Shown: one piece after another, positions 1-64,000 of the stretch | How positions within the stretch are numbered: the stretch's first letter is position 1 | Layout of the letters: every line of letters begins with the position of its first letter | NCBI RefSeq assembly: GCF_039675725.1 | Contig: NZ_JBDFQT010000004.1 | Span: 146,881-210,880, forward strand | Direction: 5' to 3' | DNA from: Erwinia sp. Eh17-17 | Lineage (GTDB): Bacteria; Pseudomonadota; Gammaproteobacteria; Enterobacterales; Enterobacteriaceae | Length of the DNA: 64,000 nt | Translations under genes and position numbers: made by a program | Notes under the pieces: generated by a model | The model's database searches: none | Seen by the model: only the letters and a program-made list of their open reading frames with translations | Told to the model about the DNA's origin: nothing

Positions 1-287
1 CTCAATAATGTCATGCGCCGGTAACCCAGATGACTGGCTATTTCACCAAAATCCTGCGCCAGCTGTTTAAAGAAAAATGACCCGTTACCGCTGAGAAAAA
101 CTTCTATTTGCCACGGTTGCTGATAAGCCGCCGGTAATATTCTGTTGAGTCCAATTTCCTGCGCGGCAAGTAATACTTTACGCGTCATTTCCGGAGAAAC
201 GCCACCGCGTTCATTTAACACCCTGTCAACAGTTGCCACACCGACACCTGCTTTTTTGGCCAGCATATCAAGCGTATGCTTTTTCAT
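1..287 (-). CDS. LacI-family transcriptional regulator, N-terminal HTH part (gene runs off the window edge)
   Basis: Reverse-strand translation from the ATG at 287 gives MKKHTLDMLAKKAGVGVATVDRVLNERGGVSPEMTRKVLLAAQEIGL, a typical LacI/PurR HTH. It is divergent from the dehydrogenase operon. A PtxS-like role is an inference. Confidence 0.7.
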   Translation of the reverse strand, partial: MKKHTLDMLAKKAGVGVATVDRVLNERGGVSPEMTRKVLLAAQEIGLNRILPAAYQQPWQIEVFLSGNGSFFFKQLAQDFGEIASHLGYRRMTLL

Positions 288-762
288 TATGACTCCCAAC
301 CCTCTCATTTTCTGATGCTATCAGCCAGAAGTCGCCACCGCTTACCCGGCTGAAAGACAGCAAGAAAAACCACGAGAAACGCGCTGAGTGTACGGAAAAG
401 CCCGGCACACAGGCAAGGCGGCAATTGTTGCCAAAAAAAACAACCGTCGGTTTTTGCTCGTTATCCATACAAAACATGATGACTCTGATGGAAAACCATC
501 AAGGCAACGGTATGCAGGCGAAACGAAAGATTTTATCATACCCGCAATGTTACTAAGTTATTAATTATTTTAAATTCATGTAACGCATAATAATAATAAT
601 ACTTCTGGAAACTCCAAAATAAAAACTGACCATCACGGTGCTCTTTTCGCCCGCGCTCAATAACTCTGTTTATTAATAAGCAGACGCGGCGCAGCGCTGT
701 CTTTTTTTTAAAAGACGATGGCCGGCAACCACGGTTAATTATTTGAGAAGCAGGGAAATGTC

Positions 763-1479
763 ATGAAACGCAGAGAGTTCCTCACGTCAGTCGCCGCTCT
801 TGGCCTGGCCTCCACGCTGCCCGTGGCCGACGCCAGGGAAGTCAGCGGGGGTCAGCCCTGGGAAGCCGGTCAGATCAATACCCCGCCCCCGCCTCCGCGC
901 ACCGGAGGATTGCAGTTCCTTACGCGCCATGAGTTCGACACCGTGGCAGCCATTGCCGACCGTTTTATTCCCGCCGATGAGATGAGCCTGGGCGGGAAAG
1001 ATGCGGGCTGTGCCGTGTTTATCGACCGCCAGCTGGCCGGGGATTATGGCAATGCCGTGGCCCTTTACCGGCTTGGACGCTTTGTAAAAGGCACCCCGGA
1101 GCAGGGGCCGCAGTCACCGCTGACGCCTGCGCAGCGCTATCGTCAGGGGCTGAGCGCGCTGGATGCCGCCACCCAGGCGCAGTTTGCGAAAAAGTTCGTC
1201 GACCTCAGCGGCGACCAGCAGGACCAGGTGCTACATGCGATGGAAGCCAACCAGTTCAATCTGGGCGCGGAAGTGGAAACGAAAGTGTTTTTCGAACTGC
1301 TGCTGCAGAACGTACGCGAAGGTTTCCTGGCTGACCCGATCTACGGCGGCAATAAAGGGATGACCAGTTGGAAAATGATTGGCTTCCCCGGCGCGCGCTA
1401 TGATTTCCGCGACCTGCTGAGCAAAAAAGGCCAGAAGCTGAACATTATCCCGACCAGCCTGATCGATAACTCCCTGTAA
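763..1479 (+). CDS. Gluconate 2-dehydrogenase-type small (gamma) subunit with Tat signal peptide
   Basis: N-terminus MKRREFLTSVAALGLASTLPVADA carries a twin-arginine motif. It is the first gene of a small-subunit, flavoprotein, cytochrome c triad, as in membrane-bound gluconate/sorbitol dehydrogenases. Confidence 0.8.
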   Translation: MKRREFLTSVAALGLASTLPVADAREVSGGQPWEAGQINTPPPPPRTGGLQFLTRHEFDTVAAIADRFIPADEMSLGGKDAGCAVFIDRQLAGDYGNAVALYRLGRFVKGTPEQGPQSPLTPAQRYRQGLSALDAATQAQFAKKFVDLSGDQQDQVLHAMEANQFNLGAEVETKVFFELLLQNVREGFLADPIYGGNKGMTSWKMIGFPGARYDFRDLLSKKGQKLNIIPTSLIDNSL

Positions 1480-1491
1480 CTGAGTCTTAAA

Positions 1492-3264
1492 ATGAAAAAT
1501 ATTCGTCCACACGCTGATGTGGTAATTGTCGGTCTGGGCTGGTGCGGTTCTCTGATTGCCGAAGAGCTGACCCGCGCAGGCCTGAACGTCGTGGCCATTG
1601 AACGTGGCCCGTGGTTTGAAACCGCCACCGATTTCCCGCCGTCGATCGATACTGACGAACTGCGCTGGGATACGCGCCGCAGTATGCTGCTGCCGCCCGC
1701 CGTGGAAACCACCACCTTCCGTAATAATGTTACGCAGAAAGCGCTGCCCTCCCGCGACTGGAACCTGAACGAGCTGGGTTATAACGTCGGTGGTTCCGGT
1801 ACGCACTGGGCCGGTATGGCCTGGCGTTTCACCCCATGGGATCTGGAGCCTTACAGCCAGACGGTGGCGCGCTACGGGAAAGAAAAAATCGCTAAGGGGC
1901 TGATTCTACAGGACTGGGGCGTAACCTATGATGAGCTGGAACCGTTCTACGACCGCTTTGAGAAGATCGCCGGCGTGTCCGGTAAAGCCGGACGGCTGAA
2001 TGGCGAAACCCTCGCTGACGGCAATCCGTTTGAAGGCAACCGCAGCAGCGAGTATCCGCTGCCGCCGCTGGAAAGTATGCGACTGACCGACCTGTTCCGT
2101 GATGCGGCCAAATCCCTCGGCCAGCATCCGTTTATGGTTCCGGCAGGCCAGGCGTCCCGCGCCTATGTCAACCCGCTCGGCGTGCGCATGGGCCCCTGCA
2201 CCTACTGTGGCTACTGCCTCTATTACGGCTGCGGCAACTTCTCCAAATCCAGCCCGAACGCCTGTGTGATCCCGGCGCTGATGCAGCGTGAAAACTTCAC
2301 CGTGCTGACCGACTCCGCCGTGGTGCGCGTCAACAAAGCTGACGATGGCAAAACCGTCACCGGCGTCACCTACATTGATAAGAATAAAAAAGAGTGGGAA
2401 CAACCGGCAGGGATCGTGGTGCTGTCTGCGTTCCAGATGCAGAACGTGCGCCTGCTGCTGCTGTCGAAAATCGGCCAGCCTTACGATCCGCTGAGTAAAA
2501 CCGGCGTGGTCGGCCGCGCCTACAGCTTCCAGACCGTATCCGGTGCCAGCCTGTTCTTTAAAGACGAGAACCTGAACCAGTACATCGGGGCCGGCGCGCT
2601 GTCGCAGCAGGTGGATGACTTTAACGGCGATAACTTTGACCACAGCGATCTCGATTTCATCGGCGGCGCGGGCATCCTGGTGGTGGCACGCGGTGCGCGT
2701 CCTATCGGCAATGCCGATGCGCTGCCGCCGGGAACGCCGCGCTGGGGTAAAGCGTGGAAAAAAGCCTACACCCACGCCTTCCAGAACGGCACCTTTATCT
2801 TCGGCCAGGGCACCAGCTTCTCGCACGAGGATTACTACCTCGATCTTGATCCGGAATATAACGACGATAACGGCAACCCCCTGCTGCGCGTCACCTTCGA
2901 CTACAACGATAACGACCGTCGTTCCGCGAAGTTTATTGAACAGAAAAGCGTGGAGATAGGAAAAGCGATGGGCGCAGAGATCGTCCTGGGCACCAACTCC
3001 GCCGCCGGAAATTACTCGCCTTATAACTTTGCCAGCGACCACACCATCGGCGGTGCGGTGATGGGCACCGACCCGAAAACCAGCGTGCTCAACCGCTATC
3101 AGCAGAGCTGGGATGCGCACAACCTGTTCGTGCTTGGTGCTTCATCGTTCCCGAACAATGCCGGGTATAACCCGACCGGCACGATTGGCGCGCTCAGCCT
3201 GTGGACGGCGAAAGCCATCATTGAGCAGTACCTGAAAAACCCCGGCCCGCTGGTAAAGGTGTGA
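1492..3264 (+). CDS. GMC-family FAD flavoprotein dehydrogenase large subunit (gluconate 2-dehydrogenase alpha-like)
   Basis: FAD Rossmann motif VVIVGLGWCGSLIAEEL at the N-terminus. 590 aa. The start is 13 bp after the upstream stop, so translationally coupled. Confidence 0.85.
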   Translation: MKNIRPHADVVIVGLGWCGSLIAEELTRAGLNVVAIERGPWFETATDFPPSIDTDELRWDTRRSMLLPPAVETTTFRNNVTQKALPSRDWNLNELGYNVGGSGTHWAGMAWRFTPWDLEPYSQTVARYGKEKIAKGLILQDWGVTYDELEPFYDRFEKIAGVSGKAGRLNGETLADGNPFEGNRSSEYPLPPLESMRLTDLFRDAAKSLGQHPFMVPAGQASRAYVNPLGVRMGPCTYCGYCLYYGCGNFSKSSPNACVIPALMQRENFTVLTDSAVVRVNKADDGKTVTGVTYIDKNKKEWEQPAGIVVLSAFQMQNVRLLLLSKIGQPYDPLSKTGVVGRAYSFQTVSGASLFFKDENLNQYIGAGALSQQVDDFNGDNFDHSDLDFIGGAGILVVARGARPIGNADALPPGTPRWGKAWKKAYTHAFQNGTFIFGQGTSFSHEDYYLDLDPEYNDDNGNPLLRVTFDYNDNDRRSAKFIEQKSVEIGKAMGAEIVLGTNSAAGNYSPYNFASDHTIGGAVMGTDPKTSVLNRYQQSWDAHNLFVLGASSFPNNAGYNPTGTIGALSLWTAKAIIEQYLKNPGPLVKV

Positions 3265-3265
3265 G

Positions 3266-4576
3266 ATGAAAAAATTCAAATTAGCCCTCACCGCCGTGGC
3301 GGTGGCAGCCGTGGTGGCGGGCGTACTGCTGTACCAGAACGGTAATACCCGTGCCGATAATGTGGCAGACGATCAGATTCTGATGAAACAGCCGCTCACG
3401 GCGGCCGATGCCGCCGCCGTGGAGCGCGGCCACTATGTGGCGCTGGCCGGTGACTGTGTCGCCTGCCACACCGCCCCGGAAAGTAAACAGGCTTATTCCG
3501 GTGGCTATGCAATCAGCACGCCGTTCGGCGGAATTTTTGCCAGCAACATTACCCCGGATGCAGATACCGGCATTGGTAACTGGACCGAGCGTGATTTCTA
3601 TCGCGCCGTTCGTCACGGCAAGGGCAAAGAGGGGCAGAATCTCTACCCGGCGATGCCATATAACGCCTACGTCAAGGTCAGCGATGAGGATATGCACGAC
3701 CTGTGGATGTACATGCGCTCGGTGAAGCCGGTACATCATCAGGTTACGGAAACCAACCTGCCATTCCCGTATAACATCCGTCTGGCGATGATGGGCTGGA
3801 ACCTGCTGTTCTTCGAGAACGCGCCATTTGCAGCGGACAGCAGTCAGTCAGCGCAGTGGAACCGCGGTGCCTATCTGGTTCAGGGGCTGGAACACTGTGC
3901 CGCCTGCCATACGCCCAAAAATATCATCGGTGGCGATACCGGTGACTATTTGCAGGGCAGTAATCTGGGCGAGTGGTACGCTCCGGAGATCACCAGTAAC
4001 CGCTACACCGGTATTGGCGACTGGAGTGAGGATCAGGTCGTACAATATCTGAAACTGGGCAGTAACCACGTAGCGGTCGCCTCCGGGCCGATGGCCGAAG
4101 CGGTGACCAACTCGACCCAGCATCTCAGCGATGACGATCTGAAAGCGATTGCGGTATATATCAAATCGCAGCCGGGGTCTGACCGTCAGAAACCAGCCGC
4201 GCTGGCCGCTGACAGTGAGCAGATGCGCACGGGGGCGAACGTCTACTCCGCTAACTGCACCGCCTGCCACAACAGCGACGGTAAGGGCATTCCACAGCTG
4301 GCGGCGAGCCTGGCCAACAATCCGGCCATCATGGCCCCGGACGCGTCCTCGCTGATCACCACCGTGTTGCAGGGTGGGCGCGGGGCCGTGACACACGGTA
4401 ACCCGACCAGCGGGGCGATGCCGCCGTTTGCCTGGAAGCTTTCTGACCAGCAGGTGGCCGCCACCATGACCTACATCCGCAACAGCTGGGGCAATGCCGC
4501 ACCGGCCGTGACAGAGCAGGAAGTGGCTGAGAAACGTCAGTTGTTGAAACAACCCGCGCAGATGCCGGCACAGTAA
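3266..4576 (+). CDS. Tri-haem cytochrome c subunit of the membrane dehydrogenase
   Basis: Three CxxCH haem-binding motifs (CVACH, CAACH, CTACH). The start codon overlaps the previous gene's end. Confidence 0.85.
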   Translation: MKKFKLALTAVAVAAVVAGVLLYQNGNTRADNVADDQILMKQPLTAADAAAVERGHYVALAGDCVACHTAPESKQAYSGGYAISTPFGGIFASNITPDADTGIGNWTERDFYRAVRHGKGKEGQNLYPAMPYNAYVKVSDEDMHDLWMYMRSVKPVHHQVTETNLPFPYNIRLAMMGWNLLFFENAPFAADSSQSAQWNRGAYLVQGLEHCAACHTPKNIIGGDTGDYLQGSNLGEWYAPEITSNRYTGIGDWSEDQVVQYLKLGSNHVAVASGPMAEAVTNSTQHLSDDDLKAIAVYIKSQPGSDRQKPAALAADSEQMRTGANVYSANCTACHNSDGKGIPQLAASLANNPAIMAPDASSLITTVLQGGRGAVTHGNPTSGAMPPFAWKLSDQQVAATMTYIRNSWGNAAPAVTEQEVAEKRQLLKQPAQMPAQ

Positions 4577-4590
4577 TCCGCACGGCCTAC

Positions 4591-4621
4591 AACGGACGGG
4601 GTATGCTCTGCCCCGTCCGTT
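4591..4621 (+). terminator. Putative stem-loop terminator of the dehydrogenase operon
   Basis: Inverted repeat aacggacgggg / ccccgtccgtt directly after the stop. The T-run is weak. Confidence 0.35.
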
Positions 4622-4887
4622 CCCTCACCGGGGTCCGACCTGTCCGGCCCGTCTCTTTTATCTTTTTGTTTTCCCTGCCCGATAATATTTATTTACACCT
4701 TAACTCTTAATAATTATAGTTCTCATTTGCTTTACCATTACAGGCGAAAATCGCCTGATTGTCGTATCAGTGGACCTCACCGCAACGTCATGGATAAGTC
4801 AGAGTACATATACCGCCTAAGGATAACCGGTAGATATTTTTGTGCCCGGTGCCGGTATTGACTCAACATCAGCAACTTATTCCAGGA

Positions 4888-7059
4888 ATGACCGTGCCAA
4901 TCTCTCGCCCTGAAGTCAGTCATAAAAATGATTCTTTATCCTGCTCCGCCGCCGGTATTTTCACGCCATCGATTGCCGCACTGCTGGTGATGGCTGCGTT
5001 ACAGCCCGCTTTCGCCGCCGATGGCAAAACCACCGACACGCTGACCGTGGAAGCGAATGCGGATACCGCAGCAGCGCAGGCCACCACTGACTACAGCGTT
5101 CCGGTCACCCGTGCAGGCACCAAAATGCCGCTGACGCTGCGCGATATCCCGCAGTCTGCCACGATTGTGACTAAGCAGCGTATTCAGGATCAAAAACTAC
5201 AAAGCATCGGCGAGGTGTTAAGCAACACCACGGGTGTCTCCGCATCTAATATCGATTCAGACCGCTCCAACTACTATTCACGCGGTTTTATGATTAACAA
5301 CTACCTGTTTGACGGCATCCCGACCGTTGTCGACAACCAGTGGGATTTAGGCGATACCGCCGGAGATACGGAGATTTATGACCGTATTGAAGTGATCCGC
5401 GGTGCCAACAGTCTGAGTACCGGTTCCGGTAATCCGTCAGCGTCTGTGAATATGGTGCGCAAACACGCTGACAGCAAAGTGCTGACCGGCAATTTCTCGG
5501 CGGAGACCGGCAGCTGGGACAAACAGCGCTATACGGGTGATATCAGCACCCCGCTTAATGAATCAGGCACTGTCCGTGGCCGGGCTATCGGCGGCTATCA
5601 GGATAACGACAAGTGGATCGATCGCTACAGTGCGCGTAAAAAATTCCTCACTCTGGTGCTGGATGCGGACCTGACGGACTCCACCACGCTGTCGTTCGGC
5701 TGGGACTATCAGCAGAGCCATACCAACGACCCGACCTGGGGCGGATTACCCACCTTCTACTCCGACGGCAGCCGTACCCGTTACGATCGTGAAAACAACA
5801 CCGCAGCAGACTGGACTTACAGCGATAAAGAGTCGAATAAAGTCTTCGCCACCCTGACGCAGAAATTTGATAACGGCTGGCAGGCGCAGGTGAACGGTTC
5901 ACATGCGAAAACCACCTTCGACACCCGGCTGATGAGCTCATACCTCTACCCGGATAAAGCCACCGGGGCGGGCATTGCGCCTTTCGACGGCTGGAATAAA
6001 GGTTCACGTAAAGTGGACGCCGTTGACATCTACGCCAACGGCCCCTTTGAGCTGCTGGGCCGCACTCATGAACTGATGGCAGGCGGTAGCTATAGCAAAC
6101 AGGAGAGCCTGTTCTTTAACTCGTTCTCTGATATTTCTTCTGCCGACGTCAACGGCTTCAACAACTGGGACGGCAACATCGACCAGGGAGACTGGAGCGC
6201 GTGGAAGGTGGAGAAAGACGATACCATTCGTCAGAAGTCAGCCTATACCGCCGCCCGTTTCTCACTGGCTGATCCGCTGTCGCTGTTGGTGGGGGCGCGC
6301 TATACCGACTGGAGAGGCAACGGCACCAGCGGTAACAAAACCAGCAGCAAAATTGCACCCTATGCCGGTCTGACTTATGACATCAACGACACGTATTCGG
6401 TTTACACCAGCTATACCTCGATTTTCCAGCCGCAGACATTCCGCAGTGCGGATGCAAAATACATCGGCGCGGTAACGGGGAAAAGCTATGAAACGGGCCT
6501 GAAGGGGGACTGGAATAACAGCCGTCTGACCGCCACCCTGTCGCTGTTTCGCACCGAACAGAACAACCTGGGCAACAATACTTACGGCACCATCGGCACC
6601 TCAACGGAATACGCGTATGAATCGATTGATGCCGTCAGCCGTGGCGTAGAGTTTGAAGTAAACGGAGCGCTGACCGATAATTGGCAGATGACCTTCGGCG
6701 CCTCACGCTATATTGCTGAACAGCGTAACGGCACCGCCGTGATGCCGGAAATTCCGCGTACCACCGCCAAGCTGTTTACCCGCTATCGTCTGCCGATGCT
6801 GCCGGACCTGACCGTCGGCGGTGGCGTGAACTGGCAGAACAAAACCTGGGCGAACGTTGATGGTGCTCCGGCGGATTACATCGACCAGTCACCGGTAACC
6901 CTGGTGAATCTGTTCAGCCGCTATCAGGTAACGAAGCAGCTTTCGGTTCAGGCAAATATTAACAACCTGTTCGATAAAGAGTATTACGACTACCTCGGCA
7001 CCTATGTGGTTTACGGTGCGCCGCGTAACGTCTCGGTTTCGGCCAACTACTCGTTTTAA
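4888..7059 (+). CDS. TonB-dependent outer-membrane siderophore receptor (FhuE/FoxA-like)
   Basis: Long signal peptide ending ALQPAFA-ADG, plug-domain-like motifs and a C-terminal ...SANYSF aromatic terminus. The ATG at 4888 was chosen as start; an earlier TTG at 4840 is possible. Confidence 0.8.
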   Translation: MTVPISRPEVSHKNDSLSCSAAGIFTPSIAALLVMAALQPAFAADGKTTDTLTVEANADTAAAQATTDYSVPVTRAGTKMPLTLRDIPQSATIVTKQRIQDQKLQSIGEVLSNTTGVSASNIDSDRSNYYSRGFMINNYLFDGIPTVVDNQWDLGDTAGDTEIYDRIEVIRGANSLSTGSGNPSASVNMVRKHADSKVLTGNFSAETGSWDKQRYTGDISTPLNESGTVRGRAIGGYQDNDKWIDRYSARKKFLTLVLDADLTDSTTLSFGWDYQQSHTNDPTWGGLPTFYSDGSRTRYDRENNTAADWTYSDKESNKVFATLTQKFDNGWQAQVNGSHAKTTFDTRLMSSYLYPDKATGAGIAPFDGWNKGSRKVDAVDIYANGPFELLGRTHELMAGGSYSKQESLFFNSFSDISSADVNGFNNWDGNIDQGDWSAWKVEKDDTIRQKSAYTAARFSLADPLSLLVGARYTDWRGNGTSGNKTSSKIAPYAGLTYDINDTYSVYTSYTSIFQPQTFRSADAKYIGAVTGKSYETGLKGDWNNSRLTATLSLFRTEQNNLGNNTYGTIGTSTEYAYESIDAVSRGVEFEVNGALTDNWQMTFGASRYIAEQRNGTAVMPEIPRTTAKLFTRYRLPMLPDLTVGGGVNWQNKTWANVDGAPADYIDQSPVTLVNLFSRYQVTKQLSVQANINNLFDKEYYDYLGTYVVYGAPRNVSVSANYSF

Positions 7060-7077
7060 TAAGATGATTGAACCGAT

Positions 7078-7100
7078 GCCAGCAGCGTCAGGCTGCTGGC
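7078..7100. terminator. Hairpin between convergent genes (receptor / adhesin)
   Basis: gccagcagc gtcag gctgctggc, a 9-bp perfect stem. Confidence 0.4.
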
Positions 7101-7110
7101 ACAGTCCTGA

Positions 7111-7929
7111 TTAAAAATATTTGATAACCATAACGGTAGAACCGCTGAAAGGGCCCGCTTTTGTCGCCATGTCGGTGTTAATCGTACTGCGGATATGCAC
7201 CAGGTTATCGCCGCCAAGGCTGTTAATCCAGCCATCAGTGCTTTCAACCACATCCATTTTGGACATCATCCCGTTAGATAAATCGATATTATCATCGATA
7301 AACTCCAGCCTCATTTTCATGGCGCTGGAACACCTGAAGTGAAAAGCCACGCTCTTTTGATGAAGGCCAGATGACATATTCAGGGTTGCAAAATCAATCT
7401 TCAGATCAGACTGGTCGGTATCGCACCACTGTTCCCCAGGCGGTAGCTCATAGCAGGTACTTAAGGGCATCTGTACAGAAGCCCACGCCTGAAGTTGCTG
7501 CCCTGCCCCCACGCCGATGCAGGCGTTCAGGTTATCATAAGTAATATAAGAAGACGGTAGCATCCCCTTCTCATAAACCTCCCGGGCATAATCGCCAATC
7601 GTCCCGCCTGGACTGCCTACAATGATGGTCTTAAAGGGCACAACCGTCTTTGGTTCATTATAAATATGGCCGATGTCACGACTCACACGTATCACGGTAC
7701 CCACGCGCGTAGGGGGTATAATCGGAACTTCGCTATCTGGCCCCACTTCGCGCAGCCCCCACCTGACCCCGTGTATCGTGGAGACCCATGGGAAGCCTGG
7801 AGAAATTGTTATTGAATCAAACCCGATCATTACGGGATAAAGCCCGGCCCGACAGGTTGATGCTGTGAGTAATAACAGCCAGCAAAAAACGGCTGATTTT
7901 AGTTTCATCATATTTTTACCTGAACCCAA
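7111..7929 (-). CDS. Fimbrial tip adhesin, copy B (two-domain, FimH/PapG-like architecture)
   Basis: Signal peptide MMKLKSAVFCWLLLLTASTCRA; C-terminal pilin domain ending VIKYF. The C-terminal ~150 aa are about 90% identical to gene 8307..9110, while the N-terminal (lectin) domains differ. Confidence 0.75.
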   Translation of the reverse strand: MGSGKNMMKLKSAVFCWLLLLTASTCRAGLYPVMIGFDSITISPGFPWVSTIHGVRWGLREVGPDSEVPIIPPTRVGTVIRVSRDIGHIYNEPKTVVPFKTIIVGSPGGTIGDYAREVYEKGMLPSSYITYDNLNACIGVGAGQQLQAWASVQMPLSTCYELPPGEQWCDTDQSDLKIDFATLNMSSGLHQKSVAFHFRCSSAMKMRLEFIDDNIDLSNGMMSKMDVVESTDGWINSLGGDNLVHIRSTINTDMATKAGPFSGSTVMVIKYF

Positions 7930-7944
7930 AGATCATTACTCATA

Positions 7945-8290
7945 CTCAATGGTAAAATTGGCAACGGCGGAAAATGACCCTTCGTTGATATTTTGTTGAG
8001 AAACCGCGCCGAATCCAGCGTCGATATACATTTTCAGAGTCAACATATAATGACCATTGAGGGATTGACTTTCAGTGCCCGATAACGTCGTTTTAATTAT
8101 ATTTTCATCAAGCTGATAAAAATAAAAAACAGATGAATGAGTAAAGATAGCATTTAAAAATAGTTTTAAATAGCTTTAAAAAAGACAAAAAAAATCATGT
8201 TACTGGAATAAATTACACATACCCGTACTCAATTACCATGTAAAAACATATTTTCTCCAGCAACATCAGGCACACAGAAAATTAATGCAA
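7945..8290 (-). pseudogene. Decayed remnant of a minor pilin gene (paralog of 9140..9658)
   Basis: 7945..~8075 aligns to 9135..~9270 (the 3' end of the pilin gene) and 8225..8290 aligns to 9575..9650 (the 5' signal-peptide region). The middle is deleted or AT-rich and no intact ORF remains. Confidence 0.6.
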
Positions 8291-8306
8291 CGACCGATTA
8301 TCGTCA

Positions 8307-9110
8307 TTAAAAATATTTGATAACCAGAATGGTAGAACCGCTGAAAGGGCCCGCTTTTGTCGCCGTGTCGGTGTTAATTGTGCTGCGGATATGCACCAGA
8401 TTATCGCCAGCACTGCCGTTAATCCAGCCATCACCGCTTTCTACCACATCCATTTTAGACGTCATACCGTTAGATAAATCGAAATTATTATCGATAAATT
8501 CCAGCCTCATTTTCATGGCGCCGGTACACCTGAAATGAAAAGCCTCGCTCTTTTGGTGAAGGCCAGATGACATATTCAGGGTTGCAAAATCAATCTTCAG
8601 ATCAGACTGGTCGGTATCGCACCACTGTTCCCCAGGTGGTAGCTCATAGCAGGTACCTGTGGGCATCTGTACCGTTGCCCACAGGCTGTGATGCATCCCG
8701 GCCCCCACGCCTAAACAGGGCATCATGTTATTAAAAGTAAGATTTTTCGGTAGCATGCCCTTCGCATACATTTCCCGGGCATAGTCGCCAACCGACCTCC
8801 CAGGTTTGTCTACAGCGATCTTAGAATAGGCCATAGTAATAATTTGATCCGAAGTAGGGTCGCCGCCTTTACGAAAACTACGAGTCACTACACCTACATA
8901 CGTTGGGGCTATAATCGGAGTTTCGCTATTTGGCCCCACTTCGCGCAACCCCCACGTGACGCCCATTAGCGAGGAAACATATGGAAAAACGCCAGTACTG
9001 GGTGTTAGTATTGAGTTAAATCCAACCACTACGGGATAAAGCCCGGCCCGACAGGTTGATGCTGTGAGTAATAACATCCCGTAAAAAATGATCCGCTTTA
9101 GTTTCATCAT
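8307..9110 (-). CDS. Fimbrial tip adhesin, copy A
   Basis: Paralog of 7111..7929 sharing the C-terminal pilin domain (CYELPPGEQWCDTDQSDLKIDFATLNMSSGLHQKS... VIKYF) with a different receptor-binding domain. Confidence 0.75.
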   Translation of the reverse strand: MMKLKRIIFYGMLLLTASTCRAGLYPVVVGFNSILTPSTGVFPYVSSLMGVTWGLREVGPNSETPIIAPTYVGVVTRSFRKGGDPTSDQIITMAYSKIAVDKPGRSVGDYAREMYAKGMLPKNLTFNNMMPCLGVGAGMHHSLWATVQMPTGTCYELPPGEQWCDTDQSDLKIDFATLNMSSGLHQKSEAFHFRCTGAMKMRLEFIDNNFDLSNGMTSKMDVVESGDGWINGSAGDNLVHIRSTINTDTATKAGPFSGSTILVIKYF

Positions 9111-9139
9111 ATTCTCATACCTGTTAAACCCAGAAATAA

Positions 9140-9658
9140 TTATTCATATTCAATAGTAAAATTGGCGACGGCGGAAAACGAACCTTCTTTGATATTTCGT
9201 TGAGAAATCGCGCCGGGTTCAGCTTCGACATAGGCTTTGAGAGTGACAACATTATTACCATTGCTGATATTTTTAAGCACTGTGGTCTGTCTCAGGGGTA
9301 AGGCAGCCCCCTGCGCATCCTGCAAACCGATAGCAATACCGGAAGCCTTACTGCCAGCATCCAGAGCCAGTAATCCCGGAAGGGATTTGCTTTCAGTGCC
9401 CGTGAACTTTATTTTAATGATATTCCCTACAGAGGTGTCACAATCAATAAAGCGGATACTAAAAGGCTTAGAGGGTGTTCGGGTGTATGAGTAAAGATCG
9501 CGATTAGCAATAGTTTTAAAATCCACAGAAACGTATTCATCTTCTGGTAATAAAGTACATGCATTCTGTACTAACGTGCCATGTAAAAACATATTCTCTT
9601 CAGCAACCGCAGGCACACAGGAAACTAACACAACGACCAGCGCGAATAATTTAATCAT
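9140..9658 (-). CDS. Fimbrial minor subunit / adaptor pilin
   Basis: Signal peptide MIKLFALVVVLVSCVPAVA and the pilin C-terminal motif ...FTIEYE. Confidence 0.7.
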   Translation of the reverse strand: MIKLFALVVVLVSCVPAVAEENMFLHGTLVQNACTLLPEDEYVSVDFKTIANRDLYSYTRTPSKPFSIRFIDCDTSVGNIIKIKFTGTESKSLPGLLALDAGSKASGIAIGLQDAQGAALPLRQTTVLKNISNGNNVVTLKAYVEAEPGAISQRNIKEGSFSAVANFTIEYE

Positions 9659-9675
9659 TTAAAACCTCCTCTCCA

Positions 9676-10230
9676 TTACCGATAATCGACCAGCAGAGTT
9701 GCAGTAGCATTAAAGTCACCCGTGCTTAATACTGCTCCCGGTCGCTTGACAGGCACGGCGGTTAACCTGGGTTTTTTTTCATAGTCAAATTCCATCCAGT
9801 CATTGATCACCTGTCTTTTACCATTGATAAATAATGCGATACCGAAGTCATCGACATTTGTCGTCAAAGCAGTCTTATCAAAAGATGTCGAAGTCCCTGC
9901 AATCTTCATTCGCATGGGATTAGAGATATTACCCTTACAAACCAAAGTGTAAGGGATATTTTTTTTATAATTTTTCCCGTCAACCCTGGCGATAGCAACA
10001 TGGTCGCCGAAATTGACATCAATCATCTTTTCGCCATTAATGACGCAGGATATCTGGGCAATCAAAACCCCACTCACGGTCACCAACGTTTGGGCCTGAG
10101 CAACGTTCCCCCCCTGTAAAATAAGAAAAAAAGCAATACTGCGAAGATAATTCGAAGAAGTAAGTTTTAATAATTTCGCAAATAAAAGCCTCAGATTAAG
10201 GGAAGTCACCACGCTATTTTCCTTAGTCAT
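9676..10230 (-). CDS. Fimbrial minor subunit
   Basis: Pilin-like C-terminus ...LLVDYR; position within the operon. The start is uncertain. Confidence 0.6.
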   Translation of the reverse strand: MTKENSVVTSLNLRLLFAKLLKLTSSNYLRSIAFFLILQGGNVAQAQTLVTVSGVLIAQISCVINGEKMIDVNFGDHVAIARVDGKNYKKNIPYTLVCKGNISNPMRMKIAGTSTSFDKTALTTNVDDFGIALFINGKRQVINDWMEFDYEKKPRLTAVPVKRPGAVLSTGDFNATATLLVDYR

Positions 10231-10822
10231 AACTTAACCGAAAGTTAACTACCGCCCAAAATGCTCCCGCAACTAAAGGGGCAATGGTACGCTCAGCCAC
10301 CACGGTATAAGTCAGTACATTTTGACCCGGCGTGACCAGCAGCGGCTTACCGCGGCTACCCAGGCGGACATCACGGCCTTCAGGATCCATCAGGTGTAAT
10401 GCCAGGCCAGATACCCCCTGCACTTTAACTAACCGGGGATTATCCATGTCCGACACGGCACGAAAACTTAACGTCACCGAAGGTTGATGAATGGCGGTAA
10501 TCAATGCTCCGGTACGTTCATCACGCTGGCTTAGCGTGGTGCGCAGGCAATCTTGCAGGCGCAGTTTAAAACTGACCGGCGTTCCCTGAGCGCCGGGCTT
10601 GATCAGACGCCCGGTGCCGGTTTCACCTAAGTCGATCTCCTGCGTGGCGCTATCCATTTCCAGACGACAGGCGCTCTCAGTCAGCGCACCATAAACATAA
10701 AGCACACCATTAGCCCCTTCAACATTCCAGTTATCTGTCGCATGTGAGGGTGGCGTAGTGAAAATAAGCGTACATAACAGCAATATTATCTGCAGAAAAC
10801 CGCGGCTGGCATGGCGCCTCAT
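10223..10822 (-). CDS. Fimbrial minor subunit
   Basis: C-terminus ...NFRLSYD. The likely start is MRRHASRGFLQIILLL, a signal peptide. Confidence 0.6.
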   Translation of the reverse strand: MRRHASRGFLQIILLLCTLIFTTPPSHATDNWNVEGANGVLYVYGALTESACRLEMDSATQEIDLGETGTGRLIKPGAQGTPVSFKLRLQDCLRTTLSQRDERTGALITAIHQPSVTLSFRAVSDMDNPRLVKVQGVSGLALHLMDPEGRDVRLGSRGKPLLVTPGQNVLTYTVVAERTIAPLVAGAFWAVVNFRLSYD

Positions 10823-10926
10823 TCCTTTAAGACAGCCCATTAGCTCATCACCCTCGTAATAATATTTATCCATTTATATTACCTTTTCGATCGTCAGCAT
10901 GAACGCGGCAACAGGTCACTTTCCGT

Positions 10927-11694
10927 TCAGGACTTTTCAGGAATAACCTTACAGGTGCTTCCCTCACAGTGGAAACTCAACTGTGGGTAACCGCCATAAT
11001 CATTAATATAAGTCAGAACAGGTGTATTTCCGACGACAGGGGCACTGACACTCAGCTCCGACTCCCCTTTAGGCGGCACCATAAAGGGTACAAAGTCTTT
11101 CGGACCTCTGGTTTTGACTTTATTACTGGCATCCACAATGGTGACATAATAGGGAGTCGGATTATTGACGATGAATTTATTGCCCTTTTTGCTCAACGTC
11201 AGCTGCTCCTGCCACGGAGATTGATTACTTTTAGGCATAATCGATGCGGGACGATAAAATAACTTAATCCTCGTCTGAAGGGCAATCTGCAACGTATTTG
11301 ATTTATCGCTTCTTGGTGGAATCTCACGTAGATTAAAGTAAAATATTGTCTCACGGTCCTGGGGCAAACCCGCAACAGCCGGCAATGCCTGGATTTTCAC
11401 CTGACCGGGTTTTCCCGGTTCAACACGCTGCACGGGAGGTAACACAATGAGCGGGCTTTTAATTTTATTCCCTTCTTCATCTTCAAGCCACCCCTGAGCA
11501 AGATAGGGCAACTGTTTATTCTGGTTGCTAATTCTCAAACTAACCGACTTCTGGCTGCCATCGAATATAACGCGAGTACGGTCAAGGGCAATGGCAGCAT
11601 GGCCTTGTTGCACAGCGACCATGACGAACAATGCAGAATAAACTGTTTTTTTCAGAGCGCTAAGCATGATATCGATTACTCCATAAACCATCAT
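10927..11694 (-). CDS. Periplasmic fimbrial chaperone (PapD/FimC family)
   Basis: Signal peptide followed by ...AIALDRTRVIFDGSQKSVSLRISNQ..., the conserved chaperone N-domain. About 250 aa. Confidence 0.85.
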   Translation of the reverse strand: MMVYGVIDIMLSALKKTVYSALFVMVAVQQGHAAIALDRTRVIFDGSQKSVSLRISNQNKQLPYLAQGWLEDEEGNKIKSPLIVLPPVQRVEPGKPGQVKIQALPAVAGLPQDRETIFYFNLREIPPRSDKSNTLQIALQTRIKLFYRPASIMPKSNQSPWQEQLTLSKKGNKFIVNNPTPYYVTIVDASNKVKTRGPKDFVPFMVPPKGESELSVSAPVVGNTPVLTYINDYGGYPQLSFHCEGSTCKVIPEKS

Positions 11695-11798
11695 AATGTT
11701 TTTATACTTTCCCAGTAAAATTGATAATAAATATTTTTATCGCGTTCATACATCCTCAGCCCGAAGCTGGGGAATAAAATCTCTTAACTATTTGATCA

Positions 11799-14339
11799 CT
11801 ACTGCTCACCTTCATTTTCTTTTAACGAAATGGTTTCTTTTAAAAGAGTACAAGGCAACAACAGATTTTGCGTAAAATATTTTGACACAGAAACAGGAAT
11901 CTCCACTTCACACTGTGCTTTTCCATCCCAGTTTACCGTCATGCTCTCACCGGGATTAACGCCGGTAATATAAACGCTGCCGTTATCGTTAATGATGCCC
12001 GTTTGCTGTTTACGCCGGTTAAACACTTCTGAACCAAAAGGCGGATAACTACCATCACCCAGGCGGATAATAGCCATCATTTTCATACCTGAAATGACGC
12101 TAAATTTGCGGTAACCAATCGCACCTTCTGTTAATGTGGCCTGCACAACCGACTTGGTGGCCTCTGCATTTTCCGGCAGATTATTAATGTCGATTCTGAC
12201 CTGATTATGATAATAGTCACTAATATTCCCGACGACAGCCTTACCCCAGGAATTGGTCCTGATAGCGGCGCCATAGCCTGCAACAGGAATATCCGCAACG
12301 CCCTGAGTATCCAGCAACAGCCGCGTTGCTCCCTCAGTGGTGACCGGATGAAGCGCACCACCTTTAGGTGTTATTGTTGCTCCACCCTGAGCGGAAATAC
12401 CCACTGAGCTGTACTCGCTTTCCTTATAGCTGGCATTGGCACTCAGATGCGCGATATCACCTTCATGATCGTAATACCCACTCAGCTGGCCGCCATTGCG
12501 AGAAATGCCGGTTTGCAGTTGATAAGAGTTATTTTCATCAACACGATCGTAATATCCCACCGTGTGGGAAGTATCACGACCATTCACCGACAGGTTGTAA
12601 CTCAGGCTCGCTCCGGTGCTCAAAGGAAGCGACAGTGAAAGATACATACCATTATCGTCGCGGCCATTATATTTATTGCGGAACGCTGATAGTGACGCAC
12701 TCGCGTTCTTAAACTTCCAGATATCAAAATAGCGGGATAACGTCATGCTGTAGCGGTCGGTCGTTGGGCGATTCCAGTAAGTCTGGTGGCTATAGTTCAG
12801 GTAAGCGCTCAGCCCACTGTCGCGGAACTGTTTATTGAAAGTAATGGTGTACATTTCCTTGTTACTTTGCTGACGCGTACCGTAGTAGCGCGCATCCAGA
12901 TATTCACTCATACTCATGAAATCCTTTTGCGAGAATCTGTAACCGGCAAAGGTGACCTGGCTGTCAATTTCTTCAAACGTTTTTGAGTAACTCAAACGAT
13001 ACGAACCACCTTTAAGCGTCCCCCCAGTTTGCGGTAAATGGGCCCATGACTGCGTGGCATCCAGAGCTAAGGCACCAAATATCATCAGGTCACGTCCGAC
13101 ACCAAACGACAAGGCGTTGTAGTTATTACCCACCAGCGCACCGCCGTACATTGACCAGCCGTTACTGATCCCCCAGGAGAACTCGCCGGTACCGAACAGT
13201 GGACCGCGCGAATGATGCTCGAAATCAGAGGGTTTCCCCGCTGCAATTTTGAAGCGTATCGTTCCGGGGCGTGTCAGATACGGTACATTCGCCGTAGTGA
13301 CCTTAAATTCCTGAACGCTGCCATCCTCTTCTTCTACCCTGACCATCAGATCGCCCGTTACGGCGTCATTCAGGTCCTGGATACGAAATGGCCCAGAAGC
13401 TACCTGGGTTTCATACAGTACGCGCCCCTGCTGGCTAACGGTAACTTTGGCGTTAGTTCTTGCAATGCCGACAACTTCTGGCGCATAGCCACGCAGATTA
13501 GGCGGCAACATTTTATCGTCCGATGCCAGCGTCACCCCAGTGAAACGGAAGCTGTCGAATAGATCAGAGTTTAGATAGTTCTCACCTAGCGTCAGTTTGG
13601 AACGCAGTGATGCAATAGCCCGGTAAGCATAATACTGGCTCCAGTCCCAGTTAGTCCGCGTATTGCCCTTTGAACCGCTATACTTTTCCATTCTTGCCTG
13701 CCAGTTCGCACGAAAACGCCACGCTCCCAGGTTCGCCCCGAGAGTACCGTTACCGCTGACGTTGTAATTTGAACCGGAGTGCTGCTGATGCTGTGATTGA
13801 GCATTTACGTTGTAATCAAGCAGCAAACCAGGGATACCATTATCCCAATGGGAGGGAGGTTCCCAGTCGTCGGAAGAGTACTCCAGATAGGCCTGGGGAA
13901 TGCTTAAATAAAGAGCCGCCTCTGAAAGGTCAGCATGAACACTGGTCCCTTTGATGCTGTCTGGATTCAGGCACTGATTATCATGCCACCACGTTAGCTT
14001 CTCTGCTATTTCTGGCTTCAGACCAAGCAGTTCCAACTGTTCATGTGTAATACAGGCTTCACTTCCGGAGGGATCGTCATCCGGGGGATAGAAATTTACC
14101 GGTTGGTCGGGCACTTCATTTTTATTAATGTGTAAGTCCATATTGTAGGCACCGGGCATGATGTATCCGCGCCGGGAAAACCTGCTCAGGTCAATGTTTT
14201 TCTTGTCGTTAACATCCAGAATGTCCATATTGAACTGGATATTATCCGCAGAATAGACAGATGGGCTTGCTAATGCGATAAATACCAAGATACTGACAAT
14301 TTTAACTCTGGACACGCTCTCCGTAGAATATAAAAACAT
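11799..14339 (-). CDS. Outer-membrane fimbrial usher (PapC/FimD family)
   Basis: 846 aa with the N-terminal usher motif NIQFNMDILD... and a usher-like C-terminal domain. It lies between a pilin gene and the chaperone, i.e. Pap-like order with usher before chaperone. Confidence 0.9.
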   Translation of the reverse strand: MFLYSTESVSRVKIVSILVFIALASPSVYSADNIQFNMDILDVNDKKNIDLSRFSRRGYIMPGAYNMDLHINKNEVPDQPVNFYPPDDDPSGSEACITHEQLELLGLKPEIAEKLTWWHDNQCLNPDSIKGTSVHADLSEAALYLSIPQAYLEYSSDDWEPPSHWDNGIPGLLLDYNVNAQSQHQQHSGSNYNVSGNGTLGANLGAWRFRANWQARMEKYSGSKGNTRTNWDWSQYYAYRAIASLRSKLTLGENYLNSDLFDSFRFTGVTLASDDKMLPPNLRGYAPEVVGIARTNAKVTVSQQGRVLYETQVASGPFRIQDLNDAVTGDLMVRVEEEDGSVQEFKVTTANVPYLTRPGTIRFKIAAGKPSDFEHHSRGPLFGTGEFSWGISNGWSMYGGALVGNNYNALSFGVGRDLMIFGALALDATQSWAHLPQTGGTLKGGSYRLSYSKTFEEIDSQVTFAGYRFSQKDFMSMSEYLDARYYGTRQQSNKEMYTITFNKQFRDSGLSAYLNYSHQTYWNRPTTDRYSMTLSRYFDIWKFKNASASLSAFRNKYNGRDDNGMYLSLSLPLSTGASLSYNLSVNGRDTSHTVGYYDRVDENNSYQLQTGISRNGGQLSGYYDHEGDIAHLSANASYKESEYSSVGISAQGGATITPKGGALHPVTTEGATRLLLDTQGVADIPVAGYGAAIRTNSWGKAVVGNISDYYHNQVRIDINNLPENAEATKSVVQATLTEGAIGYRKFSVISGMKMMAIIRLGDGSYPPFGSEVFNRRKQQTGIINDNGSVYITGVNPGESMTVNWDGKAQCEVEIPVSVSKYFTQNLLLPCTLLKETISLKENEGEQ

Positions 14340-14399
14340 AATAACCAGCCTGTAATATCCCTATAAATTACACCATGCCGATCATAGCCTTATCAGCAC

Positions 14400-14948
14400 T
14401 CAATAATAATCCATTTTAAAACGTATTATTGAATAGAATCTCCCAGACTTTAACTTCTTAGAGTTGGAGACTAATTTTATCCTAAAATTAAGATCCTTAT
14501 TCCCTTCAATAATATCTTCAGCAGGCATAGCCACACCTGGCAATGCTTTTTTGTTAGTGCTATCGATTATTTCAAGCGCGATACCCTTCGCATCACCTTT
14601 GACCGAAAAAAACCTGCCATCTGCATCCGTATCGCCATCAAATGTCACTTGAAAGCTATGCCAGTCAGGTCGATGTGGATCAACATTAGCCAACTCACAA
14701 TTTATTAACTTAATACTAAAAGGGTATTCCATTCCATGGTTGTTAAGCAGAATGCTACTCGCCGGAACTGTCTTCATATCGATAGACTGGGAACGACTGC
14801 CTGTAGCAATAGCACAGGCGGTGTTAATAATAGACCCGTGCATGCTCACATGCCCCCAACCTTGCGTCGATTTAGCAGCCTGTGACTGGAAGGGTGTCAG
14901 TACCAGTAAAATGTATAGCATGCACACATTGAATATAAACTTCCTCAT
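14400..14948 (-). CDS. Fimbrial subunit (PapH-like position)
   Basis: Signal peptide MRKFIFNVCMLYILLVLTPFQSQA and the pilin C-terminal motif ...FKMDYY. Confidence 0.65.
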   Translation of the reverse strand: MRKFIFNVCMLYILLVLTPFQSQAAKSTQGWGHVSMHGSIINTACAIATGSRSQSIDMKTVPASSILLNNHGMEYPFSIKLINCELANVDPHRPDWHSFQVTFDGDTDADGRFFSVKGDAKGIALEIIDSTNKKALPGVAMPAEDIIEGNKDLNFRIKLVSNSKKLKSGRFYSIIRFKMDYY

Positions 14949-15033
14949 TGGCGCCTTCCCTATGCCAACATTTTTATTTAAATGGCATGCGATATAATGA
15001 CATGCCATTTAAATGTCAGACCAGGATAACTAG

Positions 15034-15573
15034 TTACTGGTAGGCGAGAGTAAAGTCTGCAACAGACTGGAAATCGCCAGGCTTGATATCCGCATCATTG
15101 CCTTTCAGGTAAGCAGAGAAGCTTAAGGTATTGTCACCATTTTGCAGCTGCTGCGCTTTAGATGGCTGCCCTAAAGTGATGTTCTGACCAGAACCATCAG
15201 TAATCGCAATACCTGCACCCTTCGCGGTACCCGTAATACCCAGCAAACCATCTTTCGCTGAAGATTCCATACCGGTAAAGGTCAGGGTAACATTGTTATT
15301 TTTACCCGGATCAACGGAAACCAGATCGCAGTTTTCCAGCTTAATGGTGAACGGACGAGGTGTGGACTGACCACCATCTTTCAGCGCAACGTTAGACACT
15401 GGGCCCAGGTCTACGGTCTGAGCAACTGAATCAGGTTTAATTGAGCAAGGCGCATCAATGATAGAACCTTTAAATGTTACAGTACCATGCCCTTGATCTA
15501 CTACAGCTGCCTGAGCCAGTGAAACAGAGCCGAAAGCCATAACTGCAGCAAGCATGAATTTATTCAATTTCAT
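15034..15573 (-). CDS. Major fimbrial subunit (FimA/PapA-like)
   Basis: MKLNKFMLAAVMAFGSVSLAQA signal peptide, conserved Cys pair and the ...FTLAYQ terminus. It is the first gene of the operon. Confidence 0.85.
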   Translation of the reverse strand: MKLNKFMLAAVMAFGSVSLAQAAVVDQGHGTVTFKGSIIDAPCSIKPDSVAQTVDLGPVSNVALKDGGQSTPRPFTIKLENCDLVSVDPGKNNNVTLTFTGMESSAKDGLLGITGTAKGAGIAITDGSGQNITLGQPSKAQQLQNGDNTLSFSAYLKGNDADIKPGDFQSVADFTLAYQ

Positions 15574-16560
15574 ATAATGTTCCTATCCTTAGTATAGAAA
15601 AATCAACATCCAAGATTTAACTTCCGTTAGTGCCATCAGTAAGTGAAAACAGATGACCACGCTAAACCCTTTAGCGTATTACAAAAAGTCAGTATCAGAC
15701 TGGCAATACCCATCGCTTTTTGTCCCCACAATTATTACCAGGTTCAGGGAACAATTAAAGTCAAAATTGATGAAATCAGAAAAACAATATAAAAAACCCA
15801 GTATCAAGGCCAATTTTTAATTTTTCGATCTATAAAATCGCAGGACAACAACAACTCAGAATTAAATATCGCAATACACAACCTGTAAACACATTGATCT
15901 AAAATCATTACTCTGGATGAATTTTTATTCCAACTCACCTCGCGCACGATGGTGTAACCGTCAGCTTTTCAGGCCTCTTTTTCCTGTGACCATTTACTGC
16001 TATCAATAATGATGCAGACCGTGCAGAGCCCGCCTCTTCCGGGGGTTATAAAACTATTAGCCGGTTTTTTATACTTTTTCATCTGTGCGTTGCATTAGCT
16101 TAATAAGTAAAACTCAGCCGTACCGTCACCCTCTGCTACGCGTGCAATAAAAAGTAGAATAAATGCTATATTTAGCAAAAAAAATAAAATAACTTACAAA
16201 TACCTTACTTCTTTGGGGCTATAAATGGTCTATTTTGTATTAAATAGAAATATAATGTTTATTTTTGTAATCTACAGACTTTCATTTTATATATAAAATA
16301 TCCTGACAAATCCGATCAGACACACTGGCCATTGCCCTGATTGCCGGATCGATTACACTCCTCGCCGCTCTCATCTCGCTACCGAGCGCCGCATCATTTG
16401 CATGCTTCTCTAACCGCAAGAATTATAAGGTTAATTTATTTAGTCATCCGTGCCATCCGTATCCAGCTGAAGATTTAGCCTTTCGGTTTCAAGAAAATTC
16501 CTAACAGGTTTTATTTTTTCCGATACACTGCAGCATTGATCGGCTCAATGTCGCGTACAC
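15574..16560. promoter_or_regulatory. ~1 kb AT-rich ORF-free region between the fimbrial operon and the divergent diguanylate cyclase
   Basis: No ORF of 60 aa or more on either strand. Very AT-rich, as in H-NS/Lrp-type fimbrial switch regions. Contains two GATC sites 69 bp apart at 15827 and 15896. Confidence 0.5.
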
Positions 16561-17619
16561 ATGCACTATTATTCCCCCGATGACACACAGTTAAAACAGC
16601 GCTCTGTACGCTTTATTCGTCGCATGTTCGCCATGCGACAATTGGGCACTTTTTTGTGTTTTTTCCCATTTTTGTCGGTACTGACTGAGCTGGACCGGGG
16701 ACTGTGGCTGGCTATCCTGCTGGCGATTAATGCCTTTATCTGGCCGGTCATTGCCTGGATTCTGGCACACTCCTCACGCGACCCGACCAACACCGAGCGG
16801 CGTAATCTGACCGTCGATGCGGCCTTTGGCGGGGTCTGGGTGGCGCTGATGGGCCTCAGCCCCGTTCCCTCTTTCATCATCATGGCGGTGCTGGCCTCAG
16901 ACCGCTATGCGGCCGGTGGCTGGCCGCAGCTGAAATCAGCGATCGCCGCTTTCCTGCTGGCGTTTATTCCAGTGTGGAGCGTGGCAGGGATGCCGCTGGT
17001 AAGCACCTTCAGCACGCGCACCGTCTGGCTGACCCTGCCGCTGGCCACCTGCTATATGCTGGTCCTGAGTGCGGTTTCCTATCAGTTGACCCTGACACTG
17101 CGCCGTAAGAATCGTGAGCTGGAACGCATCTCGCTGATGGACCCCAGCCTGAAAATCCCTAACCGCCGCCTGTTCGACCGTCGGCTGGAAAGCGAATACC
17201 TGCGCACCCAGCGCGGCGACAGCCATGCGTGGCTGATGCTGCTGGATGTAGATAACTTCAAACAGGTGAATGACCGTTTCGGCCATGAAGCCGGGGATTA
17301 TCTGCTGGCGGAGATCTCACGCCTGCTGCGCAATGAGGTTGGCACGCGCGATATTCCGGCGCGCTTCGGTGGCGATGAACTGGGGGTGATTGTGCGCGAT
17401 GCAGACCACAACAGCATTGTGATCCTCGCCGCGACGCTGAAAGAGAAAATCGCGCAGATCCGGCTTCCCGCCGCCCCGGACTTTCAGTGTTCGGTGAGCG
17501 TCGGCATTGCCCCGGCAGGCACAGCCGACTCTATTCACCAGTGGCTGCGCAATGCCGACCAGGCGCTGTATAACGTCAAGCGCACCGGCCGGGACGGCAT
17601 CCATCTCTGGAATCCCTGA
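16561..17619 (+). CDS. Membrane diguanylate cyclase, MASE2-GGDEF architecture (AdrA/DgcC-like)
   Basis: The N-terminal membrane domain aligns with AdrA (KQRSVRF... / ...NLTVDAAFGGVWVALMG). The C-terminal GGDEF domain has the active-site variant RFGGDELGV. Confidence 0.8.
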   Translation: MHYYSPDDTQLKQRSVRFIRRMFAMRQLGTFLCFFPFLSVLTELDRGLWLAILLAINAFIWPVIAWILAHSSRDPTNTERRNLTVDAAFGGVWVALMGLSPVPSFIIMAVLASDRYAAGGWPQLKSAIAAFLLAFIPVWSVAGMPLVSTFSTRTVWLTLPLATCYMLVLSAVSYQLTLTLRRKNRELERISLMDPSLKIPNRRLFDRRLESEYLRTQRGDSHAWLMLLDVDNFKQVNDRFGHEAGDYLLAEISRLLRNEVGTRDIPARFGGDELGVIVRDADHNSIVILAATLKEKIAQIRLPAAPDFQCSVSVGIAPAGTADSIHQWLRNADQALYNVKRTGRDGIHLWNP

Positions 17620-17756
17620 GGTTCAGAAACGCGTAAAACGATAGGGGTGCGGGTCAATCACCGGATCAGAATCCGGCGTGACATCAATCCGCGCCGGATG
17701 CGGTTACGCACCCGTTCGAACGGCGGACGCGTCATAGCGACGAAGAAACAGCCGTG

Positions 17757-17790
17757 ATGAAAAATGGCGCCTCACAGGGCCATTTTTTCG
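17757..17790 (+). terminator. Rho-independent terminator
   Basis: aatggc-gcctcacagg-gccatt stem followed by TTTTTT. Confidence 0.6.
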
Positions 17791-18090
17791 CTTATGACGC
17801 CTCTCAGTGTAAGAGGAAAAAACGATTAAAGTTGCCAGAGGCAGGCGCAGGGCGGCTCTCCTCAGTTTTTACCAACGTTTAAAAAAAATCTTTCAGTCTG
17901 ACGAGCGAGAGATTTAATCAACTTTCCCTTCTCTTTTTTCCGGTTAATGCCACAATCATAAGCATAAAGGTATCGCACGATTAGATAGCGCGATAACTAA
18001 AAGACCGTCTTGCTCCAACTTTTGATAAAAATGACCACACCAGGGAAAACTCATGCAGCAACTCAAAAAAATTATACAGAGGAAAGGCCT

Positions 18091-18330
18091 ATGCCAAACC
18101 CAACACTTCAGCACTCTGTGCCTGTCATGACTAACGTGCGTGAACTCCGCCTGGCTGCCGGCCTCTCACAGGAGGGGGCTGCCGAACGGTTTGGCCTGAG
18201 CCTGCGGGTCTGGCAGACCAAAGAGGCCGCCAGCAAACCGGGCCAGCTGGGCCAGACGGAATATGAATTCCTGCTGCTGCTGGCAGGCCGCCATCCGCAT
18301 TTTTCACTGGCACCGCTGCAGTCCCGATAA
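18091..18330 (+). CDS. Small HTH (XRE/Cro-like) DNA-binding protein
   Basis: VRELRLAAGLSQEGAAERFGLSLRVWQTKE is a helix-turn-helix signature. About 79 aa. Confidence 0.5.
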   Translation: MPNPTLQHSVPVMTNVRELRLAAGLSQEGAAERFGLSLRVWQTKEAASKPGQLGQTEYEFLLLLAGRHPHFSLAPLQSR

Positions 18331-18474
18331 AGGGGCTTGGCTGAAGGGCTCCGGACTGACCGGAACCCTCTGCTGTGCTCCCGATGACTTCAGATGCGAT
18401 TGCAGCTCTGAACAGACCTGGCGCAGTGCGGTTTTCACCGCTGGCTGATTGCTCAGGGCATTGAGCAGACCCTG

Positions 18475-19659
18475 TTACAGCGCCTGCGCGCACGCCCAGG
18501 CGGAGCTCCACGCCCACTGGAAGTTATACCCTCCCAGCCAGCCGGTCACATCGACCACTTCACCGATAAAATAGAGGCCCGGCACATCGCGGGCTTCCAT
18601 GGTTTTTGAGGAGAGCTGCGTGGTGTCGACGCCGCCGAGCGTCACTTCCGCCGTGCGATAACCTTCGGTGCCGTTCGGCTGCACTTTCCACTGGTGCAAT
18701 GCGTTCGCCAGATCGGCCTGCTGGCGGCTGTTCAGCTGTTTCAGCGTGCATTCCGGTACGCTGCCCAGCAGCTGCAGGCACTCGACAAGGCGCTTCGGCA
18801 GCAGTTTTGCCAGGGTGTTTTTCAGGCTCTGATTCGGATGACTGTGACGCTCATCGTTGATAAACGCATCGATGTCCTGACCAGGGGAGAGGTTAACCGT
18901 AACAAACTCACCCGGCAGCCAGTAGCTGGACAGTTGCAGCACCGCCGGGCCGGAGAGGCCGCGATGGGTGAACAGCAGCGCTTCTTTAAACACCGTACCG
19001 TCTTCAGCGGTCAGCACCGATGGCACCGACACGCCGGACAGCGTCTGAAGCTGTTCCAGCAGCGGCTTATGCAGGGTAAACGGCACCAGTCCGGCGCGGG
19101 TCGGGAACACCTTCAGACCGAACTGTTCAGCGATTTTGTAGCCAAACGGGGACGCCCCCAGGCCCGGCATCGACAGCCCGCCGCTGGCAATCACCAGCTT
19201 TTCTGCCTGCACTTGCGCACCGTTCAGCTGGAGCATATAGCCGCTGTCGTCACGGGTAACGGAGACAACCTCACTGCGCAGACGCAGCGTTACCTGGCCC
19301 TGTTCACACTCTTTCAGCAGCAGATCGACCACCTGCTGCGCGGAGTCATCACAGAACAGCTGGCCGAGGGTTTTCTCATGCCAGGCAATGCCGTGGCGAT
19401 TGATCAGATCGATGAAGTCCCACTGGGTATAGCGCGCCAGGGCAGACTTACAGAAATGCGGGTTATGTGACAGATACGCGGCGGGTTCAGTATAGAGGTT
19501 GGTAAAGTTACAGCGACCGCCGCCCGACATCAGAATTTTACGTCCGGCTTTTTTGCCATTATCAATCAACAGTACGCGCCGCCCTTTCTGACCCGCCTGG
19601 GCTGCGCAAAACAGGCCAGCTGCGCCTGCACCAATTACGATAACGTCAAATTTTTCCAC
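18475..19659 (-). CDS. yhiN: FAD-dependent flavoprotein YhiN (BaiN/aminoacetone-oxidase family)
   Basis: VEKFDVIVIGAGAAGLFCAAQAG... aligns with the E. coli YhiN N-terminus. A GTG start with a GGAG RBS is chosen. Conserved synteny next to pitA. Confidence 0.8.
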   Translation of the reverse strand: MEKFDVIVIGAGAAGLFCAAQAGQKGRRVLLIDNGKKAGRKILMSGGGRCNFTNLYTEPAAYLSHNPHFCKSALARYTQWDFIDLINRHGIAWHEKTLGQLFCDDSAQQVVDLLLKECEQGQVTLRLRSEVVSVTRDDSGYMLQLNGAQVQAEKLVIASGGLSMPGLGASPFGYKIAEQFGLKVFPTRAGLVPFTLHKPLLEQLQTLSGVSVPSVLTAEDGTVFKEALLFTHRGLSGPAVLQLSSYWLPGEFVTVNLSPGQDIDAFINDERHSHPNQSLKNTLAKLLPKRLVECLQLLGSVPECTLKQLNSRQQADLANALHQWKVQPNGTEGYRTAEVTLGGVDTTQLSSKTMEARDVPGLYFIGEVVDVTGWLGGYNFQWAWSSAWACAQAL

Positions 19660-19903
19660 CACACACTCCGCGCCGACCTGCAAAAACGCTGATTGTAGTG
19701 AGTTGGCCTCCGGGATGCCAGTGTCACGCCAGATCGGCGCTGAAACATTTTGTAACCTCATGATTTAAAAATGCTTTCGCCTGAAATTTTCACGCTACTG
19801 ACACATTAATGTCAAAAAAAGTCTATATTTCCCTTCCCCCCGGCGTAGTTTGTCGCTGATAATGCGCCGCGTTCATGTCCTCCAAAATGGCGTAACGCTT
19901 ATG

Positions 19904-21400
19904 CTACATCTGTTTGCTGGTCTTGATTTACATACCGGCCTGTTCCTGGTTCTTGCTCTGTTGTTTGTATTATTTTATGAGGCAATCAATGGCTTCCACG
20001 ATACGGCCAACGCGGTAGCAACCGTAATTTATACCCGTGCAATGCGATCGCAGTTAGCGGTGGTGATGGCCGGGGTGTTCAACTTCTTTGGTGTGCTGCT
20101 GGGCGGCTTAAGCGTAGCTTATGCAATTGTCCATCTGCTCCCCACCGATCTCCTGCTTAACGTTGGTTCTGCTCACGGTCTGGCGATGGTCTTCTCCATG
20201 CTGCTGGCAGCTATCATCTGGAATCTTGGTACCTGGTATTTCGGGTTACCGGCCTCCAGCTCCCACACCCTGATCGGTGCCATTATCGGTATTGGCCTCA
20301 CCAACGCGTTGCTGACTGGCACCTCGGTGGTTGATGCGCTCAATATTCCTAAGATGATTGGCATCTTCATGTCGTTGATTATTTCACCGATTGTTGGCCT
20401 GGTCGTCGCGGGTGGACTGGTGTTTCTGCTGCGCCGTTACTGGAATGGCAGTAAAAAACGTCAGCGTGTCCACATGACCCCGGCTGAACGTGAAAAGATC
20501 GACGGCAAGAAAAAGCCACCGTTCTGGACGCGGACCGCGTTGATTGTCTCGGCGATTGGCGTCAGCTATTCGCACGGTGCAAACGACGGTCAGAAAGGTA
20601 TCGGCCTGATTATGCTGGTGCTGATTGGCGTGGCACCGGCGGGCTTTGTGGTCAATATGAACTCCAGCGGTTATGACATCACGCGCACGCGCGATGCGGT
20701 TAACCACCTGGAGCAGTATTACGATCAGCATGCGGCATCGCTGACACACATCATCCAGATGACGCCTCCGGCGCTGCCAACCCCGGAAGAAGTGCCGTCA
20801 GGCCCGAAAGAGTTCCACTGCGATGCAGCACGCGCGCTGTCTGCTATCCAGCGAGCGCAGGGTCTGCTGAACAATCTCACCAGCTATGACACGCTCAGCG
20901 TCGAGCAGCGCAGCCAGCTGCGTCGCCTGCTGATGTGCATCGCGGATACCGCAGAAAAAACTGCCAAGCTGCCGGAAACCACGTCAGACGACAAACGTTT
21001 CCTCAGCAAGCTGAAAGGCGACCTGCTGAATACCGTTGAGTATGCCCCGGTGTGGATTATTCTGGCCGTAGCGTTAGCGCTGTCGCTGGGTACGATGATT
21101 GGCTGGCGCCGTGTTGCCACCACCATCGGTGAGAAAATCGGTAAGAAAGGGATGACTTACGCCCAGGGGATGTCGGCGCAGATGACGGCCGCGGTCTCTA
21201 TCGGCGTGGCGAGTTATACCGGAATGCCGGTATCTACCACCCACGTGCTCTCCTCTTCCGTTGCCGGTACGATGCTGGTTGACGGCGGTGGCGTTCAGGG
21301 CCGCACCATTAAGAACATCCTGCTGGCGTGGGTGTTAACCCTGCCGGTGTCGATTGTGCTTTCCGGTGTGCTGTACTGGCTGGCGTTGAAATTGATTTGA
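19904..21400 (+). CDS. pitA: Low-affinity inorganic phosphate transporter PitA
   Basis: [57 protein letters not shown]... is near-identical to E. coli PitA along its full length. Confidence 0.95.
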
Positions 21401-21450
21401 TATGGTTGCGGGCGGACCGAAACAGCAGGTCCGTCCCTACTGTACGATGC

Positions 21451-21487
21451 AAAAAAGGGCGACCATTTTAATGGCCGCCCTTTTTTT
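21451..21487. terminator. Bidirectional terminator between pitA and uspB
   Basis: aaaaaa gggcgaccat ttta atggccgccc ttttttt. Confidence 0.7.
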
Positions 21488-21818
21488 AATGCCAGATGGC
21501 TAAACCAATCAGGCTAATCACCACCAGCCCGCACAGGGCGCTGGTTAAAACAAACTGGCCTCGCAGCCGCTGACAGCGGCGAATAAACTCATCGTCATGA
21601 TGGTCGAGATAGCGCTGATACCAGATGTAGCCAATCAGCCGGACCTGCTTACCCGGCTGCCCGTGAGACGTAAAAAAACCCCCGCCATCCACGTACTGAT
21701 ACAGCAGCGGATCGCAGCCACGCAGCACCACTAACAGTGCCCGTAGCGAAGAGAAGTAGCGCGCCATATTCACTACACAAACGACACAAAGAGCCCAGAA
21801 AAGCGCAACGGTGCTGAT
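21486..21818 (-). CDS. uspB: Universal stress protein B
   Basis: The 111-aa product [55 protein letters not shown]... matches E. coli UspB. The track ORF is longer, but only this segment is conserved. Confidence 0.9.
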
Positions 21819-22130
21819 CATGATCCCCTCCCGGACTTTCATCAGGAAATACGCTACGCGGCCAGAGCCGGGTGCAATCCCGATGGTTAGCCAACTTTTA
21901 TTATTAAGATGATTGCTGCCCGCCGGACGGCGAAAAAATGTACTTTTAATGCCGTCTGTAATCAGTGTAGGAGATCTGTTTAAATTTTTTCCAGTGCTGT
22001 TTTCATCCGCGACGGATTTTAGACAAAAAATCATGTTGATCGCCCTCGCAAACGCTGCCCTGTGTACCAACACCCGGAAGCAATTTTCGCTATACTTAGC
22101 CCCAACACTTACGTGAAAAGGAGTATTCAA

Positions 22131-22568
22131 ATGGCCTATAAACATATTTTAATTGCCGTCGACCTGTCGCCGGAAAGTAAACTGCTGGTCGACAAGGCCG
22201 TATCGATGGCACGCCCTTACGACGCCAAAGTGTCCCTGATCCACGTTGATGTGAACTATTCCGATCTCTACACCGGTCTGATTGACGTTAACCTTGGGGA
22301 TATGCAGAAACGTATTTCTGAAGAGACGCACACCGCGCTGACCGACCTGTCCAACAGCGCAGGCTACCCGATTGCCGAAACGCTAAGCGGCAGCGGCGAC
22401 CTCGGCCAGGTGCTGGTCGACGCCATCAAGCAGTATCAGGTAGATTTAGTGGTGTGTGGGCACCACCAGGATTTCTGGAGCAAACTGATGTCCTCTGCCC
22501 GCCAGCTGATCAACACCGTTCATATTGATATGTTGATCGTGCCGCTGCGCGATGACGAGGACGACTAA
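22131..22568 (+). CDS. uspA: Universal stress protein A
   Basis: [67 protein letters not shown]... is about 90% identical to E. coli UspA. Confidence 0.95.
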
Positions 22569-22595
22569 GGCATCACTGGCTGACCGGCGACAGGT

Positions 22596-22745
22596 ACGTA
22601 GGGGTCGACCTTTTTTTCCGGTCGACCCGTGTTTTCTGGTCGACCTTGTTTTCCGGTCGACCCTTATTTTCCGGTCGACCCTTATTTTCCGGTCGACCCT
22701 TGTTTTCCGGTCGACCCGCGTTTTCCGGTCGACCCGTGTTCGCTG
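22596..22745. repeat. Tandem array of 8 x 17/18-bp units with the palindromic core GGTCGACC
   Basis: GGTCGACC recurs at 22603, 22620, 22638, 22655, 22673, 22691, 22709 and 22727. The unit is TTTTCCGGTCGACCCNTG and the array is preceded by cgtaggggtcgacc. It lies between convergent uspA and rsmJ. Confidence 0.85.
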
Positions 22746-22758
22746 GCAAAGCGCTCAA

Positions 22759-23514
22759 TCAGCCCTGCGCCAGCGGCGCATAAATATCAAAACGGTGGCT
22801 TTTGGTGGCGACGGCATTTGGCGTAGCCACTCCGGCCAGCGGCGGCGCATAGTCCGGGCGCTTAACCACAACGCGTTTCTTCGCCAGCTGGCGTGCAGGC
22901 AACAGCAGCCCGTCGGCATCAATATCCGGCCCCACCAGCGACTGAAACACCCGCATCTCTTTTTTCACCAGCGCACTTTTCTGCTTGTGCGGATACATCG
23001 GGTCAAGATACACCACGTCCGGCGGCGGGCTGATATCCGTCAGCGCACTGAGGCTGGAGGCATGCAGCAGCGTCAGGCGCTCGCGCAGCCACGGGCCAAT
23101 TTCCGCATCGGCGTAGCCGCGCTGTAAACCATCATCCAGCAGCGCGGCCACCACCGGGTTGCGCTCCAGCATCCGCACCCGGCAGCCAACAGACGCCAGC
23201 ACAAATGCATCGCGCCCCAGCCCGGCGGTGGCATCCACCACATCGGGCAGGTAGCCGCTCTTTATGCCGACCGCTTTCGCCACCGCTTCACCGCGGCCAC
23301 CGCCAAACTTGCGGCGGTGCAGCATTGCCCCGGAGACAAAATCGACAAAGATGCCGCCGAGCTTCGGTTCATCGCGCTTGCGCAGCTCCAGATGGTCAAC
23401 CGTCAGCACCAGCGCCATCAGCGCATCGTCATCGTGTACCAGCTGCCAGCGGGCGGCTAAAACAGATAAGGCGCCATCGCTGGCGCCCGTTTCATCTAAC
23501 AAACAGATGTTCAC
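22759..23514 (-). CDS. rsmJ: 16S rRNA (guanine1516-N2)-methyltransferase RsmJ
   Basis: [37 protein letters not shown]... aligns along its full length to E. coli RsmJ (YhiQ). Confidence 0.9.
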
Positions 23515-23521
23515 TGATAAC

Positions 23522-25564
23522 TTACCCTTTGATGCCGTAGTGTTTCAGCATCGCATCCAGCTGCGGCTCGCGGCCACGGAAGCGACGGAACAGTTCCATC
23601 GGCTCCTCCGATCCCCCCCGCGTCAGGATGTTGTCGAGGAAGGACTGCCCGGTTTCCCGGTTAAAGATGCCCTCTTCTTCAAAGCGGGAATAGGCATCCG
23701 CCGCCAGCACATCCGCCCACAGATAGCTGTAGTAACCTGCGGCATAGCCACCGGCAAAGATGTGGCTGAAGGCATGGGGGAAGCGGCCCCACGACGGCCC
23801 CGGCACCACGGCCACCTGAGCTTTAATCTCTTGCAGAATCTCCAGGATCCACGCCCCTTTCGCCGGGTCAAACTCGGCGTGCAGGCGGAAGTCGAACAGG
23901 CCGAACTCCAGCTGGCGGAGGATAAACAGCGCTGCCTGATAGTTTTTCGCCGCCAGCATTTTATCCAGCAGATCTTTTGGCAGCGGTTCCCCGGTCTCGT
24001 AGTGGCCGGAGATAAATGCCAGCGCTTCCGGCTCCCAGCACCAGTTTTCCATAAACTGGCTTGGCAGCTCGACGGCATCCCACGGTACACCGCTGATGCC
24101 TGACACCCCCGGAGTTTCAATGCGCGTCAGCATATGGTGCAGGCCGTGGCCGAACTCGTGGAACAGGGTGGTGACTTCATTATGGGTAAACAGTGCAGGC
24201 TTGCCGCTCACCGGACGGTTGAAATTACAGGTCAGGTAAGCAACCGGCTTCTGCAGGGTACCGTCGGCTTTACGCATCTGGCCCACACAGTCATCCATCC
24301 ATGCCCCGCCGCGTTTGTTTTCCCGCGCATACAGGTCCAGATAGAAGCTGCCACGCAGCTCACCGCTGTCGTCAAACAGGTCAAAGAAGCGCACGTCCGG
24401 GTGGTAAACATCCACGTCGTGACGCTCGCTGGCGGTGATGCCATAAATACGCTTCACCACTTCAAACAGGCCATCCAGCGCGCGCTGAGCCGGGAAGTAC
24501 GGGCGCAGCTGTTCGTCGCTGATGGTGTACAGATGCTGTTTCTGCTTCTCGCCGTAATAGGTCATGTCCCACGGCTGTAGGTCATCTACTCCGTACTCTT
24601 TCTGAGCGAAGGCGCGCAGTTGAGCCACCTCCTGTTCGGCCTGAGGACGGGCGCGTTTAGCCAGGTCGGTCAGGAAGTCGATCACCTGCGCCGGGTTTTC
24701 AGCCATTTTGGTCGCCAGTGACTTGTCAGCATAAGAATCAAAGCCCAGCAGCTGTGCCAGCTCATGACGCAGCGCCAGCTCTTCCGCCATCACCTCGCTA
24801 TTATCCCACTTGCCGGCATTCGGCCCCTGATCGGAGGCACGGGTGGAGTAGGCGCGGTACAGCTCTTCGCGCAGCGCCTGGTTGTCGCAGTACATCATCA
24901 CCGGCAGATAGCTTGGAATATCCAGCGTCAGCAGCCAGCCTTCCTGCTCTTTGGCTTCGGCCTGCGCTCTGGCGGCGGCCAGCGCGCTTTCCGGCATGCC
25001 GGACAGTTCGCTTTCGTCAGCGATCAACTTGCTCCAGCCCATGGTGGCATCCAGCACGTTATTGCTGTAGGTCGACCCCAGCTCGGACAGACGCGCGGAG
25101 ATTTCGCCATAGCGCTGCTGCTTCTCTTTCGACAGGCCAATACCGGACAGTTCGAAATCACGCAGCGCGTTATCCACCGCTTTCTTCTGCGCCAGATCCA
25201 GCGCGGCGAAGTTTGCCCCCTCTTTCAGGTCGCGATAGGCCTGATACAGCCCCTCATGCTGGCCTACCCAGGTGCTGTACTCAGACAGCAGCGGCAGCGT
25301 CTGCTCATAGGCCTGGCGCAGCTCCGGGCTGTTTTTCACCGAATTCAGATGGCTGACCGGTGAGAACAGGCGGCTTAAGCGGTCATCTACTTCGGCCAGC
25401 GGTTGTACCAGGTTATCCCAACTGTACGGCGCGCCCTGAGCAACCGCCTTTTCAACCGCTGCACGGCTGTCATTCAGCGCCTGAGTCACGGCAGGCACCA
25501 CATGTTCAGGTTGAATGGCGGAGAAAGGGGGAAGCGTAAAAGAGGAGAGTAACGGATTGGTCAT
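23522..25564 (-). CDS. prlC: Oligopeptidase A
   Basis: 680 aa with an M3 zinc-peptidase HEFGH motif ([15 protein letters not shown]). Conserved synteny with rsmJ. Confidence 0.95.
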
Positions 25565-25791
25565 AGCGCAGTCCTTTAATCGTTGATATGGGGCGCATGT
25601 TTTCGCGCGATTTATTTAAGATGGGGTTAAGCACAGAGAAAATCAATGGGTCAGGGCAGCGACGGTGCCATTCACGGCGCGCAGAAGCCCATTTTTACCG
25701 CACTTTACGCATTGCCACACTCCGTCTGGCGTAGCATACTCCCCCCGCTTTAATACGTCGTATAACTCCGTTACAAACAGGGAGGTTATTT

Positions 25792-26616
25792 ATGTGGTAT
25801 ACGCTGGCGGCCTCGTTACTTTTTCTACCTATTTATCTGCGCAGTTCTCTGGTGCTTCTTGCCATTGCACTGGGGCTGGCGGTGTCTGACCATACCCTGC
25901 AACCGCCGGGCATTATCGCGCTGCTCGTCATCGGCGTTGTCGCCGTCTACTGCGGCGGTAAGAAGCAACCGCATGCCTTCTCGCTGCCCGGCGAAATCAT
26001 CCTCGTGGTCAGTGCAATCGCCCTGATGCTGCATATGATCCCAGGGTTTAATAACCTGATCATTGTGTCTGGTGAACAGGCCGGGCCACAAAGCGCGCCC
26101 TTCACTTTTTATTACAACATTGATAAAGCGCTGATCCCTTTTCTGCTGTTAGCCTGCCTGCCCACCCTGCTGAAACGGCCGGCTAGACCCCCGGCGAACG
26201 CGCTCTGGTGGCTGGTGCTGCTGATGTCGCTGCCGCTGCTGCTGCTGCTGGCAACGTTAGCCGGGGGGCTGAGAGTCGAGCTGCACCGGCCAGAGTGGCT
26301 GGGATCGTTTATGCTGGCCAATCTGTTTTTTGTCTGTCTGGCCGAAGAGGCGCTGTTTCGCGGCTATATCCAGCAGCGTCTGAGCCAGCTGCTGGGCGAT
26401 AAACGAGCGCTGTTGATTGCCGCCCTGCTGTTTGGTTTCGCTCATTTCTCCGGCGGCCTGCTGCTGATGCTGTTTGCCACACTGGCCGGGCTGATTTACG
26501 GCCTGGCCTGGCTGTGGAGCGGGCGGCTGTGGGTGTCTACGCTGGTACATTTCGCCTTTAATATGCTGCACCTGCTGTTCTTCACCTATCCGGTCTGGCA
26601 GCGAATCCCGACTTGA
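25792..26616 (+). CDS. CPBP-family intramembrane glutamic endopeptidase (CAAX protease/Abi family)
   Basis: Multi-TM protein with the three CPBP motifs EEALFRGY, FGFAHF and HFAFN. Not present at this position in E. coli. Confidence 0.75.
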   Translation: MWYTLAASLLFLPIYLRSSLVLLAIALGLAVSDHTLQPPGIIALLVIGVVAVYCGGKKQPHAFSLPGEIILVVSAIALMLHMIPGFNNLIIVSGEQAGPQSAPFTFYYNIDKALIPFLLLACLPTLLKRPARPPANALWWLVLLMSLPLLLLLATLAGGLRVELHRPEWLGSFMLANLFFVCLAEEALFRGYIQQRLSQLLGDKRALLIAALLFGFAHFSGGLLLMLFATLAGLIYGLAWLWSGRLWVSTLVHFAFNMLHLLFFTYPVWQRIPT

Positions 26617-26710
26617 ACGCGCTTTTTTAAGCCGTTTTCGCTATAATGAGCGCAACCTGTGCCGCCCGGTGGCGGCACGCTCGCATTTACCATCCGGATT
26701 ATCCCAATAC

Positions 26711-27553
26711 ATGCTCAGTTATCGCCACAGCTTCCATGCCGGCAACCACGCCGACGTTCTCAAACATACCGTGCAGAGCCTGATTATCAGCGCGTTAAAT
26801 GAGAAGGAAAAACCCTATCTTTACCTCGATACCCACGCGGGTGCCGGGCGTTATCTGTTAAGCGGTGAGCATGCGGAGCGTACCGGAGAGTACCTGGAAG
26901 GTATTGCGCGCATCTGGCAGCAGGATGACCTGCCGGAAGAGCTGGCCGCGTATATCAGCGTGGTGAAGAACTACAATCCCGGCGGCAAACTGCGCTACTA
27001 CCCTGGCTCGCCGCTGATCGCCCGTCATCTGCTGCGCGAGCACGACCAGCTACAGCTGACCGAGCTGCACTCCAGCGACTTCCCGATGCTGCGCAGCGAA
27101 TTCCAGAAAGATGACCGTGCGCGTCTCGCCCGTGCCGACGGCTATCAGCAGCTGAAGTCCAAACTGCCGCCGCCGTCGCGCCGGGGTCTGATCCTCATCG
27201 ACCCGCCGTATGAGATGAAAAGTGATTATCAGGCCGTGGTGCAGGGGATCCAGGAAGGCTACAAGCGCTTCGGTACCGGTGTGTTTGCGCTGTGGTATCC
27301 GGTAGTGCTGCGCCAGCAGATCAAGCGTATGTTCAACGAACTGCAGGCGACCGGTATTCGCCGCATTCTGCAGATCGAGCTGGGCGTGCGCCCGGACAGT
27401 GATCGCTTTGGCATGACCGCATCGGGCATGATCGTGATTAACCCGCCGTGGAAGCTGGAGCAGCAGATGAACAACGTGCTGCCGTGGCTGGAAAAAGTGC
27501 TGGTGCCTTCAGGTACGGGTCACCACAAAGTCAGCTGGATCGTGCCGGAATAA
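26711..27553 (+). CDS. rlmJ: 23S rRNA (adenine2030-N6)-methyltransferase RlmJ
   Basis: MLSYRHSFHAGNHADVLKHTVQSLII... is near-identical to E. coli RlmJ (YhiR). Confidence 0.95.
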   Translation: MLSYRHSFHAGNHADVLKHTVQSLIISALNEKEKPYLYLDTHAGAGRYLLSGEHAERTGEYLEGIARIWQQDDLPEELAAYISVVKNYNPGGKLRYYPGSPLIARHLLREHDQLQLTELHSSDFPMLRSEFQKDDRARLARADGYQQLKSKLPPPSRRGLILIDPPYEMKSDYQAVVQGIQEGYKRFGTGVFALWYPVVLRQQIKRMFNELQATGIRRILQIELGVRPDSDRFGMTASGMIVINPPWKLEQQMNNVLPWLEKVLVPSGTGHHKVSWIVPE

Positions 27554-27744
27554 TCTGCGGCACGGGGCGACCGAAAAAGAAGGTCTACATCACTGCTGGT
27601 GGAAATCTGCGGCACGGGGCGACCGGAAAAAAAGGTCTACATCACTGCTGGTGGAAATCTGCGGCACGGGGCGACCGGAAAAAATGGTCTGCATCACTGC
27701 TGGTGGAAATCTGCGGCACGGGGCGACCGGAAAAAATGGTCGCC
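27553..27744. repeat. 3.5 x 52-bp tandem repeat ending in a perfect 9-bp-stem hairpin
   Basis: The unit atctgcggcacggggcgaccgaaaaagaaggtctacatcactgctggtggaa begins at 27553, 27605 and 27657, with a partial copy at 27709. The last copy ends in ggggcgacc-ggaaaaaat-ggtcgcccc at 27718..27744. Confidence 0.85.
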
Positions 27745-27756
27745 CCCTACGATTTA

Positions 27757-28368
27757 TTCCCAATCCGATCGCAAAATCCCCATCCGGTCGCGTAATCCCC
27801 ATCCAACCGCGTAATCCCCATCCAAACGCGTAATCCCCAATCCGACCGCGTAATTCCCCATCCGACCGCAAAATCCCCATCCGACCGCGTAATCCCCAAT
27901 CCGACCGCGTAATTCCCCATCCGACCGCGTAATCCCCCATCCAACCGCGTAATCCCCCATCCGGTCGCGTAATCCCCAATCCGACCGCAAAATCCCCATC
28001 CGACCGCAAAATCCCTATCCGACCGCGTAATCCCCCATCCAACCGCGTAATCCCCATCCAAACGCGTAATCCCCCATCCGGTCGCGTAATCCCCATCCAA
28101 ACGCGTAATCCCCAATCCGACCGCAAAATCCCCATCCGACCGCGTAATTCACCATCCGACCGCATAATCCCCCATCCGGTCGCGTAATCCCCCATCCAAA
28201 CGCGTAATCCCCAATCCGATCGCAAAATCCCCATCCGACCGCGTAATTCCCCATCCGGTCGCGTAATTCCCCATCCGGTCGCGTAATCCCCCATCCGGTC
28301 GCGTAATCCTCAATCCGACCGCAAAATCCCCATCCGACCGCGTAATCCCCCCAATCGCGTAATTCCTC
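27757..28368. repeat. About 30 tandem copies of a 19-21-bp unit (CGCGTAATCCCCATCCGAC-like) with point variants
   Basis: Contiguous units (atccgaccgcgtaatcccc, atccaaccgcgtaatcccc, atccaaacgcgtaatcccc, aatccgaccgcaaaatcccc ...) with no spacers. Several ORFs open in multiple frames are artefacts of the repeat. Confidence 0.85.
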
Positions 28369-28370
28369 CG

Positions 28371-28400
28371 CGATCGCGTAGGGGCTGACCTTCTTTTTCG
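28371..28400. repeat. Terminal hairpin element of the repeat array
   Basis: cgtaggggctgacc-ttcttttt-cggtcagccc. It is related to cgtaggggtcgacc at 22596 and to the reverse complement of ggtcgccccctacg at 27736. Confidence 0.7.
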
Positions 28401-28418
28401 GTCAGCCCGCTATCACAG

Positions 28419-29333
28419 TCAGAGCGGAAACACCGCGAAATCATGCGCCATCTCGGTGTGTTCAAACACCGCCCGGCACTCCGCCAGCAGCCGTTCACTA
28501 TCACCCCGCAGGTAACGCGTGCTGAGATGCGTAACAATCAGCCGTTTTGCGCCGCTTTCCAGCGCCACTTTTGCCGCCTGCGCCGTGGTGGAATGCCCGC
28601 GGCTGTTGGCCTTCTCTTCCATCGCCACTTCCAGCGTGGCCTCATGCACCATCAGGTCTACCCCCGCTGCCATTTCGTTCGCCGCCGCCGTCGGTGCGGT
28701 ATCGCCAAAAATCGCCAGGCTGCGCCCTTTGATTTTATCGCCCACGTAATCCCAGCCGTTAAGGGTCCGGCCATCCGGCAGCGTCACGCGCTTACCGTGC
28801 TTCAGGTCATAGAAGTAAGGCCCGGCAGGAATGCCGTCGGCGGCCAGCTTCGTCGCATCCAGCGCGCCCGGCTTATCATGCTCATCAATGCGGTAGCCGT
28901 AACACTCCACCGGATGGGTCATCGGGTACGCCGTTACGCGGAAATGCTCATCGTTGCACACCTCACCCGCGCTAATTTCGATAATCTCCAGCGGGAAGGT
29001 CAGCCACGAGCCGCTCAGGCTGAGGGTGGTTTCGACAAAGGTTTTCAGCCCCGCAGGGCCGTATATCGTCATGGGGTCGGTAGAGCCGTTCATCGACCGG
29101 CTGGTGAGCAGACCCGGCAGGCCAAAAATATGATCGCCGTGCAGATGGGTAATAAAGATCTTCTCGATCTTCCCCGGCTTGATCGGGGTGCGCAGGATCT
29201 GGTGCTGCGTGGCCTCCCCGCAGTCAAACAGCCAGGTGGCATTGCGCACCCCCTGCAAATCCAGCGCTATGCTGGTGACGTTGCGCTCGCGACCGGGCGT
29301 TCCGGCACCGGTACCTAAAAACTGCAATTGCAT
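28419..29333 (-). CDS. rbn: Ribonuclease BN / RNase Z (tRNA 3'-end processing metallo-beta-lactamase)
   Basis: [26 protein letters not shown]...[17 protein letters not shown]... aligns along its length with E. coli RNase BN (ElaC) and has the HxHxDH motif. The longer track ORF from 29372 overlaps rtcR. Confidence 0.85.
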
Positions 29334-29352
29334 AATTGACGGACTCCCTGAG

Positions 29353-30936
29353 CTATTGTTGCGGTAATTCACCCGACTTCACGCTGTCCCAGTCTAACGC
29401 AAAACGGGCCAGATACTTGCGCAGCCGGTCGGCGTCATTCGGCTGTTTCTTCTGCTGGCGTGAAACGGCAAACAGCGTGCGGCCGGCCTCCGACAGCGAT
29501 GCGGATTCGCGACACACCTTCAGCACCGTCTCCAGCTGGCTGTGGTCAAACAGATCCAGCGTCTCCGGTAACACCAGCGTGGGTTCAAGCTGCCAGCTGG
29601 CGCGCAGGCGGGCGATCTCTTCTTCCACCTGCGCCAGTTCGATACGGCCGTTATCCGCCAGCGTGGCCATGCGGGTGACGGAGGCGCTCAGCTCGCGAAA
29701 GTTACCGCGCCACAGGGCAGCAGGCGCGCAGGCAAATTGCAGGTAACGCTGACGCGCCTGCGGCTCAAAACGCACCTGCGACTGGGCATCGCTGGCAAAG
29801 CGCAGCAGTTCAAACTCCAGATTAGGTTCAATATCTTCACGCCGTTCCGCCAGCCCCGGCAGCGTAAAGCTCCACATATTAATACGCGCATAGAGATCCT
29901 CACGGAAGCGCCCTTCCGCCACCCACTGGCGCATATCGCGATGGGTCCCGGCGATCAGCTGAAAATCACTGCTGACCTCTTTATCCGCGCCGAACGGCAG
30001 GAAGCGCTTCTCTTCTATCGCTTTCAGCAGCATCGCCTGTTCATCCAGCCCCAGCTCGGCAATCTCATCAAGAAATAACATGCCGCCGTCGGCCTCACGC
30101 AGCAGCCCGTTGCGCGGCTGCAACGCGCCGGTGAAGGCCCCTTTCACATGGCCAAACAGCGTGGACATGGCATTATCACCGCGCAGCGTGGCGCAGTTGA
30201 CCGCCACCAGCCTGCCGCTGACCCGATGACGTGACTGGCGCAGCTGATAAATTCGCTCGGCCAGAAACGATTTGCCCGCCCCGGTCGGGCCGCTCAGCAG
30301 CAGTGGCGCGTCCGAGCGCAGCGCCACCCGTTCAATCTGATCGATCAGGTTATTAAAGGTGGCGTTACGCGTGGAAATACCGCCCTTCAGCAGCGATACC
30401 GACTCCTGACGTTCGCGCATAAAGCGGCTGGTCAATGTGGCATAACGGCTCAGGTCGAGGTCAATCAGCGTACAGACGCCCTCGGTTTTGGCACTCTCCT
30501 GTTCACGCGGGGCGGGGGCCGTTTGCAGCAGTCTGGCGGGCAGATAGCGTGCCTCGGTCAGCAGGAACCAGCAGATCTGCACCACATGCGTTCCGGTGGT
30601 GATATGCACCAGATACTCTTCATTCTCGGTATCAAAAGGATAGTGGCGGGCAAAATCGAGCAGGACGGTGTACACCTCCTCAAAATCCCACGGGTCATTC
30701 AGCGTAATCGGGTTCAGCCGCACCTCGGTTTCCGGCGAGACCAGCGCGATATCCTCCGACATTTGCTGTGCCATGGTCTGACGGTCGGGCTGATGCAGCA
30801 GGTCCAGGCGGTCAACCGGCAGATCCGGCTGCATGCACAGCCCCAGCGTCGGTCGCCATTTGTTCCAGCGGTTTTCACGCTTGCCCCGCTTATCCAGCGT
30901 GGTTCCCAGCATGCCTATCACCACTCTGCGCTTCAT
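29353..30936 (-). CDS. rtcR: Sigma-54-dependent transcriptional activator RtcR (N-terminal CARF domain, AAA+ and HTH)
   Basis: 527 aa with full-length similarity to E. coli RtcR (...[13 protein letters not shown]...[28 protein letters not shown]...[17 protein letters not shown]...GAFTGA...). Walker A and the GAFTGA sigma-54 contact motif are present. Confidence 0.9.
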
Positions 30937-30957
30937 GCCTTATCCTTTTATCGCAAT

Positions 30958-30977
30958 ATTTATCCCACAGGATAAAT
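30958..30977. promoter_or_regulatory. Perfect 8-bp inverted repeat ATTTATCC-caca-GGATAAAT in the rtcR upstream region
   Basis: It lies about 20 bp upstream of the rtcR start. A candidate operator. Confidence 0.35.
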
Positions 30978-31071
30978 TCCTCCCTCAACCCGCAGCAAGC
31001 CCTTTCTTTCGCGTAAAAATAAAAATGATATTTATCAATCAACTAAAAATAATTTCACCTTTTTTTTCACC

Positions 31072-31089
31072 CTGGCACGCTTCTGGCAA
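31072..31089 (+). promoter_or_regulatory. Sigma-54 (-24/-12) promoter for the SPFH-rtcB-rlaP operon
   Basis: TGGCACGcttcTGGCAA: GG at 31074-75 and GC at 31086-87, 12 bp apart as in the TGGCACG-N4-TTGCW consensus. It is oriented toward rtcB, and the divergent activator is RtcR. Confidence 0.7.
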
Positions 31090-31197
31090 TAGTTACCCCG
31101 TCGATATGCTGAATCATGCCAGGGTTATGAACCCAGCCGGCGCACCGGGAACGGATGACCGTTTTCCCGCAGGCGTTCCGTCAGCACCAGACATTTT

Positions 31198-31243
31198 GCG
31201 AAGGGCACAGGGCCAGAACGGGTTCGACTCCCGGCTTCGCACC
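31198..31243 (+). ncRNA. tRNA-like minihelix (acceptor stem plus T-arm mimic) in the operon leader; candidate structured ncRNA element
   Basis: 5' gcgaag (31198-203) pairs with cttcgc (31235-240) followed by ACC. Between them is a cggg-TTCGACT-cccg T-arm with the canonical GGTTCGAnTCC T-loop. There is no D or anticodon arm. Confidence 0.45.
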
Positions 31244-31433
31244 TCTCTCCCAGGAGCCTTGAATAGCAGTACCCCGGCTGTGCAGTCAGCAGCCCACCCG
31301 GAGCACCGGCTAACGCGTCGGGTCTGGGGCATCATCTCCGCGCCGCCGCCGTACCGGGTGCCGCTCAGATGCTCCCCCAGGCTTCACGCCGCAGCCCGCG
31401 CTCCGCGGTGCCCAAATTAATTAAGGAGATAAG

Positions 31434-32567
31434 ATGTTTAAGAAATTCACCATACGGAAAGGTCAAATCGCGTTGCTGTCAAAGAACGATGAATACCAAC
31501 AAATTTTGCCAGCCGGGGAGTATCGTTTCCGCGACTGGCGCCTTCAGCTCCAGGTCGCGACCTTCGGGCTGAATGAGCCGCTGGATAGTCCCCTGGCCGA
31601 CTACCTGCAACAGTATCACCCGCAGTGGGTAAGCGAGTTCTGTCAGACGGTGGCGGTGCCTGAAACCTGCGTCGGCCTGCACTATAAAAATGACCAGCTG
31701 GTGGAGATCCTGCCGCCGGGTACGCGCCGCCTGTGGTGGCTGAACGGCAGCGCGCAGCGCGTCGACCTGCTGTCCACCGATACGGTAGAGATCCCGGCGA
31801 CCATCGTCGCCAGCCTGATGCAGCCACAGCTGCGCCAGCACGTGGTGGCCGGTAACGCCGGAGTACTGCTGGTGCAGATACCGGCCTGGCATGTGGGCAT
31901 CCTGAAGGTTGACGGCATGCCGCAGGCGCTGCTGCCGCCCGGAGCCAGCGGCTACTGGCGCTTCAACCATCAGGTTGATGTTGAGGTGGTGGACACCCGC
32001 GTGCAGGCGCTGGAAGTGAGCGGCCAGGAGATTCTGACGCGTGATAAAGTCAGCTTACGCATCAATCTGGCGGCCAACTGGCGCTACAGCGATGTGATGA
32101 GCGCCTATGCGCAGCTGACCAAACCGCTGGAATACCTCTACCGTGAGCTGCAGTTTGCGCTGCGGGAAGCGGTCGGGACGCGCAGCCTGGACGAACTGCT
32201 GGAAAATAAGCAGGCGATCGATGAGCTGGTAAGCACGCAGATCCGCCAGAACGTGGCGGCTTACGGGATGGAAGTGGCCTCACTGGGGGTGAAAGACATC
32301 ATCCTGCCGGGAGAGATGAAGACCATCCTTACCCGCCTGGTGGAGGCGGAGAAATCGGCCCAGGCAAACGTGATCCGTCGGCGCGAAGAGACGGCCGCCA
32401 CCCGATCGCTGCTGAATACGGCCAAAGTGATGGAAAACAACCCGGTCGCACTGCGCCTGAAGGAGCTGGAAACGCTGGAAAGAGTGGCAGAGCGCATCGA
32501 TAAAATCTCCGTATTCGGCGGCCTGGACCAGGTGCTGAACGGACTGGTACAGATAAAAGGGAACTGA
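31434..32567 (+). CDS. SPFH/band-7 (slipin-like) domain protein without an obvious N-terminal TM helix
   Basis: 377 aa with an SPFH-like core and a C-terminal coiled-coil (EAEKSAQANVIRRREETAATRSLLNTAKV...). Its stop lies 3 bp before the rtcB start. Confidence 0.7.
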   Translation: MFKKFTIRKGQIALLSKNDEYQQILPAGEYRFRDWRLQLQVATFGLNEPLDSPLADYLQQYHPQWVSEFCQTVAVPETCVGLHYKNDQLVEILPPGTRRLWWLNGSAQRVDLLSTDTVEIPATIVASLMQPQLRQHVVAGNAGVLLVQIPAWHVGILKVDGMPQALLPPGASGYWRFNHQVDVEVVDTRVQALEVSGQEILTRDKVSLRINLAANWRYSDVMSAYAQLTKPLEYLYRELQFALREAVGTRSLDELLENKQAIDELVSTQIRQNVAAYGMEVASLGVKDIILPGEMKTILTRLVEAEKSAQANVIRRREETAATRSLLNTAKVMENNPVALRLKELETLERVAERIDKISVFGGLDQVLNGLVQIKGN

Positions 32568-32569
32568 CA

Positions 32570-33787
<1,218 letters not shown>

Positions 33788-33799
33788 GGAGCAAACCTG

Positions 33800-34591
33800 A
33801 TGAATACAGAAGAAGCCGTCAGCCCGGCGATGCGCGAGCGGGTGCTGGCAGCATTAAAGGCGATTGAAGTCCGCGAAAACGTGCGCGTGCTGTACGCCTG
33901 CGAGTCCGGCAGCCGGGGCTGGGGATTCGCTTCACCCGACAGCGACTACGATGTGCGCTTTATCTACGTGCATCAGCCTGAGTGGTATCTGCGCGTGGAG
34001 CCGCCGCGTGATGTAATCGAACGGCCGATCGACAGCGAGCTGGACGTCTGCGGCTGGGAGCTGCGCAAAACGCTGGGGCTGCTGAAGGCCGCCAACCCGA
34101 CGCTGATGGAGTGGCTGGACTCGCCGGTGGTTTATCGCCAGCACCCGGACGCGGTGCAGGCTTTACGCGGGCTGGTGCCGGATTTCTTCAGCGATCTGCG
34201 GGCGCGCTACCACTATCTGTCGATGGCGAAGAAGAACTTTCGCGGCTATTTACAGGGCGAGTCGGTGCGGCTGAAAAAGTACTTCTACGTGCTGCGCCCG
34301 CTGCTGGCCGTGCAGTGGATCGAAGCCGGGAAAGGCATACCGCCAATGCGTTTTGACCGGCTAATGGCGGGAACGGTAAGCGACCCGCTGCTGCGGGCAG
34401 AGATCGACGCCCTGCTGGAAAATAAACGCCAGGCGGGTGAAGCGGAGTACGGCCCGCGCCGTGAGCGGATCCATGCCTTCATTGGGCAGCAGCTGGCACG
34501 GCAGGAGCGTCCGCCGCTGGATGACACACCGCGCCGCGATGCCAACGCCCTGAACCAGCTGCTGATGCAGACGGTACTTTCCCCGGTATAA
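33800..34591 (+). CDS. Pol-beta-superfamily nucleotidyltransferase of the RtcB-associated (RlaP-like) type
   Basis: The minimal nucleotidyltransferase motif GSRGWGFASPDSDYDV (GS...DxD) near the N-terminus. It is the third gene of the operon. The family assignment is from memory of RtcB-linked nucleotidyltransferases. Confidence 0.65.
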   Translation: MNTEEAVSPAMRERVLAALKAIEVRENVRVLYACESGSRGWGFASPDSDYDVRFIYVHQPEWYLRVEPPRDVIERPIDSELDVCGWELRKTLGLLKAANPTLMEWLDSPVVYRQHPDAVQALRGLVPDFFSDLRARYHYLSMAKKNFRGYLQGESVRLKKYFYVLRPLLAVQWIEAGKGIPPMRFDRLMAGTVSDPLLRAEIDALLENKRQAGEAEYGPRRERIHAFIGQQLARQERPPLDDTPRRDANALNQLLMQTVLSPV

Positions 34592-34595
34592 AAAC

Positions 34596-34619
34596 AGGCA
34601 CAGGGTGCGCTCTGTGCCT
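34596..34619 (+). terminator. Stem-loop after the operon
   Basis: aggcacag ggtgcgct ctgtgcct. There is no strong T-run. Confidence 0.35.
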
Positions 34620-34770
34620 CCCCCTATCACAATCATAGACGCAACCTTTGCGGCTTTTCCCCTTGTGGCGTTACACTCTATGCCAGCTGATTTAACTCAA
34701 TCAGGGTCTGGCCGGACAGGCATCATTGTTGCAGCCTGTCTGGACAGACTCTCACTAAACGGAAGACTCG

Positions 34771-36123
34771 ATGACCCGACATTATGACTACCTTGCCATC
34801 GGCGGCGGCAGCGGCGGTATCGCCTCCATTAACCGTGCGGCTATGTACGGACAGAAATGTGCGCTGATCGAAGCGAAAGAACTCGGCGGCACCTGCGTGA
34901 ACGTCGGTTGCGTACCGAAAAAAGTGATGTGGCACGCCGCCCAGATTGCCGAAGCTATCCATAACTACGGCCCGGACTACGGCTTCGATACCACCGTTAA
35001 CCAGTTCAACTGGGACGTGCTGCTGAAAAATCGCAGTGCCTATATCGACCGTATCCACACCTCGTACGACAACGTACTGGGCAAAAACAACGTGGACGTG
35101 ATCAAGGGCTATGCCCGTTTCGTTGACGCGCACACCGTTGAAGTCAACGGTGAGAAAATTACCGCCGACCATATTCTGATCGCCACTGGCGGCCGTCCAA
35201 GCCAGCCGACCATTCCGGGTGCGGAATACGGCATCAACTCCGACGGCTTCTTTGAACTGCAGGCGCTGCCAAAACGCACGGCAGTGGTCGGTGCAGGCTA
35301 TATCGCGGTGGAAATCGCCGGGGTGCTGAACGCGCTGGGCTCTGAAACCCACCTGTACGTGCGTAAACACGCGCCGCTGCGCAGCTTCGATCCGCTGATC
35401 GTTGATACGCTGGTGGAGGTGATGAACGCCGAAGGCCCGACGCTGCACACCGAATCGATTCCGAAAGCGGTAGTGAAAAATGCCGACGGCAGCCTGACCT
35501 TACAGCTGGAAAATGGCCAGGAGCAGACGGTTGACTGCCTGGTATGGGCGATTGGCCGCGAGCCAATGACCGACAACCTGAACCTGGAGGTCACCGGCGT
35601 TAAGCTGAACGAAAAAGGCTACATCAGCGTTGATAAGTACCAGAACACCAGCGTGAAAGGGATTTACGCCGTGGGGGACAACACCGGCGCGGTCGAACTG
35701 ACCCCGGTTGCCGTCGCCGCTGGCCGTCGCCTGTCCGAGCGCCTGTTTAACAACAAGCCGGACGAGCACCTGGACTACAGCAACGTGCCTACCGTGGTGT
35801 TCAGCCATCCGCCAATCGGCACGGTCGGCCTGAGCGAGCCGGAAGCGCGCGAGAAGTTTGGTGATGACCAGGTGAAGGTGTACAAATCGTCCTTCACCGC
35901 CATGTACACCGCCGTCACGCAGCACCGCCAGCCGTGCCGCATGAAGCTGGTGTGCGTCGGTGCCGATGAGAAGATCGTCGGGATCCACGGCATCGGCTAC
36001 GGCATGGACGAGATGCTGCAGGGCTTCGCCGTGGCGCTGAAAATGGGCGCGACCAAGAAAGACTTCGACAACACCGTCGCGATCCACCCGACCGGTTCGG
36101 AAGAGTTCGTTACCATGCGCTAA
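34771..36123 (+). CDS. gor: Glutathione reductase
   Basis: [64 protein letters not shown]... is E. coli Gor-like. 450 aa. Confidence 0.95.
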
Positions 36124-36139
36124 CTGCGCCGATGCAGAT

Positions 36140-36169
36140 AAAAAAGCCAGCGAATGCTGGCTTTTTTTA
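36140..36169. terminator. Bidirectional terminator after gor
   Basis: aaaaaa gccagc gaat gctggc ttttttt. Confidence 0.75.
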
Positions 36170-36181
36170 TGCCGTCAGAAA

Positions 36182-37324
36182 CTAGTAATAGTTAATGGTA
36201 AAGGTCGCCGTGGCATTCGCTTTGCCCGGCGTGACCGGGCCGCTGGTTTTGATATAGCGGGCGACCAGCGCAACAGCCCTTGTTCTGATGTCAGCGCTGC
36301 CTAAGAGCGTGTTTTTTGCTATCGCAAAATTAACCAGAGGTGGGGACACCTGCCCCGTGGCTCCATAGGCAAGTTGAATACCCACGCCGGAAGCGGTGCC
36401 GCTTCCCGATTGCAGATTAAAAATACCCTTTACTGAATCTGTTACCGGGGTATTCGGCTGAATCGATACGCTGATTGAATTAGGTGTCATCGCACCGATA
36501 GCGCTATTGCCATTGTCGGAATAATAACTGTTGCGTCCATCGGTCAGTTTGCCGTAAAAGCGCGGGCAGTTGGTCATTATGATTGACGCATCCTTCCAGG
36601 GCGTGCCATCTCCCGCATTTTTAAACTGCCCGATATCGTAGCTGCCCATATTCACCGTGACGTCCGGCGTGGTACAGGTGGCTGAGACGATATTCAGCGA
36701 GCCAACAAAGCTGGTTTCCACGGCTTTAATTGGCGTAATGTTTGAGGCTTCAAAGAAAGAGCCGAGCGTGGGCAACGAAGCCCCGTCTAAAACACCCGGC
36801 TGGATATCCCCGATTTTGATTAAAACCATATCGAAGTCGTAGCCGTTATTAGCCGTAAATGTGTAAGCTGGAGCCGCATTGGTGCCACCCCATGAATTCT
36901 GACTAAAAGGGACTATGGGCACCGATGCATCGGTACCACGGCGAAAGAGTACGCCAATACCCGGCACATTAGTCTCCATAATCTTGCCCGCATACGCGGA
37001 GACACCGCCATCAGAACTCGATACCGGATAAGGACGGTGCGTGAATCGATAGCTCGATGAAGGCTGATAGATCCCGCTATTATTGCTACAGTGAAAACTA
37101 ATCGGGCCAGAAGGCCGATAGTATTGCTCATGGATCACCGTACCGTTTGGCACATCAGGACCAACGGTGATATTGCTTCCCTGAATCGGCATCTGCATGG
37201 TAATCAGTGCGGAGCCCGGGCTAAATTCACAGGTCAACGCGCTGGCTCCCGTCGCGGCCATCAGCAGTGACAGCAGCAGCGTGCTGCGCATCACCCCTTT
37301 TTTAATCAATTGCATATTATTCAT
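36182..37324 (-). CDS. Fimbrial tip adhesin (large two-domain pilin, about 380 aa)
   Basis: Signal peptide MNNMQLIKKGVMRSTLLLSLLMAATGASA and the pilin C-terminus ...ATFTINYY. It is the last gene of a chaperone-usher operon. Confidence 0.65.
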   Translation of the reverse strand: MNNMQLIKKGVMRSTLLLSLLMAATGASALTCEFSPGSALITMQMPIQGSNITVGPDVPNGTVIHEQYYRPSGPISFHCSNNSGIYQPSSSYRFTHRPYPVSSSDGGVSAYAGKIMETNVPGIGVLFRRGTDASVPIVPFSQNSWGGTNAAPAYTFTANNGYDFDMVLIKIGDIQPGVLDGASLPTLGSFFEASNITPIKAVETSFVGSLNIVSATCTTPDVTVNMGSYDIGQFKNAGDGTPWKDASIIMTNCPRFYGKLTDGRNSYYSDNGNSAIGAMTPNSISVSIQPNTPVTDSVKGIFNLQSGSGTASGVGIQLAYGATGQVSPPLVNFAIAKNTLLGSADIRTRAVALVARYIKTSGPVTPGKANATATFTINYY

Positions 37325-37328
37325 AGCC

Positions 37329-39944
37329 TTATCCTGCTGAAGATGGTGTCGGCAGCGACTGCGCGGCCAGCTGCGTATCTGCGGAAGCGGCAGGGAAGGC
37401 ACAGACCCCGTTAAACTGCTGCACTACCGCGTTTTCACTGCCTTTCGCCTGCGGCATCAGGTGGTAGCCGATGCGGCAGCTTTCTGCCACGCCCTCTCCC
37501 CACTTCACCCGCAGCTCGCCCTGCGGTTCGCTGATGCGCGCGTAAATCTGCCCGCCCTGGCCAACCGCGCCGACGCTGTTGCCCGCGCTGTCCAGTACCT
37601 CGGCACCAAACGGTACTGGCTGGCCCTCCAGCGTGGCGCTAATCAGGATCGGGCTGCCGCTGTGCGTCTGGTACTTCAGCTTCACCACCGCCCCGGAATA
37701 AGGGGCGACGCGCTGGGTGGTATTGTCCAGCTCGACATCGGCGGCGGTCCCTTTCGGGTCGATGCTGACCTCGTTCATCTCATACGGATTGAGGTACGGC
37801 ACCACCGCATAGCCGAACGGGTCGATCGTCACGCCCGGATAGTTAGAGACGTGCGCCCCGCTCGCCCCTTTCGCCTCGACCAGCGCGAAGGTATCCGCCA
37901 CGTAAGGCGAGGCGGTGACGCCGCCGCCGTGGGCGACCAGCGTGCCGCTGGCACCAAGCGATTCACTGTGGTAGTTGCGCCCGGTGCTGTAAGCCGCATT
38001 GAGCGAGCTGTAAGGCGCGCGATACTGACCGTTGACCGAGCCGCTGCTGCCGCTGTTGTTATGCAGCCCGGAGATACCGTAGCTGTACTGATTTTCGCTG
38101 CCCGCCGCGCCTGAAATCGTCGCCTGCTGGCCGCTGTTGCCGTTGCTGTCGCGGTTGAAGTCCAGTCTTGCCTGCGGCGTATAGGCGGTATCGGCACGCC
38201 CCAGCGGGAAGCTGAAGGTCAGCTGGTAGTTGTTCTGATTCACGCCGTAGCCGGACTGGGTGCGGCTGGCGTTGATGCCGTACGTCAGGCTGCGGTAGCG
38301 GTTGCTGTAACCAAGCTGATACTGCTTGTCGCTGCCGTTTTTATTCCAGTAGTCCTGTACCGAACTGCTGATATAGAACTGGCCCCATGCGCCCGGCAGC
38401 CCCTGTGAAGCGGTCACCGTCAGGCGGTTCTTCGCCCTGACGATGTTGTTTTGATCCATGCCCTGCTGAAGCGCGTCGCGCGCCTGAGCGTGGGTGATGA
38501 AATCCATATAACCGCTGGTCGAGAAACGATAAGCCGCCAGCGCCAGGTTACTGTTGGTTTCACTGATCAGCTTGCTGTAGCTCAGACGATAGCTCTGCCC
38601 GGAGTAGCTCAGGCCATTGTTATTCAGGTGTGCTCGCGCCTGAGTAACGTCAGCGCTGACCGCACCTGCCGGAGTGCCAATAGCCGCGCCGAACTGCAGG
38701 GCGTAGTAGTTCTGGCTGAGTTGCATACCGGTATAGCCGGTGACGGCGTTGGTCAGCCCGCGCTGATAAGTCCCCTGGTACAGCGCGGGCTTATCGTGCA
38801 GATAGTCGCTGCGCAGATTTCCGGCGGTCAGCGAGTAACGGTCACTGCCGGGGCGCAACAGCGCAGCTACCGAAGCATAAGGCACCAGGAAGCGCTGTTC
38901 AGTACCGTCGGCCTCGCGCACCGTGACCGCCAGGTCGCCGCCGTAGCCGCTCGGATAAAGATCATTGATCAGGAATTCGCCCGGCGGCACGGTGGTTTCA
39001 TAGATCACCTGTTCGCCCTGGCGCACGGTAACGCGGGCGTTAGTGCGGGCAAAACCATGAATATCGGGCGCATAGCCGCGCAGCGACTGTGGCAGCATGC
39101 GCTCGTCGCTGGCAATCTGTACGCCGGTAAACGCCAGCGTATCAAACAGCTGTCCCTGGGTGTTCGACTGCCCGGCGAGGAAGCGACCTTTGATCGCCGG
39201 AATATCGCGCTGCACGTAGCTGTTGATTGCATCGTAGTGCTTGCCGCCGTGATCGGTGGCGTTATAGGAGCCGTTATGGCGGAAGTACCACGCGCCAACG
39301 TTCAGCCCGGCGTTCACTCCGGCATACAGCGACTGATACTGATACCCCCGGGCGCTGCTGCTGTAACCGCTGAGGTTATAGCCCAACATGCCGGCGGTGA
39401 CCCCCTTATCCCACAGGGCCGGATTGACGCTGCCGCGCGCGCGCTGCAGCAGGTAGACCTGCGGAATGCTGAGGTTCAGCTGCTGCTCATTACTGTCGAA
39501 TTCAATGCGCGATTCCGGCAGGCGCGCCTGTAAATCCAGGCACGCGTCCTCGCCCGCCAGTGGCTGAAGGAAATCTTTCGGCAGTTTCGCTTCGTTGAAG
39601 TTGATGCCCTGCAACAGGGTAGGGGTGAGACACGGATAAACCGACTTATCTGCACGGGATGTAAAGGTGACCTCTTCGTTACCGATCGGCTCGCCGTTGA
39701 GGCTCACTGATACGCGGTAAGTCCCCGGTGTGGCTGATGCGCCGTTGGCGAAGCGCGACAGATCAACATCACTTTTGTTTTCCAGGTTAAGAAACGACGG
39801 GTCGAACTCAACGTTAGTGGCAATATTCTGTGGCTCTGTAGCAAAGGCCGGGCAGGAGAGCGCAGCGGCAATCAGCACGCAAAGCGTGGAGAGTGTTCCC
39901 TGGCGTGGGGAAACACCATGTGTCGCAACAGAATTCAGTTTCAT
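37329..39944 (-). CDS. Outer-membrane fimbrial usher
   Basis: About 870 aa (start taken at MKLNSVATHG..., signal ...CPAFATEPQN). Usher motifs NVEFDPSFLNLEN and a C-terminal domain. Confidence 0.85.
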   Translation of the reverse strand: MKLNSVATHGVSPRQGTLSTLCVLIAAALSCPAFATEPQNIATNVEFDPSFLNLENKSDVDLSRFANGASATPGTYRVSVSLNGEPIGNEEVTFTSRADKSVYPCLTPTLLQGINFNEAKLPKDFLQPLAGEDACLDLQARLPESRIEFDSNEQQLNLSIPQVYLLQRARGSVNPALWDKGVTAGMLGYNLSGYSSSARGYQYQSLYAGVNAGLNVGAWYFRHNGSYNATDHGGKHYDAINSYVQRDIPAIKGRFLAGQSNTQGQLFDTLAFTGVQIASDERMLPQSLRGYAPDIHGFARTNARVTVRQGEQVIYETTVPPGEFLINDLYPSGYGGDLAVTVREADGTEQRFLVPYASVAALLRPGSDRYSLTAGNLRSDYLHDKPALYQGTYQRGLTNAVTGYTGMQLSQNYYALQFGAAIGTPAGAVSADVTQARAHLNNNGLSYSGQSYRLSYSKLISETNSNLALAAYRFSTSGYMDFITHAQARDALQQGMDQNNIVRAKNRLTVTASQGLPGAWGQFYISSSVQDYWNKNGSDKQYQLGYSNRYRSLTYGINASRTQSGYGVNQNNYQLTFSFPLGRADTAYTPQARLDFNRDSNGNSGQQATISGAAGSENQYSYGISGLHNNSGSSGSVNGQYRAPYSSLNAAYSTGRNYHSESLGASGTLVAHGGGVTASPYVADTFALVEAKGASGAHVSNYPGVTIDPFGYAVVPYLNPYEMNEVSIDPKGTAADVELDNTTQRVAPYSGAVVKLKYQTHSGSPILISATLEGQPVPFGAEVLDSAGNSVGAVGQGGQIYARISEPQGELRVKWGEGVAESCRIGYHLMPQAKGSENAVVQQFNGVCAFPAASADTQLAAQSLPTPSSAG

Positions 39945-39987
39945 CCTGGCTCCGGCCTTTTGGTCATAGTTTTGGGAGAGAGTGCGG

Positions 39988-40683
39988 CTATTTAACGCTG
40001 GCGCTGCCGTTGACGATCGCGCCGTAGTCATTGACCGAACTGACGGCAAGCTGACTGCCCGCTCTGGCACCCGGCAGGGCAAAAGAGAGTGAGCCGTTCG
40101 GCGGAACCATCTGGCCCTCGACTTTTTTGCCACCCAGCGACAGCTCGACCAGGGAGACGTTATAAGGCGTCGGATTAACCGCGGTGACGCCACCGGGGCT
40201 GGCAGTCCAGGTCAGGGCTTTGACGGCATCGTTGGCGTTGCCCGTCAGTCCGGCCGGACGGAAAAAGAGCTTGATACGCGAACGAAAAGCCATCTGCAGC
40301 AGATTGTCAGACTGCAACGTTTTATCTTTGGCCGGAATTTCCAGAACATTAAGGAAGAACACCGACTCTTTATTCGACGGCAGCGGCGCACCGGTATAGC
40401 TCAGGCGCAGGGTCTGACCCTTTTTCGCTTCGATACGGTTAATCGGCGGCGTTAATATAAACGGCACCTGAATTTTTTCCGGTTTCGCCTCAGCGTCGCC
40501 ATTATCTATCCAGCTCTGAACCAACACCGGAGACTTTCCGACATTATCTAATTTTATCGTCACCTCTTTCTGCCCGGCGGGGTATATCACGCGTGTCCCA
40601 CTGATAATGACACCGGCAAAGGATGGCAGACTGAAAAAGGCAGTGAACAGGGAGAGAAGGAAATAAATAAATAAGCGAGGCAT
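39988..40683 (-). CDS. Periplasmic fimbrial chaperone
   Basis: MPRLFIYFLLSLFTAFFSLPSFAGVIISGTRVIYPAGQKEVTIKLDN... matches the PapD-like fold motifs. Confidence 0.85.
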   Translation of the reverse strand: MPRLFIYFLLSLFTAFFSLPSFAGVIISGTRVIYPAGQKEVTIKLDNVGKSPVLVQSWIDNGDAEAKPEKIQVPFILTPPINRIEAKKGQTLRLSYTGAPLPSNKESVFFLNVLEIPAKDKTLQSDNLLQMAFRSRIKLFFRPAGLTGNANDAVKALTWTASPGGVTAVNPTPYNVSLVELSLGGKKVEGQMVPPNGSLSFALPGARAGSQLAVSSVNDYGAIVNGSASVK

Positions 40684-40746
40684 AGCTGTTTCTCAGTAAG
40701 ATAAATAAGGGCAGCTATGACTGCCCTTTTATGATCTGCCAGCAGA

Positions 40747-41283
40747 TTATTTATACTGCAGGCTGTAAACTACACTGCTGACAACGGTACCGGCAGTGGT
40801 TGCCGCCGTTGCAAAGTAGCGTACGTCGTAAGGCAGCGTTGCAGAACCAGTCGAGGTGTCCACATAGGTTGTGTTAGTGATCTGGTCGCCGCTGCCAACG
40901 TTAATCACGCCGCGCGTACCGGATCCATCCAGCAGCTGCAGGTCAACGTTGGTGGCCGTACCGGAGTTGATCAGACGGCCCTGTGCATTCACCGTCGCGC
41001 CATCTTCAAAGAACGCAGAGGCGGTCTGCAGCGTACCGGCACAGTTGGTCAGCGCCATGTTGAAGCGGGTGTTGCCCGCAGTTTTGCTGGCAACATCCAG
41101 CACGTTAGTTCCCAGCGTTGGCAGTACAACCGTCGCGTCCGGACCCTGGCCTTCTACGCTGACGTCACAGGTAGTGGCGGTCAGTTCACCGTTGAAAGTA
41201 ATCGTACCGGTGGACGCAGCCTGTGCCATATTTGCCATACCAAATGCAGTAATAACAGATACCGCCAAAATAACTTTTTTCAT
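40747..41283 (-). CDS. Major fimbrial subunit
   Basis: MKKVILAVSVITAFGMANMAQA signal peptide, pilin Cys pair and the ...YSLQYK terminus. AGGA sits 10 nt upstream of the second ATG. Confidence 0.8.
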   Translation of the reverse strand: MKKVILAVSVITAFGMANMAQAASTGTITFNGELTATTCDVSVEGQGPDATVVLPTLGTNVLDVASKTAGNTRFNMALTNCAGTLQTASAFFEDGATVNAQGRLINSGTATNVDLQLLDGSGTRGVINVGSGDQITNTTYVDTSTGSATLPYDVRYFATAATTAGTVVSSVVYSLQYK

Positions 41284-41922
41284 TACTCTCATTCCTTTTT
41301 ACAACAGGTTAATATGCAGGATTCATTTCCTGTAAATTGATCATTAACGCGTATTCATTCACTAAAGAGAGGTGGATTACCGAAATAATATCCGTGAAAA
41401 AATAACCTCATCCCTGAGGAAAATATGACTACAAAAAAATAATAAAATGCCACTGCACAAATACACTCTCAGGTAATAACAGACTCAACCATCTCATCCC
41501 TGATCCGCTTCTTATTTCCTTTACCGAAGCATTCCTTAATAACTGACGCCATCCCTGACTAAATCCATTCATTGCGTCTGAGCTGCATATTACTCACATC
41601 CTGCCATACCACAATAGGGGTATACCGGCGTAAAAAAAGCACGAAACATGCCTGTTAAATACATTAATTAATAAGTAGTTAAGGCTTTTATTAGCAATAT
41701 CAGGAAGTAATAAGAAAACCACCAACTTAGAGACCGGTACTAAAAAGCCTGTTGCTGATAGTATTTGACGAAAAGGATGAGTCCAGAAGATGAAAAGGAC
41801 TACAGGTATTGCTGAATATTCTTTCCCTTTTCAGGGGCGTTTTTTATCAGGCAGAGAGAGCCACGCGTTTCACGAGGGCAGACAGCCCCCGTTGTTACGT
41901 AGCAAATAGCCGGATGAAGAGG

Positions 41923-42843
41923 TTAGCTCCGGCTGGCGCAGCCGCACTGGGACATTTCGCCATGCACTTCGCGGCTCAGGTGCGAATGGCGGATTTTCAG
42001 TTCACCCTTGCGCCATACGCCCTGTGCGTCAGTGCGCTGGTCGAGCAGGCGATTGAGCGCCTCGTTAATCTGCAGGTCACTGCGCTGGGCCCAGGTGGTC
42101 AGGCTCCACATCGAAGAGTGGGCTTCGCTGACATCGTCAAAGCCCACGACACCGATATGCGCGCCTTCGCCAAAATCACGAATCGCCTGCATCGCACCAA
42201 AAGCCAGCACGTCGTTCTCGCAGAACAGCCCTTCGATGCGCTCAGAGGCCCAGGTGGTTTTCAGGTAGGCCATCATCGCTTTGTAACCCATCTCCCGATC
42301 GGACTGACCCGCCACCAGCACGCTGTTCAGGGTTTTACCCGCGCCCTGCAAACTGGCAGCGTAACCGTCCATCCGCCGCAGGGGCGCTGAAGCGACCTCC
42401 TGACCCTGCAGATAACCAAAACGCTGATACCCCTGCGACAGCAGCAGGCGGCCGATCTGCTCGCCGGCCGCATACTCATCAACACCGATCGCCGCTTCCC
42501 CCTCTTCTGCCGCGCTGCGGCAGACGTGGATGGCGGGCAGCGGATAGCACTCCTCAATCGCGGCAAGCTGTTCCGCGCTGAGGGGGTGGGTAAGAAACAG
42601 CAGCGCATCTAACGGTAACTGCCCGGCCGTGCGTAAAACGGCCTGACAGCTGGCATCGTCGTCCACGTTTAACAGCACGGCGCTGGCGCCGCGCTGGTGA
42701 AGCTGGCGCGTCACTTCATTCAGCAGGGTCAGGGTATACGGGTTACTGAACTCCCCGGCGACAATGCCAATCGCGCGGTGCTTTTGCTGCCGGGTAAGGC
42801 CTGCGGCATGACGGGTCTGTTTTTCTGTCGGGGTATTATTCAT
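41923..42843 (-). CDS. LacI-family periplasmic-binding-fold (ligand-binding) domain protein lacking the N-terminal HTH; possibly a truncated regulator
   Basis: The ligand-binding core (…RAIGIVAGEFSNPYTLTLLNEV…, …GVVGFDDVSEA…) is present. The N-terminal 40 aa show no LacI HTH, and no HTH is found in other frames upstream. Confidence 0.5.
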   Translation of the reverse strand: MNNTPTEKQTRHAAGLTRQQKHRAIGIVAGEFSNPYTLTLLNEVTRQLHQRGASAVLLNVDDDASCQAVLRTAGQLPLDALLFLTHPLSAEQLAAIEECYPLPAIHVCRSAAEEGEAAIGVDEYAAGEQIGRLLLSQGYQRFGYLQGQEVASAPLRRMDGYAASLQGAGKTLNSVLVAGQSDREMGYKAMMAYLKTTWASERIEGLFCENDVLAFGAMQAIRDFGEGAHIGVVGFDDVSEAHSSMWSLTTWAQRSDLQINEALNRLLDQRTDAQGVWRKGELKIRHSHLSREVHGEMSQCGCASRS

Positions 42844-43028
42844 GATGAGGTAAGCTGTTGCGCTCCGGTGACTGAACCTGTGAGGGTCAGAATAGAGGAA
42901 TCCCGCACCCGTCAAAAGAACAGTGCAGCGGATATGTGATTTCGCACGCCTTTAACGGGGGAATACTACCCTGCATTTATCCATACTCACCGGCTCAGGC
43001 AGCGTGCCTCTCCGGACTAAGGGACTCA

Positions 43029-44006
43029 ATGAAATTCGCTTCATTTGCTGCTCTGGTACTTTCTGGTCTGTTTATCTGCGGTGCGGCGTCAGCGGCCAAA
43101 ACGTTAGACGACTTCAACCATCGGCCCACCGCCTATGGCAACGCGGGCGAGCTCACGCCGGAACCGCATTTAGTGGCGGAATTCAAAGACAAAAAGTTTG
43201 TCTGCCGCAGCGAAGAGGCGTTCACACCGCAGGAAAGTCCGGCGGCAGCGGCGGCCTTTCGACAGCTGGTTGACTACGCAGCCAGGGGCGATGCGGTAGA
43301 CAATTTCTGGCAGGATGCCGGAAACAAAAAACAGCGTGAAGAGCTACTGGCGGCGGCCGTCAAAGCCGGAAGCTGGAAGGCCGTCTGGCTGGATACTGTC
43401 TGGACGCTGCGTTACCCGGCCAGCCCGGAAGCCACGAAGCAGGCCAATGCGACCCTGCAAAAAATGATTGAGCAGGGTGTCCCGATCGCCGCCTATGCCT
43501 GGGCTTCCTCTCTGTATGGTCGTGACTACAAGACCATGTACCGTCTGCTGTCGACCGCCGTCGATCGCGGCAGTCCGCAGGCGATGGAGCTGGTCGCAGG
43601 CACCCTCGTTCCCCAGGTCAGAGAGCTGCACCCCATTGCCAGAGAGATGCTGGAATGCGCCGTTAAGCAGGGCTACGCGCCGGCTTATGCCAGCCTCGGC
43701 AGGCTGGCATGGATTGAAGGACACCGGACAGACGCCTACCGCCTGTGGGCAAAAGGCCTGAACCTGGGATGTGATGCCTGCAGCGAGCCTCTGGAGTCGC
43801 TGGCCAGGGTGCGTTCTGGCTACAACACCGCAACCCCGATGCTGGATTTGATGCCTGAGCTGGCCGCCATTAATGCGTTCTACAACAGCAACTTTTTCTA
43901 CACGCTGAGCGGACTGCGCGACTTTGAACGCCCCCTGCCCGAAAAACTGGCGTTTCACCTCAACGATAAAGAGCTGTTAGCCCTGCTGAAAGCAGAACAG
44001 GGCTGA
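43029..44006 (+). CDS. Secreted hypothetical protein (signal peptide, possible Sel1/TPR-like helical repeats)
   Basis: MKFASFAALVLSGLFICGAASAAKT signal peptide. No recognisable catalytic motifs. Confidence 0.5.
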   Translation: MKFASFAALVLSGLFICGAASAAKTLDDFNHRPTAYGNAGELTPEPHLVAEFKDKKFVCRSEEAFTPQESPAAAAAFRQLVDYAARGDAVDNFWQDAGNKKQREELLAAAVKAGSWKAVWLDTVWTLRYPASPEATKQANATLQKMIEQGVPIAAYAWASSLYGRDYKTMYRLLSTAVDRGSPQAMELVAGTLVPQVRELHPIAREMLECAVKQGYAPAYASLGRLAWIEGHRTDAYRLWAKGLNLGCDACSEPLESLARVRSGYNTATPMLDLMPELAAINAFYNSNFFYTLSGLRDFERPLPEKLAFHLNDKELLALLKAEQG

Positions 44007-44029
44007 TGACCCTTGCGGGAGATTGAACG

Positions 44030-44893
44030 ATGAAATCGTTACTACTTTGTCTCATCGCGCTGCTCTCAGGCTGTGATAACGCCAGTGCGCCGGTCACCCG
44101 CACCGTTAAGGTGTGGCTGGGCGATACCACAGACGGGATGCAGTCTGCGCTGGGGGAGGATCTGACCCGCGACTGTGACGACACGATGTGCTGGTATAAT
44201 TTCACTAAGCCATCCCAAAGCGGCAATACCCTCAATCTGGTGCTGGGCGGCGATCGCCCCTTCACCCTCGACGGGGTGTTCTCTTTTACCGCCCCGGTCT
44301 ACAAAGAGAATCACCATCGTTTTGATGAGATCAATATCTACCCCCTCGGCCTGCCGGAAGACAGCCTGCTGGCGGATAGCCGCAGGTGGTTCTATCAGCT
44401 GGTTGAGCGCCTTCAGGCCGCCGGATGGCAGCGTTTTATTATGCAGGATGATCCGCGCTTGCCGGGGTCTGAAGTGGCTAACGCCGTGCGGATTGAACAG
44501 GTGATGACCACGTCCAGCCTCACGACGCCGTTTAACGACCCGTCATCGCCGCTCAATAACGCGCAGTGGCGAACGCTGCCATTTTTAGCCGACTGGTATT
44601 TTTACCGCGGTAATGAATACCTGACCCTGCGCGTACAGCGTCAGAACAGCGACACCGCCCCTGAGGAACGCGCGACTTACCTGTACACCCTGGTGTTCCG
44701 CAGTGAGCAACAGACGTATCAGGACTATTTTCCGTATGAGGAGCGTCACCGCTGGAAAACGCTGTTACCTGCGCTGTTGAAAACCATGGCGAAACAGCGG
44801 GCGGAACAGGAAGCGCGACTGCGCGCGGCAGGCATCAGGATTGATGAGAACTATCACGACCCGGCGATCGGTGCGCTGAGCGGGCCTGACTAG
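44030..44893 (+). CDS. Hypothetical lipoprotein
   Basis: Lipobox LLSGC-D (MKSLLLCLIALLSGCDNAS). Its start is 24 bp after the upstream gene. Confidence 0.55.
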   Translation: MKSLLLCLIALLSGCDNASAPVTRTVKVWLGDTTDGMQSALGEDLTRDCDDTMCWYNFTKPSQSGNTLNLVLGGDRPFTLDGVFSFTAPVYKENHHRFDEINIYPLGLPEDSLLADSRRWFYQLVERLQAAGWQRFIMQDDPRLPGSEVANAVRIEQVMTTSSLTTPFNDPSSPLNNAQWRTLPFLADWYFYRGNEYLTLRVQRQNSDTAPEERATYLYTLVFRSEQQTYQDYFPYEERHRWKTLLPALLKTMAKQRAEQEARLRAAGIRIDENYHDPAIGALSGPD

Positions 44894-44970
44894 CCCAGCG
44901 CGGGCTCATCCAAAATCTGCAAACGGCTCAGGCGCTGGCGTTGCCGGGGTGAGGCAGGTCTGACCCTCAA

Positions 44971-46842
44971 TCAGAACGCGAAGCAGGAACAGCCCAGCGC
45001 GCCCCAGAAGGCATTATCATCCGACACCGGCACGCCGGAGCGGCGCGCCACATCGTGCGAGTGGCTGTGAACGCCGCAGGGGCCGCTGCACTGGTGCGGC
45101 TGTGAGGCAAAAGCCACGCGCCCGTTCGCCAGCGGCGGTGCGCTGCGGTAATGGCCTGGCGTGGTCACCACCGGCGACCATTCCGGCAACACCGGCACCG
45201 GCGGCGGCGACAGCGGGCTGAAGCGGCCTGCCGCATACACCACGTCGCCATTCACCACGGTCAGCACCGATTCGATCCCCTTAATCGCTTCTTCGCTGAC
45301 GCTGAAATAGTCCTGTGACAGGATCGCCAGGTCAGCCAGCTGCCCCACTTTAATCTGCCCCTTTTTCCCCTGCTCGCTGGAGAACCAGGCGCTGCCCTGG
45401 GTCCAGAGCATCAGCGCGGTTTCGCGGTCCAGACGGGCGCTGACGTCATACATCGCCATGCCGCCGACGGTGCGGCCGGACACCAGCCAGTAAAGCGCGG
45501 TCCACGGGTTATAGCTGGCAACGCGGGTGGCATCGGTGCCCAGGCCAACCGGCACCCCGGCTTCCAGCATTTTTGCCACCGGCGGCGTCTGCTTCACCGC
45601 CTCGTGGCCGTAGCGTTCGGCAAAATATTCGCCCTGGAACGCCATACGGTGCTGAACCGCAATACCGCCACCCAGCTCTTTCACCCGCTCAATATTCGCT
45701 TCGGTGATGGTCTCCGCATGGTCGAAAATCCAGTGCAGGCCGTTAAAGGGAATATCGCGGTTCACCTTTTCGAACACGTCCAGCATGCGGCCGATCGACT
45801 CGTTATAGGTGGCGTGCAGGCGGAACGGCCAGCGGTGCTCGACCAGGTGACGCACCACGCGCTCCAGCTCGTCTTCCATTCCGGGGGCCAGATCGGGCCG
45901 GGGTTCGAGGAAGTCTTCGAAGTCGGCGGCGGAGAACACCAGCATCTCGCCTGCGCCGTTATGGCGATAAAAATCAGTGCCCTGGCCCGGCTTCAGCATA
46001 TCGGTCCAGCGCTCAAAATCTTCCAGCTCGTGACCGGGCCGCTGCGTAAACAGGTTGTAGGCGATGCGCACCGTCAGCTGTTTTTTCTCGTGCAGCTCGC
46101 CGATCACCGCATAGTCATCCGGGTAGTTCTGGAAACCGCCGCCCGCATCGATAGCGCTGGTCAGCCCCAGGCGGTTCAGCTCACGCATAAACTGGCGGGT
46201 AGAGTTCACCTGCTGCTCCAGCGGCAGCTTCGGCCCTTTTGCCAGCGTGGAGTACAGCAGCATCGCATTCGGACGGGCGATCAGCATGCCGGTCGGATTG
46301 CCGTTGCCGTCGCGCTGGATCTCCCCGCCCGGCGGGTTTGGCGTGTCTCTGGTATAGCCCACCACGCGCAGGGCGGCGCGGTTAAGCAGCGCACGGTCGT
46401 AGAGGTGCAGAATAAATACTGGCGTATCCGGGGCCGCCTCATTAATTTCATCCAGCGTCGGCATACGGCGTTCGGCAAACTGGAACTCGTTCCAGCCGCC
46501 CACCACCCGCACCCACTGCGGATTTGGCGTGCGCAGCGCCTGCTCTTTCAGCATGCGCAGGGCGTCAGCCAGCGACGGTACACCTTCCCAGCGCAGCTCC
46601 AGATTGTAGTTCAGCCCGCCCCGGATCAGATGCAGGTGCGAGTCGTTCAGCCCCGGAATACCGGTGTGGCCCTTCAGGTCCACCAGCCGGGTGTCATTAC
46701 CGGCAAACTGCATCACTTCCGCTTCGCTGCCCACGGCGAGGAATTTACCGTCTTTAATGGCCACCGCCGTCGCCAGCGGGTTTTCGCGGTCAACGGTGTG
46801 GAATTTGCCGTTGGTCAGAATCAATGAGGCATTATTCATCAT
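44971..46842 (-). CDS. Amidohydrolase-3 family metal-dependent hydrolase with a Cys/His-rich C-terminal tail
   Basis: N-terminal ...VAIKDGKFLAVGSEAEV...GLNDSHLHLIRGG... is typical of the amidohydrolase 3 (YtcJ-like) family. The C-terminus is ...HQCSGPCGVHSHSHD...GCSCFAF. Confidence 0.7.
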   Translation of the reverse strand: MMNNASLILTNGKFHTVDRENPLATAVAIKDGKFLAVGSEAEVMQFAGNDTRLVDLKGHTGIPGLNDSHLHLIRGGLNYNLELRWEGVPSLADALRMLKEQALRTPNPQWVRVVGGWNEFQFAERRMPTLDEINEAAPDTPVFILHLYDRALLNRAALRVVGYTRDTPNPPGGEIQRDGNGNPTGMLIARPNAMLLYSTLAKGPKLPLEQQVNSTRQFMRELNRLGLTSAIDAGGGFQNYPDDYAVIGELHEKKQLTVRIAYNLFTQRPGHELEDFERWTDMLKPGQGTDFYRHNGAGEMLVFSAADFEDFLEPRPDLAPGMEDELERVVRHLVEHRWPFRLHATYNESIGRMLDVFEKVNRDIPFNGLHWIFDHAETITEANIERVKELGGGIAVQHRMAFQGEYFAERYGHEAVKQTPPVAKMLEAGVPVGLGTDATRVASYNPWTALYWLVSGRTVGGMAMYDVSARLDRETALMLWTQGSAWFSSEQGKKGQIKVGQLADLAILSQDYFSVSEEAIKGIESVLTVVNGDVVYAAGRFSPLSPPPVPVLPEWSPVVTTPGHYRSAPPLANGRVAFASQPHQCSGPCGVHSHSHDVARRSGVPVSDDNAFWGALGCSCFAF

Positions 46843-47416
46843 TACTCTCCGGGCTGATTTTCCCGCGCGGGGACAGCCAGTTGTTTAATAAACGCGTTAT
46901 CGCCGGCATCCAAAAATACACCACCAGGCCGACCACGCAGGCATCGTTGAGAAAATGTCCCCACAGCGTTCCTTTACTGGCGGGCAGCACTGCCCCCCAG
47001 AACCAGGGAACCAGATTAGTGGAGGGAAAAATCACCGCCAGGGTAACCAGAAACTGCTTCCACTGCTTCGGTGCCACCCGCGCCGGGTCGACCGGGGTAA
47101 ACCAGAATGCCGCGCCGGGGCGCATCTCAATATGCTCCTGCCCCGCCAGCAGCCCCGCCAGCTCTGCCACGTGCGCCGCACGCTGCGTTGAGTTCAGCCA
47201 CTGATAAAGATTGTCCAGGTTGTCGAATCTGACCAGTATCGTCCAGGTCAATTCCCCGTGAACCGGGCGCAGTATGTTGACGCCCAGATGGCCGGGGAAC
47301 AACGCCGCCTGCGGCATAATGGCTTCCAGCCAGCGCTGATATTCGGCCTGCTTTTCGGGCAACAGGCGATGCGTAATCACCAGGGTGATATGTTCAGGCT
47401 GATGGGGATAATCCAC
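46832..47416 (-). CDS. ABM (antibiotic-biosynthesis-monooxygenase-like) domain protein fused to a two-TM C-terminal segment
   Basis: N-terminal ITLVITHRLLPEKQAEYQRWLEAI... is an ABM/Dabb-like fold, followed by hydrophobic helices. It overlaps the amidohydrolase start by 11 bp. Confidence 0.5.
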   Translation of the reverse strand: MDYPHQPEHITLVITHRLLPEKQAEYQRWLEAIMPQAALFPGHLGVNILRPVHGELTWTILVRFDNLDNLYQWLNSTQRAAHVAELAGLLAGQEHIEMRPGAAFWFTPVDPARVAPKQWKQFLVTLAVIFPSTNLVPWFWGAVLPASKGTLWGHFLNDACVVGLVVYFWMPAITRLLNNWLSPRGKISPESNDE

Positions 47417-47450
47417 GACGTTCTCCTTTATGCCCCCTCAGGGGGCCAGG

Positions 47451-48186
47451 CCATCAGGCTTTGCGGGCCGGGGCGTTGTGCACCATGGTGTAGGCGTAGT
47501 CCACCCCCATGCCGTACGCGCCGCTGTGCTCGCGCACCAGGTCCATCACCTCGTCATACGTCTCTTTGCGTGACCAGTCGCGCTGGTACTCCAGCAATAC
47601 CTGCTGCCACGTCACCGGCACCGCCCCCGCCTGCACCATGCGGTCAATGGAGCGCTCGTGCGCGTCCACGCTGGTCCCGCCTGACGTATCGGTCACCACG
47701 TAAACCTCAAACCCCTCCTTCATCGCCATCAGCGCCGGAAACGTCAGGCACACTTCGGTCCACAGGGCCGAGATAATCAGCTTCTTACGCCCCGTCGCCT
47801 TCACCGCCTTCACGAACGCCTCGTCTTCCCAGGAGTTCATCGAGGTGCGCTCAATCGGCGCGGACTCCGGGTGTACCGCCAGCAGCTCCGGCCAGATGTA
47901 GCCGCTGAAACTCTCGGTTTCCACCGAGGTATAAATGGTCGGCACGTTAAAAATCTTTCCTGCTTTTGCCAAAGCAACGGTGTTATTTTTAAGCTGCTGA
48001 CGATCGATGTTAGCGACGCCGAACGACATCTGCGGCTGATGGTCGATGAAAATCAGGGTGGAGTTCTGTGGGTCCAGCAGGTCGAATTTAGACATTTTAT
48101 TATTCCTTTTACGTTTCAGGTTTCGGGTTTGTCTTGCGTGCTGACACAATACGAAATGGCCGTCCCGGTTGATAACGGAAAGAATT
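47451..48186. repeat. About 735-bp direct repeat, copy 1 (98-99% identical to 52443..53176)
   Basis: Identity starts at atcaggctttgcgggccgggg and ends at ...ggttgataacggaaagaatt. It covers the YcaC-like gene plus its 5' region. Confidence 0.85.
47454..48095 (-). CDS. Isochorismatase-family hydrolase (YcaC-like), copy 1
   Basis: MSKFDLLDPQNSTLIFIDHQ... with ...LIISALWTEVCLTFPALMAMKEGFEVYVVTD... is the YcaC-type cysteine hydrolase fold. Divergent from a LysR gene. Confidence 0.8.
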   Translation of the reverse strand: MSKFDLLDPQNSTLIFIDHQPQMSFGVANIDRQQLKNNTVALAKAGKIFNVPTIYTSVETESFSGYIWPELLAVHPESAPIERTSMNSWEDEAFVKAVKATGRKKLIISALWTEVCLTFPALMAMKEGFEVYVVTDTSGGTSVDAHERSIDRMVQAGAVPVTWQQVLLEYQRDWSRKETYDEVMDLVREHSGAYGMGVDYAYTMVHNAPARKA

Positions 48187-48225
48187 CAGGTTGTTGTTAA
48201 ATAAATTTTGGGTTTGGGGAGCACC

Positions 48226-49134
48226 ATGCGATTAAACCTTGAAGCGCTGCTGATTCTGGATGCACTGGACCGCCACGGTACCTTTGCCGCAGCGGCGGCC
48301 AGGCTGTTTAAAACCGCTTCCGCGCTGAGTTACACGGTGCAGAAGATGGAAAGCGATTTAAATATCACGCTGCTGGATCGCTCCGGTCACCGTGCCACAT
48401 TTACCCCCACCGGGCGTCTGATGCTGGAAAAAGGACGCATTCTGCTGCGCGCCGTGAGCGAACTGGAACAGCAGGCGCAGTACGTGGAAAGCGGCTGGGA
48501 AAGTCAGCTCACCATCAGCCTGGATGCCACAGTGCCGTTTGCGCTGCTGTCCGGGCTGATCGATACCTTCTATCAGGAGCACCAACACACCCGGCTGCTG
48601 TTCCGGCAGGACGTGCTGGCGGGCTGCTGGGAAGCGCTGAGTTACGGTCTGGCGGATATTGTTTTCGGTGCGGTACAGGAACCGGTGCGCCACAGCGGCG
48701 TGAGCTGCGTTCCGGTGGGCTGGCTGGAATATACCTTTGCGATTGCGCCGCATCATCCGCTGGCGGCGCTGCCTGCCCCGCTGCTGCGCGAGCAGATCCG
48801 CCAGTACCGGGCCGTGGTGGTCCACGACACCTCGCGTCACGCCGAAGGCACCGATCTGCGCGTGCTCGACGAACAGCCCATCCTCAGCGTGCACAGCTTC
48901 AGTGACAAAGTTCAGGCGCAGGTGGACGGGCTGGGCTGTGGCTACCTGCCGCGCTATCTGGCGGCGCCGCATCTGGAAAAAGGTACGCTGGTCGAACGCC
49001 AGCTGGACAGCGAAACCCGGCGCGACCAGGCGTTTCTGGCCTGGAACGACAGCGCCACCGGCAACGCCGCGATGTGGTGGCGTGAACGCTTGCAGAACTT
49101 TGAGGGGATCCGCAGCGTGTATGCGGCGGAGTAA
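48226..49134 (+). CDS. LysR-family transcriptional regulator
   Basis: N-terminal HTH MRLNLEALLILDALDRHGTFAAAAARLFKTASALSYTVQKMESDL. Confidence 0.85.
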   Translation: MRLNLEALLILDALDRHGTFAAAAARLFKTASALSYTVQKMESDLNITLLDRSGHRATFTPTGRLMLEKGRILLRAVSELEQQAQYVESGWESQLTISLDATVPFALLSGLIDTFYQEHQHTRLLFRQDVLAGCWEALSYGLADIVFGAVQEPVRHSGVSCVPVGWLEYTFAIAPHHPLAALPAPLLREQIRQYRAVVVHDTSRHAEGTDLRVLDEQPILSVHSFSDKVQAQVDGLGCGYLPRYLAAPHLEKGTLVERQLDSETRRDQAFLAWNDSATGNAAMWWRERLQNFEGIRSVYAAE

Positions 49135-49191
49135 CGCGTCACGCCCGGTCCTTCCGGGCGTCCGCAGTAAAACGATCGGTGGCCCGCATAT

Positions 49192-50055
49192 TTAGCGACC
49201 GCGCGCGGTGTTCCACTGTACGGCAAACACGCTGGCCAGCACCACAACCAGGCCGGCCAGTGCCGTGCCGGTCATCGACTGCCCCAGCAGCACCCAGCCC
49301 AGCCCCACGGCGCAGAGCGGGCTGAGTAAGCCCAGCGAGGCCACCGCCACCGTCGGCAGCCGCGCCACACCGCGAAACCAGATGGTATAAGCCAGCAGCG
49401 CACCGGCCAGGCTCAGATAAGCATACGCCGCCCACTGTTGCAGCGTCAGCGCGGGCAGCGGGGCCTCAACCTGCCACGCCACGGGGGCCAGCATCAGTCC
49501 GCCGATCGCCAGCTGCCAGCCGGTCAGCGACAGGACCGGAAGATCGATCTTCCAGCGGCGCGTCAGCCAGACGCCGGTCGCCATACAGCCAGCCCCCAGC
49601 AGCGCCGCCGCGATCCCCACCGGTTCAAATACCGTCTGCGGCGACAGCAACAGCATCGCCATACCGATAACGCCTGCCACAGAGGCCCACAGGGTGATTT
49701 GCGCCGGTGAACGGCGATCCACCGTCCATGTCAGCACCATCACCAGCAGCGGCTGGATGGCACCGAGCACCGCGGCCAGCCCGCCGGGCAGGCGATAAGC
49801 GGCAACAAACAGCAGCGCCTGGAACACGCCGATATTGAGTGCGCTGAGTACCAGTAAACGCCACCAGTCCCGTCGGGCGGGCAGCTGCCGGGTAAACAGC
49901 AGCAGCAGCAGGCCGGCAGGCAGCACGCGGATCAGCGCGGCGGTAAACGGCCGGTCCGGCGGCAGCAGTTGTGAAGTCACGATATAGGTCGAGCCCCAGA
50001 TAGCCGGCGCCAGGGCCGTCAGCATAATGTCGCGCAGAGAGGATTGGGTGTTCAT
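49192..50055 (-). CDS. EamA/DMT-family membrane transporter (PecM-like)
   Basis: Ten-TM EamA repeat architecture. Divergent from a MarR gene, as in the pecS-pecM pair. Confidence 0.75.
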   Translation of the reverse strand: MNTQSSLRDIMLTALAPAIWGSTYIVTSQLLPPDRPFTAALIRVLPAGLLLLLFTRQLPARRDWWRLLVLSALNIGVFQALLFVAAYRLPGGLAAVLGAIQPLLVMVLTWTVDRRSPAQITLWASVAGVIGMAMLLLSPQTVFEPVGIAAALLGAGCMATGVWLTRRWKIDLPVLSLTGWQLAIGGLMLAPVAWQVEAPLPALTLQQWAAYAYLSLAGALLAYTIWFRGVARLPTVAVASLGLLSPLCAVGLGWVLLGQSMTGTALAGLVVVLASVFAVQWNTARGR

Positions 50056-50102
50056 GACTTTACCTTCAATTCAAGATATCATGATTGTGTTGATCAACTA
50101 CC

Positions 50103-50657
50103 TTGAAGTCAAGACAAATGAAACAGACTGTCAGCCAGCCGCCGCGCGATGCGGTCGATACGATCCTCGAACAGTGGCGACGCGAACGTCCCGACCTGGA
50201 CGCCAGCCCGATGGGCCCCATTGGCCGCCTGAAGCGCTGTAGCGTGCTGCTGGAGCAGCAGCTTGAAGCCTGGTTTTCGCGTTTTGATTTAACCAGCTGG
50301 GAGTTCGATATGCTGGCGACGCTGCGGCGCGCGGGTGCGCCCCACTGCCTCAGCCCTACCGCCCTGTTCTCGACGCTGATGGTGACATCAGGCACCATGA
50401 CCCACCGTCTGAAGCGGCTGGAAAGCCGTGGGCTGGTGGCGCGCATCGCCAACGCAGAGGATGCCCGCAGCACCCTCGTGCAGCTCACCCCGGAGGGGCT
50501 GGCACTGATTAATCGCGTGGTCGGGCCGCACGTTGAGAATGAGCGCCAGATACTGTCGGTACTGCCTGCCGACGCGCTGGCCAATCTTGATGCCTCTCTC
50601 TCGACGCTGCTGCTGGCGTTAGAGGCCGGAAACCGGGACGGCGACCAGCCCGAATAA
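50103..50657 (+). CDS. MarR-family transcriptional regulator (PecS-like)
   Basis: Winged-helix MarR core ...FDLTSWEFDMLATLRRAG...LESRGLVARIANAEDARSTLVQLTPEG... Confidence 0.8.
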   Translation: MKSRQMKQTVSQPPRDAVDTILEQWRRERPDLDASPMGPIGRLKRCSVLLEQQLEAWFSRFDLTSWEFDMLATLRRAGAPHCLSPTALFSTLMVTSGTMTHRLKRLESRGLVARIANAEDARSTLVQLTPEGLALINRVVGPHVENERQILSVLPADALANLDASLSTLLLALEAGNRDGDQPE

Positions 50658-50704
50658 ACACGATGCAGGGGGCGAACCGACCAAAGGTCGCCCCCTGACA
50701 GGGA

Positions 50705-52285
50705 TTATTCCAGCGAGATAAAGTGATGCACTTTCGGTTTGTCCTCACCCTGGTGGAAGCGCGTCACGCTGCTCTGTAAATCCGCATCGGCATGCGAAAC
50801 CCGCTGATGCTGGCGCAGGTGCTCGTGCCAGGACTCGACCAGGAACCATTCAATCAGCGTGGTGGCATCGTGGCTGTGCTCGGCAATGCCCCAGGCGTAA
50901 GCGCCGTCGCGGCGGCGGGTCAGCGACAGCCTTTTAATCTCGGCCAGGAACGCCGGGCGGTCCTCCGCCTTCACCTGGTACTCAATCTGAATCATTACCG
51001 GGCCACGATCTGCCGTCACTTCCGTCTCTAATACCGGTTCATCCCAGTGGCCGGAAGGTTGCAGGTCGGCTTCCCCGGCCGGGAGCTTCAGACGCAGACA
51101 CAGCAGTGCGGAGACGGTCAGCGCTACGGCGGCGATCAGCAGGGTATTCACCAGCCCGGTTTCCTGTGCCACCAGCCCCCAGAACAGGCTGCCTGCGGCC
51201 ATCGCGCCGTTAAAGATCATCAGATACACCGCCAGGCCACGACCCCGCACCCAGTCCGGCAGTACCGCCTGCGCCACGCCGTTCAGCGAGGTCAGGGCAA
51301 TAATCCAGCTGACACCCAGCAGCACCATCAGCGGCAGAGCCAGCGCTTTGGCCGGCAGCAGGGCAATCACCACCATGACCAGCGCGGACAGCCCCGCCGA
51401 CAGCAGCATCAATCCGTCCACGTTCATCCGCTGACGCAGTAAAGGCAGCAGCAGCGCGCCGACAATCGCCCCCACGCCCACCGCGCCCAGCAGGGTGCCG
51501 TAAAACCCGGCGCTGCCCTGCAGCAGATTGCGCGCAACCAGCGGCAGCAGAGCCCAGATGGCGCTGGCAAAGAGGAAGTAAATCGCGGCACGGACCAGCA
51601 CCCGGTGCAGTTCACGGCTGGCTTTGACGTAGCGGATACCGGCACGGAACGCGCCGGGGAAGTGTTCGGACAGTTCCGTTTTCGCCTTTTGCGGCCGCTT
51701 CCACCAGATCAGGGCGGCAATCACAAACACATAGCTCATCACATCGGCACCGTAGGCGGCCCAGGCCCCAAGCGCCGCCAGCAGCAGACCGCCGGTCGCC
51801 GGACCGACGGCGCGGGCGATATTGATCCCCAGCGAGTTGAGCGCCACCGCATTCTTCAGCTGCGGACGCGGCACCAGCTCCGGCACAATCGCCTGCCAGG
51901 CCGGGCCCATCAGCGCCGCGCCAATACCGCCGATAAAGGTCAGCGCCACCAGGTACTCCACGGTCAGCAGATTATGATGCGACAGGAACAGCAGCGTGCC
52001 GCTGACGCTGGCCAGCAGCAGCTGCACAAAAATCAGCAGGCGGCGGCGGTCAAGAATATCGGACAGCACCCCGGCAGGGATCGCCAGCAGGAAAATCGGC
52101 AGCGTCGCGGCGGTCTGCATCAGCGCCACCGCCGCCGGGTTGGACGACAGCCCGGTGACCAGCCATGAGCTGGCCACGTCACGCATAAAACTCCCGGTGT
52201 TGCCGAGGATCGTCGCGGCCCAGATCACCGCGAACAGACCCTGCTTCAGAGGAGCAAACGCCCCGCCTGCATGATGCTGATTCAT
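50705..52285 (-). CDS. MFS efflux transporter with a C-terminal ABM/Dabb-like cytoplasmic domain
   Basis: 12-TM MFS core of about 400 aa plus a ~120-aa tail ...VMIQIEYQVKAEDRPAFLAEIKRL...LIEWFLVESWHEHLRQH... Confidence 0.75.
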   Translation of the reverse strand: MNQHHAGGAFAPLKQGLFAVIWAATILGNTGSFMRDVASSWLVTGLSSNPAAVALMQTAATLPIFLLAIPAGVLSDILDRRRLLIFVQLLLASVSGTLLFLSHHNLLTVEYLVALTFIGGIGAALMGPAWQAIVPELVPRPQLKNAVALNSLGINIARAVGPATGGLLLAALGAWAAYGADVMSYVFVIAALIWWKRPQKAKTELSEHFPGAFRAGIRYVKASRELHRVLVRAAIYFLFASAIWALLPLVARNLLQGSAGFYGTLLGAVGVGAIVGALLLPLLRQRMNVDGLMLLSAGLSALVMVVIALLPAKALALPLMVLLGVSWIIALTSLNGVAQAVLPDWVRGRGLAVYLMIFNGAMAAGSLFWGLVAQETGLVNTLLIAAVALTVSALLCLRLKLPAGEADLQPSGHWDEPVLETEVTADRGPVMIQIEYQVKAEDRPAFLAEIKRLSLTRRRDGAYAWGIAEHSHDATTLIEWFLVESWHEHLRQHQRVSHADADLQSSVTRFHQGEDKPKVHHFISLE

Positions 52286-52397
52286 TTTTCCGCCCTCAAA
52301 TCGTTCGATGCCACATACGCCAGCGCGCTCAGCCAGCCCACGGTGACAGACCAGGACACGCCGGAGGACAGAGCAGAAAGGGAAGCGTTACACATGG
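52284..52397 (-). CDS. Possible 37-aa upstream small ORF translationally coupled (ATGA overlap) to the MFS gene
   Basis: MCNASLSALSSGVSWSVTVGWLSALAYVASNDLRAEK ends in a TGA overlapping the MFS ATG. Hydrophobic. No clear RBS was checked. Confidence 0.25.
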
Positions 52398-52442
52398 TTC
52401 TCTCCTGCCGGGGTGACGCGAATCATCCCCGGCATCAGTGGG

Positions 52443-53176
52443 TTATCAGGCTTTGCGGGCCGGGGCGTTGTGTACCATGGTGTAGGCGTAGTCCACCCCC
52501 ATGCCGTACGCGCCGCTGTGCTCGCGCACCAGATTCATCACCTCGTCATACGTCTCTTTGCGTGACCAGTCGCGCTGGTACTCCAGCAATACCTGCTGCC
52601 ACGTCACCGGCACCGCCCCCGCCTGCACCATGCGGTCAATAGAGCGCTCGTGCGCGTCCACGCTGGTCCCGCCTGACGTGTCGGTCACCACGTAAACCTC
52701 AAACCCTTCCTTCATCGCCATCAGCGCCGGGAACGTCAGGCACACTTCGGTCCACAGGGCCGAGATAATCAGCTTCTTACGCCCCGTCGCCTTCACCGCC
52801 TTCACGAACGCCTCATCTTCCCAGGAGTTCATCGAGGTGCGCTCAATCGGCGCGGACTCCGGGTGTACCGCCAGCAGCTCCGGCCAGATGTAGCCGCTGA
52901 AACTCTCGGTTTCCACCGAGGTATAAATGGTCGGCACGTTAAAAATCTTTCCTGCTTTTGCCAAAGCAACGGTGTTATTTTTAAGCTGCTGACGATCGAT
53001 GTTAGCGACGCCGAACGACATCTGCGGCTGATGGTCAATGAAAATCAGGGTGGAGTTCTGTGGGTCCAGCAGGTCGAATTTAGACATTTTTTTATTCCTT
53101 TTACGTTTCAGGTTTCGGGTTTGTCTTGCGTGCTGACACAATACGAAATGGCCGTCCCGGTTGATAACGGAAAGAA
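52443..53176. repeat. About 735-bp direct repeat, copy 2
   Basis: See copy 1. The few differences include tgcacc/tgtacc, caggtcc/cagattc and cattttatt/catttttttatt. Confidence 0.85.
52446..53087 (-). CDS. Isochorismatase-family hydrolase (YcaC-like), copy 2
   Basis: The protein is identical to copy 1 apart from one substitution (D to N); the longer track ORFs differ at one further, non-coding N-terminal residue. Confidence 0.8.
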   Translation of the reverse strand: MSKFDLLDPQNSTLIFIDHQPQMSFGVANIDRQQLKNNTVALAKAGKIFNVPTIYTSVETESFSGYIWPELLAVHPESAPIERTSMNSWEDEAFVKAVKATGRKKLIISALWTEVCLTFPALMAMKEGFEVYVVTDTSGGTSVDAHERSIDRMVQAGAVPVTWQQVLLEYQRDWSRKETYDEVMNLVREHSGAYGMGVDYAYTMVHNAPARKA

Positions 53177-53356
53177 TTTGGTAACTTGTTCAGATTTTTT
53201 TGACGGGGGTTTTTGGCAAAGCACGGAGGGGGAACAGACAGTATTTCCTGTTGATCAATTGCGTCAGAACTATCCTGAGCGCCTGTGTCCGGTCGTGGAG
53301 AGAGAAGACAAACGCGATGTGATGGGTTTTAAAAGCGGGGCATCCCTGCCCGCGCG

Positions 53357-54253
53357 TCAGCTGTGTGCTGCCAGCCACACCGCATAGGCTTCATCCCAGA
53401 TGGCCGCGGGCGTACCGGCTTTCCCCAGGCCAAAACCGTGGCCGCCCTGTGAAATACGGATCATCTGCACCGATACCCCGGCTTTACGGCAGGTATCGTG
53501 CATGATCACGCTGTTTTCCGGGTCAGAGGTGCGGTCATCTTCCGCCTGAGCCAGGAACAGCGGCGGGTAAGCGCGGGTGACGTAGTTTTGCACCGACCAG
53601 TTGGCTTCTTCCGCCGGGGAGGGATGATTGCCCACCAGCGAGAGATGCGTATTGGTGTGGGTATAAGGCGGTTCAAGGGTGATCACCGGGTAGATCAGAC
53701 CCACGCTGTCCGCCTTCGGCACGATCTGGTCAATCTCATCCTGCGCAGGGTAGGACGCATAATCCGGGCGCGCGGCGGCCAGGCCGAGCATATGACCACC
53801 GGCAGAAAAACCGAGCAGGTGCACGTTGTTTTCTATCGACCGCACCAGGCGGATCGCCCGCTGCGCATCCTGGAAGGCCACGCGGTTGCCATCCTGCCAG
53901 TGTTCACCCGGCAGACGATAGCTCAGCACATAGGCGGTATAGCCCTTGCTGTTCAGCCAGCGCGCCACCGGCCAGCCTTCGCGCCCCATGCCTATCCAGC
54001 GATAGCCCCCGCCTGCGGCAATCAGTACCGCGCGACCGTTGGGATTTTCCGGCACAAAGCGCTGAATACCGGGGCTGACAATGTTAGACCACGAGCCGTT
54101 AGCCGAAATGCGCAGCGTCCCACTCGGCCCGCCGCCACCGGGGGGTTGATCGGGCCACAGCGGGAAAAAATCCTGACGGGCGAACAGCTTATCGGTGCTC
54201 ATGGCAAGCATAAACGCACCGGTACCCAATATGAACCGGCGGCGACTAATCAA
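53357..54253 (-). CDS. Secreted alpha/beta-hydrolase (esterase/lipase fold) with Tat-type signal
   Basis: MISRRRFILGTGAFMLA (RRxFL) and the nucleophile elbow HLLGFSAGGH (GxSxG). Confidence 0.75.
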   Translation of the reverse strand: MISRRRFILGTGAFMLAMSTDKLFARQDFFPLWPDQPPGGGGPSGTLRISANGSWSNIVSPGIQRFVPENPNGRAVLIAAGGGYRWIGMGREGWPVARWLNSKGYTAYVLSYRLPGEHWQDGNRVAFQDAQRAIRLVRSIENNVHLLGFSAGGHMLGLAAARPDYASYPAQDEIDQIVPKADSVGLIYPVITLEPPYTHTNTHLSLVGNHPSPAEEANWSVQNYVTRAYPPLFLAQAEDDRTSDPENSVIMHDTCRKAGVSVQMIRISQGGHGFGLGKAGTPAAIWDEAYAVWLAAHS

Positions 54254-54442
54254 GATGCATGTCCAACATTCTCAGCAGAAAACAGGGGGATAATTGTTGA
54301 GCCACAGACGGGACTGACTCAGTGGCGAAATAGTATGCATATCACGCATAAAATGCTACTGAGATCACACTTTTTTCATCGCCGGAGAGGAAATATTAAG
54401 GCGGAAGGCCACCGGACCCCGAAAACCAGAGTCCGGCGGGGA

Positions 54443-55366
54443 TTATTTGACGTTTTTACTGGCAAATTCGGCGTAATTTTCCTGGGTAATCACCTGGTAC
54501 GGGATCCACATAAACTTATCGCCCGCCTTACCATCAATGACCTGCTTCGCCATGGTCACCGCCCCTTTCCCCTGACCGGCGGCGTCCTGGAACACGGTTA
54601 GCGCCAGCTTACCGTTTTTAATAAACTGCAGCGCATCCGGGGTGCCGTCGATGCCCGCCACCAGAATATCTTTTCTGCCGCTCTGGCTCAGCGCCATAAT
54701 CGCCCCAATCGCCATTTCATCGTTGTTGGCGGCGATAGCATCGATTTTATCGCCGGACAGCAGCCAGCCGGAGGTGACATCCACCGCTTCATTACGCATC
54801 CACTGGGCAGACTGCTTCTCAACCACTTTCATCTCTTTATATTTGGCGATGACGTCTTCCGTCGCTTTGGTGCGCTGGCGGGCTTCTTCCGCCGACAGCG
54901 CGCCCATCAGGATGGCAACGTTACCTTTGTAATTCATTTTTTTCGCCAGCGCTTCCATCTCCATGCGCCCGCCCAGCATCGAGTCAGATCCGACGTAGGC
55001 CATCTTGCCGCTCAGTTCGAGCTCCGGCTTGCGGTTAACGAAAATCAGCGGAATATTGGCGCGCTTCGCCGCTTCCATCATCGGTTTCACCCCCTGGGTA
55101 TCCACCGGATTGAGGATGATGGCGTCAACGCCCTGATTAATGAAGTTCTCAACCTGCTGTACCTGGACCGCAACGTCCCCTTTGGCATCTTCAAACTGCC
55201 CGCGGATGTGCTCCTTTTCCATCTCCTTCGCCATCTGGGTGCGCAGGATAGAAACGAAATTCAGGTCGAAATTCGCCAGCGCCACGCCAATACGCAGATC
55301 TTTTGCCTGGGAAGCGGGGGCCAGTATCAGCGCCCCGATCAGCAGTGCGATTTTATTTACGTTCAT
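54443..55366 (-). CDS. Periplasmic sugar-binding protein of the ribose/galactose ABC-transporter family (orphan: no adjacent permease or ATPase)
   Basis: Signal peptide MNVNKIALLIGALILAPASQA and the type-I periplasmic binding fold (KDLRIGVALANFDLNFVSILR...). Confidence 0.8.
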   Translation of the reverse strand: MNVNKIALLIGALILAPASQAKDLRIGVALANFDLNFVSILRTQMAKEMEKEHIRGQFEDAKGDVAVQVQQVENFINQGVDAIILNPVDTQGVKPMMEAAKRANIPLIFVNRKPELELSGKMAYVGSDSMLGGRMEMEALAKKMNYKGNVAILMGALSAEEARQRTKATEDVIAKYKEMKVVEKQSAQWMRNEAVDVTSGWLLSGDKIDAIAANNDEMAIGAIMALSQSGRKDILVAGIDGTPDALQFIKNGKLALTVFQDAAGQGKGAVTMAKQVIDGKAGDKFMWIPYQVITQENYAEFASKNVK

Positions 55367-55445
55367 AGAGAGATTCCTGTAGGTGTCGGTAAGTTATTAT
55401 TTTGTTGAGTAAAAGCGGCCAGACGCTGCCGCATCACTGCGTTAA

Positions 55446-56225
55446 TTAATCGAAATGTGCTTTGAACGCGGCCAGCGCAGCTTCGCTGTCGCCTGACGCC
55501 CAGCCTTCCAGCGCGATGGTCCCGCGATAGTTCATGGCGCGCAGCGCGCTGGCCACCGCGCGATAGTTGATTTCGCCCGTACCCGGCTCGCAGCGCCCCG
55601 GCACGTCCGCGACCTGGATTTCACCAATGGCAGCGCCACAGCGCCTGACCAGCTCGATCAGGTTGCCTTCGCCGATCTGCGCGTGATACAGGTCAAGATT
55701 CATCTTCAGATACGGGCTGTTCACCGCCTCCACCAGCGCCAGCGTATCGGCCGCTCTGGCAAACGGCGTGCCCGGATGGTCCACCGCGAGGTTGAGGTTC
55801 TCCAGGGTAAATACCCGCCCGGCTTTCTCACCCAGCGCGGCTAATTTTTCCAGGGTCCGCACGGCTTTTACCCACATTTCGCCGGTCACCACCGCCACCG
55901 GCTTCACCGGCAGGCCCTGATTGTCCAGCCCGGTACCGTGCAGGTTGAGGCTCGGGCAGTTGAGCCGCTGCGCGACGGCCAGTGATTCTGCGGCGCTGCT
56001 CAGCAGCGAGTCGATCTCCACGTCGTCCGTCAGGTTGCCCGTCAGGTAGCCGGTCATCGAGGTGAAACGCGCCCCGGTTGCGGCCAGCGCGTCGATGTCT
56101 TTATTATTCCAGTGCCAGATTTCCACACCGAAACCGAGCTGGTGAATACGCTGCACCCGTTCGATAAACGGTAAATCCAGAAAAACCATCTCGGCTGATA
56201 CTGAAAGACGATAATCCGCCATCAT
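55446..56225 (-). CDS. Sugar-phosphate isomerase/epimerase (xylose-isomerase-like TIM barrel; hydroxypyruvate isomerase/IolI-like)
   Basis: 259 aa with TIM-barrel AP-endonuclease-2-like motifs. Adjacent to the Gfo/Idh/MocA dehydrogenase. Confidence 0.7.
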   Translation of the reverse strand: MMADYRLSVSAEMVFLDLPFIERVQRIHQLGFGVEIWHWNNKDIDALAATGARFTSMTGYLTGNLTDDVEIDSLLSSAAESLAVAQRLNCPSLNLHGTGLDNQGLPVKPVAVVTGEMWVKAVRTLEKLAALGEKAGRVFTLENLNLAVDHPGTPFARAADTLALVEAVNSPYLKMNLDLYHAQIGEGNLIELVRRCGAAIGEIQVADVPGRCEPGTGEINYRAVASALRAMNYRGTIALEGWASGDSEAALAAFKAHFD

Positions 56226-56227
56226 TG

Positions 56228-57250
56228 TTATCCTCGTAGTTGAATCGGTTTACCCTGACGCACAGAGTCAATGCAGGCCAGCGCAATTTCCAGCGCGTTG
56301 CGCGCATCGTCACCGGTGGCGCGCGGGGTGTCACCGCTGGCCGCGCAGCGGACAAATTCGCTCAGCTCGGCAATATAGGCATCTGCCAGCAGGTCAGTAT
56401 CCTGACGCGAAGTGTCAATCGAGATCCCACCCGCGCCGTAGCGTACGCAGTTATTTACGTTGATATTGCCCATCTGGAACATGCCGTTGCTGCCGAACAC
56501 CTCCGCCCGCACATCGTAGCCGTAGACGGCCTGGAAGTTGGCCTCTGCCACCGCTATCGCACCGTTATCAAAGCGGATCGTCACCACTGAGGTATCCAGC
56601 AGCCCCCGGTCTTTAAAGTCCGGGCGCACCAGCGCATCGGCGATGGCATACACTTCCACCGGTTGCGCGCCGGGGTTGCAGTGCAGCAAAGTGTCAAAGT
56701 CGTGGATCAGCGTTTCCAGATAGATGGTCCAGGGCGGGATACCGGCCGGATCGCGCAGCGGCGACGGGTCGCGGGTCAGCGAGCGAATCAGCTGCGGGGT
56801 GCCGATCTCCCCCGCTTTAATTCCGGCCAGCGCGGCGGCAAAACCGCTGGCGAAGCGGCGGTTAAACCCGACCTGCAACACCACGTTCGCCGCTCTGGCG
56901 GCGGCGATGGCGCGATCGGCTTCTTCCAGCGTAATGGCCATCGGCTTTTCGCAGAACACATGCTTTCCGGCACGGGCAGCGGCGACCACCAGCTCCGCGT
57001 GGGTGCGCGCCGGAGTGGCAATCAGCACGGCGTCAATGTCCGCATCGTCGAGCATCGCCTGTGGTTCGCTGTAAAATTTCCCGGCACCGAGCTTTTCAGC
57101 CAGCCGCTGCGCGGCACCCGGCACCGGATCGGCCACGGCGGCCAGTAGCGCACCCGGCACCTTTTGCGCCAGCGACGTGGCGTGGAAACTTCCCATGCGC
57201 CCGGCTCCGATTAATCCCACTCGTACGCGATTGTGTGTAGCTGACATCTT
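56228..57250 (-). CDS. Gfo/Idh/MocA-family NAD(P)-dependent oxidoreductase (inositol 2-dehydrogenase-like)
   Basis: N-terminal Rossmann VRVGLIGAGRMGSFHA. The start was chosen at MSATHNRVRVG. The upstream extension in the track ORF is unlikely. Confidence 0.8.
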   Translation of the reverse strand, partial: KMSATHNRVRVGLIGAGRMGSFHATSLAQKVPGALLAAVADPVPGAAQRLAEKLGAGKFYSEPQAMLDDADIDAVLIATPARTHAELVVAAARAGKHVFCEKPMAITLEEADRAIAAARAANVVLQVGFNRRFASGFAAALAGIKAGEIGTPQLIRSLTRDPSPLRDPAGIPPWTIYLETLIHDFDTLLHCNPGAQPVEVYAIADALVRPDFKDRGLLDTSVVTIRFDNGAIAVAEANFQAVYGYDVRAEVFGSNGMFQMGNINVNNCVRYGAGGISIDTSRQDTDLLADAYIAELSEFVRCAASGDTPRATGDDARNALEIALACIDSVRQGKPIQLRG

Positions 57251-57294
57251 GTTCCCCTTCAGGTGGCTGACTGTTTTAGCGTTAAACAGACATA

Positions 57295-57310
57295 AGCAAA
57301 CCCTATGCCA
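57295..57310 (-). promoter_or_regulatory. Sigma-54 (-24/-12) promoter for the oxidoreductase-isomerase-SBP operon
   Basis: The minus strand reads cTGGCATagggtTTGCTta, with GG and GC 12 bp apart. It is about 45 bp upstream of the start codon and divergent from a sigma-54 activator gene. Confidence 0.65.
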
Positions 57311-57434
57311 GAGTGCGTAAGGCCGGGTGGTGCGCCTTTCCCTGTGCCTGGCGATCACAAAATGGACACAAAAAAAACATGTCAACTTAACATGTCGATA
57401 AAATGGACACTTCTGTGAGCGGGGGAGAAGCAGT

Positions 57435-59435
57435 ATGAATCAGGCAAACTTTGCGGGTGCAATCGACAGCGAAAACGAGGGCAAACTCAGCCTGCCGACG
57501 GGAAACGAGGCCAGCCGCTGGGACAGCCTGCTGGAACAGGCGAGAGTCGACTTTGACGCCGGGCGGGAGCCGACGTTTGTCCGCCCTGAGGTGCTCAGCT
57601 CGTGGAAACGCAGCCGCGACGCCGGGATTGACCCGTCGCACTTTGCCTATACCTCCCCGCCGGAGGATGAGGTCAGACAGATTCAGGCCGACCATGCCGA
57701 ACTGATTGAGGTGGCAGGCAGCATTATGGAAAACCTGCTGGCCTACAACCCCGACGGCCACATCAATCTGACCAGCGCGCAGGGCATCACGCTCTCCTGC
57801 TGCGGGCGCGACCTGACCCCGGTGGGCAGCATTCTCACCGAATCTGAAATGGGCACCAACTGCACGGCCTGCTGTCTGAAACAGCAGCGGCTGGTCTATC
57901 TGCTCAACGGCGAAAACTGGAAGCTTGCCCTGCGCCAGCGCCGCCTGCAGTGTACCGCCGCGCCCATCCGCGATGCCGACGGGCAGATGATCGGCGTGCT
58001 GACGCTCACTGCCAGCCAGGATAATTTTCACTATCACACCCTCGGCACGGTGCAGGCCGCTGCCGAAGCCATTCGCCAGCAGCTGATGCTGCGGGCGCTG
58101 CTGGCCGAACAGACGTCGATACTTGAAACGCTCAATGAAGGGGTGATCGTGCTCGATCGCTCAGGGACGATCAAAACCATCAACCGCTATGCCCGGCAGA
58201 TCTTCCAGTGCGAAGCGCGGGCAGGCCAGCAGATCGATGAAAGGCTTAACCCGGAAAATCTGCGCCTGGCCACCATGACCTTCTGTAACGACCGTGAAAT
58301 CATCTTCACCCCCGCAGAGGGTCAGCGCATCTCCTGCCTGGTGTCGGTGATGTCTGCACCGGCCGGCGGCCGGGTGATTACCCTGCGTGAAAATCAGCGT
58401 ATCCGCGCCATTACCCGCCGGGTGATGGGGGCCAGCGCCAGCTACACCTTTGATATGCTGTGCGGCAGTGCGCCCGCGCTACAGGTGGCGATGGATAAAG
58501 CACGCAGCAGCTGCCGCAGCGACAGCACGGTGCTGCTGACCGGCGAGAGCGGCACCGGCAAGGAGCTGTTTGCCCAGGCGATCCACAACGGCAGCCCGCG
58601 CAGCGGCGAGCCGTTTATCGCCGTCAACTGCGGCGCACTGCCGCGCGACCTGGTACAGAGCGAGCTGTTTGGCTATATGGACGGCGCGTTTACCGGGTCG
58701 CGGCGCGGCGGCGCGGCCGGCAAGTTCGAACTGGCAGAGGGGGGAACGCTGTTTCTGGATGAGATCGGCGATATGCCGCTGGAGGCACAGGCCAGCCTGC
58801 TGCGGGTGTTACAGGAGAGTGAAGTGGTGCGCATCGGTGCTTCGCTGCCGGTGAAAGTGAACGTGCGCATTATTGCCGCCACCAACTGCAACCTGATCAG
58901 AGCCGTGGAAACCGGCGCCTTTCGCCGCGACCTCTACTACCGTCTGAACGTTATCTCTGTTCCCATTCCGGCCCTGCGCGAACGCAGCAGCGATATTCCG
59001 GCGCTGACCGAATGGTTCCGCCAAAAAGTCTGCGCTCAGTTGAAAAAGGCCAACGTGCAGTTTACCCCGCGTGCCTTAGAGGCCCTGAGCCAGTACCCCT
59101 GGCCGGGCAACGTGCGTGAGCTGGAAAACATCGTCGAGCGGACGATCAATATGCATAGCGGACTGTTGATTGATGCCGGCGATCTGCCGGACGAAGTCAC
59201 ACAGTACAGCCAGCGGCTTCCGGTGTCCTCACGCTCTTCCGCTGCGCAGTCCGTGCGCCTTGATGATAACGAACGTGCGCATATCATCACCACGCTCAGC
59301 GCGCTGGACGGCAACCTGCGTCAGGCCGCGCGGCAAATGGGGCTGTCACGCGCCGGGTTATATAATAAACTGAAGAAATATCAGATTAGCGTCGATGATT
59401 TTCGCCGCCAGTCCCTGTCAGGATCGCCACGGTGA
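57435..59435 (+). CDS. Sigma-54-dependent transcriptional activator with N-terminal GAF/PAS sensory region (AcoR/DhaR-like)
   Basis: AAA+ sigma-54 interaction domain ([14 protein letters not shown]-type motif ...[10 protein letters not shown]...) and a C-terminal Fis-type HTH. 666 aa. Confidence 0.85.
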
Positions 59436-59463
59436 CCTTTTTTCTCTGAGTTGATTGAGTGTT

Positions 59464-60130
59464 TATGGGGTTCGAACATCTGGATTTTGCCGTCATCCTG
59501 CTGCAAATCGTATTAATTGACCTGTTGCTGGGGGGAGATAACGCCGTGGTTATCGCCCTCGCCTGCCGCAAACTGCCGCCGCAGAGGCAGAAAAAAGCCA
59601 TTATTCTCGGCACGTTTGGCGCGATAGTCGCCAGGGTGGTGCTGCTGATTATTGCTGTTCAGCTGCTGGCGCTGCCGTGGCTGAAGGTGGTGGGCGGCCT
59701 GCTGCTGCTGTGGATTGGCTTTAAGCTGGTCAGCAACGAAGAGGAAGAGACCACGGTCGACAGCGACAGCCGCCTGTGGAAAACGGTGTTGACGATTACG
59801 CTGGCCGATGTGGTGATGTCGCTGGATAACGTGCTGGCCGTGGCGGCCGCCGGGAATGGCAACGTCTGGCTGGTATCGTTCGGCGTGCTGATCAGCATTC
59901 CGGTTATCATGATGGGCAGCAAACTGGTGCTGAAACTGCTGACACGCTTCCCGTTTATCGTCACGCTGGGCGGCGCGTTAATCGGCTGGATTGCGGGCAG
60001 TATGCTGGTCAGTGACCCGGCGTTGCAGCACCTGACCGGCCATCTGGCGTGGCTGCACTGGGTTGCCGGGGCAGCGGGGGCGCTGCTGGTGATGGGGTAC
60101 GGCGTCGGGAGGCGTGCGCTGAAGGTTTAA
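59464..60130 (+). CDS. TerC-family integral membrane protein (YgdQ-like)
   Basis: ...LGGDNAVVIALA... and ...SLDNVLAVAAA... are duplicated TerC motifs. Confidence 0.8.
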
Positions 60131-60156
60131 AACAGCCACGCCATCGCATTCTGTTG

Positions 60157-60191
60157 CAGGGCCCGACCGTCTGTTTTTCGGTCGGGCCCTG
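60157..60191. terminator. Bidirectional terminator
   Basis: cagggcccgaccg tctgttttt cggtcgggccctg, a perfect 13-bp stem. Confidence 0.8.
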
Positions 60192-60205
60192 CCGGTGATG
60201 CGCCT

Positions 60206-60703
60206 TTAAATCTTCTCTTTGCGCGACATGCTGTCGAGATAACCCATGACAAACGCCGACAGCACAAACGTCAGATGAATAATCACGTACCACAGCAGTT
60301 TGTTATCCGGAATATTCTTCGCATCCATAAAGACTCGCAGTAAATGGATCGATGAAATCGCCACAATCGACGCCGCGACCTTATTCTTCAGCGATCCGGA
60401 ATCCATCTTGCCCAGCCAGGTGAGCTTCTCTTTGTTCTCGTCAATATCCAGCTTAGAGACAAAGTTCTCGTAGCCCGACAGCATCACCATCACCAGCAGC
60501 CCGCCGACCAGCGTCATGTCGATCATCGAAAGCAGCACCAGCACCATGTCATTTTCCGATATTTCCAGCACGTGCGGCAGCAGGTGGATCAGCTCCTGGA
60601 AAAACTTAATGGCCAGCGCCACTAATCCCAGCGACAACCCAAGGTAGATCGGAGCCAGCAGCCAGCGCGCAGAGTAAATCAGGTTTTCGACGAAACGTTC
60701 CAT
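60206..60703 (-). CDS. yqhA: UPF0114 inner-membrane protein YqhA
   Basis: [40 protein letters not shown]... is about 85% identical to E. coli YqhA (164 aa). The upstream part of the track ORF is not conserved. Confidence 0.9.
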
Positions 60704-60878
60704 AGCATCCAGTTCACAATTCAACAGGGCGAACAGTATACCCGATGGCAGAAGCACTTTTTCAACACGCTGGCGCTTAAAAGCGTGGAATTTAAGCGAC
60801 TTTACGTTGAGAGCGGAAAAAAGGGCGCAGAATGACCGCCAGTGGCATCTGAGCATCCTGCCCCGACGCCCCCTCACG

Positions 60879-61082
60879 CTATTCGCGCCCCTGCGGCCCC
60901 TCGTCACGGCTGCCCTGCGGCAGCAGATCGTTAATCGGCCGCATCATCTTTTGCTTCTGGCGCTCATAGCCGAACGGGCTCCCCCTGCCATTGTCTGCCT
61001 GCGGGCTGGCCGCAGCGGCCTGGGTCAGGGATGTCAGGCACAGCACCGCCAGCAGGGCGGCGATTTTAATCAACTGTGGCAC
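60879..61082 (-). CDS. Small secreted protein (67 aa, GTG start) immediately downstream of the MarA-like gene
   Basis: A strong GGAGG RBS lies 4 nt before the GTG, directly after the upstream stop. Signal peptide [22 protein letters not shown], and a hydrophilic ~40-aa mature part. Confidence 0.45.
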
Positions 61083-61096
61083 GGGGCCTCCGGGGC

Positions 61097-61429
61097 TTAG
61101 TGATACTGGCGGTACTGAATACGGTAGTCACGCGGGGTCACATTGAAGTGTTTTTTAAACACCCGCTGAAAGCACTGCTGGGAAGAGAAACCAAGGTCCA
61201 TCGAAATAGTCATAATCGTTTTGGTCGAACTCACCAGGCACTGCGCCGCCTGATCGAGACGGCGGCTGCGGATAAACGTCGCCAGCGTGATGCCTTTCTG
61301 CTGCTTGAATGCGCGCTGCAGGTGCCACTTTGAGTAGCCCGATTTTGCCGCGACCGCTTCAATATTCAGGCCTTCTTCTAAATGATCGTCTATCCAGTCG
61401 ACGATCACGTCAACGATTTCATTTTTCAT
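61097..61429 (-). CDS. MarA/SoxS/RamA-type single-domain AraC-family regulator
   Basis: 110 aa. ...WIDDHLEEGLNIEAVAAKSGYSKWHLQRAFKQ... and ...ISMDLGFSSQQCFQRVFKKHFNVTPRDYR are the two HTH motifs of the MarA family. Confidence 0.85.
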   Translation of the reverse strand: MKNEIVDVIVDWIDDHLEEGLNIEAVAAKSGYSKWHLQRAFKQQKGITLATFIRSRRLDQAAQCLVSSTKTIMTISMDLGFSSQQCFQRVFKKHFNVTPRDYRIQYRQYH

Positions 61430-61633
61430 ATTTCACTCCGCGATGACGGGCGTCAGACGCCCACTCCTGCCTTGAAAATTCAGGGAAGTTGTTTATTGTT
61501 TTGATTTTATTGAATTAAATACGATATGAAAAAAAAGTGAGAACATATCAAAAAAACGTGGAAGGGATGGTATTAGAGCGCTTAAAATAGTTCAAATAGA
61601 TAATTTGAATCTTCGTTTATAGACAGAGACTAT

Positions 61634-62542
61634 ATGCCATCCAATATGGACCTCAACCTGGTCCGGGTTTTCATCGCGATCTATGAAACGCAGAGCGTCA
61701 GCGGGGCCGCTGCACGTCTGTTTATCACCCAGCCCTCGGCCAGCTACGCCCTGGCCCGGCTACGGGATACCACGGGCAACGAGCTGTTTAAACGCAGCCG
61801 CAAAGGAATGTTGCCCACCCCAACGGCCACGCAGCTCTACAGCGTGTTTAAGAAATCCCTGAGCGGCATTGAGAAGGCGGTGGCGGACACCCGCAGCTTC
61901 TCCCCGGACACATCCATTCACAAATTTCGTCTGGCACTCTCGGACCTCGGCGAACTGCTGCTGCTGCCCGGCCTGGTCCGTCACCTGCGCGCCGTCGCAC
62001 CTAACGTACAGCTGGAAGTGATCCCCGTTGAGATGCGCAAACTGGATGAATGGCTGCTGACCGGAAAAGTGGACGCCGCGCTGTGCAGCCGCAACGAGAG
62101 CATCTCGCTGGCCCAGCGTGACCGGATTATGGATGAGCGCTATGTCTGCCTGCTGAACGACCAGCATCCGCGCATTGGCGGGACGCTGACGCTCAGTGCC
62201 TACCTGGAAGAGCAGCACATTATTGTATCGACCATCAGCGGGCATTACATGGTGGAGGAGCGGATAAAAGAGTACGGCTTTGAGCGCCGCATCGCGCTGG
62301 AAGTACCGCACTTTGCGGCGCTGGGGGAGCTGATTGCCTCCAGCGAGCTGCTGGTCACCCTGCCCTCCAGCGCGGCGAAAATCTACGTTGCGCGCGGCAA
62401 CGGGCGGATTATCGAACTGCCGTTTAAGCTGCCGAACCTGGAGGTATACCTTTATGCCCACACGGAGATTGGCGATATCACCGCCAAAACCTGGTTCTAC
62501 AACACGCTGAAAGAGACCAGCCAGCGGCTGATGACGCGCTGA
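61634..62542 (+). CDS. LysR-family transcriptional regulator
   Basis: N-terminal HTH ...LNLVRVFIAIYETQSVSGAAARLFITQPSASYALARLRD... Confidence 0.85.
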   Translation: MPSNMDLNLVRVFIAIYETQSVSGAAARLFITQPSASYALARLRDTTGNELFKRSRKGMLPTPTATQLYSVFKKSLSGIEKAVADTRSFSPDTSIHKFRLALSDLGELLLLPGLVRHLRAVAPNVQLEVIPVEMRKLDEWLLTGKVDAALCSRNESISLAQRDRIMDERYVCLLNDQHPRIGGTLTLSAYLEEQHIIVSTISGHYMVEERIKEYGFERRIALEVPHFAALGELIASSELLVTLPSSAAKIYVARGNGRIIELPFKLPNLEVYLYAHTEIGDITAKTWFYNTLKETSQRLMTR

Positions 62543-63448
62543 TTACCCCTCGCGGCGCGGGCCACGGCTCCAGTAGGCCATAAAGCTGATGCACTCCGGC
62601 GACAGGCCGCGCTCGCCAATCAGATAGCGGCGCAGCTGCTTAACGGCGCTGGATTCCGCAGCCACCCAGCCGTGGAAGCGCCGATCTGCGCTGTCGGCGC
62701 GGTCCCAGAGAATATCCCCCTCGCTCTCTTCACGCAGTTCACCGCGTACCAGAGCGCTTTCCGGCAGCGTCACCCGCTGCTGCACCGCGCTCAGCAACGC
62801 TTCGCCGTGCGACGCGCCGCTTTCTTCACGCGGCAGCCAGTGAATGTCGGCAAAGCGGTAGTGGCTGAGATCAATGCAGTCGCCGCGTTTCGGCACTTCG
62901 AGGAACACCTGCAGCTGCGGTGGATGTTGCCAGCCTGCCAGCTGTTCGAGGATCGCCTTCGCCGCCGGAAGCGCCGTTTCGTCGGCGATCACCAGCGCCC
63001 GCTCAACGTCCGGGTGCGGGTCCCACTCGTAGCCGCCGCTGCTGGTCGGGCAGGCGGCATTCGGGGCCACCATTTGCAGTGCCGCGCCCGGCTCCGCACT
63101 CAGCGCCCAGGCAGAGGCCGGGCCTTCGGTGCCGTGCATCACGAACTCCACTTCGACCTCGGCGGCCCCGGCATTGACGTGACGCAGGGTGTAGGTGCGC
63201 GCGATGGGACGGATTTCCTGCGGCATCGCCCGCGCTTTTTCCCACCAGGTTTTTTCACCGTCGTTGGTCAGCGTTGACGGGGTGCCGTTGAGCGACGGGA
63301 ACAGCAGTTTGATGCGCTGGTCCGGTGCGTCCATCTTCATCTGGCGAATGTCATCACCGCTGAACACGCAGCACAGCATCGAAGGTGAAAGCACCTTCTT
63401 ACGTGCCAGCACCACATTAAATAAGCGATAACCCTGAACATCCGCCAT
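62543..63448 (-). CDS. Siderophore-interacting protein (ViuB/YqjH-like FAD-binding ferric-siderophore reductase)
   Basis: The start was chosen at MADVQGYRLFNVVLARKKVLSP. It has an FAD-binding-9/SIP domain architecture of about 300 aa. Confidence 0.7.
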   Translation of the reverse strand: MADVQGYRLFNVVLARKKVLSPSMLCCVFSGDDIRQMKMDAPDQRIKLLFPSLNGTPSTLTNDGEKTWWEKARAMPQEIRPIARTYTLRHVNAGAAEVEVEFVMHGTEGPASAWALSAEPGAALQMVAPNAACPTSSGGYEWDPHPDVERALVIADETALPAAKAILEQLAGWQHPPQLQVFLEVPKRGDCIDLSHYRFADIHWLPREESGASHGEALLSAVQQRVTLPESALVRGELREESEGDILWDRADSADRRFHGWVAAESSAVKQLRRYLIGERGLSPECISFMAYWSRGPRREG

Positions 63449-63641
63449 AAATCCGCCTTGTAAACCGGTAAGCCGCGCCCGTGTGATAACGCGTATAAGG
63501 GCGGCAAGAATAGCAAAGCTAAATGATAATGAGAATGAGTATGAGGCTTCTTTACATGCTAAGCGCAGGAATAACGGATTGATCCCGGCGCGAAAAGCAG
63601 TCAACGTAGCGTTTTCCCTGTGGTAAATACGGAGCACGCCG

Positions 63642-64000
63642 ATGTCCCTGATGGTCCTGACCCAGCTGGCCGAGATACCTGCCAGCCAGTGGGATGCCCT
63701 GGCCCCCAACGATCAGCCTTTTATGCGCCATGCCTTTCTCTCTGCGCTGGAGGAGAGCGGTGCGGTCAGTCGTCACAGCGGCTGGCTGCCGCAGCATCTG
63801 CTGTGGGTGGAAAACGGCGTGCCACGGGCGGCGATGCCGGGCTACGCGAAGACCCACTCCATGGGGGAATACGTGTTTGACCACGCCTGGGCCGAGGCCA
63901 GCGAGCGGGCGGGGATCCCCTACTATCCGAAATGGCTGTCGGCAGTGCCTTTCAGCCCGGTCAGTGGCGCAAGGGTGCTGGGCGATGAGCAGGCGGCCAC
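63642..64000 (+). CDS. Predicted N-acyltransferase (GNAT-related/FemAB-like, COG3146-type), 5' part; runs off the window
   Basis: GGAG RBS before the ATG. MSLMVLTQLAEIPASQWDALAPNDQPFMRHAFLSALEESGAVSRHSGW... matches the N-terminus of this family from memory. Confidence 0.5.
   Translation, partial: MSLMVLTQLAEIPASQWDALAPNDQPFMRHAFLSALEESGAVSRHSGWLPQHLLWVENGVPRAAMPGYAKTHSMGEYVFDHAWAEASERAGIPYYPKWLSAVPFSPVSGARVLGDEQAA

What the first reader, a model, noticed from the sequence alone, without database searches (positions are those of the whole stretch)
7111..9658. Tandem duplication of a minor-pilin plus tip-adhesin cassette with one pilin copy decayed; two adhesins share a pilin domain but have different lectin domains
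Adhesin genes 7111..7929 and 8307..9110 are about 90% identical over their 3' halves (the pilin domain, CYELPPGEQWCDTD... to VIKYF). Their 5' (receptor-binding) halves are clearly different.

The 377-bp gap between them contains recognisable 3' and 5' fragments of the minor pilin gene 9140..9658, with the middle lost.

This is the footprint of a two-gene cassette duplication followed by diversification of the adhesin. One fimbria could display alternative tip specificities, or the conserved 3' block could serve as a substrate for gene conversion.
Basis: seen in the sequence. Interest (0 to 1): 0.6.

Follow-up and report, generated by a model that had tools for sequence, protein, structure and literature searches.

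The report
Duplicated fimbrial tip-adhesin cassette in Erwinia
A fimbrial operon in an Erwinia chromosome carries a tandem copy of its last two genes, leaving one dead pilin gene and two intact, diverged tip adhesins of the MrpH type; this is a clean example of a known way that fimbriae evolve, not a new kind of system.

Summary
Window 7111-9658 (minus strand) is the 3' end of a Pap/MR-P-type chaperone-usher operon. It reads: intact minor pilin, adhesin A, pilin remnant, adhesin B.

- **Duplication:** the two cassettes align over about 1.2 kb (blastn E=0).
- **Remnant:** it lacks a Shine-Dalgarno site, has deletions of 117 and about 29 nt, has stops in frame, and carries about 5x the local SNP density.
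- **Adhesins:** the pilin domains are 89% identical in protein and 92% in DNA. The receptor-binding domains are 53% identical but clearly homologous, so they are not "different" domains.
- **Family:** both are distant MrpH relatives that lack all three zinc-binding histidines. The most diverged stretches sit where MrpH binds its ligand.
- **Recombination:** synonymous divergence drops from 0.45 to 0.08 around an 80-nt identical block. One metagenome contig carries a single chimeric adhesin (A head, B tail) that switches inside that block. That contig has 4x coverage, so a misassembly is not excluded.

Best reading: an old in-situ duplication gives one fimbrial shaft two alternative tip adhesins, and the shared 3' block recombines. 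Salmonella ste shows the same pattern. Function is inferred, not shown. Interest is modest.

The parts
9140..9658 (-). Intact minor pilin (172 aa) at the MrpG/PapF position. It is the subunit expected to dock onto the adhesin's pilin domain, and it is the source copy of the duplicated pilin.
   Evidence: Pfam Fimbrial PF00419, E=1.6e-16. It is 38-44% identical to the gene just upstream of mrpH in Proteus and Providencia loci. The identical protein occurs on at least 23 public contigs.
8307..9110 (-). Adhesin A (267 aa): signal peptide, receptor-binding domain (about 8652-9041) and pilin domain (8310-8651). It is identical to Erwinia sp. Eh17-17 ABEH87_13170.
   Evidence: ORF. AF2 mean pLDDT is 89.8. 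The pilin domain matches the PapG pilin domain, Foldseek TM 0.67. hhalign against MrpH orthologues gives 99.2% probability. Cluster member P0108 is identical.
7930..8306 (-). Decayed second copy of the pilin gene. The ATG is retained and overlaps the adhesin A stop (TAATG). The 5' fragment is 8134-8306, the middle fragment 8060-8103, and the 3' fragment with its stop codon about 7939-8059.
   Evidence: blastn and MAFFT against 9140-9658. The Shine-Dalgarno site is lost. The 5' end is 8 nt shorter than the intact gene (gaps of 3 and 5 nt). There are deletions of 117 nt and about 29 nt. Stops occur in frame. SNP density is 12.7-15.2 per kb, against 0-5.4 per kb in most neighbouring genes. No terminator-like or promoter-like site lies on the operon strand.
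7111..7911 (-). Adhesin B (266 aa, ATG at 7911): receptor-binding domain (about 7456-7842) and pilin domain (7114-7455). It is identical to Erwinia sp. Eh17-17 ABEH87_13165.
8557..8636 (-). 80-nt block in adhesin A that is identical to 7361-7440 in adhesin B. It is the likely gene-conversion tract, and the crossover interval of the chimeric contig L016 lies inside it.
   Evidence: Longest identical run; permutation p=2e-4 for the whole gene and 0.027 within the C-domain. dS is 0.077 in codons 148-190. In L016 all discriminating sites are A-type before this block and B-type after it.
7361..7440 (-). The partner 80-nt identical block in adhesin B.
9030..9076 (-). 47-nt block (end of the signal peptide and start of the mature protein) that is identical to 7831-7877 in adhesin B. 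With the 80-nt block it brackets the variable head.
   Evidence: Second-longest identical run. Many k=31 Logan contigs end exactly 64 nt into adhesin A, where a 31-mer first becomes shared between A and B.
7078..7100 (.). GC-rich hairpin (GCCAGCAGC-GTCAG-GCTGCTGGC) between adhesin B and the convergent TonB-dependent receptor gene. It is the probable end of the operon transcript.
   Evidence: Read directly from the sequence. It was not called by the consensus terminator scan because it has no T-run. This part is an inference.
9676..15573 (-). Rest of the operon: major pilin 15034-15573, 202-aa subunit at the MrpB/PapH position 14400-15008, usher 11799-14339, chaperone 10927-11694, and minor pilins 10223-10873 and 9676-10230.
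   Evidence: Pfam Usher, PapC_N, PapC_C, PapD_N, PapD_C and Fimbrial. The layout is collinear with Proteus and Providencia mrp loci. It is a low-GC island, 41-52% against 54-59% in the flanks.

Best explanation
This is an old in-situ tandem duplication of the last two genes of a horizontally acquired Pap/MR-P-type chaperone-usher operon in Erwinia sp. (Eh17-17 or a near-identical strain). The duplicated unit runs from the start codon of the MrpG-like pilin to the stop codon of the adhesin.

The junction lies in a TTTTAA(A)TG microhomology. The second pilin copy therefore kept its ATG but lost its ribosome-binding site, and it has since decayed.

Both adhesin copies stayed intact. Each has an MrpH-type head without the zinc histidines, and a PapG/MrpH-type pilin domain.

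Only one adaptor pilin, one chaperone and one usher remain, so both adhesins must keep a compatible pilin domain. That domain is under purifying selection and is patchily homogenised by gene conversion. The heads diverged symmetrically and almost neutrally, fastest in the two segments that form the ligand site in MrpH.

Inferred function: the operon is transcribed through the remnant. Each fimbria is capped by either A or B, so the cell displays two binding specificities on one shaft type.

The shared 3' block also allows homologous recombination that collapses the pair into a single chimeric adhesin.
For: SHOWN

- Collinear similarity runs from the pilin ATG to the adhesin stop, and it starts exactly at the junction.
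- The remnant is non-coding, with indels and about 5x the background SNP density.
- Both adhesin ORFs are intact in the window, L001 and L017, and in the NCBI genome.
- Between-strain changes in B are 3 synonymous plus 1 in the signal peptide.
- dN/dS is 0.33-0.37 in the pilin domain and about 0.94 in the head. It is 1.86 in codons 61-100, which is not significant.
- Divergence of the two heads is symmetric: 28 A-derived against 26 B-derived changes.
- dS is 0.445 in the head, 0.077 in codons 148-190 and 0.216 in codons 191-268. The 80-nt identical run has p=2e-4. Fisher p=0.006 for synonymous differences, head against tail.
- Chimeric contig L016 has a single switch inside the identical block and a 1196-bp deletion relative to the window.
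- No terminator-like site lies in the remnant.
- Precedent: Salmonella ste carries tandem adhesins, and some strains have a recombinant single adhesin (PMC3373541).

INFERRED

- Co-transcription, alternative capping, and different receptors.
Against: - There are no expression or binding data, so adhesin B could be poorly expressed. It sits behind 377-395 nt of untranslated RNA and has a weak SD-like AGGT.
- dN/dS near 1 in the heads fits relaxed constraint as well as diversifying selection. The local excess (1.86) is not significant (p=0.2).
- The chimeric contig has only 4x coverage and joins across an 80-nt exact repeat, so it may be an assembler misjoin.
- No close outgroup allele exists. 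The nearest relative is 35% identical among 15 billion proteins. In-situ duplication therefore cannot be formally separated from insertion of a foreign allele.
- Lower dS in the tail could partly reflect selection at the nucleotide level rather than conversion.
Confidence: 0.72

Rival explanations
1. One adhesin copy, most likely the distal B behind the dead pilin, is a silent or redundant relic on its way to loss. The locus then functions as a single-adhesin operon.
For: B follows 377-395 nt of untranslated remnant with no promoter-like site. Head dN/dS is about 0.94, which fits relaxed constraint. The L016 contig shows that the pair can collapse to one gene.
Against: Both ORFs are intact in every assembly that covers them. 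The pilin-domain dN/dS of 0.33-0.37 is below 1 (Fisher p=0.029 for codons 191-268). Divergence is symmetric, 28 against 26. Within-species changes in B are 3 synonymous and 1 in the signal peptide, while the adjacent true pseudogene has 3-5x more SNPs. With dS at 0.2-0.45, a neutral 800-nt ORF would very likely have acquired a stop or a frameshift.
Confidence: 0.15
2. The second cassette did not arise in situ. It is a divergent allele imported from another strain or species and integrated next to the resident copy. Alternatively, the head of one copy was replaced by recombination.
For: The pattern is mosaic: conserved 47-nt and 80-nt blocks bracket a head with dS 0.445, against 0.08-0.22 in the tail. 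The whole operon is a low-GC island.
Against: Similarity is collinear over the whole unit, including the pilin remnant and the pilin-adhesin spacer, at about 73-82%. That is comparable with the synonymous divergence of the heads. Both heads share the derived loss of all three zinc histidines, which the ten closest family representatives retain. No donor-like sequence exists in 5.8 billion clusters or 1.84 billion representatives.
Confidence: 0.1
3. The pair is a dedicated switching system, in which programmed recombination between conserved blocks exchanges adhesin heads, as in antigenic variation.
For: Conserved blocks flank the variable head. A recombinant allele is seen.
Against: No recombinase gene or convincing invertible element lies near the operon. 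Only one recombinant contig is known, it is a simple deletion product, and no reciprocal chimera is in the database. General RecA-type recombination between tandem paralogues explains the data.
Confidence: 0.03

Closest known systems
MrpH, tip adhesin of Proteus mirabilis MR/P fimbriae (PDB 6Y4E/6Y4F; PMC7444556)
   Different: All three zinc ligands (His72, His74, His117) are absent in both copies: A has T-R-S and B has I-R-V at the HxH site, and neither has a His at the third position. The Cys60-Cys66 pair is absent. The Pfam MrpH_C score is below threshold (12-14 bits against 27). Foldseek finds no significant PDB match for the head. There is no MrpJ regulator or MrpI switch at this locus. 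The host is Erwinia, not the Morganellaceae.
Salmonella enterica ste fimbrial gene cluster (pi clade), as described in PMC3373541
   Same: [quoted passage not shown] Some strains carry a single adhesin whose size and composition suggest recombination between the two. That is the same pair of states seen here: the window against L016.
   Different: It is a different adhesin family and host. No pilin pseudogene remnant or recombination breakpoint was described in the passage I read. I did not compare the sequences.
PapG, tip adhesin of E. coli P pili
   Same: The C-terminal pilin domain is the best solved-structure match by sequence profile (E=4e-7) and by fold (2wmp_B, TM 0.67). The overall operon logic is the same. 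PapG variants also differ mainly in the receptor-binding domain (my own knowledge).
   Different: The PapG head is a larger galabiose-binding lectin domain unrelated in sequence to these heads. PapG classes are alleles or sit in separate operons, not in tandem within one operon (my own knowledge).
MrpH_C-type adhesin pair in locus L014 (GCA_036352655.1)
   Same: It is another operon of the same family with two MrpH_C-type adhesin genes. One of them (P0003) is the closest relative of the window adhesins, at 31-34% identity.
   Different: The two L014 adhesins show no blastp similarity to each other. They are separated by a PglL/Wzy_C-like gene and a GerE regulator, so they are not a recent tandem duplication. 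P0003 keeps the HKH motif.

Membership tests
Chaperone-usher fimbrial operon of Pap/MR-P (pi-type) layout | Outer-membrane usher with PapC_N, Usher and PapC_C domains | tested here: met
   11799-14339: PF00577 E=8e-170, PF13954 E=8e-41, PF13953 E=1.5e-12
Chaperone-usher fimbrial operon of Pap/MR-P (pi-type) layout | PapD-like periplasmic chaperone | tested here: met
   10927-11694: PapD_N E=3e-37, PapD_C E=1e-15
Chaperone-usher fimbrial operon of Pap/MR-P (pi-type) layout | Gene order: major pilin, PapH/MrpB-position subunit, usher, chaperone, several minor pilins, then a distal two-domain adhesin | tested here: met
   ORF map. Collinear tblastn matches to Proteus, Providencia and Pantoea loci L003-L013. 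MrpH orthologues follow the MrpG-like gene there.
MR/P operon proper (Proteus mirabilis mrp) | MrpJ-type HTH regulator after the adhesin, and an MrpI recombinase with an invertible promoter element upstream | tested here: not met
   The operon ends at adhesin B, followed by a hairpin and a convergent TonB-dependent receptor gene. The upstream neighbour is a MASE2-GGDEF protein. Only a weak AT-rich 17-nt inverted repeat is present.
MrpH-type two-domain tip adhesin | Full-length homology to MrpH | tested here: met
   hhalign of the family alignment A3 (first rows are adhesins A and B) against seven MrpH orthologues: probability 99.2%, E=1.3e-19, 250 columns. Those orthologues match 6Y4F at E=1e-63.
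MrpH-type two-domain tip adhesin | C-terminal pilin domain matching Pfam PF24223 (MrpH_C) at the curated threshold | tested here: not met
   hmmscan gives 13.8 and 12.0 bits (E=0.06 and 0.21) against a cut-off of 27. The database's precomputed annotation does list PF24223. The fold matches the PapG pilin domain.
MrpH-type two-domain tip adhesin | N-terminal receptor-binding domain with the MrpH fold | tested here: inconclusive
MrpH-type two-domain tip adhesin | Zinc site formed by His72, His74 and His117 | tested here: not met
   At the HxH position A has T-R-S and B has I-R-V. Neither has a His at the third position. The ten closest family representatives all keep H[KR]H.
MrpH-type two-domain tip adhesin | Conserved Cys128-Cys152 disulfide closing the head, followed by a proline-rich linker | tested here: met
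   C132, C154, P158 and P159 of adhesin A are invariant across the 29-sequence family alignment. This is sequence evidence only; disulfide formation was not tested.
MrpH-type two-domain tip adhesin | Second disulfide, Cys60-Cys66 | tested here: not met
   Neither copy has cysteines in the corresponding stretch.
Tandem segmental duplication with one pseudogenised member | Significant collinear DNA similarity between adjacent units | tested here: met
   blastn: 80% over 969 nt (E=0), 73% over 165 nt (E=2e-21), 82% over 44 nt (E=6e-8). Similarity begins at the junction.
Tandem segmental duplication with one pseudogenised member | Disrupted reading frame and relaxed constraint in the dead copy | tested here: met
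   Deletions of 117 and about 29 nt, an 8-nt loss near the start, stops in frame, and loss of the SD. SNP density is 12.7-15.2 per kb, against 0-5.4 per kb in most neighbouring genes, in two independent comparisons.
Gene conversion or homologous recombination between tandem paralogues | Local loss of synonymous divergence, with an identical tract longer than chance would give | tested here: met
   80-nt identical run, permutation p=2e-4. dS is 0.077 in codons 148-190 and 0.445 in the head. Fisher p=0.006.
Gene conversion or homologous recombination between tandem paralogues | An observed recombinant allele | tested here: inconclusive
   L016/P0109 is a clean A-head/B-tail chimera flanked by the pilin and the TonB-dependent receptor gene. 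It is a 4x-coverage SPAdes contig that joins across an 80-nt exact repeat, so a misassembly is not excluded.
Lectin (carbohydrate-binding) adhesin | Demonstrated or structurally evident glycan-binding site | not testable with these tools
   There is no match to any solved lectin domain. The ligand of the nearest relative, MrpH, is unknown (PMC7444556).

The most novel reading that the evidence does not exclude
These are MrpH-fold tip adhesins that have dispensed with the zinc site said to define the class. After duplication, the two paralogues are diversifying at the former metal and ligand site, giving one fimbria type two metal-independent specificities. The conserved blocks that bracket the head let natural populations move between a two-adhesin state and a single chimeric-adhesin state by homologous recombination.
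Probability: 0.3. Interest if true: 0.5.

Novelty: new member of a known kind. Interest (0 to 1): 0.3.

Why it matters
Tip adhesins decide what a fimbria sticks to. This locus captures the standard evolutionary route in one place:

- duplication of the adhesin module,
- death of the redundant pilin,
- constraint on the part that must fit the shared assembly machinery, and
- free divergence of the binding head.

It also offers a possible natural recombinant.

The locus further shows that the statement that zinc-binding histidines are strictly conserved in MrpH-like adhesins (PMC7444556) does not hold for more distant relatives. That matters if zinc chelation or MrpH-directed inhibitors are proposed as general anti-adhesion strategies.

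For Erwinia biology it points to two candidate surface-binding specificities worth testing on plant or insect hosts. None of this overturns current understanding.

Tried and rejected
- **E. coli genomes:** megablast of 7000-9700 found no match.
- **Exact look-ups:** the window's adhesin A and P0002 are not on record. The relatives were reached through P0001, P0109 and P0110 instead.
- **GTDB species representatives:** the 29-sequence alignment was too diverse to scan with. A scan with the two-adhesin alignment found no relative, so this species or locus is absent from that set.
- **JGI metagenome contig scan:** no relative found.
- **PDB sequence searches:** profiles of the pair, the family and the heads gave only the PapG pilin domain and no hit for the head. 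Foldseek on the head gave nothing significant.
- **Positive selection:** dN/dS is 1.86 in codons 61-100, but Fisher p=0.2, so it is not claimed.
- **Asymmetric divergence (neofunctionalisation of one copy):** rejected, 28 against 26.
- **Internal promoter or terminator in the remnant:** none found by the consensus scan.
- **RNA genes:** there are no Rfam families or tRNAs anywhere in the window.
- **Truncated adhesin A in the JGI genome (219-aa call):** rejected. The DNA encodes the full 267 aa, and only the gene caller's start differs.
- **Literature on strain Eh17-17:** none found.
Full report
**What is at the locus**

Window 7111-15573, minus strand, is a complete chaperone-usher fimbrial operon. 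In order it contains:

- major pilin, 15573-15034;
- a 202-aa subunit at the PapH/MrpB position, 15008-14400;
- usher, 14339-11799 (Pfam Usher E=8e-170);
- PapD-type chaperone, 11694-10927;
- three minor pilins, 10873-10223, 10230-9676 and 9658-9140;
- adhesin A, 9110-8307;
- a 377-nt spacer;
- adhesin B, 7911-7111.

A GC-rich hairpin at 7078-7100 separates the operon from a convergent TonB-dependent receptor gene.

The operon has 41-52% GC, against 54-59% in the flanking chromosomal genes. Those flanks include gluconate 2-dehydrogenase, a TonB-dependent receptor, a MASE2-GGDEF protein, pitA-like, uspB and prlC-like genes. It therefore looks like an acquired island.

Adhesins A and B are identical to the adjacent NCBI proteins ABEH87_13170 and ABEH87_13165 of Erwinia sp. 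Eh17-17. The window is that genome or a near-identical one.

**Checking the observation**

blastn of the distal unit (8306-7095) against the proximal unit (9680-8290) gives three collinear matches:

- 73% over 165 nt;
- 82% over 44 nt;
- 80% over 969 nt, covering the last 124 nt of the pilin gene, the pilin-adhesin spacer and the whole adhesin.

MAFFT shows what is missing from the remnant. The upstream Shine-Dalgarno site is gone, the 5' end of the coding sequence is 8 nt shorter than the intact gene (gaps of 3 and 5 nt), about 29 nt net are lost in the first third, and 117 nt are lost from the middle. The remnant has stops in frame and no ORF of 50 aa or more on the operon strand.

Similarity to the intact gene starts exactly at the junction. 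TTTTTAATGACGA follows the adhesin A coding sequence, and TTTTAAATGATTA lies at the start of the intact pilin gene. The duplicated unit therefore runs from the pilin ATG to the adhesin stop, and the join lies in a short microhomology. The new pilin copy kept its ATG, which overlaps the adhesin A stop, but lost its ribosome-binding site.

The layout is reproduced at 99.6-99.7% identity, without gaps, in independent assemblies: L001, L017, L018 and L002. In two independent strain comparisons the remnant carries 15.2 and 12.7 SNPs per kb, against 0-5.4 per kb in most neighbouring genes. That is what a neutral relic should show.

**The two adhesins**

- Overall protein identity is about 70%.
- The pilin domain (from CYELPPG) is 88.6% identical in protein and 92.4% in DNA.
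- The mature head is 52.7% identical in protein and 66.9% in DNA.
- The heads align end to end with three single-codon gaps. The AF2 models (pLDDT 89.8 and 91.9) show the same order of secondary-structure elements.

They are therefore diverged paralogues of one fold, not different domains.

| Region (codons) | dN | dS | dN/dS |
|---|---|---|---|
| Head (24-147) | 0.42 | 0.445 | 0.94 |
| Head, local peak (61-100) | 0.702 | 0.377 | 1.86 (Fisher p=0.2, not significant) |
| Tail (148-190) | 0.040 | 0.077 | 0.52 |
| Tail (191-268) | 0.079 | 0.216 | 0.37 |

Using the rest of the family as an outgroup, the two heads have changed equally, 28 against 26. Between strains, adhesin B shows three synonymous changes and one signal-peptide change. 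Both copies therefore look maintained.

**Family placement**

Word-indexed search of 5.8 billion protein clusters finds only these two proteins. Exhaustive HMMER search of 1.84 billion representatives finds 104 clusters. The nearest is 35% identical, and about 30 align over the full length.

The family consensus carries H-R-H, a later H, ECVGY and C..PP. These sit at the spacing of MrpH's His72, His74, His117, Cys128, Cys152 and proline linker (PMC7444556).

I extracted true MrpH orthologues from Proteus and Providencia loci found through the usher. They match 6Y4F at E=1e-63. Comparisons with them gave:

- hhalign of the family against the orthologues: probability 99.2%, E=1e-19, over 250 columns.
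- hhalign on the heads alone: probability 66%, E=6e-5, with all motifs in register.
- The tail matches the PapG pilin domain by profile (E=4e-7) and by fold (TM 0.67).
- Pfam MrpH_C scores below its threshold.

The important departure is that both window adhesins lack all three zinc histidines. A has T-R-S and B has I-R-V at the HxH site. The ten closest representatives all keep the motif.

Both copies share this loss, so it most likely predates the duplication. The least conserved stretches between A and B are codons 71-100 (27% identity) and 121-130 (30%). They correspond to the two MrpH segments that make its ligand site: residues 72-82 and 116-118, which include N82 and R118.

**Recombination**

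Synonymous differences are significantly rarer in the tail than in the head (Fisher p=0.006). An 80-nt stretch is identical between A (8557-8636) and B (7361-7440). Permutation gives p=2e-4 over the whole gene and 0.027 within the tail. A 47-nt identical block lies at the signal-peptide/mature junction. Together these conserved blocks bracket the variable head.

The 90% cluster of adhesin A contains P0109, a 267-aa protein with the A head and the B tail. Its contig, L016 (ENA ERZ27336791, 2394 bp), reads pilin 3' end, chimeric adhesin, TonB-dependent receptor gene.

In a three-way alignment, apart from two isolated sites at the extreme ends of the aligned stretch (outside the coding sequence), every discriminating site before the 80-nt block is A-type and every one after it is B-type. 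L016 is 1196 bp shorter than the window. This is what homologous recombination between the paralogues would produce, and it mirrors the Salmonella ste situation (PMC3373541).

The caveat is that L016 is a 4x-coverage SPAdes contig joined across an exact repeat, so a misassembly cannot be excluded.

Conversely, many k=31 Logan contigs that carry the intact pilin stop exactly 64 nt or 504 nt into adhesin A. Those are the points where a 31-mer first becomes shared between A and B. This implies that both copies are present in at least ten further sequencing runs.

**Mechanism, shown and inferred**

Shown: the duplication, the pilin decay, the maintenance of both adhesin ORFs, domain-specific constraint, and local homogenisation.

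Inferred from established chaperone-usher biology: a two-domain adhesin has no N-terminal extension, so it can only be the first subunit of a fibre. Each fibre therefore carries A or B, not both.

Both adhesins must be bound by the single chaperone, must activate the single usher, and must accept the donor strand of the single remaining MrpG-like pilin. This explains why the tail is conserved and why conversion there is tolerated.

Co-transcription of B is inferred from the absence of terminator-like sites in the remnant. Expression of B may still be lower than that of A.

**Comparison and verdict**

Tandem duplication of subunit genes is common in this operon class. The MrpF-like pilin is present in two or three tandem copies in the Proteus and Providencia loci. 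Locus L014 has two unrelated MrpH_C-type adhesins. Salmonella ste has tandem adhesins and recombinant singles.

The finding is therefore real and correctly interpreted, but it is a new member of a known kind. The modest extra interest lies in the zinc-less MrpH-type heads and in the possible natural recombinant.

Noticed in passing
L014:4393-8792 and L015:7644-10784: Related MrpH-type fimbrial operons are followed by a PglL_A/Wzy_C gene (O-antigen-ligase or O-oligosaccharyltransferase-like) and a GerE-family regulator. In L014 these two genes sit between two unrelated MrpH_C-type adhesin genes. This might point to pilin or adhesin O-glycosylation.
   Followed up: no
L003:14662-15370 (Pantoea sp. 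1.19): The operon with the closest usher (63% identity) ends after the MrpG-like pilin and has no adhesin gene. The next gene is a convergent ORF that I did not characterise. The adhesin module therefore appears to be gained or lost independently of the assembly genes.
   Followed up: partly
L004-L013, about 14100-15700 in each locus: The MrpF-like minor pilin is present as two or three tandem paralogues in Proteus and Providencia mrp-type loci. Tandem duplication of distal subunit genes seems routine in this operon class.
   Followed up: no
window 7000-16500: The whole fimbrial operon is a low-GC island, 41-52% GC against 54-59% in the flanks. It is inserted between a TonB-dependent receptor gene and a MASE2-GGDEF diguanylate cyclase gene (16561-17619).
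   Followed up: partly
window 15782-15798 and 16063-16079: A 17-nt inverted repeat (88% complementary) with arms 264 nt apart lies in the AT-rich region upstream of the major pilin gene. Its size resembles that of the MR/P invertible promoter element, but no recombinase gene is nearby and it may be a chance match.
   Followed up: partly
window 14400-15008: The 202-aa ORF at the MrpB/PapH position has no Pfam match even at E=10. It does hit MrpB-position genes in related loci at 30-47% identity. It also shows an unusually high SNP density against L017: 7 SNPs in 609 bp, or 11.5 per kb.
   Followed up: no
L021-L028 (Logan contigs), ends at adhesin A nt 64 or nt 504: Short-read k=31 contigs from many runs break exactly where the A and B copies become identical. 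This is a practical sign that this duplication fragments assemblies, and it could also create chimeric joins such as L016.
   Followed up: partly
window 7911-7929; L017:8946-9605: Start-codon calls are inconsistent. The mechanical ORF for adhesin B starts at the TTG at 7929, but homology supports the ATG at 7911. The JGI gene caller shortened adhesin A to 219 aa although the full 267-aa ORF is intact.
   Followed up: yes

What the first reader, a model, noticed from the sequence alone, without database searches (positions are those of the whole stretch)
22596..22745. Sister repeat array with palindromic GGTCGACC core between uspA and rsmJ; same motif family as the island-border array
Eight 17/18-bp units each contain the perfect palindrome GGTCGACC. 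The array is introduced by cgtaggggtcgacc, and the same cgtagggg(N)(N)gacc(t) signature flanks the arrays at 27736 (reverse complement) and 28371.

This indicates a lineage-specific family of tandemly amplifying mini-elements placed between convergent genes; REP/BIME-like in location but different in structure.

E. coli has dtpB between uspA and rsmJ, and here it is absent. Because 18 bp is a multiple of 3, the repeat could encode GRPENK hexapeptide repeats in the artefactual ORF following the rsmJ stop.
Basis: seen in the sequence. Interest (0 to 1): 0.55.

Follow-up and report, generated by a model that had tools for sequence, protein, structure and literature searches.

The report
REP hairpin stuttered into variable array
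The 18-bp repeat array between uspA and rsmJ is one copy of an ordinary bacterial "REP" hairpin element whose second arm has been duplicated over and over, giving a stretch whose length differs between strains; it is real and tidy, but a variation on a well-known theme.

Summary
There are eight GGTCGACC cores at 17/18-bp spacing at 22603-22734 (TRF score 206; 10 cores in the window against 0.9 expected).

The array starts with a canonical GTAG-tagged REP: GTAG, a 9-bp stem GGG-NN-GACC, a 9-nt T-rich loop, then GGTC-NN-CCC. Three more copies lie in the window.

The family is abundant in relatives:
- A metagenome scan hit its 120-locus limit.
- It gave 237 hairpins, 215 of them with GTAG on the T-rich-loop strand only.
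- The inner stem pair was complementary in 215 of 224, across 9 dinucleotide types.
- 89% lie outside ORFs, and they are almost absent between divergent genes.

Two Y1-transposase (RAYT-like) genes, from Erwinia aphidicola and E. rhapontici, are flanked by these REPs.

The window is Erwinia sp. Eh17-17. Other assemblies of this species carry 3, 6 and perhaps 7 units with identical flanks, so the array is a VNTR. A second locus shows 1, 2 and 3 right arms at a 19-bp period with non-palindromic arms. The repeat unit is therefore "REP right arm + about 10 nt", and the palindrome is incidental.

The most likely mechanism is replication slippage. Function is probably neutral, though the hairpin-plus-U-tract looks terminator-like on the uspA strand only.

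Verdict: a new member of a known kind. Interest is low to moderate.

The parts
22131..22568 (+). uspA, the gene upstream of the array. Its stop codon lies 29 nt before the GTAG of the REP.
   Evidence: NCBIfam NF011698 UspA, E=5.9e-93. The exact protein is shared with E. persicina.
22598..22628 (+). Founding REP: GTAG, left arm GGGGTCGACC, 9-nt loop TTTTTTTCC, right arm GGTCGACCC.
   Evidence: Matches the family pattern. The RNA hairpin is -16.5 kcal/mol and the DNA hairpin -10.1 kcal/mol.
22603..22734 (+). Array of eight GGTCGACC arms at 17/18-bp spacing. Arm 1 is left-arm type (G before it). Arms 2 and 4-8 are right-arm type (C after them). Arm 3 is neither.
   Evidence: Copy number is 8 here and 6, 3 and perhaps 7 in other assemblies of the same species.
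22629..22744 (+). The reiterated part: T-rich 9-10-nt spacers alternating with right arms, ending in the original 3' flank CGTGTTCGCT.
   Evidence: Spacer 2 (CGTGTTTTCT) resembles the 3' flank (CGTGTTCGCT). A second locus has the same architecture.
22759..23514 (-). rsmJ, convergent with uspA. Its stop codon lies 14 nt beyond the last unit.
   Evidence: NCBIfam NF008012 RsmJ, E=9.9e-155. The exact protein is MEN5017304.1 of Erwinia sp. Eh17-17.
21410..21440 (-). Another family member, between pitA and uspB: GTAGGGACGGACC-TGCTGTTTC-GGTCCGCCC, with one bulged A in the stem.
27720..27750 (-). Another family member (stem variant GC/GC). It is the last, complete copy of the 52-bp array at 27552-27741.
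28378..28408 (+). Another family member (stem variant CT/AG). With the copy at 27720-27750 it forms an inverted pair whose GTAG ends face each other across the 20-bp array.
27552..27741 (.). Sister array, 52-bp period, 3.7 copies. Each unit holds a REP with a truncated left arm (GTAGACC or GCAGACC on the - strand) plus flank.
   Evidence: There are 3.7 copies in L128 and no array in L129 or L131.
27759..28351 (.). Sister array, 20-bp period, about 30 copies (CCCCATCCGACCGCGTAATC). It fills the spacer between the two inward-facing REPs.
   Evidence: There are 20.2, 13.3 and 17.2 copies in L128, L129 and L131.

Best explanation
The array is a variable-number tandem repeat that grew out of one REP (repetitive extragenic palindrome). 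Erwinia sp. Eh17-17 and its relatives carry a GTAG-tagged REP family: GTAG, then GGG-NN-GACC, a 9-nt T-rich loop, then GGTC-NN-CCC. In relatives, Y1-transposase (RAYT-like) genes are flanked by it.

One copie landed 29 nt after the uspA stop codon. It was the TC/GA stem variant, whose arms contain GGTCGACC. Its right arm plus about 10 nt of 3' flank was then duplicated in tandem (inferred). Once two 18-bp direct repeats existed, slipped-strand mispairing during replication added and removed units (inferred). This gives alleles of 3, 6, perhaps 7, and 8 arms in strains that are about 99% identical (shown).

The array is most likely selectively neutral. As a side effect, every pair of neighbouring arms can form an 8-9-bp G+C-rich hairpin. 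On the uspA strand only, each hairpin is followed by a U-rich tract. The array may therefore stop or stabilise the uspA transcript's 3' end (inferred, untested).
For: **The founding element fits the family.** Searches show 4 matches against 0.01 expected.

**Family properties, from 921 kb of related metagenome loci:**
- The inner stem dinucleotides, which the search pattern left free, are complementary in 215 of 224 cases across 9 types.
- GTAG is on the T-rich-loop strand in 215 of 237 hairpins and never on the other strand. After removing one search-triggering copy per locus the figure is 98 of 120.
- 212 of 237 hairpins lie outside ORFs, although ORFs cover 85% of the DNA.
- Contexts are 110 convergent, 56 tandem and 3 divergent.
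- Inverted dimers are common, with 44 + 14 adjacent pairs.

**Transposase association.**
- L193:4739-5212 encodes a 157-aa protein. It scores 78.7 bits on NF047646 REP_Tyr_transpos and 29 bits on Pfam Y1_Tnp (gathering score 23).
- The HUH and Tyr motifs align with E. coli RayT.
- REP arrays of this family flank it on both sides.
- Its cluster is annotated as 'transposase [Erwinia aphidicola]'.
- A paralogue-like protein, 59% identical, belongs to a cluster that includes E. rhapontici proteins and is also flanked by these REPs.

**The array is a VNTR.** There are 8 units in the window, 6 in L005/L128/L130, 3 in L129/L131 and 7 in L001. Flanks are identical and the strains are about 99% identical.

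**The unit is the right arm plus flank.** One orthologous locus has 1 (L207), 2 (L178) and 3 (L235) right arms at a 19-bp period, with the non-palindromic arm GGTCAGCCC.

**Strand asymmetry.** Hairpins are -14 to -16.5 kcal/mol. They are followed by 5-6 U in 8 nt on the + strand (first five hairpins) and by 0-2 U on the - strand.
Against: - No RAYT-like gene has been shown in Eh17-17 itself. Only 64 kb of it is available, and tblastn of that was negative.
- The transposase score is just under NCBIfam's curated cut-off (78.7 against 80). There was no sequence match to solved structures.
- Slippage is inferred from the alleles, not observed.
- How the first duplication arose is unknown. About 50 other TC-type REPs are not expanded.
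- Copy numbers come from short-read or metagenome assemblies, which can misjudge repeats. The 7-unit allele comes from a 31-mer graph contig that ends inside the array.
- The tool's terminator scan does not call these hairpins, because the loops are 9-10 nt and its limit is 8.
- Across the family there is no orientation bias relative to co-directional genes (31 against 25). The family as a whole is therefore not a terminator.
Confidence: 0.8

Rival explanations
1. The array is kept by selection as a stack of intrinsic terminators, or 3'-end protectors, for uspA. It would insulate the convergent uspA and rsmJ transcripts, and copy number would tune uspA mRNA level.
For: - On the uspA strand the first five hairpins are followed by 5-6 U in 8 nt; on the rsmJ strand by 0-2.
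- No other hairpin-plus-U-tract lies between the uspA stop and the array.
- The folded region is far more stable than shuffles (z = -5.7).
Against: - Alleles with 3 to 8 arms coexist in near-identical strains.
- Sister species have quite different content in the same spacer: opposite-strand, degenerate or other-type REPs. No particular structure is conserved.
- The family shows no orientation bias relative to upstream genes.
Confidence: 0.12
2. The array is a set of binding sites for a dimeric DNA-binding protein that recognises the 8-bp palindrome GGTCGACC. Candidates would be an operator or iteron array, or a gyrase/IHF-type BIME function.
For: There are eight perfect 8-bp palindromes at a near-regular 17-18 bp spacing. 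From the literature, E. coli BIMEs bind gyrase, IHF and Pol I (background section of PMC2817692).
Against: - GGTCGACC is only one of 9 stem variants of the REP.
- About 50 other GGTCGACC REPs are simple hairpins.
- The analogous array at a second locus has non-palindromic arms.
- Unit number is not conserved.
- No promoter-like site is nearby.
Confidence: 0.04
3. The repeat encodes a GRPENK hexapeptide tail, reached by read-through of the rsmJ stop codon or as a small ORF.
For: The frame following the rsmJ stop reads GRPENA followed by four GRPENK.
Against: - The 17-bp units break the frame after five repeats.
- The 3-unit and 6-unit alleles differ by 53 bp.
- RsmJ matches its full-length model over 248 of 250 positions, ending just before its own stop.
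Confidence: 0.01
4. The array, or its copy number, is an assembly artefact.
For: The Logan contig L001 ends inside the array, and L130 ends at the sister arrays. Repeats of this kind are hard to assemble from short reads.
Against: - The array appears, with identical flanks, in six assemblies from four sources: the window, JGI x2, ENA x2 and Logan.
- The units differ in their spacers, and the 3-unit junction shares only about 8-14 nt with other junctions. That is too short for a de Bruijn shortcut (inference).
Confidence: 0.03

Closest known systems
GTAG-tagged REPs, the REP/RAYT systems (Nunvar et al. 2010, PMC2817692; Di Nocera et al. 2013, PMC3733652; E. coli RayT/TnpA-REP)
   Same: - An unpaired GTAG at one end of a G+C-rich stem-loop.
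- Stem variants kept by compensatory change.
- Many dispersed extragenic copies, mostly at the 3' ends of genes.
- Inverted dimers and tandem clusters.
- A small Y1 (HUH) transposase gene flanked by the repeats.
   Different: - The consensus (GGG-NN-GACC with a 9-nt T-rich loop) is not among the REP sequences listed in Table 1 of PMC2817692, and GTAGGGG was not found in the text or supplements of PMC3733652.
- PMC3733652 places Erwinia outside the enterobacterial cluster that carries GTAG-3 REPs.
- The associated transposase is only 24% identical to E. coli RayT.
Tandem REP clusters and BIME-2
   Same: REPs reiterated in tandem together with flanking DNA, and varying in copy number. [quoted passage not shown] Here 30 such arrays have periods of 44-407 bp.
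   Different: In the uspA-rsmJ array the unit is shorter than a REP: one arm plus about 10 nt, 17-19 bp. Only the first unit has GTAG. All arms point the same way, so there is no alternation of orientations as in BIMEs.
Bacterial VNTR / minisatellite loci used for MLVA typing
   Same: A short-period intergenic tandem repeat with conserved flanks and strain-specific copy number. Slipped-strand mispairing is the presumed mechanism.
   Different: This one has an identifiable origin in a mobile hairpin element, and neighbouring units are self-complementary.
Rho-independent (intrinsic) terminators
   Same: A G+C-rich hairpin followed by a U-rich tract, on the uspA strand.
   Different: The loops are 9-10 nt, the U-tracts are interrupted (for example GUGUUUUCU), and the structure is repeated up to seven times. 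The consensus scan does not call it.

Membership tests
REP (GTAG-tagged, RAYT-associated) | Unpaired GTAG (or GTGG) tetranucleotide at one foot of the hairpin | tested here: met
   GTAG precedes the stem at 22598, and in all 4 window copies. It is on the T-rich-loop strand in 215 of 237 hairpins and never on the other strand. After removing one search-triggering copy per locus the figure is 98 of 120.
REP (GTAG-tagged, RAYT-associated) | Stem-loop maintained across copies | tested here: met
   The inner stem dinucleotides were left free in the search pattern. They are complementary in 215 of 224 cases across 9 types, where chance would give 1 in 16.
REP (GTAG-tagged, RAYT-associated) | High copy number, dispersed through the genome | tested here: met
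The 80 rows shown include at least 14 strict matches from one 1.45-Mb contig and at least 9 loci from a 0.91-Mb contig. For Eh17-17 itself only the window could be read: 4 copies in 64 kb.
REP (GTAG-tagged, RAYT-associated) | Extragenic, mainly at the 3' ends of genes | tested here: met
   212 of 237 lie outside crude ORF calls that cover 85% of the DNA. Contexts are 110 convergent, 56 tandem and 3 divergent.
REP (GTAG-tagged, RAYT-associated) | A Y1 (HUH) tyrosine transposase gene flanked by the same REPs in the genome | tested here: inconclusive
   Met for the family. An E. aphidicola-type gene is flanked on both sides by the REPs, and so is a protein whose cluster includes E. rhapontici. 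The NF047646 score is 78.7 bits, just under the 80-bit cut-off. For Eh17-17 itself it is unknown: nothing was found in the 64-kb window, and the rest of the genome could not be read.
BIME (bacterial interspersed mosaic element) | REPs in alternating orientation, separated by conserved linker motifs | tested here: not met
   All eight arms are direct repeats behind a single GTAG head. Inverted dimers exist elsewhere in the family, but not in this array.
VNTR / minisatellite | Copy number differs between strains while the flanks are conserved | tested here: met
   There are 8, 6, 3 and tentatively 7 units with identical flanks, in assemblies about 99% identical to the window.
Intrinsic terminator | G+C-rich stem, short loop (3-8 nt), then a run of U immediately after the stem | tested here: inconclusive
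   The stems are 8-9 bp at -14 to -16.5 kcal/mol, and 5-6 U in 8 nt follow on the + strand. The loops are 9-10 nt, and the scan makes no call. No transcript data are available.
CRISPR array | Repeats of 23-55 bp separated by unique spacers of similar length | tested here: not met
   The repeat is 8 bp. The 'spacers' are 9-10 nt, T-rich and near-identical.

The most novel reading that the evidence does not exclude
Reiteration of a REP's right arm may be a distinct, recurrent way for REPs to evolve, which could be called 'arm stuttering'. It is seen here at two unrelated loci, with periods of 18 and 19 bp. It would create hypervariable stacks of hairpin-plus-U-tract modules at gene ends. At uspA such a stack could act as a contingency-type dial, setting termination or mRNA stability of a major stress gene strain by strain. 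The process might be started by the RAYT or by hairpin-stalled replication, rather than by chance duplication.
Probability: 0.12. Interest if true: 0.5.

Novelty: new member of a known kind. Interest (0 to 1): 0.3.

Why it matters
- **Annotation.** The result explains three conspicuous repeat arrays in this window as products of one REP family. This removes the need to postulate a new kind of element and flags the spurious ORFs that lie over them.
- **A REP/transposase pair in Erwinia.** The family is documented in the Erwinia persicina / rhapontici / aphidicola group. The REP surveys I could read do not list it, and the transposase is annotated only as 'transposase'.
- **Strain typing.** The window offers three easily typed VNTR loci for discriminating strains.
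- **A natural allele series.** Alleles with 1, 2 and 3 arms at one locus, and 3, 6 and 8 at another, could be used to test how REP hairpins seed tandem expansion, and whether stacked hairpins affect termination between convergent genes.

Tried and rejected
1. **Genome-contig scan** with GGTCGACC-N9-10-GGTCGACC-N9-10-GGTCGACC. The only genome scan was wasted, so species-wide counts had to come from metagenome contigs.
2. **Rfam**, at permissive E-values, over 20000-30000. Only two chance-level hits; no known RNA family.
3. **Consensus terminator and promoter scan**. No call on the array.
4. **Exact look-ups** of PrlC and of P0122. Neither is on record.
5. **phmmer of the transposase against PDB sequences**. 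No match.
6. **tblastn of E. coli RayT against the window**. Nothing found.
7. **My first idea**, that the palindromic arm GGTCGACC makes the two arms direct repeats and so causes the expansion. I downgraded it. About 50 other GGTCGACC REPs are unexpanded, and the second expanded locus has non-palindromic arms.
8. **Second REP type** (GTAG-GGGNNNGGC-ATG-GCCNNNCCC-like), found in relatives. Absent from the window.
9. **Literature searches** for an Erwinia REP/RAYT description, or for REP-derived VNTRs. Nothing specific was found in the held library.
10. **Coding and CRISPR readings.** Both rejected.

Full report
**1. The observation**

GGTCGACC occurs eight times between 22603 and 22734, at spacings of 17, 18, 17, 18, 18, 18 and 18 bp. 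The whole 64-kb window holds 10 copies, against 0.87 expected from shuffles. Tandem Repeats Finder reports 22603-22740, period 18, 7.8 copies, score 206.

The array lies between the stop codons of two convergent genes. These are uspA (+, ends 22568) and rsmJ (-, ends 22759), identified with NCBIfam. E. coli K-12 has yriA, yriB and dtpB between these two genes, so dtpB is indeed missing here. The frame that follows the rsmJ stop reads GRPENA followed by four GRPENK, and then loses register at the 17-bp units.

**2. What the array starts with**

The first two arms and the bases before them read GTAG-GGGTCGACC-TTTTTTTCC-GGTCGACCC. That is an unpaired GTAG, a 9-bp stem and a 9-nt T-rich loop.

The same design occurs three more times in the window:
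- 21410-21440 (-)
- 27720-27750 (-)
- 28378-28408 (+)

That is 4 matches against 0.01 expected. The stems differ at the two inner positions by matched changes on both sides: TC/GA, GC/GC and CT/AG.

An unpaired GTAG beside a G+C-rich hairpin is the hallmark of REPs recognised by REP-associated tyrosine transposases (PMC2817692, PMC3733652).

**3. Is it a REP family?**

I scanned metagenome contigs for GTAGGGG-NN-GACC-N5-TTYC-GGTC-NN-CCC, leaving both NN positions free. Among the 80 rows listed, one 1.45-Mb contig gave at least 14 strict matches.

In the 921 kb fetched:
- The two free dinucleotides are complementary in 215 of 224 hairpins, across nine types.
- GTAG is on the T-rich-loop strand in 215 of 237 hairpins and never on the other strand. 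After discarding one search-triggering copy per locus the figure is 98 of 120.
- 212 of 237 hairpins lie outside crude ORF calls, although those ORFs cover 85% of the DNA.
- Contexts are 110 convergent, 56 co-directional and 3 divergent.
- 89 hairpins are singletons. Of the adjacent pairs, 44 have GTAG ends facing each other, 14 have them outward, and 34 are head-to-tail.

One locus, L193, holds nine REPs around a 157-aa ORF. The ORF scores 78.7 bits on NCBIfam 'REP-associated tyrosine transposase', where the cut-off is 80. It scores 29 bits on Pfam Y1_Tnp, where the gathering score is 23. Its HUH and Tyr motifs align with E. coli RayT, although overall identity is only 24%. Its 90% cluster is annotated 'transposase [Erwinia aphidicola]'.

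A second protein, 59% identical to the first, belongs to a cluster that includes E. rhapontici and Erwinia sp. AnSW2-5. It is likewise flanked by same-family REPs.

The family therefore meets the structural, distributional and transposase-association criteria for REPs. One reservation remains: I could not test for the transposase in the window's own genome.

**4. Whose genome, and what relatives show**

The window's RsmJ, CPBP protease and RtcR are exact matches to proteins of Erwinia sp. Eh17-17. Several metagenome and read-archive assemblies are about 99% identical to the window.

The related species are about 85-89% identical:
- E. persicina B64 (CP022725)
- E. rhapontici
- two E. aphidicola-like lineages

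In every one of these lineages the uspA-rsmJ spacer holds REP material, but the content differs. It may be on the other strand, degenerate, duplicated with a 100-bp period, or of a second REP type with a GCATGC centre. Only the Eh17-17 lineage has the 18-bp array. The spacer is therefore a REP turnover hot spot with no conserved structure.

**5. The array varies between strains**

| Assembly | Arms | Source |
|---|---|---|
| window | 8 | the window |
| L005 / L128 / L130 | 6 | two JGI metagenomes (L005 and L128 are the same contig) |
| L129 / L131 | 3 | two ENA assemblies |
| L001 | 7 | a read-archive contig that ends inside the array |

Flanks are identical in all of them. The 3-arm and 6-arm alleles differ by 53 bp, which rules out a coding repeat.

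The sister arrays also vary. The 20-bp array has 30, 20, 13 and 17 copies, and the 52-bp array has 3.7, 3.7, 1 and 1.

All these are short-read or metagenome assemblies, so exact counts need confirmation. The junction sequences are too short to be produced by assembly-graph shortcuts (inference).

**6. What the repeat unit is**

My first idea was that the palindromic arm GGTCGACC makes the two arms direct repeats as well as inverted ones, and that this invites slippage. The idea does not hold well.

First, about 50 other GGTCGACC-type REPs in relatives are plain two-arm hairpins.

Second, another locus shows the same architecture with a non-palindromic arm. Orthologous sites carry GTAG-GGGCTGACC-loop followed by one (L207), two (L178) or three (L235) copies of GGTCAGCCC plus about 10 T-rich nt, at a 19-bp period.

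In the window array, arm 1 is left-arm type (G before it) and arms 2 and 4-8 are right-arm type (C after them). The second spacer (CGTGTTTTCT) also resembles the original 3' flank (CGTGTTCGCT).

The unit is therefore 'REP right arm + about 10 nt of 3' flank'. Whole-REP tandem arrays with periods of 44-407 bp are common in the family: 30 of the 65 arrays found. This matches what PMC3733652 describes for REP clusters. The sub-REP unit is the unusual feature here.

**7. Mechanism and function**

Shown:
- The array derives from a REP.
- It has allelic length variation.
- Arm reiteration has happened at two loci.

Inferred:
- An initial 18-bp tandem duplication, cause unknown. Hairpin-stalled replication or transposase nicking are candidates.
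- Ordinary slipped-strand mispairing afterwards.

On function, every pair of neighbouring arms folds at -14 to -16.5 kcal/mol. On the uspA strand the first five hairpins are followed by 5-6 U in 8 nt. On the rsmJ strand the figure is 0-2. The region folds far better than shuffles on both strands (z = -5.7 and -6.0).

The array could therefore terminate or protect the uspA 3' end. Several points argue against this being a selected function:
- The loops are 9-10 nt, and the consensus scan does not call them.
- The family shows no orientation bias relative to co-directional genes (31 against 25).
- Neither copy number nor spacer content is conserved.

I judge the array to be mostly a neutral by-product, with a possible incidental terminator effect.

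**8. Comparison with what is known, and novelty**

The closest known systems are GTAG-tagged REPs with their RAYTs, and tandem REP clusters. The family passes the REP tests listed above. The array fails the BIME test, because orientations do not alternate, and it fails the CRISPR test.

I found no description of this Erwinia family in the library. Table 1 of PMC2817692 lists no Erwinia and no such consensus. PMC3733652 places Erwinia outside the enterobacterial cluster that carries GTAG-3 REPs. Searches for Erwinia together with RAYT or REPIN found nothing specific. The absence from a limited library is weak evidence.

I rate it a new member of a known kind, with a minor architectural twist (arm reiteration).

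**9. Verdict**

It was right about family relatedness, the lineage restriction, the convergent-gene location, the amplification and the strain variation. It was wrong that the structure differs from REPs and that GGTCGACC defines an element.

Interest is 0.3. The most novel reading still open is recurrent 'arm stuttering' acting as a tunable terminator stack at uspA. I give it a probability of about 0.12.

Noticed in passing
window 27759-28351: A 20-bp tandem array (CCCCATCCGACCGCGTAATC, about 30 copies) fills the spacer between two REPs whose GTAG ends face each other (27720-27750 on the - strand, 28378-28408 on the + strand). In the family such inward-facing pairs usually sit 25-33 bp apart. 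The unit shares CGCGTA with the sequence just before the REP head at 28372-28380. Copy number is 30, 20, 13 and 17 in four assemblies of the species.
   Followed up: partly
window 27552-27741: A 52-bp tandem array (3.7 copies) begins at the rlmJ stop codon. Its internal copies carry a REP with a truncated left arm (GTAGACC or GCAGACC instead of GTAGGGGGCGACC, read on the - strand). Only the last copy is complete. Two other assemblies of the species (L129, L131) have a single copy.
   Followed up: partly
window 36203-41619: A 5.4-kb segment is present in the window but absent from two other assemblies of the same species (L128, L129), which join cleanly across it. It encodes a chaperone-usher fimbrial operon: a FimA-like subunit, a PapD chaperone, an usher and a Fimbrial/MrkD-like adhesin.
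   Followed up: partly
window 21410-21486: Between pitA and uspB, a REP with a bulged stem (21410-21440, - strand) sits next to a separate hairpin flanked by A-runs and T-runs (about 21452-21486). The second hairpin looks like a classical bidirectional terminator.
   Followed up: no
L141 200-240; L212 6680-6710; L264 (E. rhapontici) rlmJ-RNase Z spacer; L204 4477-4730: A second GTAG-tagged REP type, with a GCATGC centre (for example GTAGGGGTCGGGCATGCCCGACCC and GTAGGGGCGAGGCATGCCTCGCCC), coexists with the T-loop family in relatives. It also forms tandem arrays, such as a 38-bp period with 6.7 copies. None is present in the window.
   Followed up: partly
L264/L265 (E. rhapontici CP085627.1, AP024333.1), rsmJ 3' end: E. 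rhapontici RsmJ is called at 262 aa instead of 251. Its different C-terminal end runs through a REP-like hairpin (GGGACGCCCCTTCTTCCCGGTCGTCCC), so a REP insertion may have remodelled the gene's 3' end. The uspA-rsmJ spacer there is only 64 bp.
   Followed up: no
L193 4477-6240 (E. aphidicola-type contig Ga0308163_10000077): The RAYT-like gene sits between an ArgC-like gene and an MFS transporter gene. About 20 REPs surround it, arranged in 60-bp and 312-bp-period arrays that alternate with a second small hairpin (GGCCGACCAGAAAAGCGGTCGGCC). NCBI records name the protein only 'transposase' or 'hypothetical protein'. A spurious 310-aa ORF lies over the array.
   Followed up: partly
L214 1-1647: A 407-bp-period tandem array (4 copies), each unit containing a GGTCGACC-type REP. 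It is the largest-period REP-containing repeat seen in the related loci.
   Followed up: no
window 25792-26616 and 28419-34700: Gene order differs from E. coli K-12. A CPBP-family membrane protease gene lies between prlC and rlmJ. A block of RNase Z/BN, rtcR, a Band_7 gene, rtcB and an RlaP-domain gene lies between rlmJ and gor.
   Followed up: no
L009-L127 (genome-contig scan): Three GGTCGACC cores at an 18-bp period are common in high-G+C Actinomycetota, Myxococcota and Planctomycetota genomes. Some loci carry many consecutive matches, for example L020, L068 and L075. These are unrelated to the Erwinia element and were not examined.
   Followed up: no

Follow-up and report, generated by a model that had tools for sequence, protein, structure and literature searches.

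The spacer between rlmJ and rbn, two convergent housekeeping genes of this Erwinia genome, is 865 bp long and consists of repeat DNA over its whole length, between the stop codons of rlmJ (27553) and rbn (28419). Coordinates refer to the window, which is the whole 64-kb stretch of DNA analysed here. The features of this spacer, its flanking genes and two related spacers are as follows.

26711-27553, + strand: rlmJ, 23S rRNA methyltransferase of 280 aa (translation begins MLSYRHSFHAG), left flanking gene
27552-27741, + strand: 52-bp tandem array (Tandem Repeats Finder: period 52, 3.7 copies, 97% matches)
27595, 27647 and 27699 (span 27595-27706), + strand: three Chi octamers (GCTGGTGG), one in each 52-bp unit
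27719-27751, - strand: left full GTAG hairpin, REP-like (read on the + strand: stem 27720-27728, loop 27729-27737, stem 27738-27746, CTAC 27747-27750)
27759-28366, + strand: minisatellite of about 31 contiguous 19-20-bp units, consensus CGCGTAATCCCC(C)ATCCGAC, 17 variants
28376-28409, + strand: right full GTAG hairpin, REP-like (GTAG 28378-28381, stem 28382-28390, loop 28391-28399, stem 28400-28408)
28419-29333, - strand: rbn, RNase Z/BN of 304 aa (NCBIfam NF000800, 533 bits), right flanking gene
22596-22740, + strand: second locus of the hairpin family, uspA-rsmJ spacer, a GTAG hairpin (body 22602-22628) and then 7.8 copies of an 18-bp unit
21408-21443, - strand: lone GTAG hairpin, pitA-uspB spacer (body 21411-21435), without an attached array

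The genes near the array are rlmJ, rbn, rtcR, Band7, rtcB, RlaP and gor. RlmJ matches Pfam PF04378, and the identical protein was seen on other contigs. Because the identities of rbn homologues track Erwiniaceae taxonomy and the adjacency to rlmJ is conserved, rbn is a core Erwinia gene and not island cargo.

Architecture of the repeat array

From left to right, the spacer holds 3.7 copies of a 52-bp unit, a perfect 9-bp hairpin, about 31 contiguous units of 19-20 bp and an inverted second hairpin, and the rlmJ stop codon lies 1 nt ahead of the first 52-bp unit. The original prediction had placed a composite tandem-repeat array in this gap, with repeats occupying the whole intergenic region as three full 52-bp units, a partial copy ending in a perfect hairpin with a 9-bp stem, and about 30 contiguous units of about 20 bp with point variants. 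All of these parts were confirmed. The rlmJ-rbn array is real, strain-variable and non-coding, and it is an ordinary kind of bacterial repeat DNA, not a novel system or the border of an island.

Each 52-bp unit consists of a REP-like hairpin with the right arm 6 nt short and a flank of 27 nt. The right arm in these units reads GGTC/TAC (the slash marks the junction), the intact form being GGTCGCCCCCTAC, and the intact hairpin sits in the last, partial copy. When one mismatch was allowed, the hairpin pattern matched at 27565, 27617 and 27669, which are the truncated copies within the 52-bp units. Cutting and rejoining by a RAYT was considered as the source of the junction and was rejected, because its 5' side has no C/T site of the kind that the published cleavage rule names (PMC3333891). 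Chi octamers are frequent in the window as a whole (16 observed vs 3.07 expected).

In the 20-bp array, Tandem Repeats Finder reported 30.2 copies of period 20 at 27759-28351 with 83% matches and 2% indels, and direct parsing gave 31 units of 19-20 bp, with 17 sequence variants, ending at 28366. The pattern of the unit junction was matched 30 times, compared with 0.00 expected from 100 shuffles. The units abut without spacers and are not palindromic. The array resembles a CRISPR in being made of short intergenic direct repeats, but a CRISPR, which the original prediction had also dismissed, was rejected because there are no spacers between the units, no cas genes or domains among the window ORFs scanned and no match to the CRISPR-DR families of Rfam.

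Each frame of the array's - strand contains only a single stop codon, and this strand carries a 234-aa ORF (27590-28294), and the JGI gene caller placed a 156-aa gene inside the array of another assembly (L001). That these frames encode a repeat protein has a probability close to nil. The unit length of 19-20 bp is not a multiple of three, strain differences of 194 and 257 bp in array length shift the frame, and a Pfam match is absent for the 234-aa ORF and none is on record for the 156-aa call. Their openness is mechanical, as the unit GTCGGATGGGGGATTACGCG contains no stop in any frame. Both ORFs are spurious products of the array, of the kind that had been anticipated for it.

A unit length of 19-20 bp is within the range of plasmid iterons, and the cores CGCGTAAT and ATCC are kept across the units. 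Both features would suit an array of protein-binding sites at the DNA level, of the iteron, centromere or nucleoid-protein type. We consider this highly improbable, because the spacing is either 19 or 20 bp, the copy number is unconstrained, the array is absent in relatives and has no plasmid or phage match, and rep, par and integrase genes are not adjacent, the neighbours being chromosomal housekeeping and RNA-repair genes. Iterons and a centromere were rejected on the lack of rep or par genes.

A family of GTAG-tagged hairpins

Both bounding hairpins belong to a dispersed family of 33-nt, GTAG-tagged elements with the layout CGTAGGGG-NN-GACC, a T-rich loop of 9 nt and GGTC-NN-CCCG. The four full copies in the window, located in the pitA-uspB, uspA-rsmJ and rlmJ-rbn spacers, align as (C)GTAGGG(G)-NN-GACC, the T-rich loop and GGTC-NN-CCCG, and all of them stand behind convergent genes. 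GTAGGG(G) is found at the same hairpin foot in all four, with GTAGGGA in the hairpin at 21408-21443, and in 64 kb there are just six occurrences of GTAGGGG/CCCCTAC, three of them at these hairpins. The stems carry compensatory variants (GGCTGACC/GGTCAGCC, GGTCGACC/GGTCGACC, GGGCGACC/GGTCGCCC and GACGGACC/GGTCCGCC), the stem middles of the four copies being CT/AG, TC/GA, GC/GC and CG/CG. The pattern of the hairpin body was matched eight times in the window vs 0.24 expected. Besides the four full copies, the 64 kb contain three truncated ones and two related, perfectly palindromic sequences (50666 and 60156). REP families usually have tens to hundreds of copies spread through a genome. We describe the hairpins as REP-like, since their REP membership is incomplete and the family is known here from 64 kb of genome.

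In the left hairpin of the rlmJ-rbn spacer, the arms GGGGCGACC/GGTCGCCCC pair over 9 bp with 100% complementarity around a 9-nt loop. The right hairpin, with the arms GGGCTGACC/GGTCAGCCC at 28382-28390 and 28400-28408, ends 10 nt from the rbn stop. Both point their tails toward the 20-bp array, and together they form a 33-nt inverted repeat with 79% complementarity and 625 nt between the arms. The two full hairpins are thus arranged tail-to-tail, and the three truncated copies head-to-tail. Over 23 nt, the right hairpin shows 91% complementarity to the beginning of the first 52-bp unit, a relation that the original prediction had noted for its loop region. No T-run follows either of the two bounding hairpins.

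The family has also been amplified in the uspA-rsmJ spacer, where the 18-bp unit corresponds to the hairpin loop and right arm and where another strain has two units fewer. The same hairpin body was found in this spacer in other Erwinia. The original prediction had held that the array was not a classical REP. This remains correct for the 20-bp units, which are non-palindromic, but not for the bounding hairpins, which are GTAG-tagged and REP-like and from which both arrays appear to derive.

No Y1 transposase (RAYT) was present among the 42 window ORFs scanned. A RAYT is usually a single-copy gene and may sit anywhere in the genome. The inverted terminal elements of 33 nt, together with GTAG tails of the type recognised by RAYTs (PMC3333891), might indicate a mobile non-autonomous element (MITE or REPIN) whose hairpin ends were moved by a RAYT or another transposase and whose interior is an expanded repeat. 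However, this is very unlikely. Further copies were absent from the window, the 185,579 species genomes, the JGI subset scanned, and the plasmids, E. coli genomes and phages searched, and the outer borders show no visible target-site duplication or direct repeat. At this site the right hairpin, like its flank, is ancestral, and the tails face inward, whereas REPIN-like dimers are mostly head-to-head.

Variation between strains and lineages

Three independent assemblies of this one lineage, all with identical RlmJ, contain about 31, 21 and 17 units in different orders. With the variants written as letters, the array reads ABCDEFGEFHIEGJHDIDEGKLMNGOOIPGQR in the window (618 bp), ASDTUMVEFHIEGJHDVIPGQR in L001 (424 bp) and ABCDWGEFHIEGGIEGQR in L002 (361 bp). 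The ends are conserved, blocks have been inserted or deleted in the interior, and a number of unit variants occur in a single strain only. Across the strains the 52-bp unit ranges from 1.7 to 3.7 copies and the 20-bp unit from 17 to 31. The variability in copy number suggested by the original prediction is therefore evident from the three assemblies. Part of the differences may be assembly effects, because one metagenome (JGI 3300048922) shows two conflicting paths through the array.

These two inconsistent paths, and the breaking of short-read k=31 contigs in the 52-bp repeats or at the hairpins, could also mean that the array as such is an assembly artefact, a repeat expanded or collapsed. 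We regard this as extremely improbable. No 60-mer recurs within the region, where exact internal repeats reach 53 bp at most, so that the array in the window is resolvable with ordinary reads. Moreover, the three independent assemblies share unit types, terminal units and the internal block EFHIEG(JHD).

The array appears to be young and lineage-specific. In a GTDB scan of 185,579 species genomes, a two-unit pattern gave only three single matches (Planctomycetota and Bosea), where about 2 matches were estimated by chance. The same pattern gave only single matches, in two metagenome contigs and likewise in line with chance, in a subset of JGI metagenomes, a collection that was not exhaustive in that the scan missed a sample (3300048923) that does hold the array. 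Neither plasmids, E. coli genomes nor phages gave a BLAST match to the whole spacer, and there was no further copy of the array elsewhere in the window. At the rlmJ-rbn locus itself, the array is absent from lineages with RNase Z 87-92% identical and from the named Erwinia examined. The presence of 17 variants in an array that is absent at only about 8-12% RNase Z divergence implies that turnover has been unusually fast, unless the array is older and other lineages have lost it.

The convergent adjacency of rlmJ and rbn, which was found in E. sorbitola, in an E. tasmaniensis-type genome and in three sister lineages with spacers of 36-110 bp, is by sequence comparison the ancestral Erwinia arrangement. 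The original prediction had located the array exactly at the junction of an inserted RNA-repair island. This location was not supported: rlmJ and rbn are ancestral neighbours, and the variable segment lies on the opposite side of rbn, between rbn and gor. The position at an island border is also contradicted by a sister lineage that carries the same rtcR-Band7 cassette beside rbn and has a 36-bp spacer without an array. A scar of the island junction was rejected because of the ancestral adjacency, and an upstream activating sequence (UAS) for RtcR was rejected because the sister lineage has rtcR and lacks the array.

The ancestral state of the right end can be seen in the sister lineage L041, in which the flank 5' of the right hairpin (TCCTCCGCGATCGCGTAG) is conserved. 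Its sequence before the hairpin ends in GGTTAACCTCCACCCGATCGCGTAG, and the corresponding right end in the window is TTCCTCCGCGATCGCGTAG. The unit CCCCCATCCGATCGCGTAA agrees at 16 of 19 positions with the L041 flank just 5' of the GTAG tail and including it, and we therefore take the minisatellite to be an amplified REP tail with its flank.

Origin and role of the array

We suggest, with a probability of about 0.7, that the spacer arose by two local tandem amplifications within a BIME-like cluster of GTAG-tagged, REP-like hairpins, and that the array probably has no sequence-specific function. The starting state, as the relatives show, was a spacer of 36-110 bp with one or two hairpins serving the 3' ends of both convergent genes. 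The rlmJ-side hairpin and its 27-nt flank would then have been reiterated into the 52-bp units. In a second step, about 19 nt lying 5' of the rbn-side hairpin and including its GTAG tail would have been reiterated about 30 times, leaving a non-palindromic 19-20-bp minisatellite between two REPs with their tails facing each other. The likely drivers of growth and shrinkage were slippage during replication and unequal recombination of units by RecA/RecBCD, probably favoured by the arms that can form hairpins and by a short GTAA/GTAG proto-repeat that the ancestral flank already contained. The units would later have diverged through point mutation.

Many properties of the spacer are those of GTAG REPs and of the BIMEs of E. 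coli (BIME-2 and atypical BIMEs), with which it shares GC-rich stem-loops about 33 nt long that carry an unpaired GTAG at one foot and have compensatory stem variants, a position behind convergent genes, inverted pairing, reiteration in tandem together with a flank, and linkers and copy numbers that vary between strains. The GTAG tag, the compensatory stems and the 3' location are also published features of GTAG REPs, and in BIME-2 the copy number and linkers vary between strains (PMC3333891). However, the amplified piece here is mostly a non-palindromic tail and flank of 19-20 bp repeated about 31 times, instead of the usual REP-linker-REP, and the two full REPs stand 625 bp from each other, where 20-100 bp is usual. 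The enterobacterial GTAG-3 REP, which is confined to the Escherichia-Klebsiella cluster and was not found in the cluster of Erwinia (Di Nocera et al.), differs from the Erwinia hairpins in its stem and in their T-rich 9-nt loop. The array also behaves as a VNTR or minisatellite, such as MLVA loci and the MIRUs of mycobacteria, in its intergenic, head-to-tail units of tens of bp, its conserved end units, the gain and loss of internal blocks and the differences in copy number between strains. It departs from these in its unusually high unit heterogeneity (83% matches, 17 variants), in an origin traceable to a REP tail flank and in the sharing of one spacer by two different arrays.

The strands of the 20-bp array are strongly asymmetric. 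C makes up 44% and G 14% of the + strand, on which YC dinucleotides number 35 per 100 nt vs 3.8 on the - strand, and the - strand carries two GGA per unit, 60 in all in 608 nt, with none on the + strand. Such a sequence might function as a 3'-UTR RNA, either as G-rich RNA transcribed from rbn that titrates CsrA/RsmA or as a Rho-loading insulator transcribed from rlmJ. Read-through into the array is plausible because both bounding hairpins lack a downstream T-run, and REPs of E. coli are 3'-UTR regulators (bioRxiv 10.64898/2026.03.23.713779). Nevertheless, a functional RNA seems unlikely to us. The array is missing at the locus in all sister lineages and named Erwinia examined, unit order and copy number vary freely, and the GGA count is a mechanical product of repeating one G-rich unit. 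A scan of the array region found no sigma-70-like promoter or terminator-like site, and Rfam gave no match at the gathering threshold for the window and nothing meaningful at E<=10 for the spacer, including the CsrB/RsmB families. RNA folds of the two array strands had z-scores of -5.6 and -2.8, and the predicted folds of both showed no interpretable modular structure and no defined GGA-loop hairpins. The resemblance to sponge RNAs of the CsrB/RsmB type is thus in the many GGA on one strand, and not in Rfam similarity, promoter and terminator, GGA-in-loop hairpins or conservation, which is wanting even in sister lineages.

A more specific form of this idea is a newly born sponge. With no U-tract at the rbn-proximal hairpin, transcription of rtcR-rbn would continue into a G-rich 3' tail of about 600 nt with about 60 GGA, and this tail could sequester CsrA/RsmA or another RNA-binding protein that recognises G motifs. 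We give this very little probability. If it were true, the strength of the sponge would be tuned strain by strain through the copy number, and the sponge would be lineage-specific and born from a REP tail. A new mechanism would be at hand only if the array RNA proves functional.

The amplified REP cluster is most likely neutral repeat DNA driven by slippage or recombination. The REPs of E. coli serve as terminators that depend partly on Rho and as mRNA stabilisers (bioRxiv 10.64898/2026.03.23.713779), and by analogy it is likely that only the hairpins adjacent to the stop codons act here, as terminator or stabiliser elements of the 3' UTRs, the array itself being probably without a sequence-specific function. 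As a side effect, the C-rich and G-poor + strand RNA could plausibly be a Rho loading site that curbs read-through from rlmJ into rbn antisense.

For practical purposes, the array is a hazard, at which k=31 assemblies break and from which gene callers emit a false protein of 156-234 aa. The rlmJ-rbn locus and the smaller uspA-rsmJ locus would be usable as VNTR markers for typing strains of this Erwinia. The hairpins document a GTAG-tagged, REP-like family in Erwinia, outside the cluster of the GTAG-3 REPs (Di Nocera et al.). Under the proposed origin, the spacer would be a clean natural case of the birth of a minisatellite, in which a proto-repeat in the tail flank of a GTAG REP, still seen in sister lineages, has grown to about 31 units.

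A compound repeat between rlmJ and rbn

The genes in this region follow the order prlC (79.8% identical to E. coli prlC), a CPBP protease gene, rlmJ, rbn (RNase Z/BN), rtcR, a Band7/SPFH protein gene, rtcB, RlaP and gor. The best named homologues of the RNase Z were from Erwinia sorbitola (88%), E. pyrifoliae (85%), E. tasmaniensis (84%) and E. amylovora (84%), with identity declining further through Pantoea; matches at 100% and 99% came from metagenome assemblies only. Read directly, the spacer from the rlmJ stop (27553) to the rbn stop (28419) was repeat DNA throughout, and the tandem arrays, units and paired hairpins described in the original prediction were all correct:

27552-27741, 52-bp array, 3.7 copies, 97% matches (Tandem Repeats Finder)
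27720-27746, left hairpin GGGGCGACC-N9-GGTCGCCCC, perfect 9-bp stem, at the end of the last, partial 52-bp unit
27759-28351, 20-bp array, 30.2 copies, 83% matches, 2% indels (Tandem Repeats Finder)
28382-28408, right hairpin GGGCTGACC-N9-GGTCAGCCC, closing the 20-bp array

Split at the anchor CGC(G/A)(T/A)AA, the 20-bp array consisted of 31 units, each 19-20 bp long and together comprising 17 sequence variants, and its unit-junction pattern matched 30 times against 0 expected. Because the units abut, a CRISPR reading was rejected. With their flanks, the two bounding hairpins make up an inverted repeat of 33 nt whose arms are 79% complementary and lie 625 nt apart.

Copy number had been predicted to vary among strains, and this was borne out by contigs from other assemblies, in which the arrays differed even though identical RlmJ or RNase Z was encoded.

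Unit order and length of the 20-bp array, with unit variants coded as letters
Window: ABCDEFGEFHIEGJHDIDEGKLMNGOOIPGQR, 618 bp
L001 (JGI): ASDTUMVEFHIEGJHDVIPGQR, 424 bp
L002 (ENA, SPAdes): ABCDWGEFHIEGGIEGQR, 361 bp

Units at both ends were conserved and the block EFHIEG was present in all three arrays, with a JHD extension in the window and L001, while the interiors varied through block insertions and deletions; the point variants S, T, U and V were private to L001. Conserved ends with gain and loss of interior blocks are typical of minisatellites. The 52-bp array had 3.7 copies in the window and L001, and 1.7 in L002. Every 60-mer of the window spacer was unique, so that long-k-mer assemblies can resolve it; Logan contigs (k=31) ended at the hairpins or within the 52-bp repeats. 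Two incompatible paths through the array were present in the JGI metagenome 3300048922, and individual copy numbers should therefore be treated with caution.

The ancestral spacer and the RNA-repair cassette

The original prediction placed the array at the junction of an inserted RNA-repair island. This was not the case, because the adjacency of rlmJ and rbn is ancestral. Only 36-110 bp separate the convergent genes rbn and rlmJ in each of the following relatives: E. sorbitola (L012, L013), an E. tasmaniensis-type contig (L017) and three sister lineages (L015; L029/L030/L039; L040-L043). The variable segment lies on the far side of rbn, between rbn and gor, a swap site in Erwinia that is occupied by DUF3289/DUF943 genes in E. 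sorbitola, by hsdMSR in E. tasmaniensis and by rtcR-Band7-rtcB-RlaP in the window. Furthermore, L029 (RNase Z 91% identical) has the same rtcR-Band7 cassette beside rbn, with a 36-bp spacer and the array absent. The short convergent spacers and this cassette without an array rule out an insertion scar, and show the array to be an expansion of the ancestral convergent-gene spacer.

Ancestral-type spacers are likewise unstable. Two E. sorbitola genomes (L012 vs L013) differed in a poly-C tract, 8 against 10, and in the 87% lineage (L040 vs L041) an extra hairpin lengthens the spacer of one contig to 110 bp, compared with 75 bp. The window's RNA-repair cassette (29353-34591) has rtcR divergent from Band7/SPFH, rtcB and RlaP, and rtcA is absent; no Rfam match, such as Y RNA, was found anywhere in the 64-kb window. 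The window also contains two chaperone-usher fimbrial clusters, at 8300-15600 (usher 11799-14339), a low-GC stretch of 41-49% against a background of about 59%, and at 36180-41300 (usher 37329-40193).

The array was missing in every related lineage examined, and BLAST against plasmids, E. coli genomes and phages gave no match to the spacer. A two-unit pattern found single matches only, at about the number estimated by chance, in 185,579 species genomes and a JGI subset. The 20-bp array is thus lineage-specific.

REP-like hairpins and the origin of the units

Four full hairpins with a GTAG foot were found in the window:

21408, reverse complement, pitA/uspB, AGTAGGGACGGACCTGCTGTTTCGGTCCGCCCG
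22596, uspA/rsmJ, CGTAGGGGTCGACCTTTTTTTCCGGTCGACCCG
27719, reverse complement, rlmJ/rbn, CGTAGGGGGCGACCATTTTTTCCGGTCGCCCCG
28376, rlmJ/rbn, CGTAGGGGCTGACCTTCTTTTTCGGTCAGCCCG

In one orientation they have in common the GTAG foot, an inner stem of GACC/GGTC and a T-rich loop, and the stem middles vary with compensation; the body pattern occurred 8 times in the window against 0.24 expected. Convergent genes flank all four, each hairpin lying behind them. GTAG-tagged REPs are defined by stems of 5-13 bp, loops of 2-20 nt and an unpaired GTAG, and prefer convergent or co-directional spacers (Di Nocera et al., PMC3733652). The window hairpins share the defining traits catalogued there, and the two at rlmJ/rbn are a tail-to-tail dimer in those authors' terms, since each GTAG tail points towards the 20-bp array. 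We consider the four REP-like, with REP membership incomplete and known here from the 64-kb window.

At pitA/uspB (21408-21490), the single hairpin adjoins a classical bidirectional intrinsic terminator (AAAAAAGGGCGACC...GGCCGCCCTTTTTTT). Perfect palindromes at 50666-50697 and 60156-60192 (stems of 10 and 12 bp in the hairpin scan; 14 bp paired in the latter when read by eye) may be further relatives, having the GGG..GACC/GGTC..CCC body but GCAG/CTGC feet paired on both sides.

A sibling array lies 5 kb from the 20-bp array. The composite repeat at 22596-22740, between uspA and rsmJ, is a GTAG hairpin followed by 18-bp units of its loop and palindromic right arm (GGTCGACC), reiterated 7.8 times over 22603-22740. 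In related Erwinia whose UspA is identical, the site has the hairpin but not the array, and the contig L022 has two units fewer than the window.

The 52-bp unit corresponds to the left hairpin with 6 nt gone from its right arm (GGTC|TAC, not GGTCGCCCCCTAC) plus a 27-nt flank, and is a defective REP repeated head-to-tail. The sister-lineage spacer in L041, ...GGTTAACCTCCACCCGATCGCGTAG-hairpin-hairpin-CTAC, looks like the ancestral state; the right end of the window array reads TTCCTCCGCGATCGCGTAG-hairpin. Of 19 positions, 16 agree between the unit CCCCCATCCGATCGCGTAA and the L041 flank CCTCCACCCGATCGCGTAG, and L041 already has a proto-repeat, GTTAA...GCGTAG, spaced by about 20 nt; the minisatellite therefore consists of the GTAG tail and its 5' flank. 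Slippage is seeded by microhomology of this kind. The tail and flank have been amplified about 30 times, and the GTAG has decayed to GTAA or AAAA in the units. Taken as a whole, the locus is a cluster of REP-like (BIME-like) hairpins, and a minisatellite has grown out of its tail flank within the ancestral spacer between rlmJ and rbn.

Coding potential and possible functions

Spurious open reading frames were expected from the array, and they do occur. A 234-aa ORF on the minus strand had no Pfam match; it is open only because the unit has no stops in the three minus-strand frames, and its conservation is precluded by the frameshifts that follow from the length differences between strains (194 and 257 bp). 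A coding region was ruled out on these grounds. In L001, the JGI annotation has a 156-aa protein at 4880-5350, wholly within the 20-bp array, which is likely a false gene now in protein databases. The array had no Rfam match and contained no promoter-like or terminator-like site, and there is no indication of a gene or dedicated RNA in it. Neutral repeat DNA is the most economical reading, since related lineages lack the array and the order and number of its units are unconstrained among strains.

The hairpins abutting each stop codon are likely the functional parts, and relatives have one or two hairpins in this position. REPs of E. coli stabilise mRNA and terminate transcription in a partly Rho-dependent manner (bioRxiv 10.64898/2026.03.23.713779); by analogy, the hairpins would act at the 3' ends of rlmJ and rbn. 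The plus strand of the array (44% C, 14% G, 35 YC per 100 nt) is rut-like in composition and would favour Rho termination of rlmJ read-through. A sponge RNA, conceivable from the 60 GGA motifs on the minus strand, is improbable.

A Chi octamer (GCTGGTGG) lies on the plus strand of every 52-bp unit:

27595-27602, plus strand, Chi
27647-27654, plus strand, Chi
27699-27706, plus strand, Chi

Chi is five-fold enriched in the window (16 vs 3.07 expected), with 10 of the 13 remaining copies on the minus strand. Chi in each unit, together with this enrichment, makes RecBCD-dependent recombination at the locus plausible. Neither a CRISPR, an island junction nor a coding region, the rlmJ-rbn array is a compound repeat that is real, non-coding and variable among strains, and it joins known kinds of repeat, the GTAG REP clusters and bacterial VNTRs.
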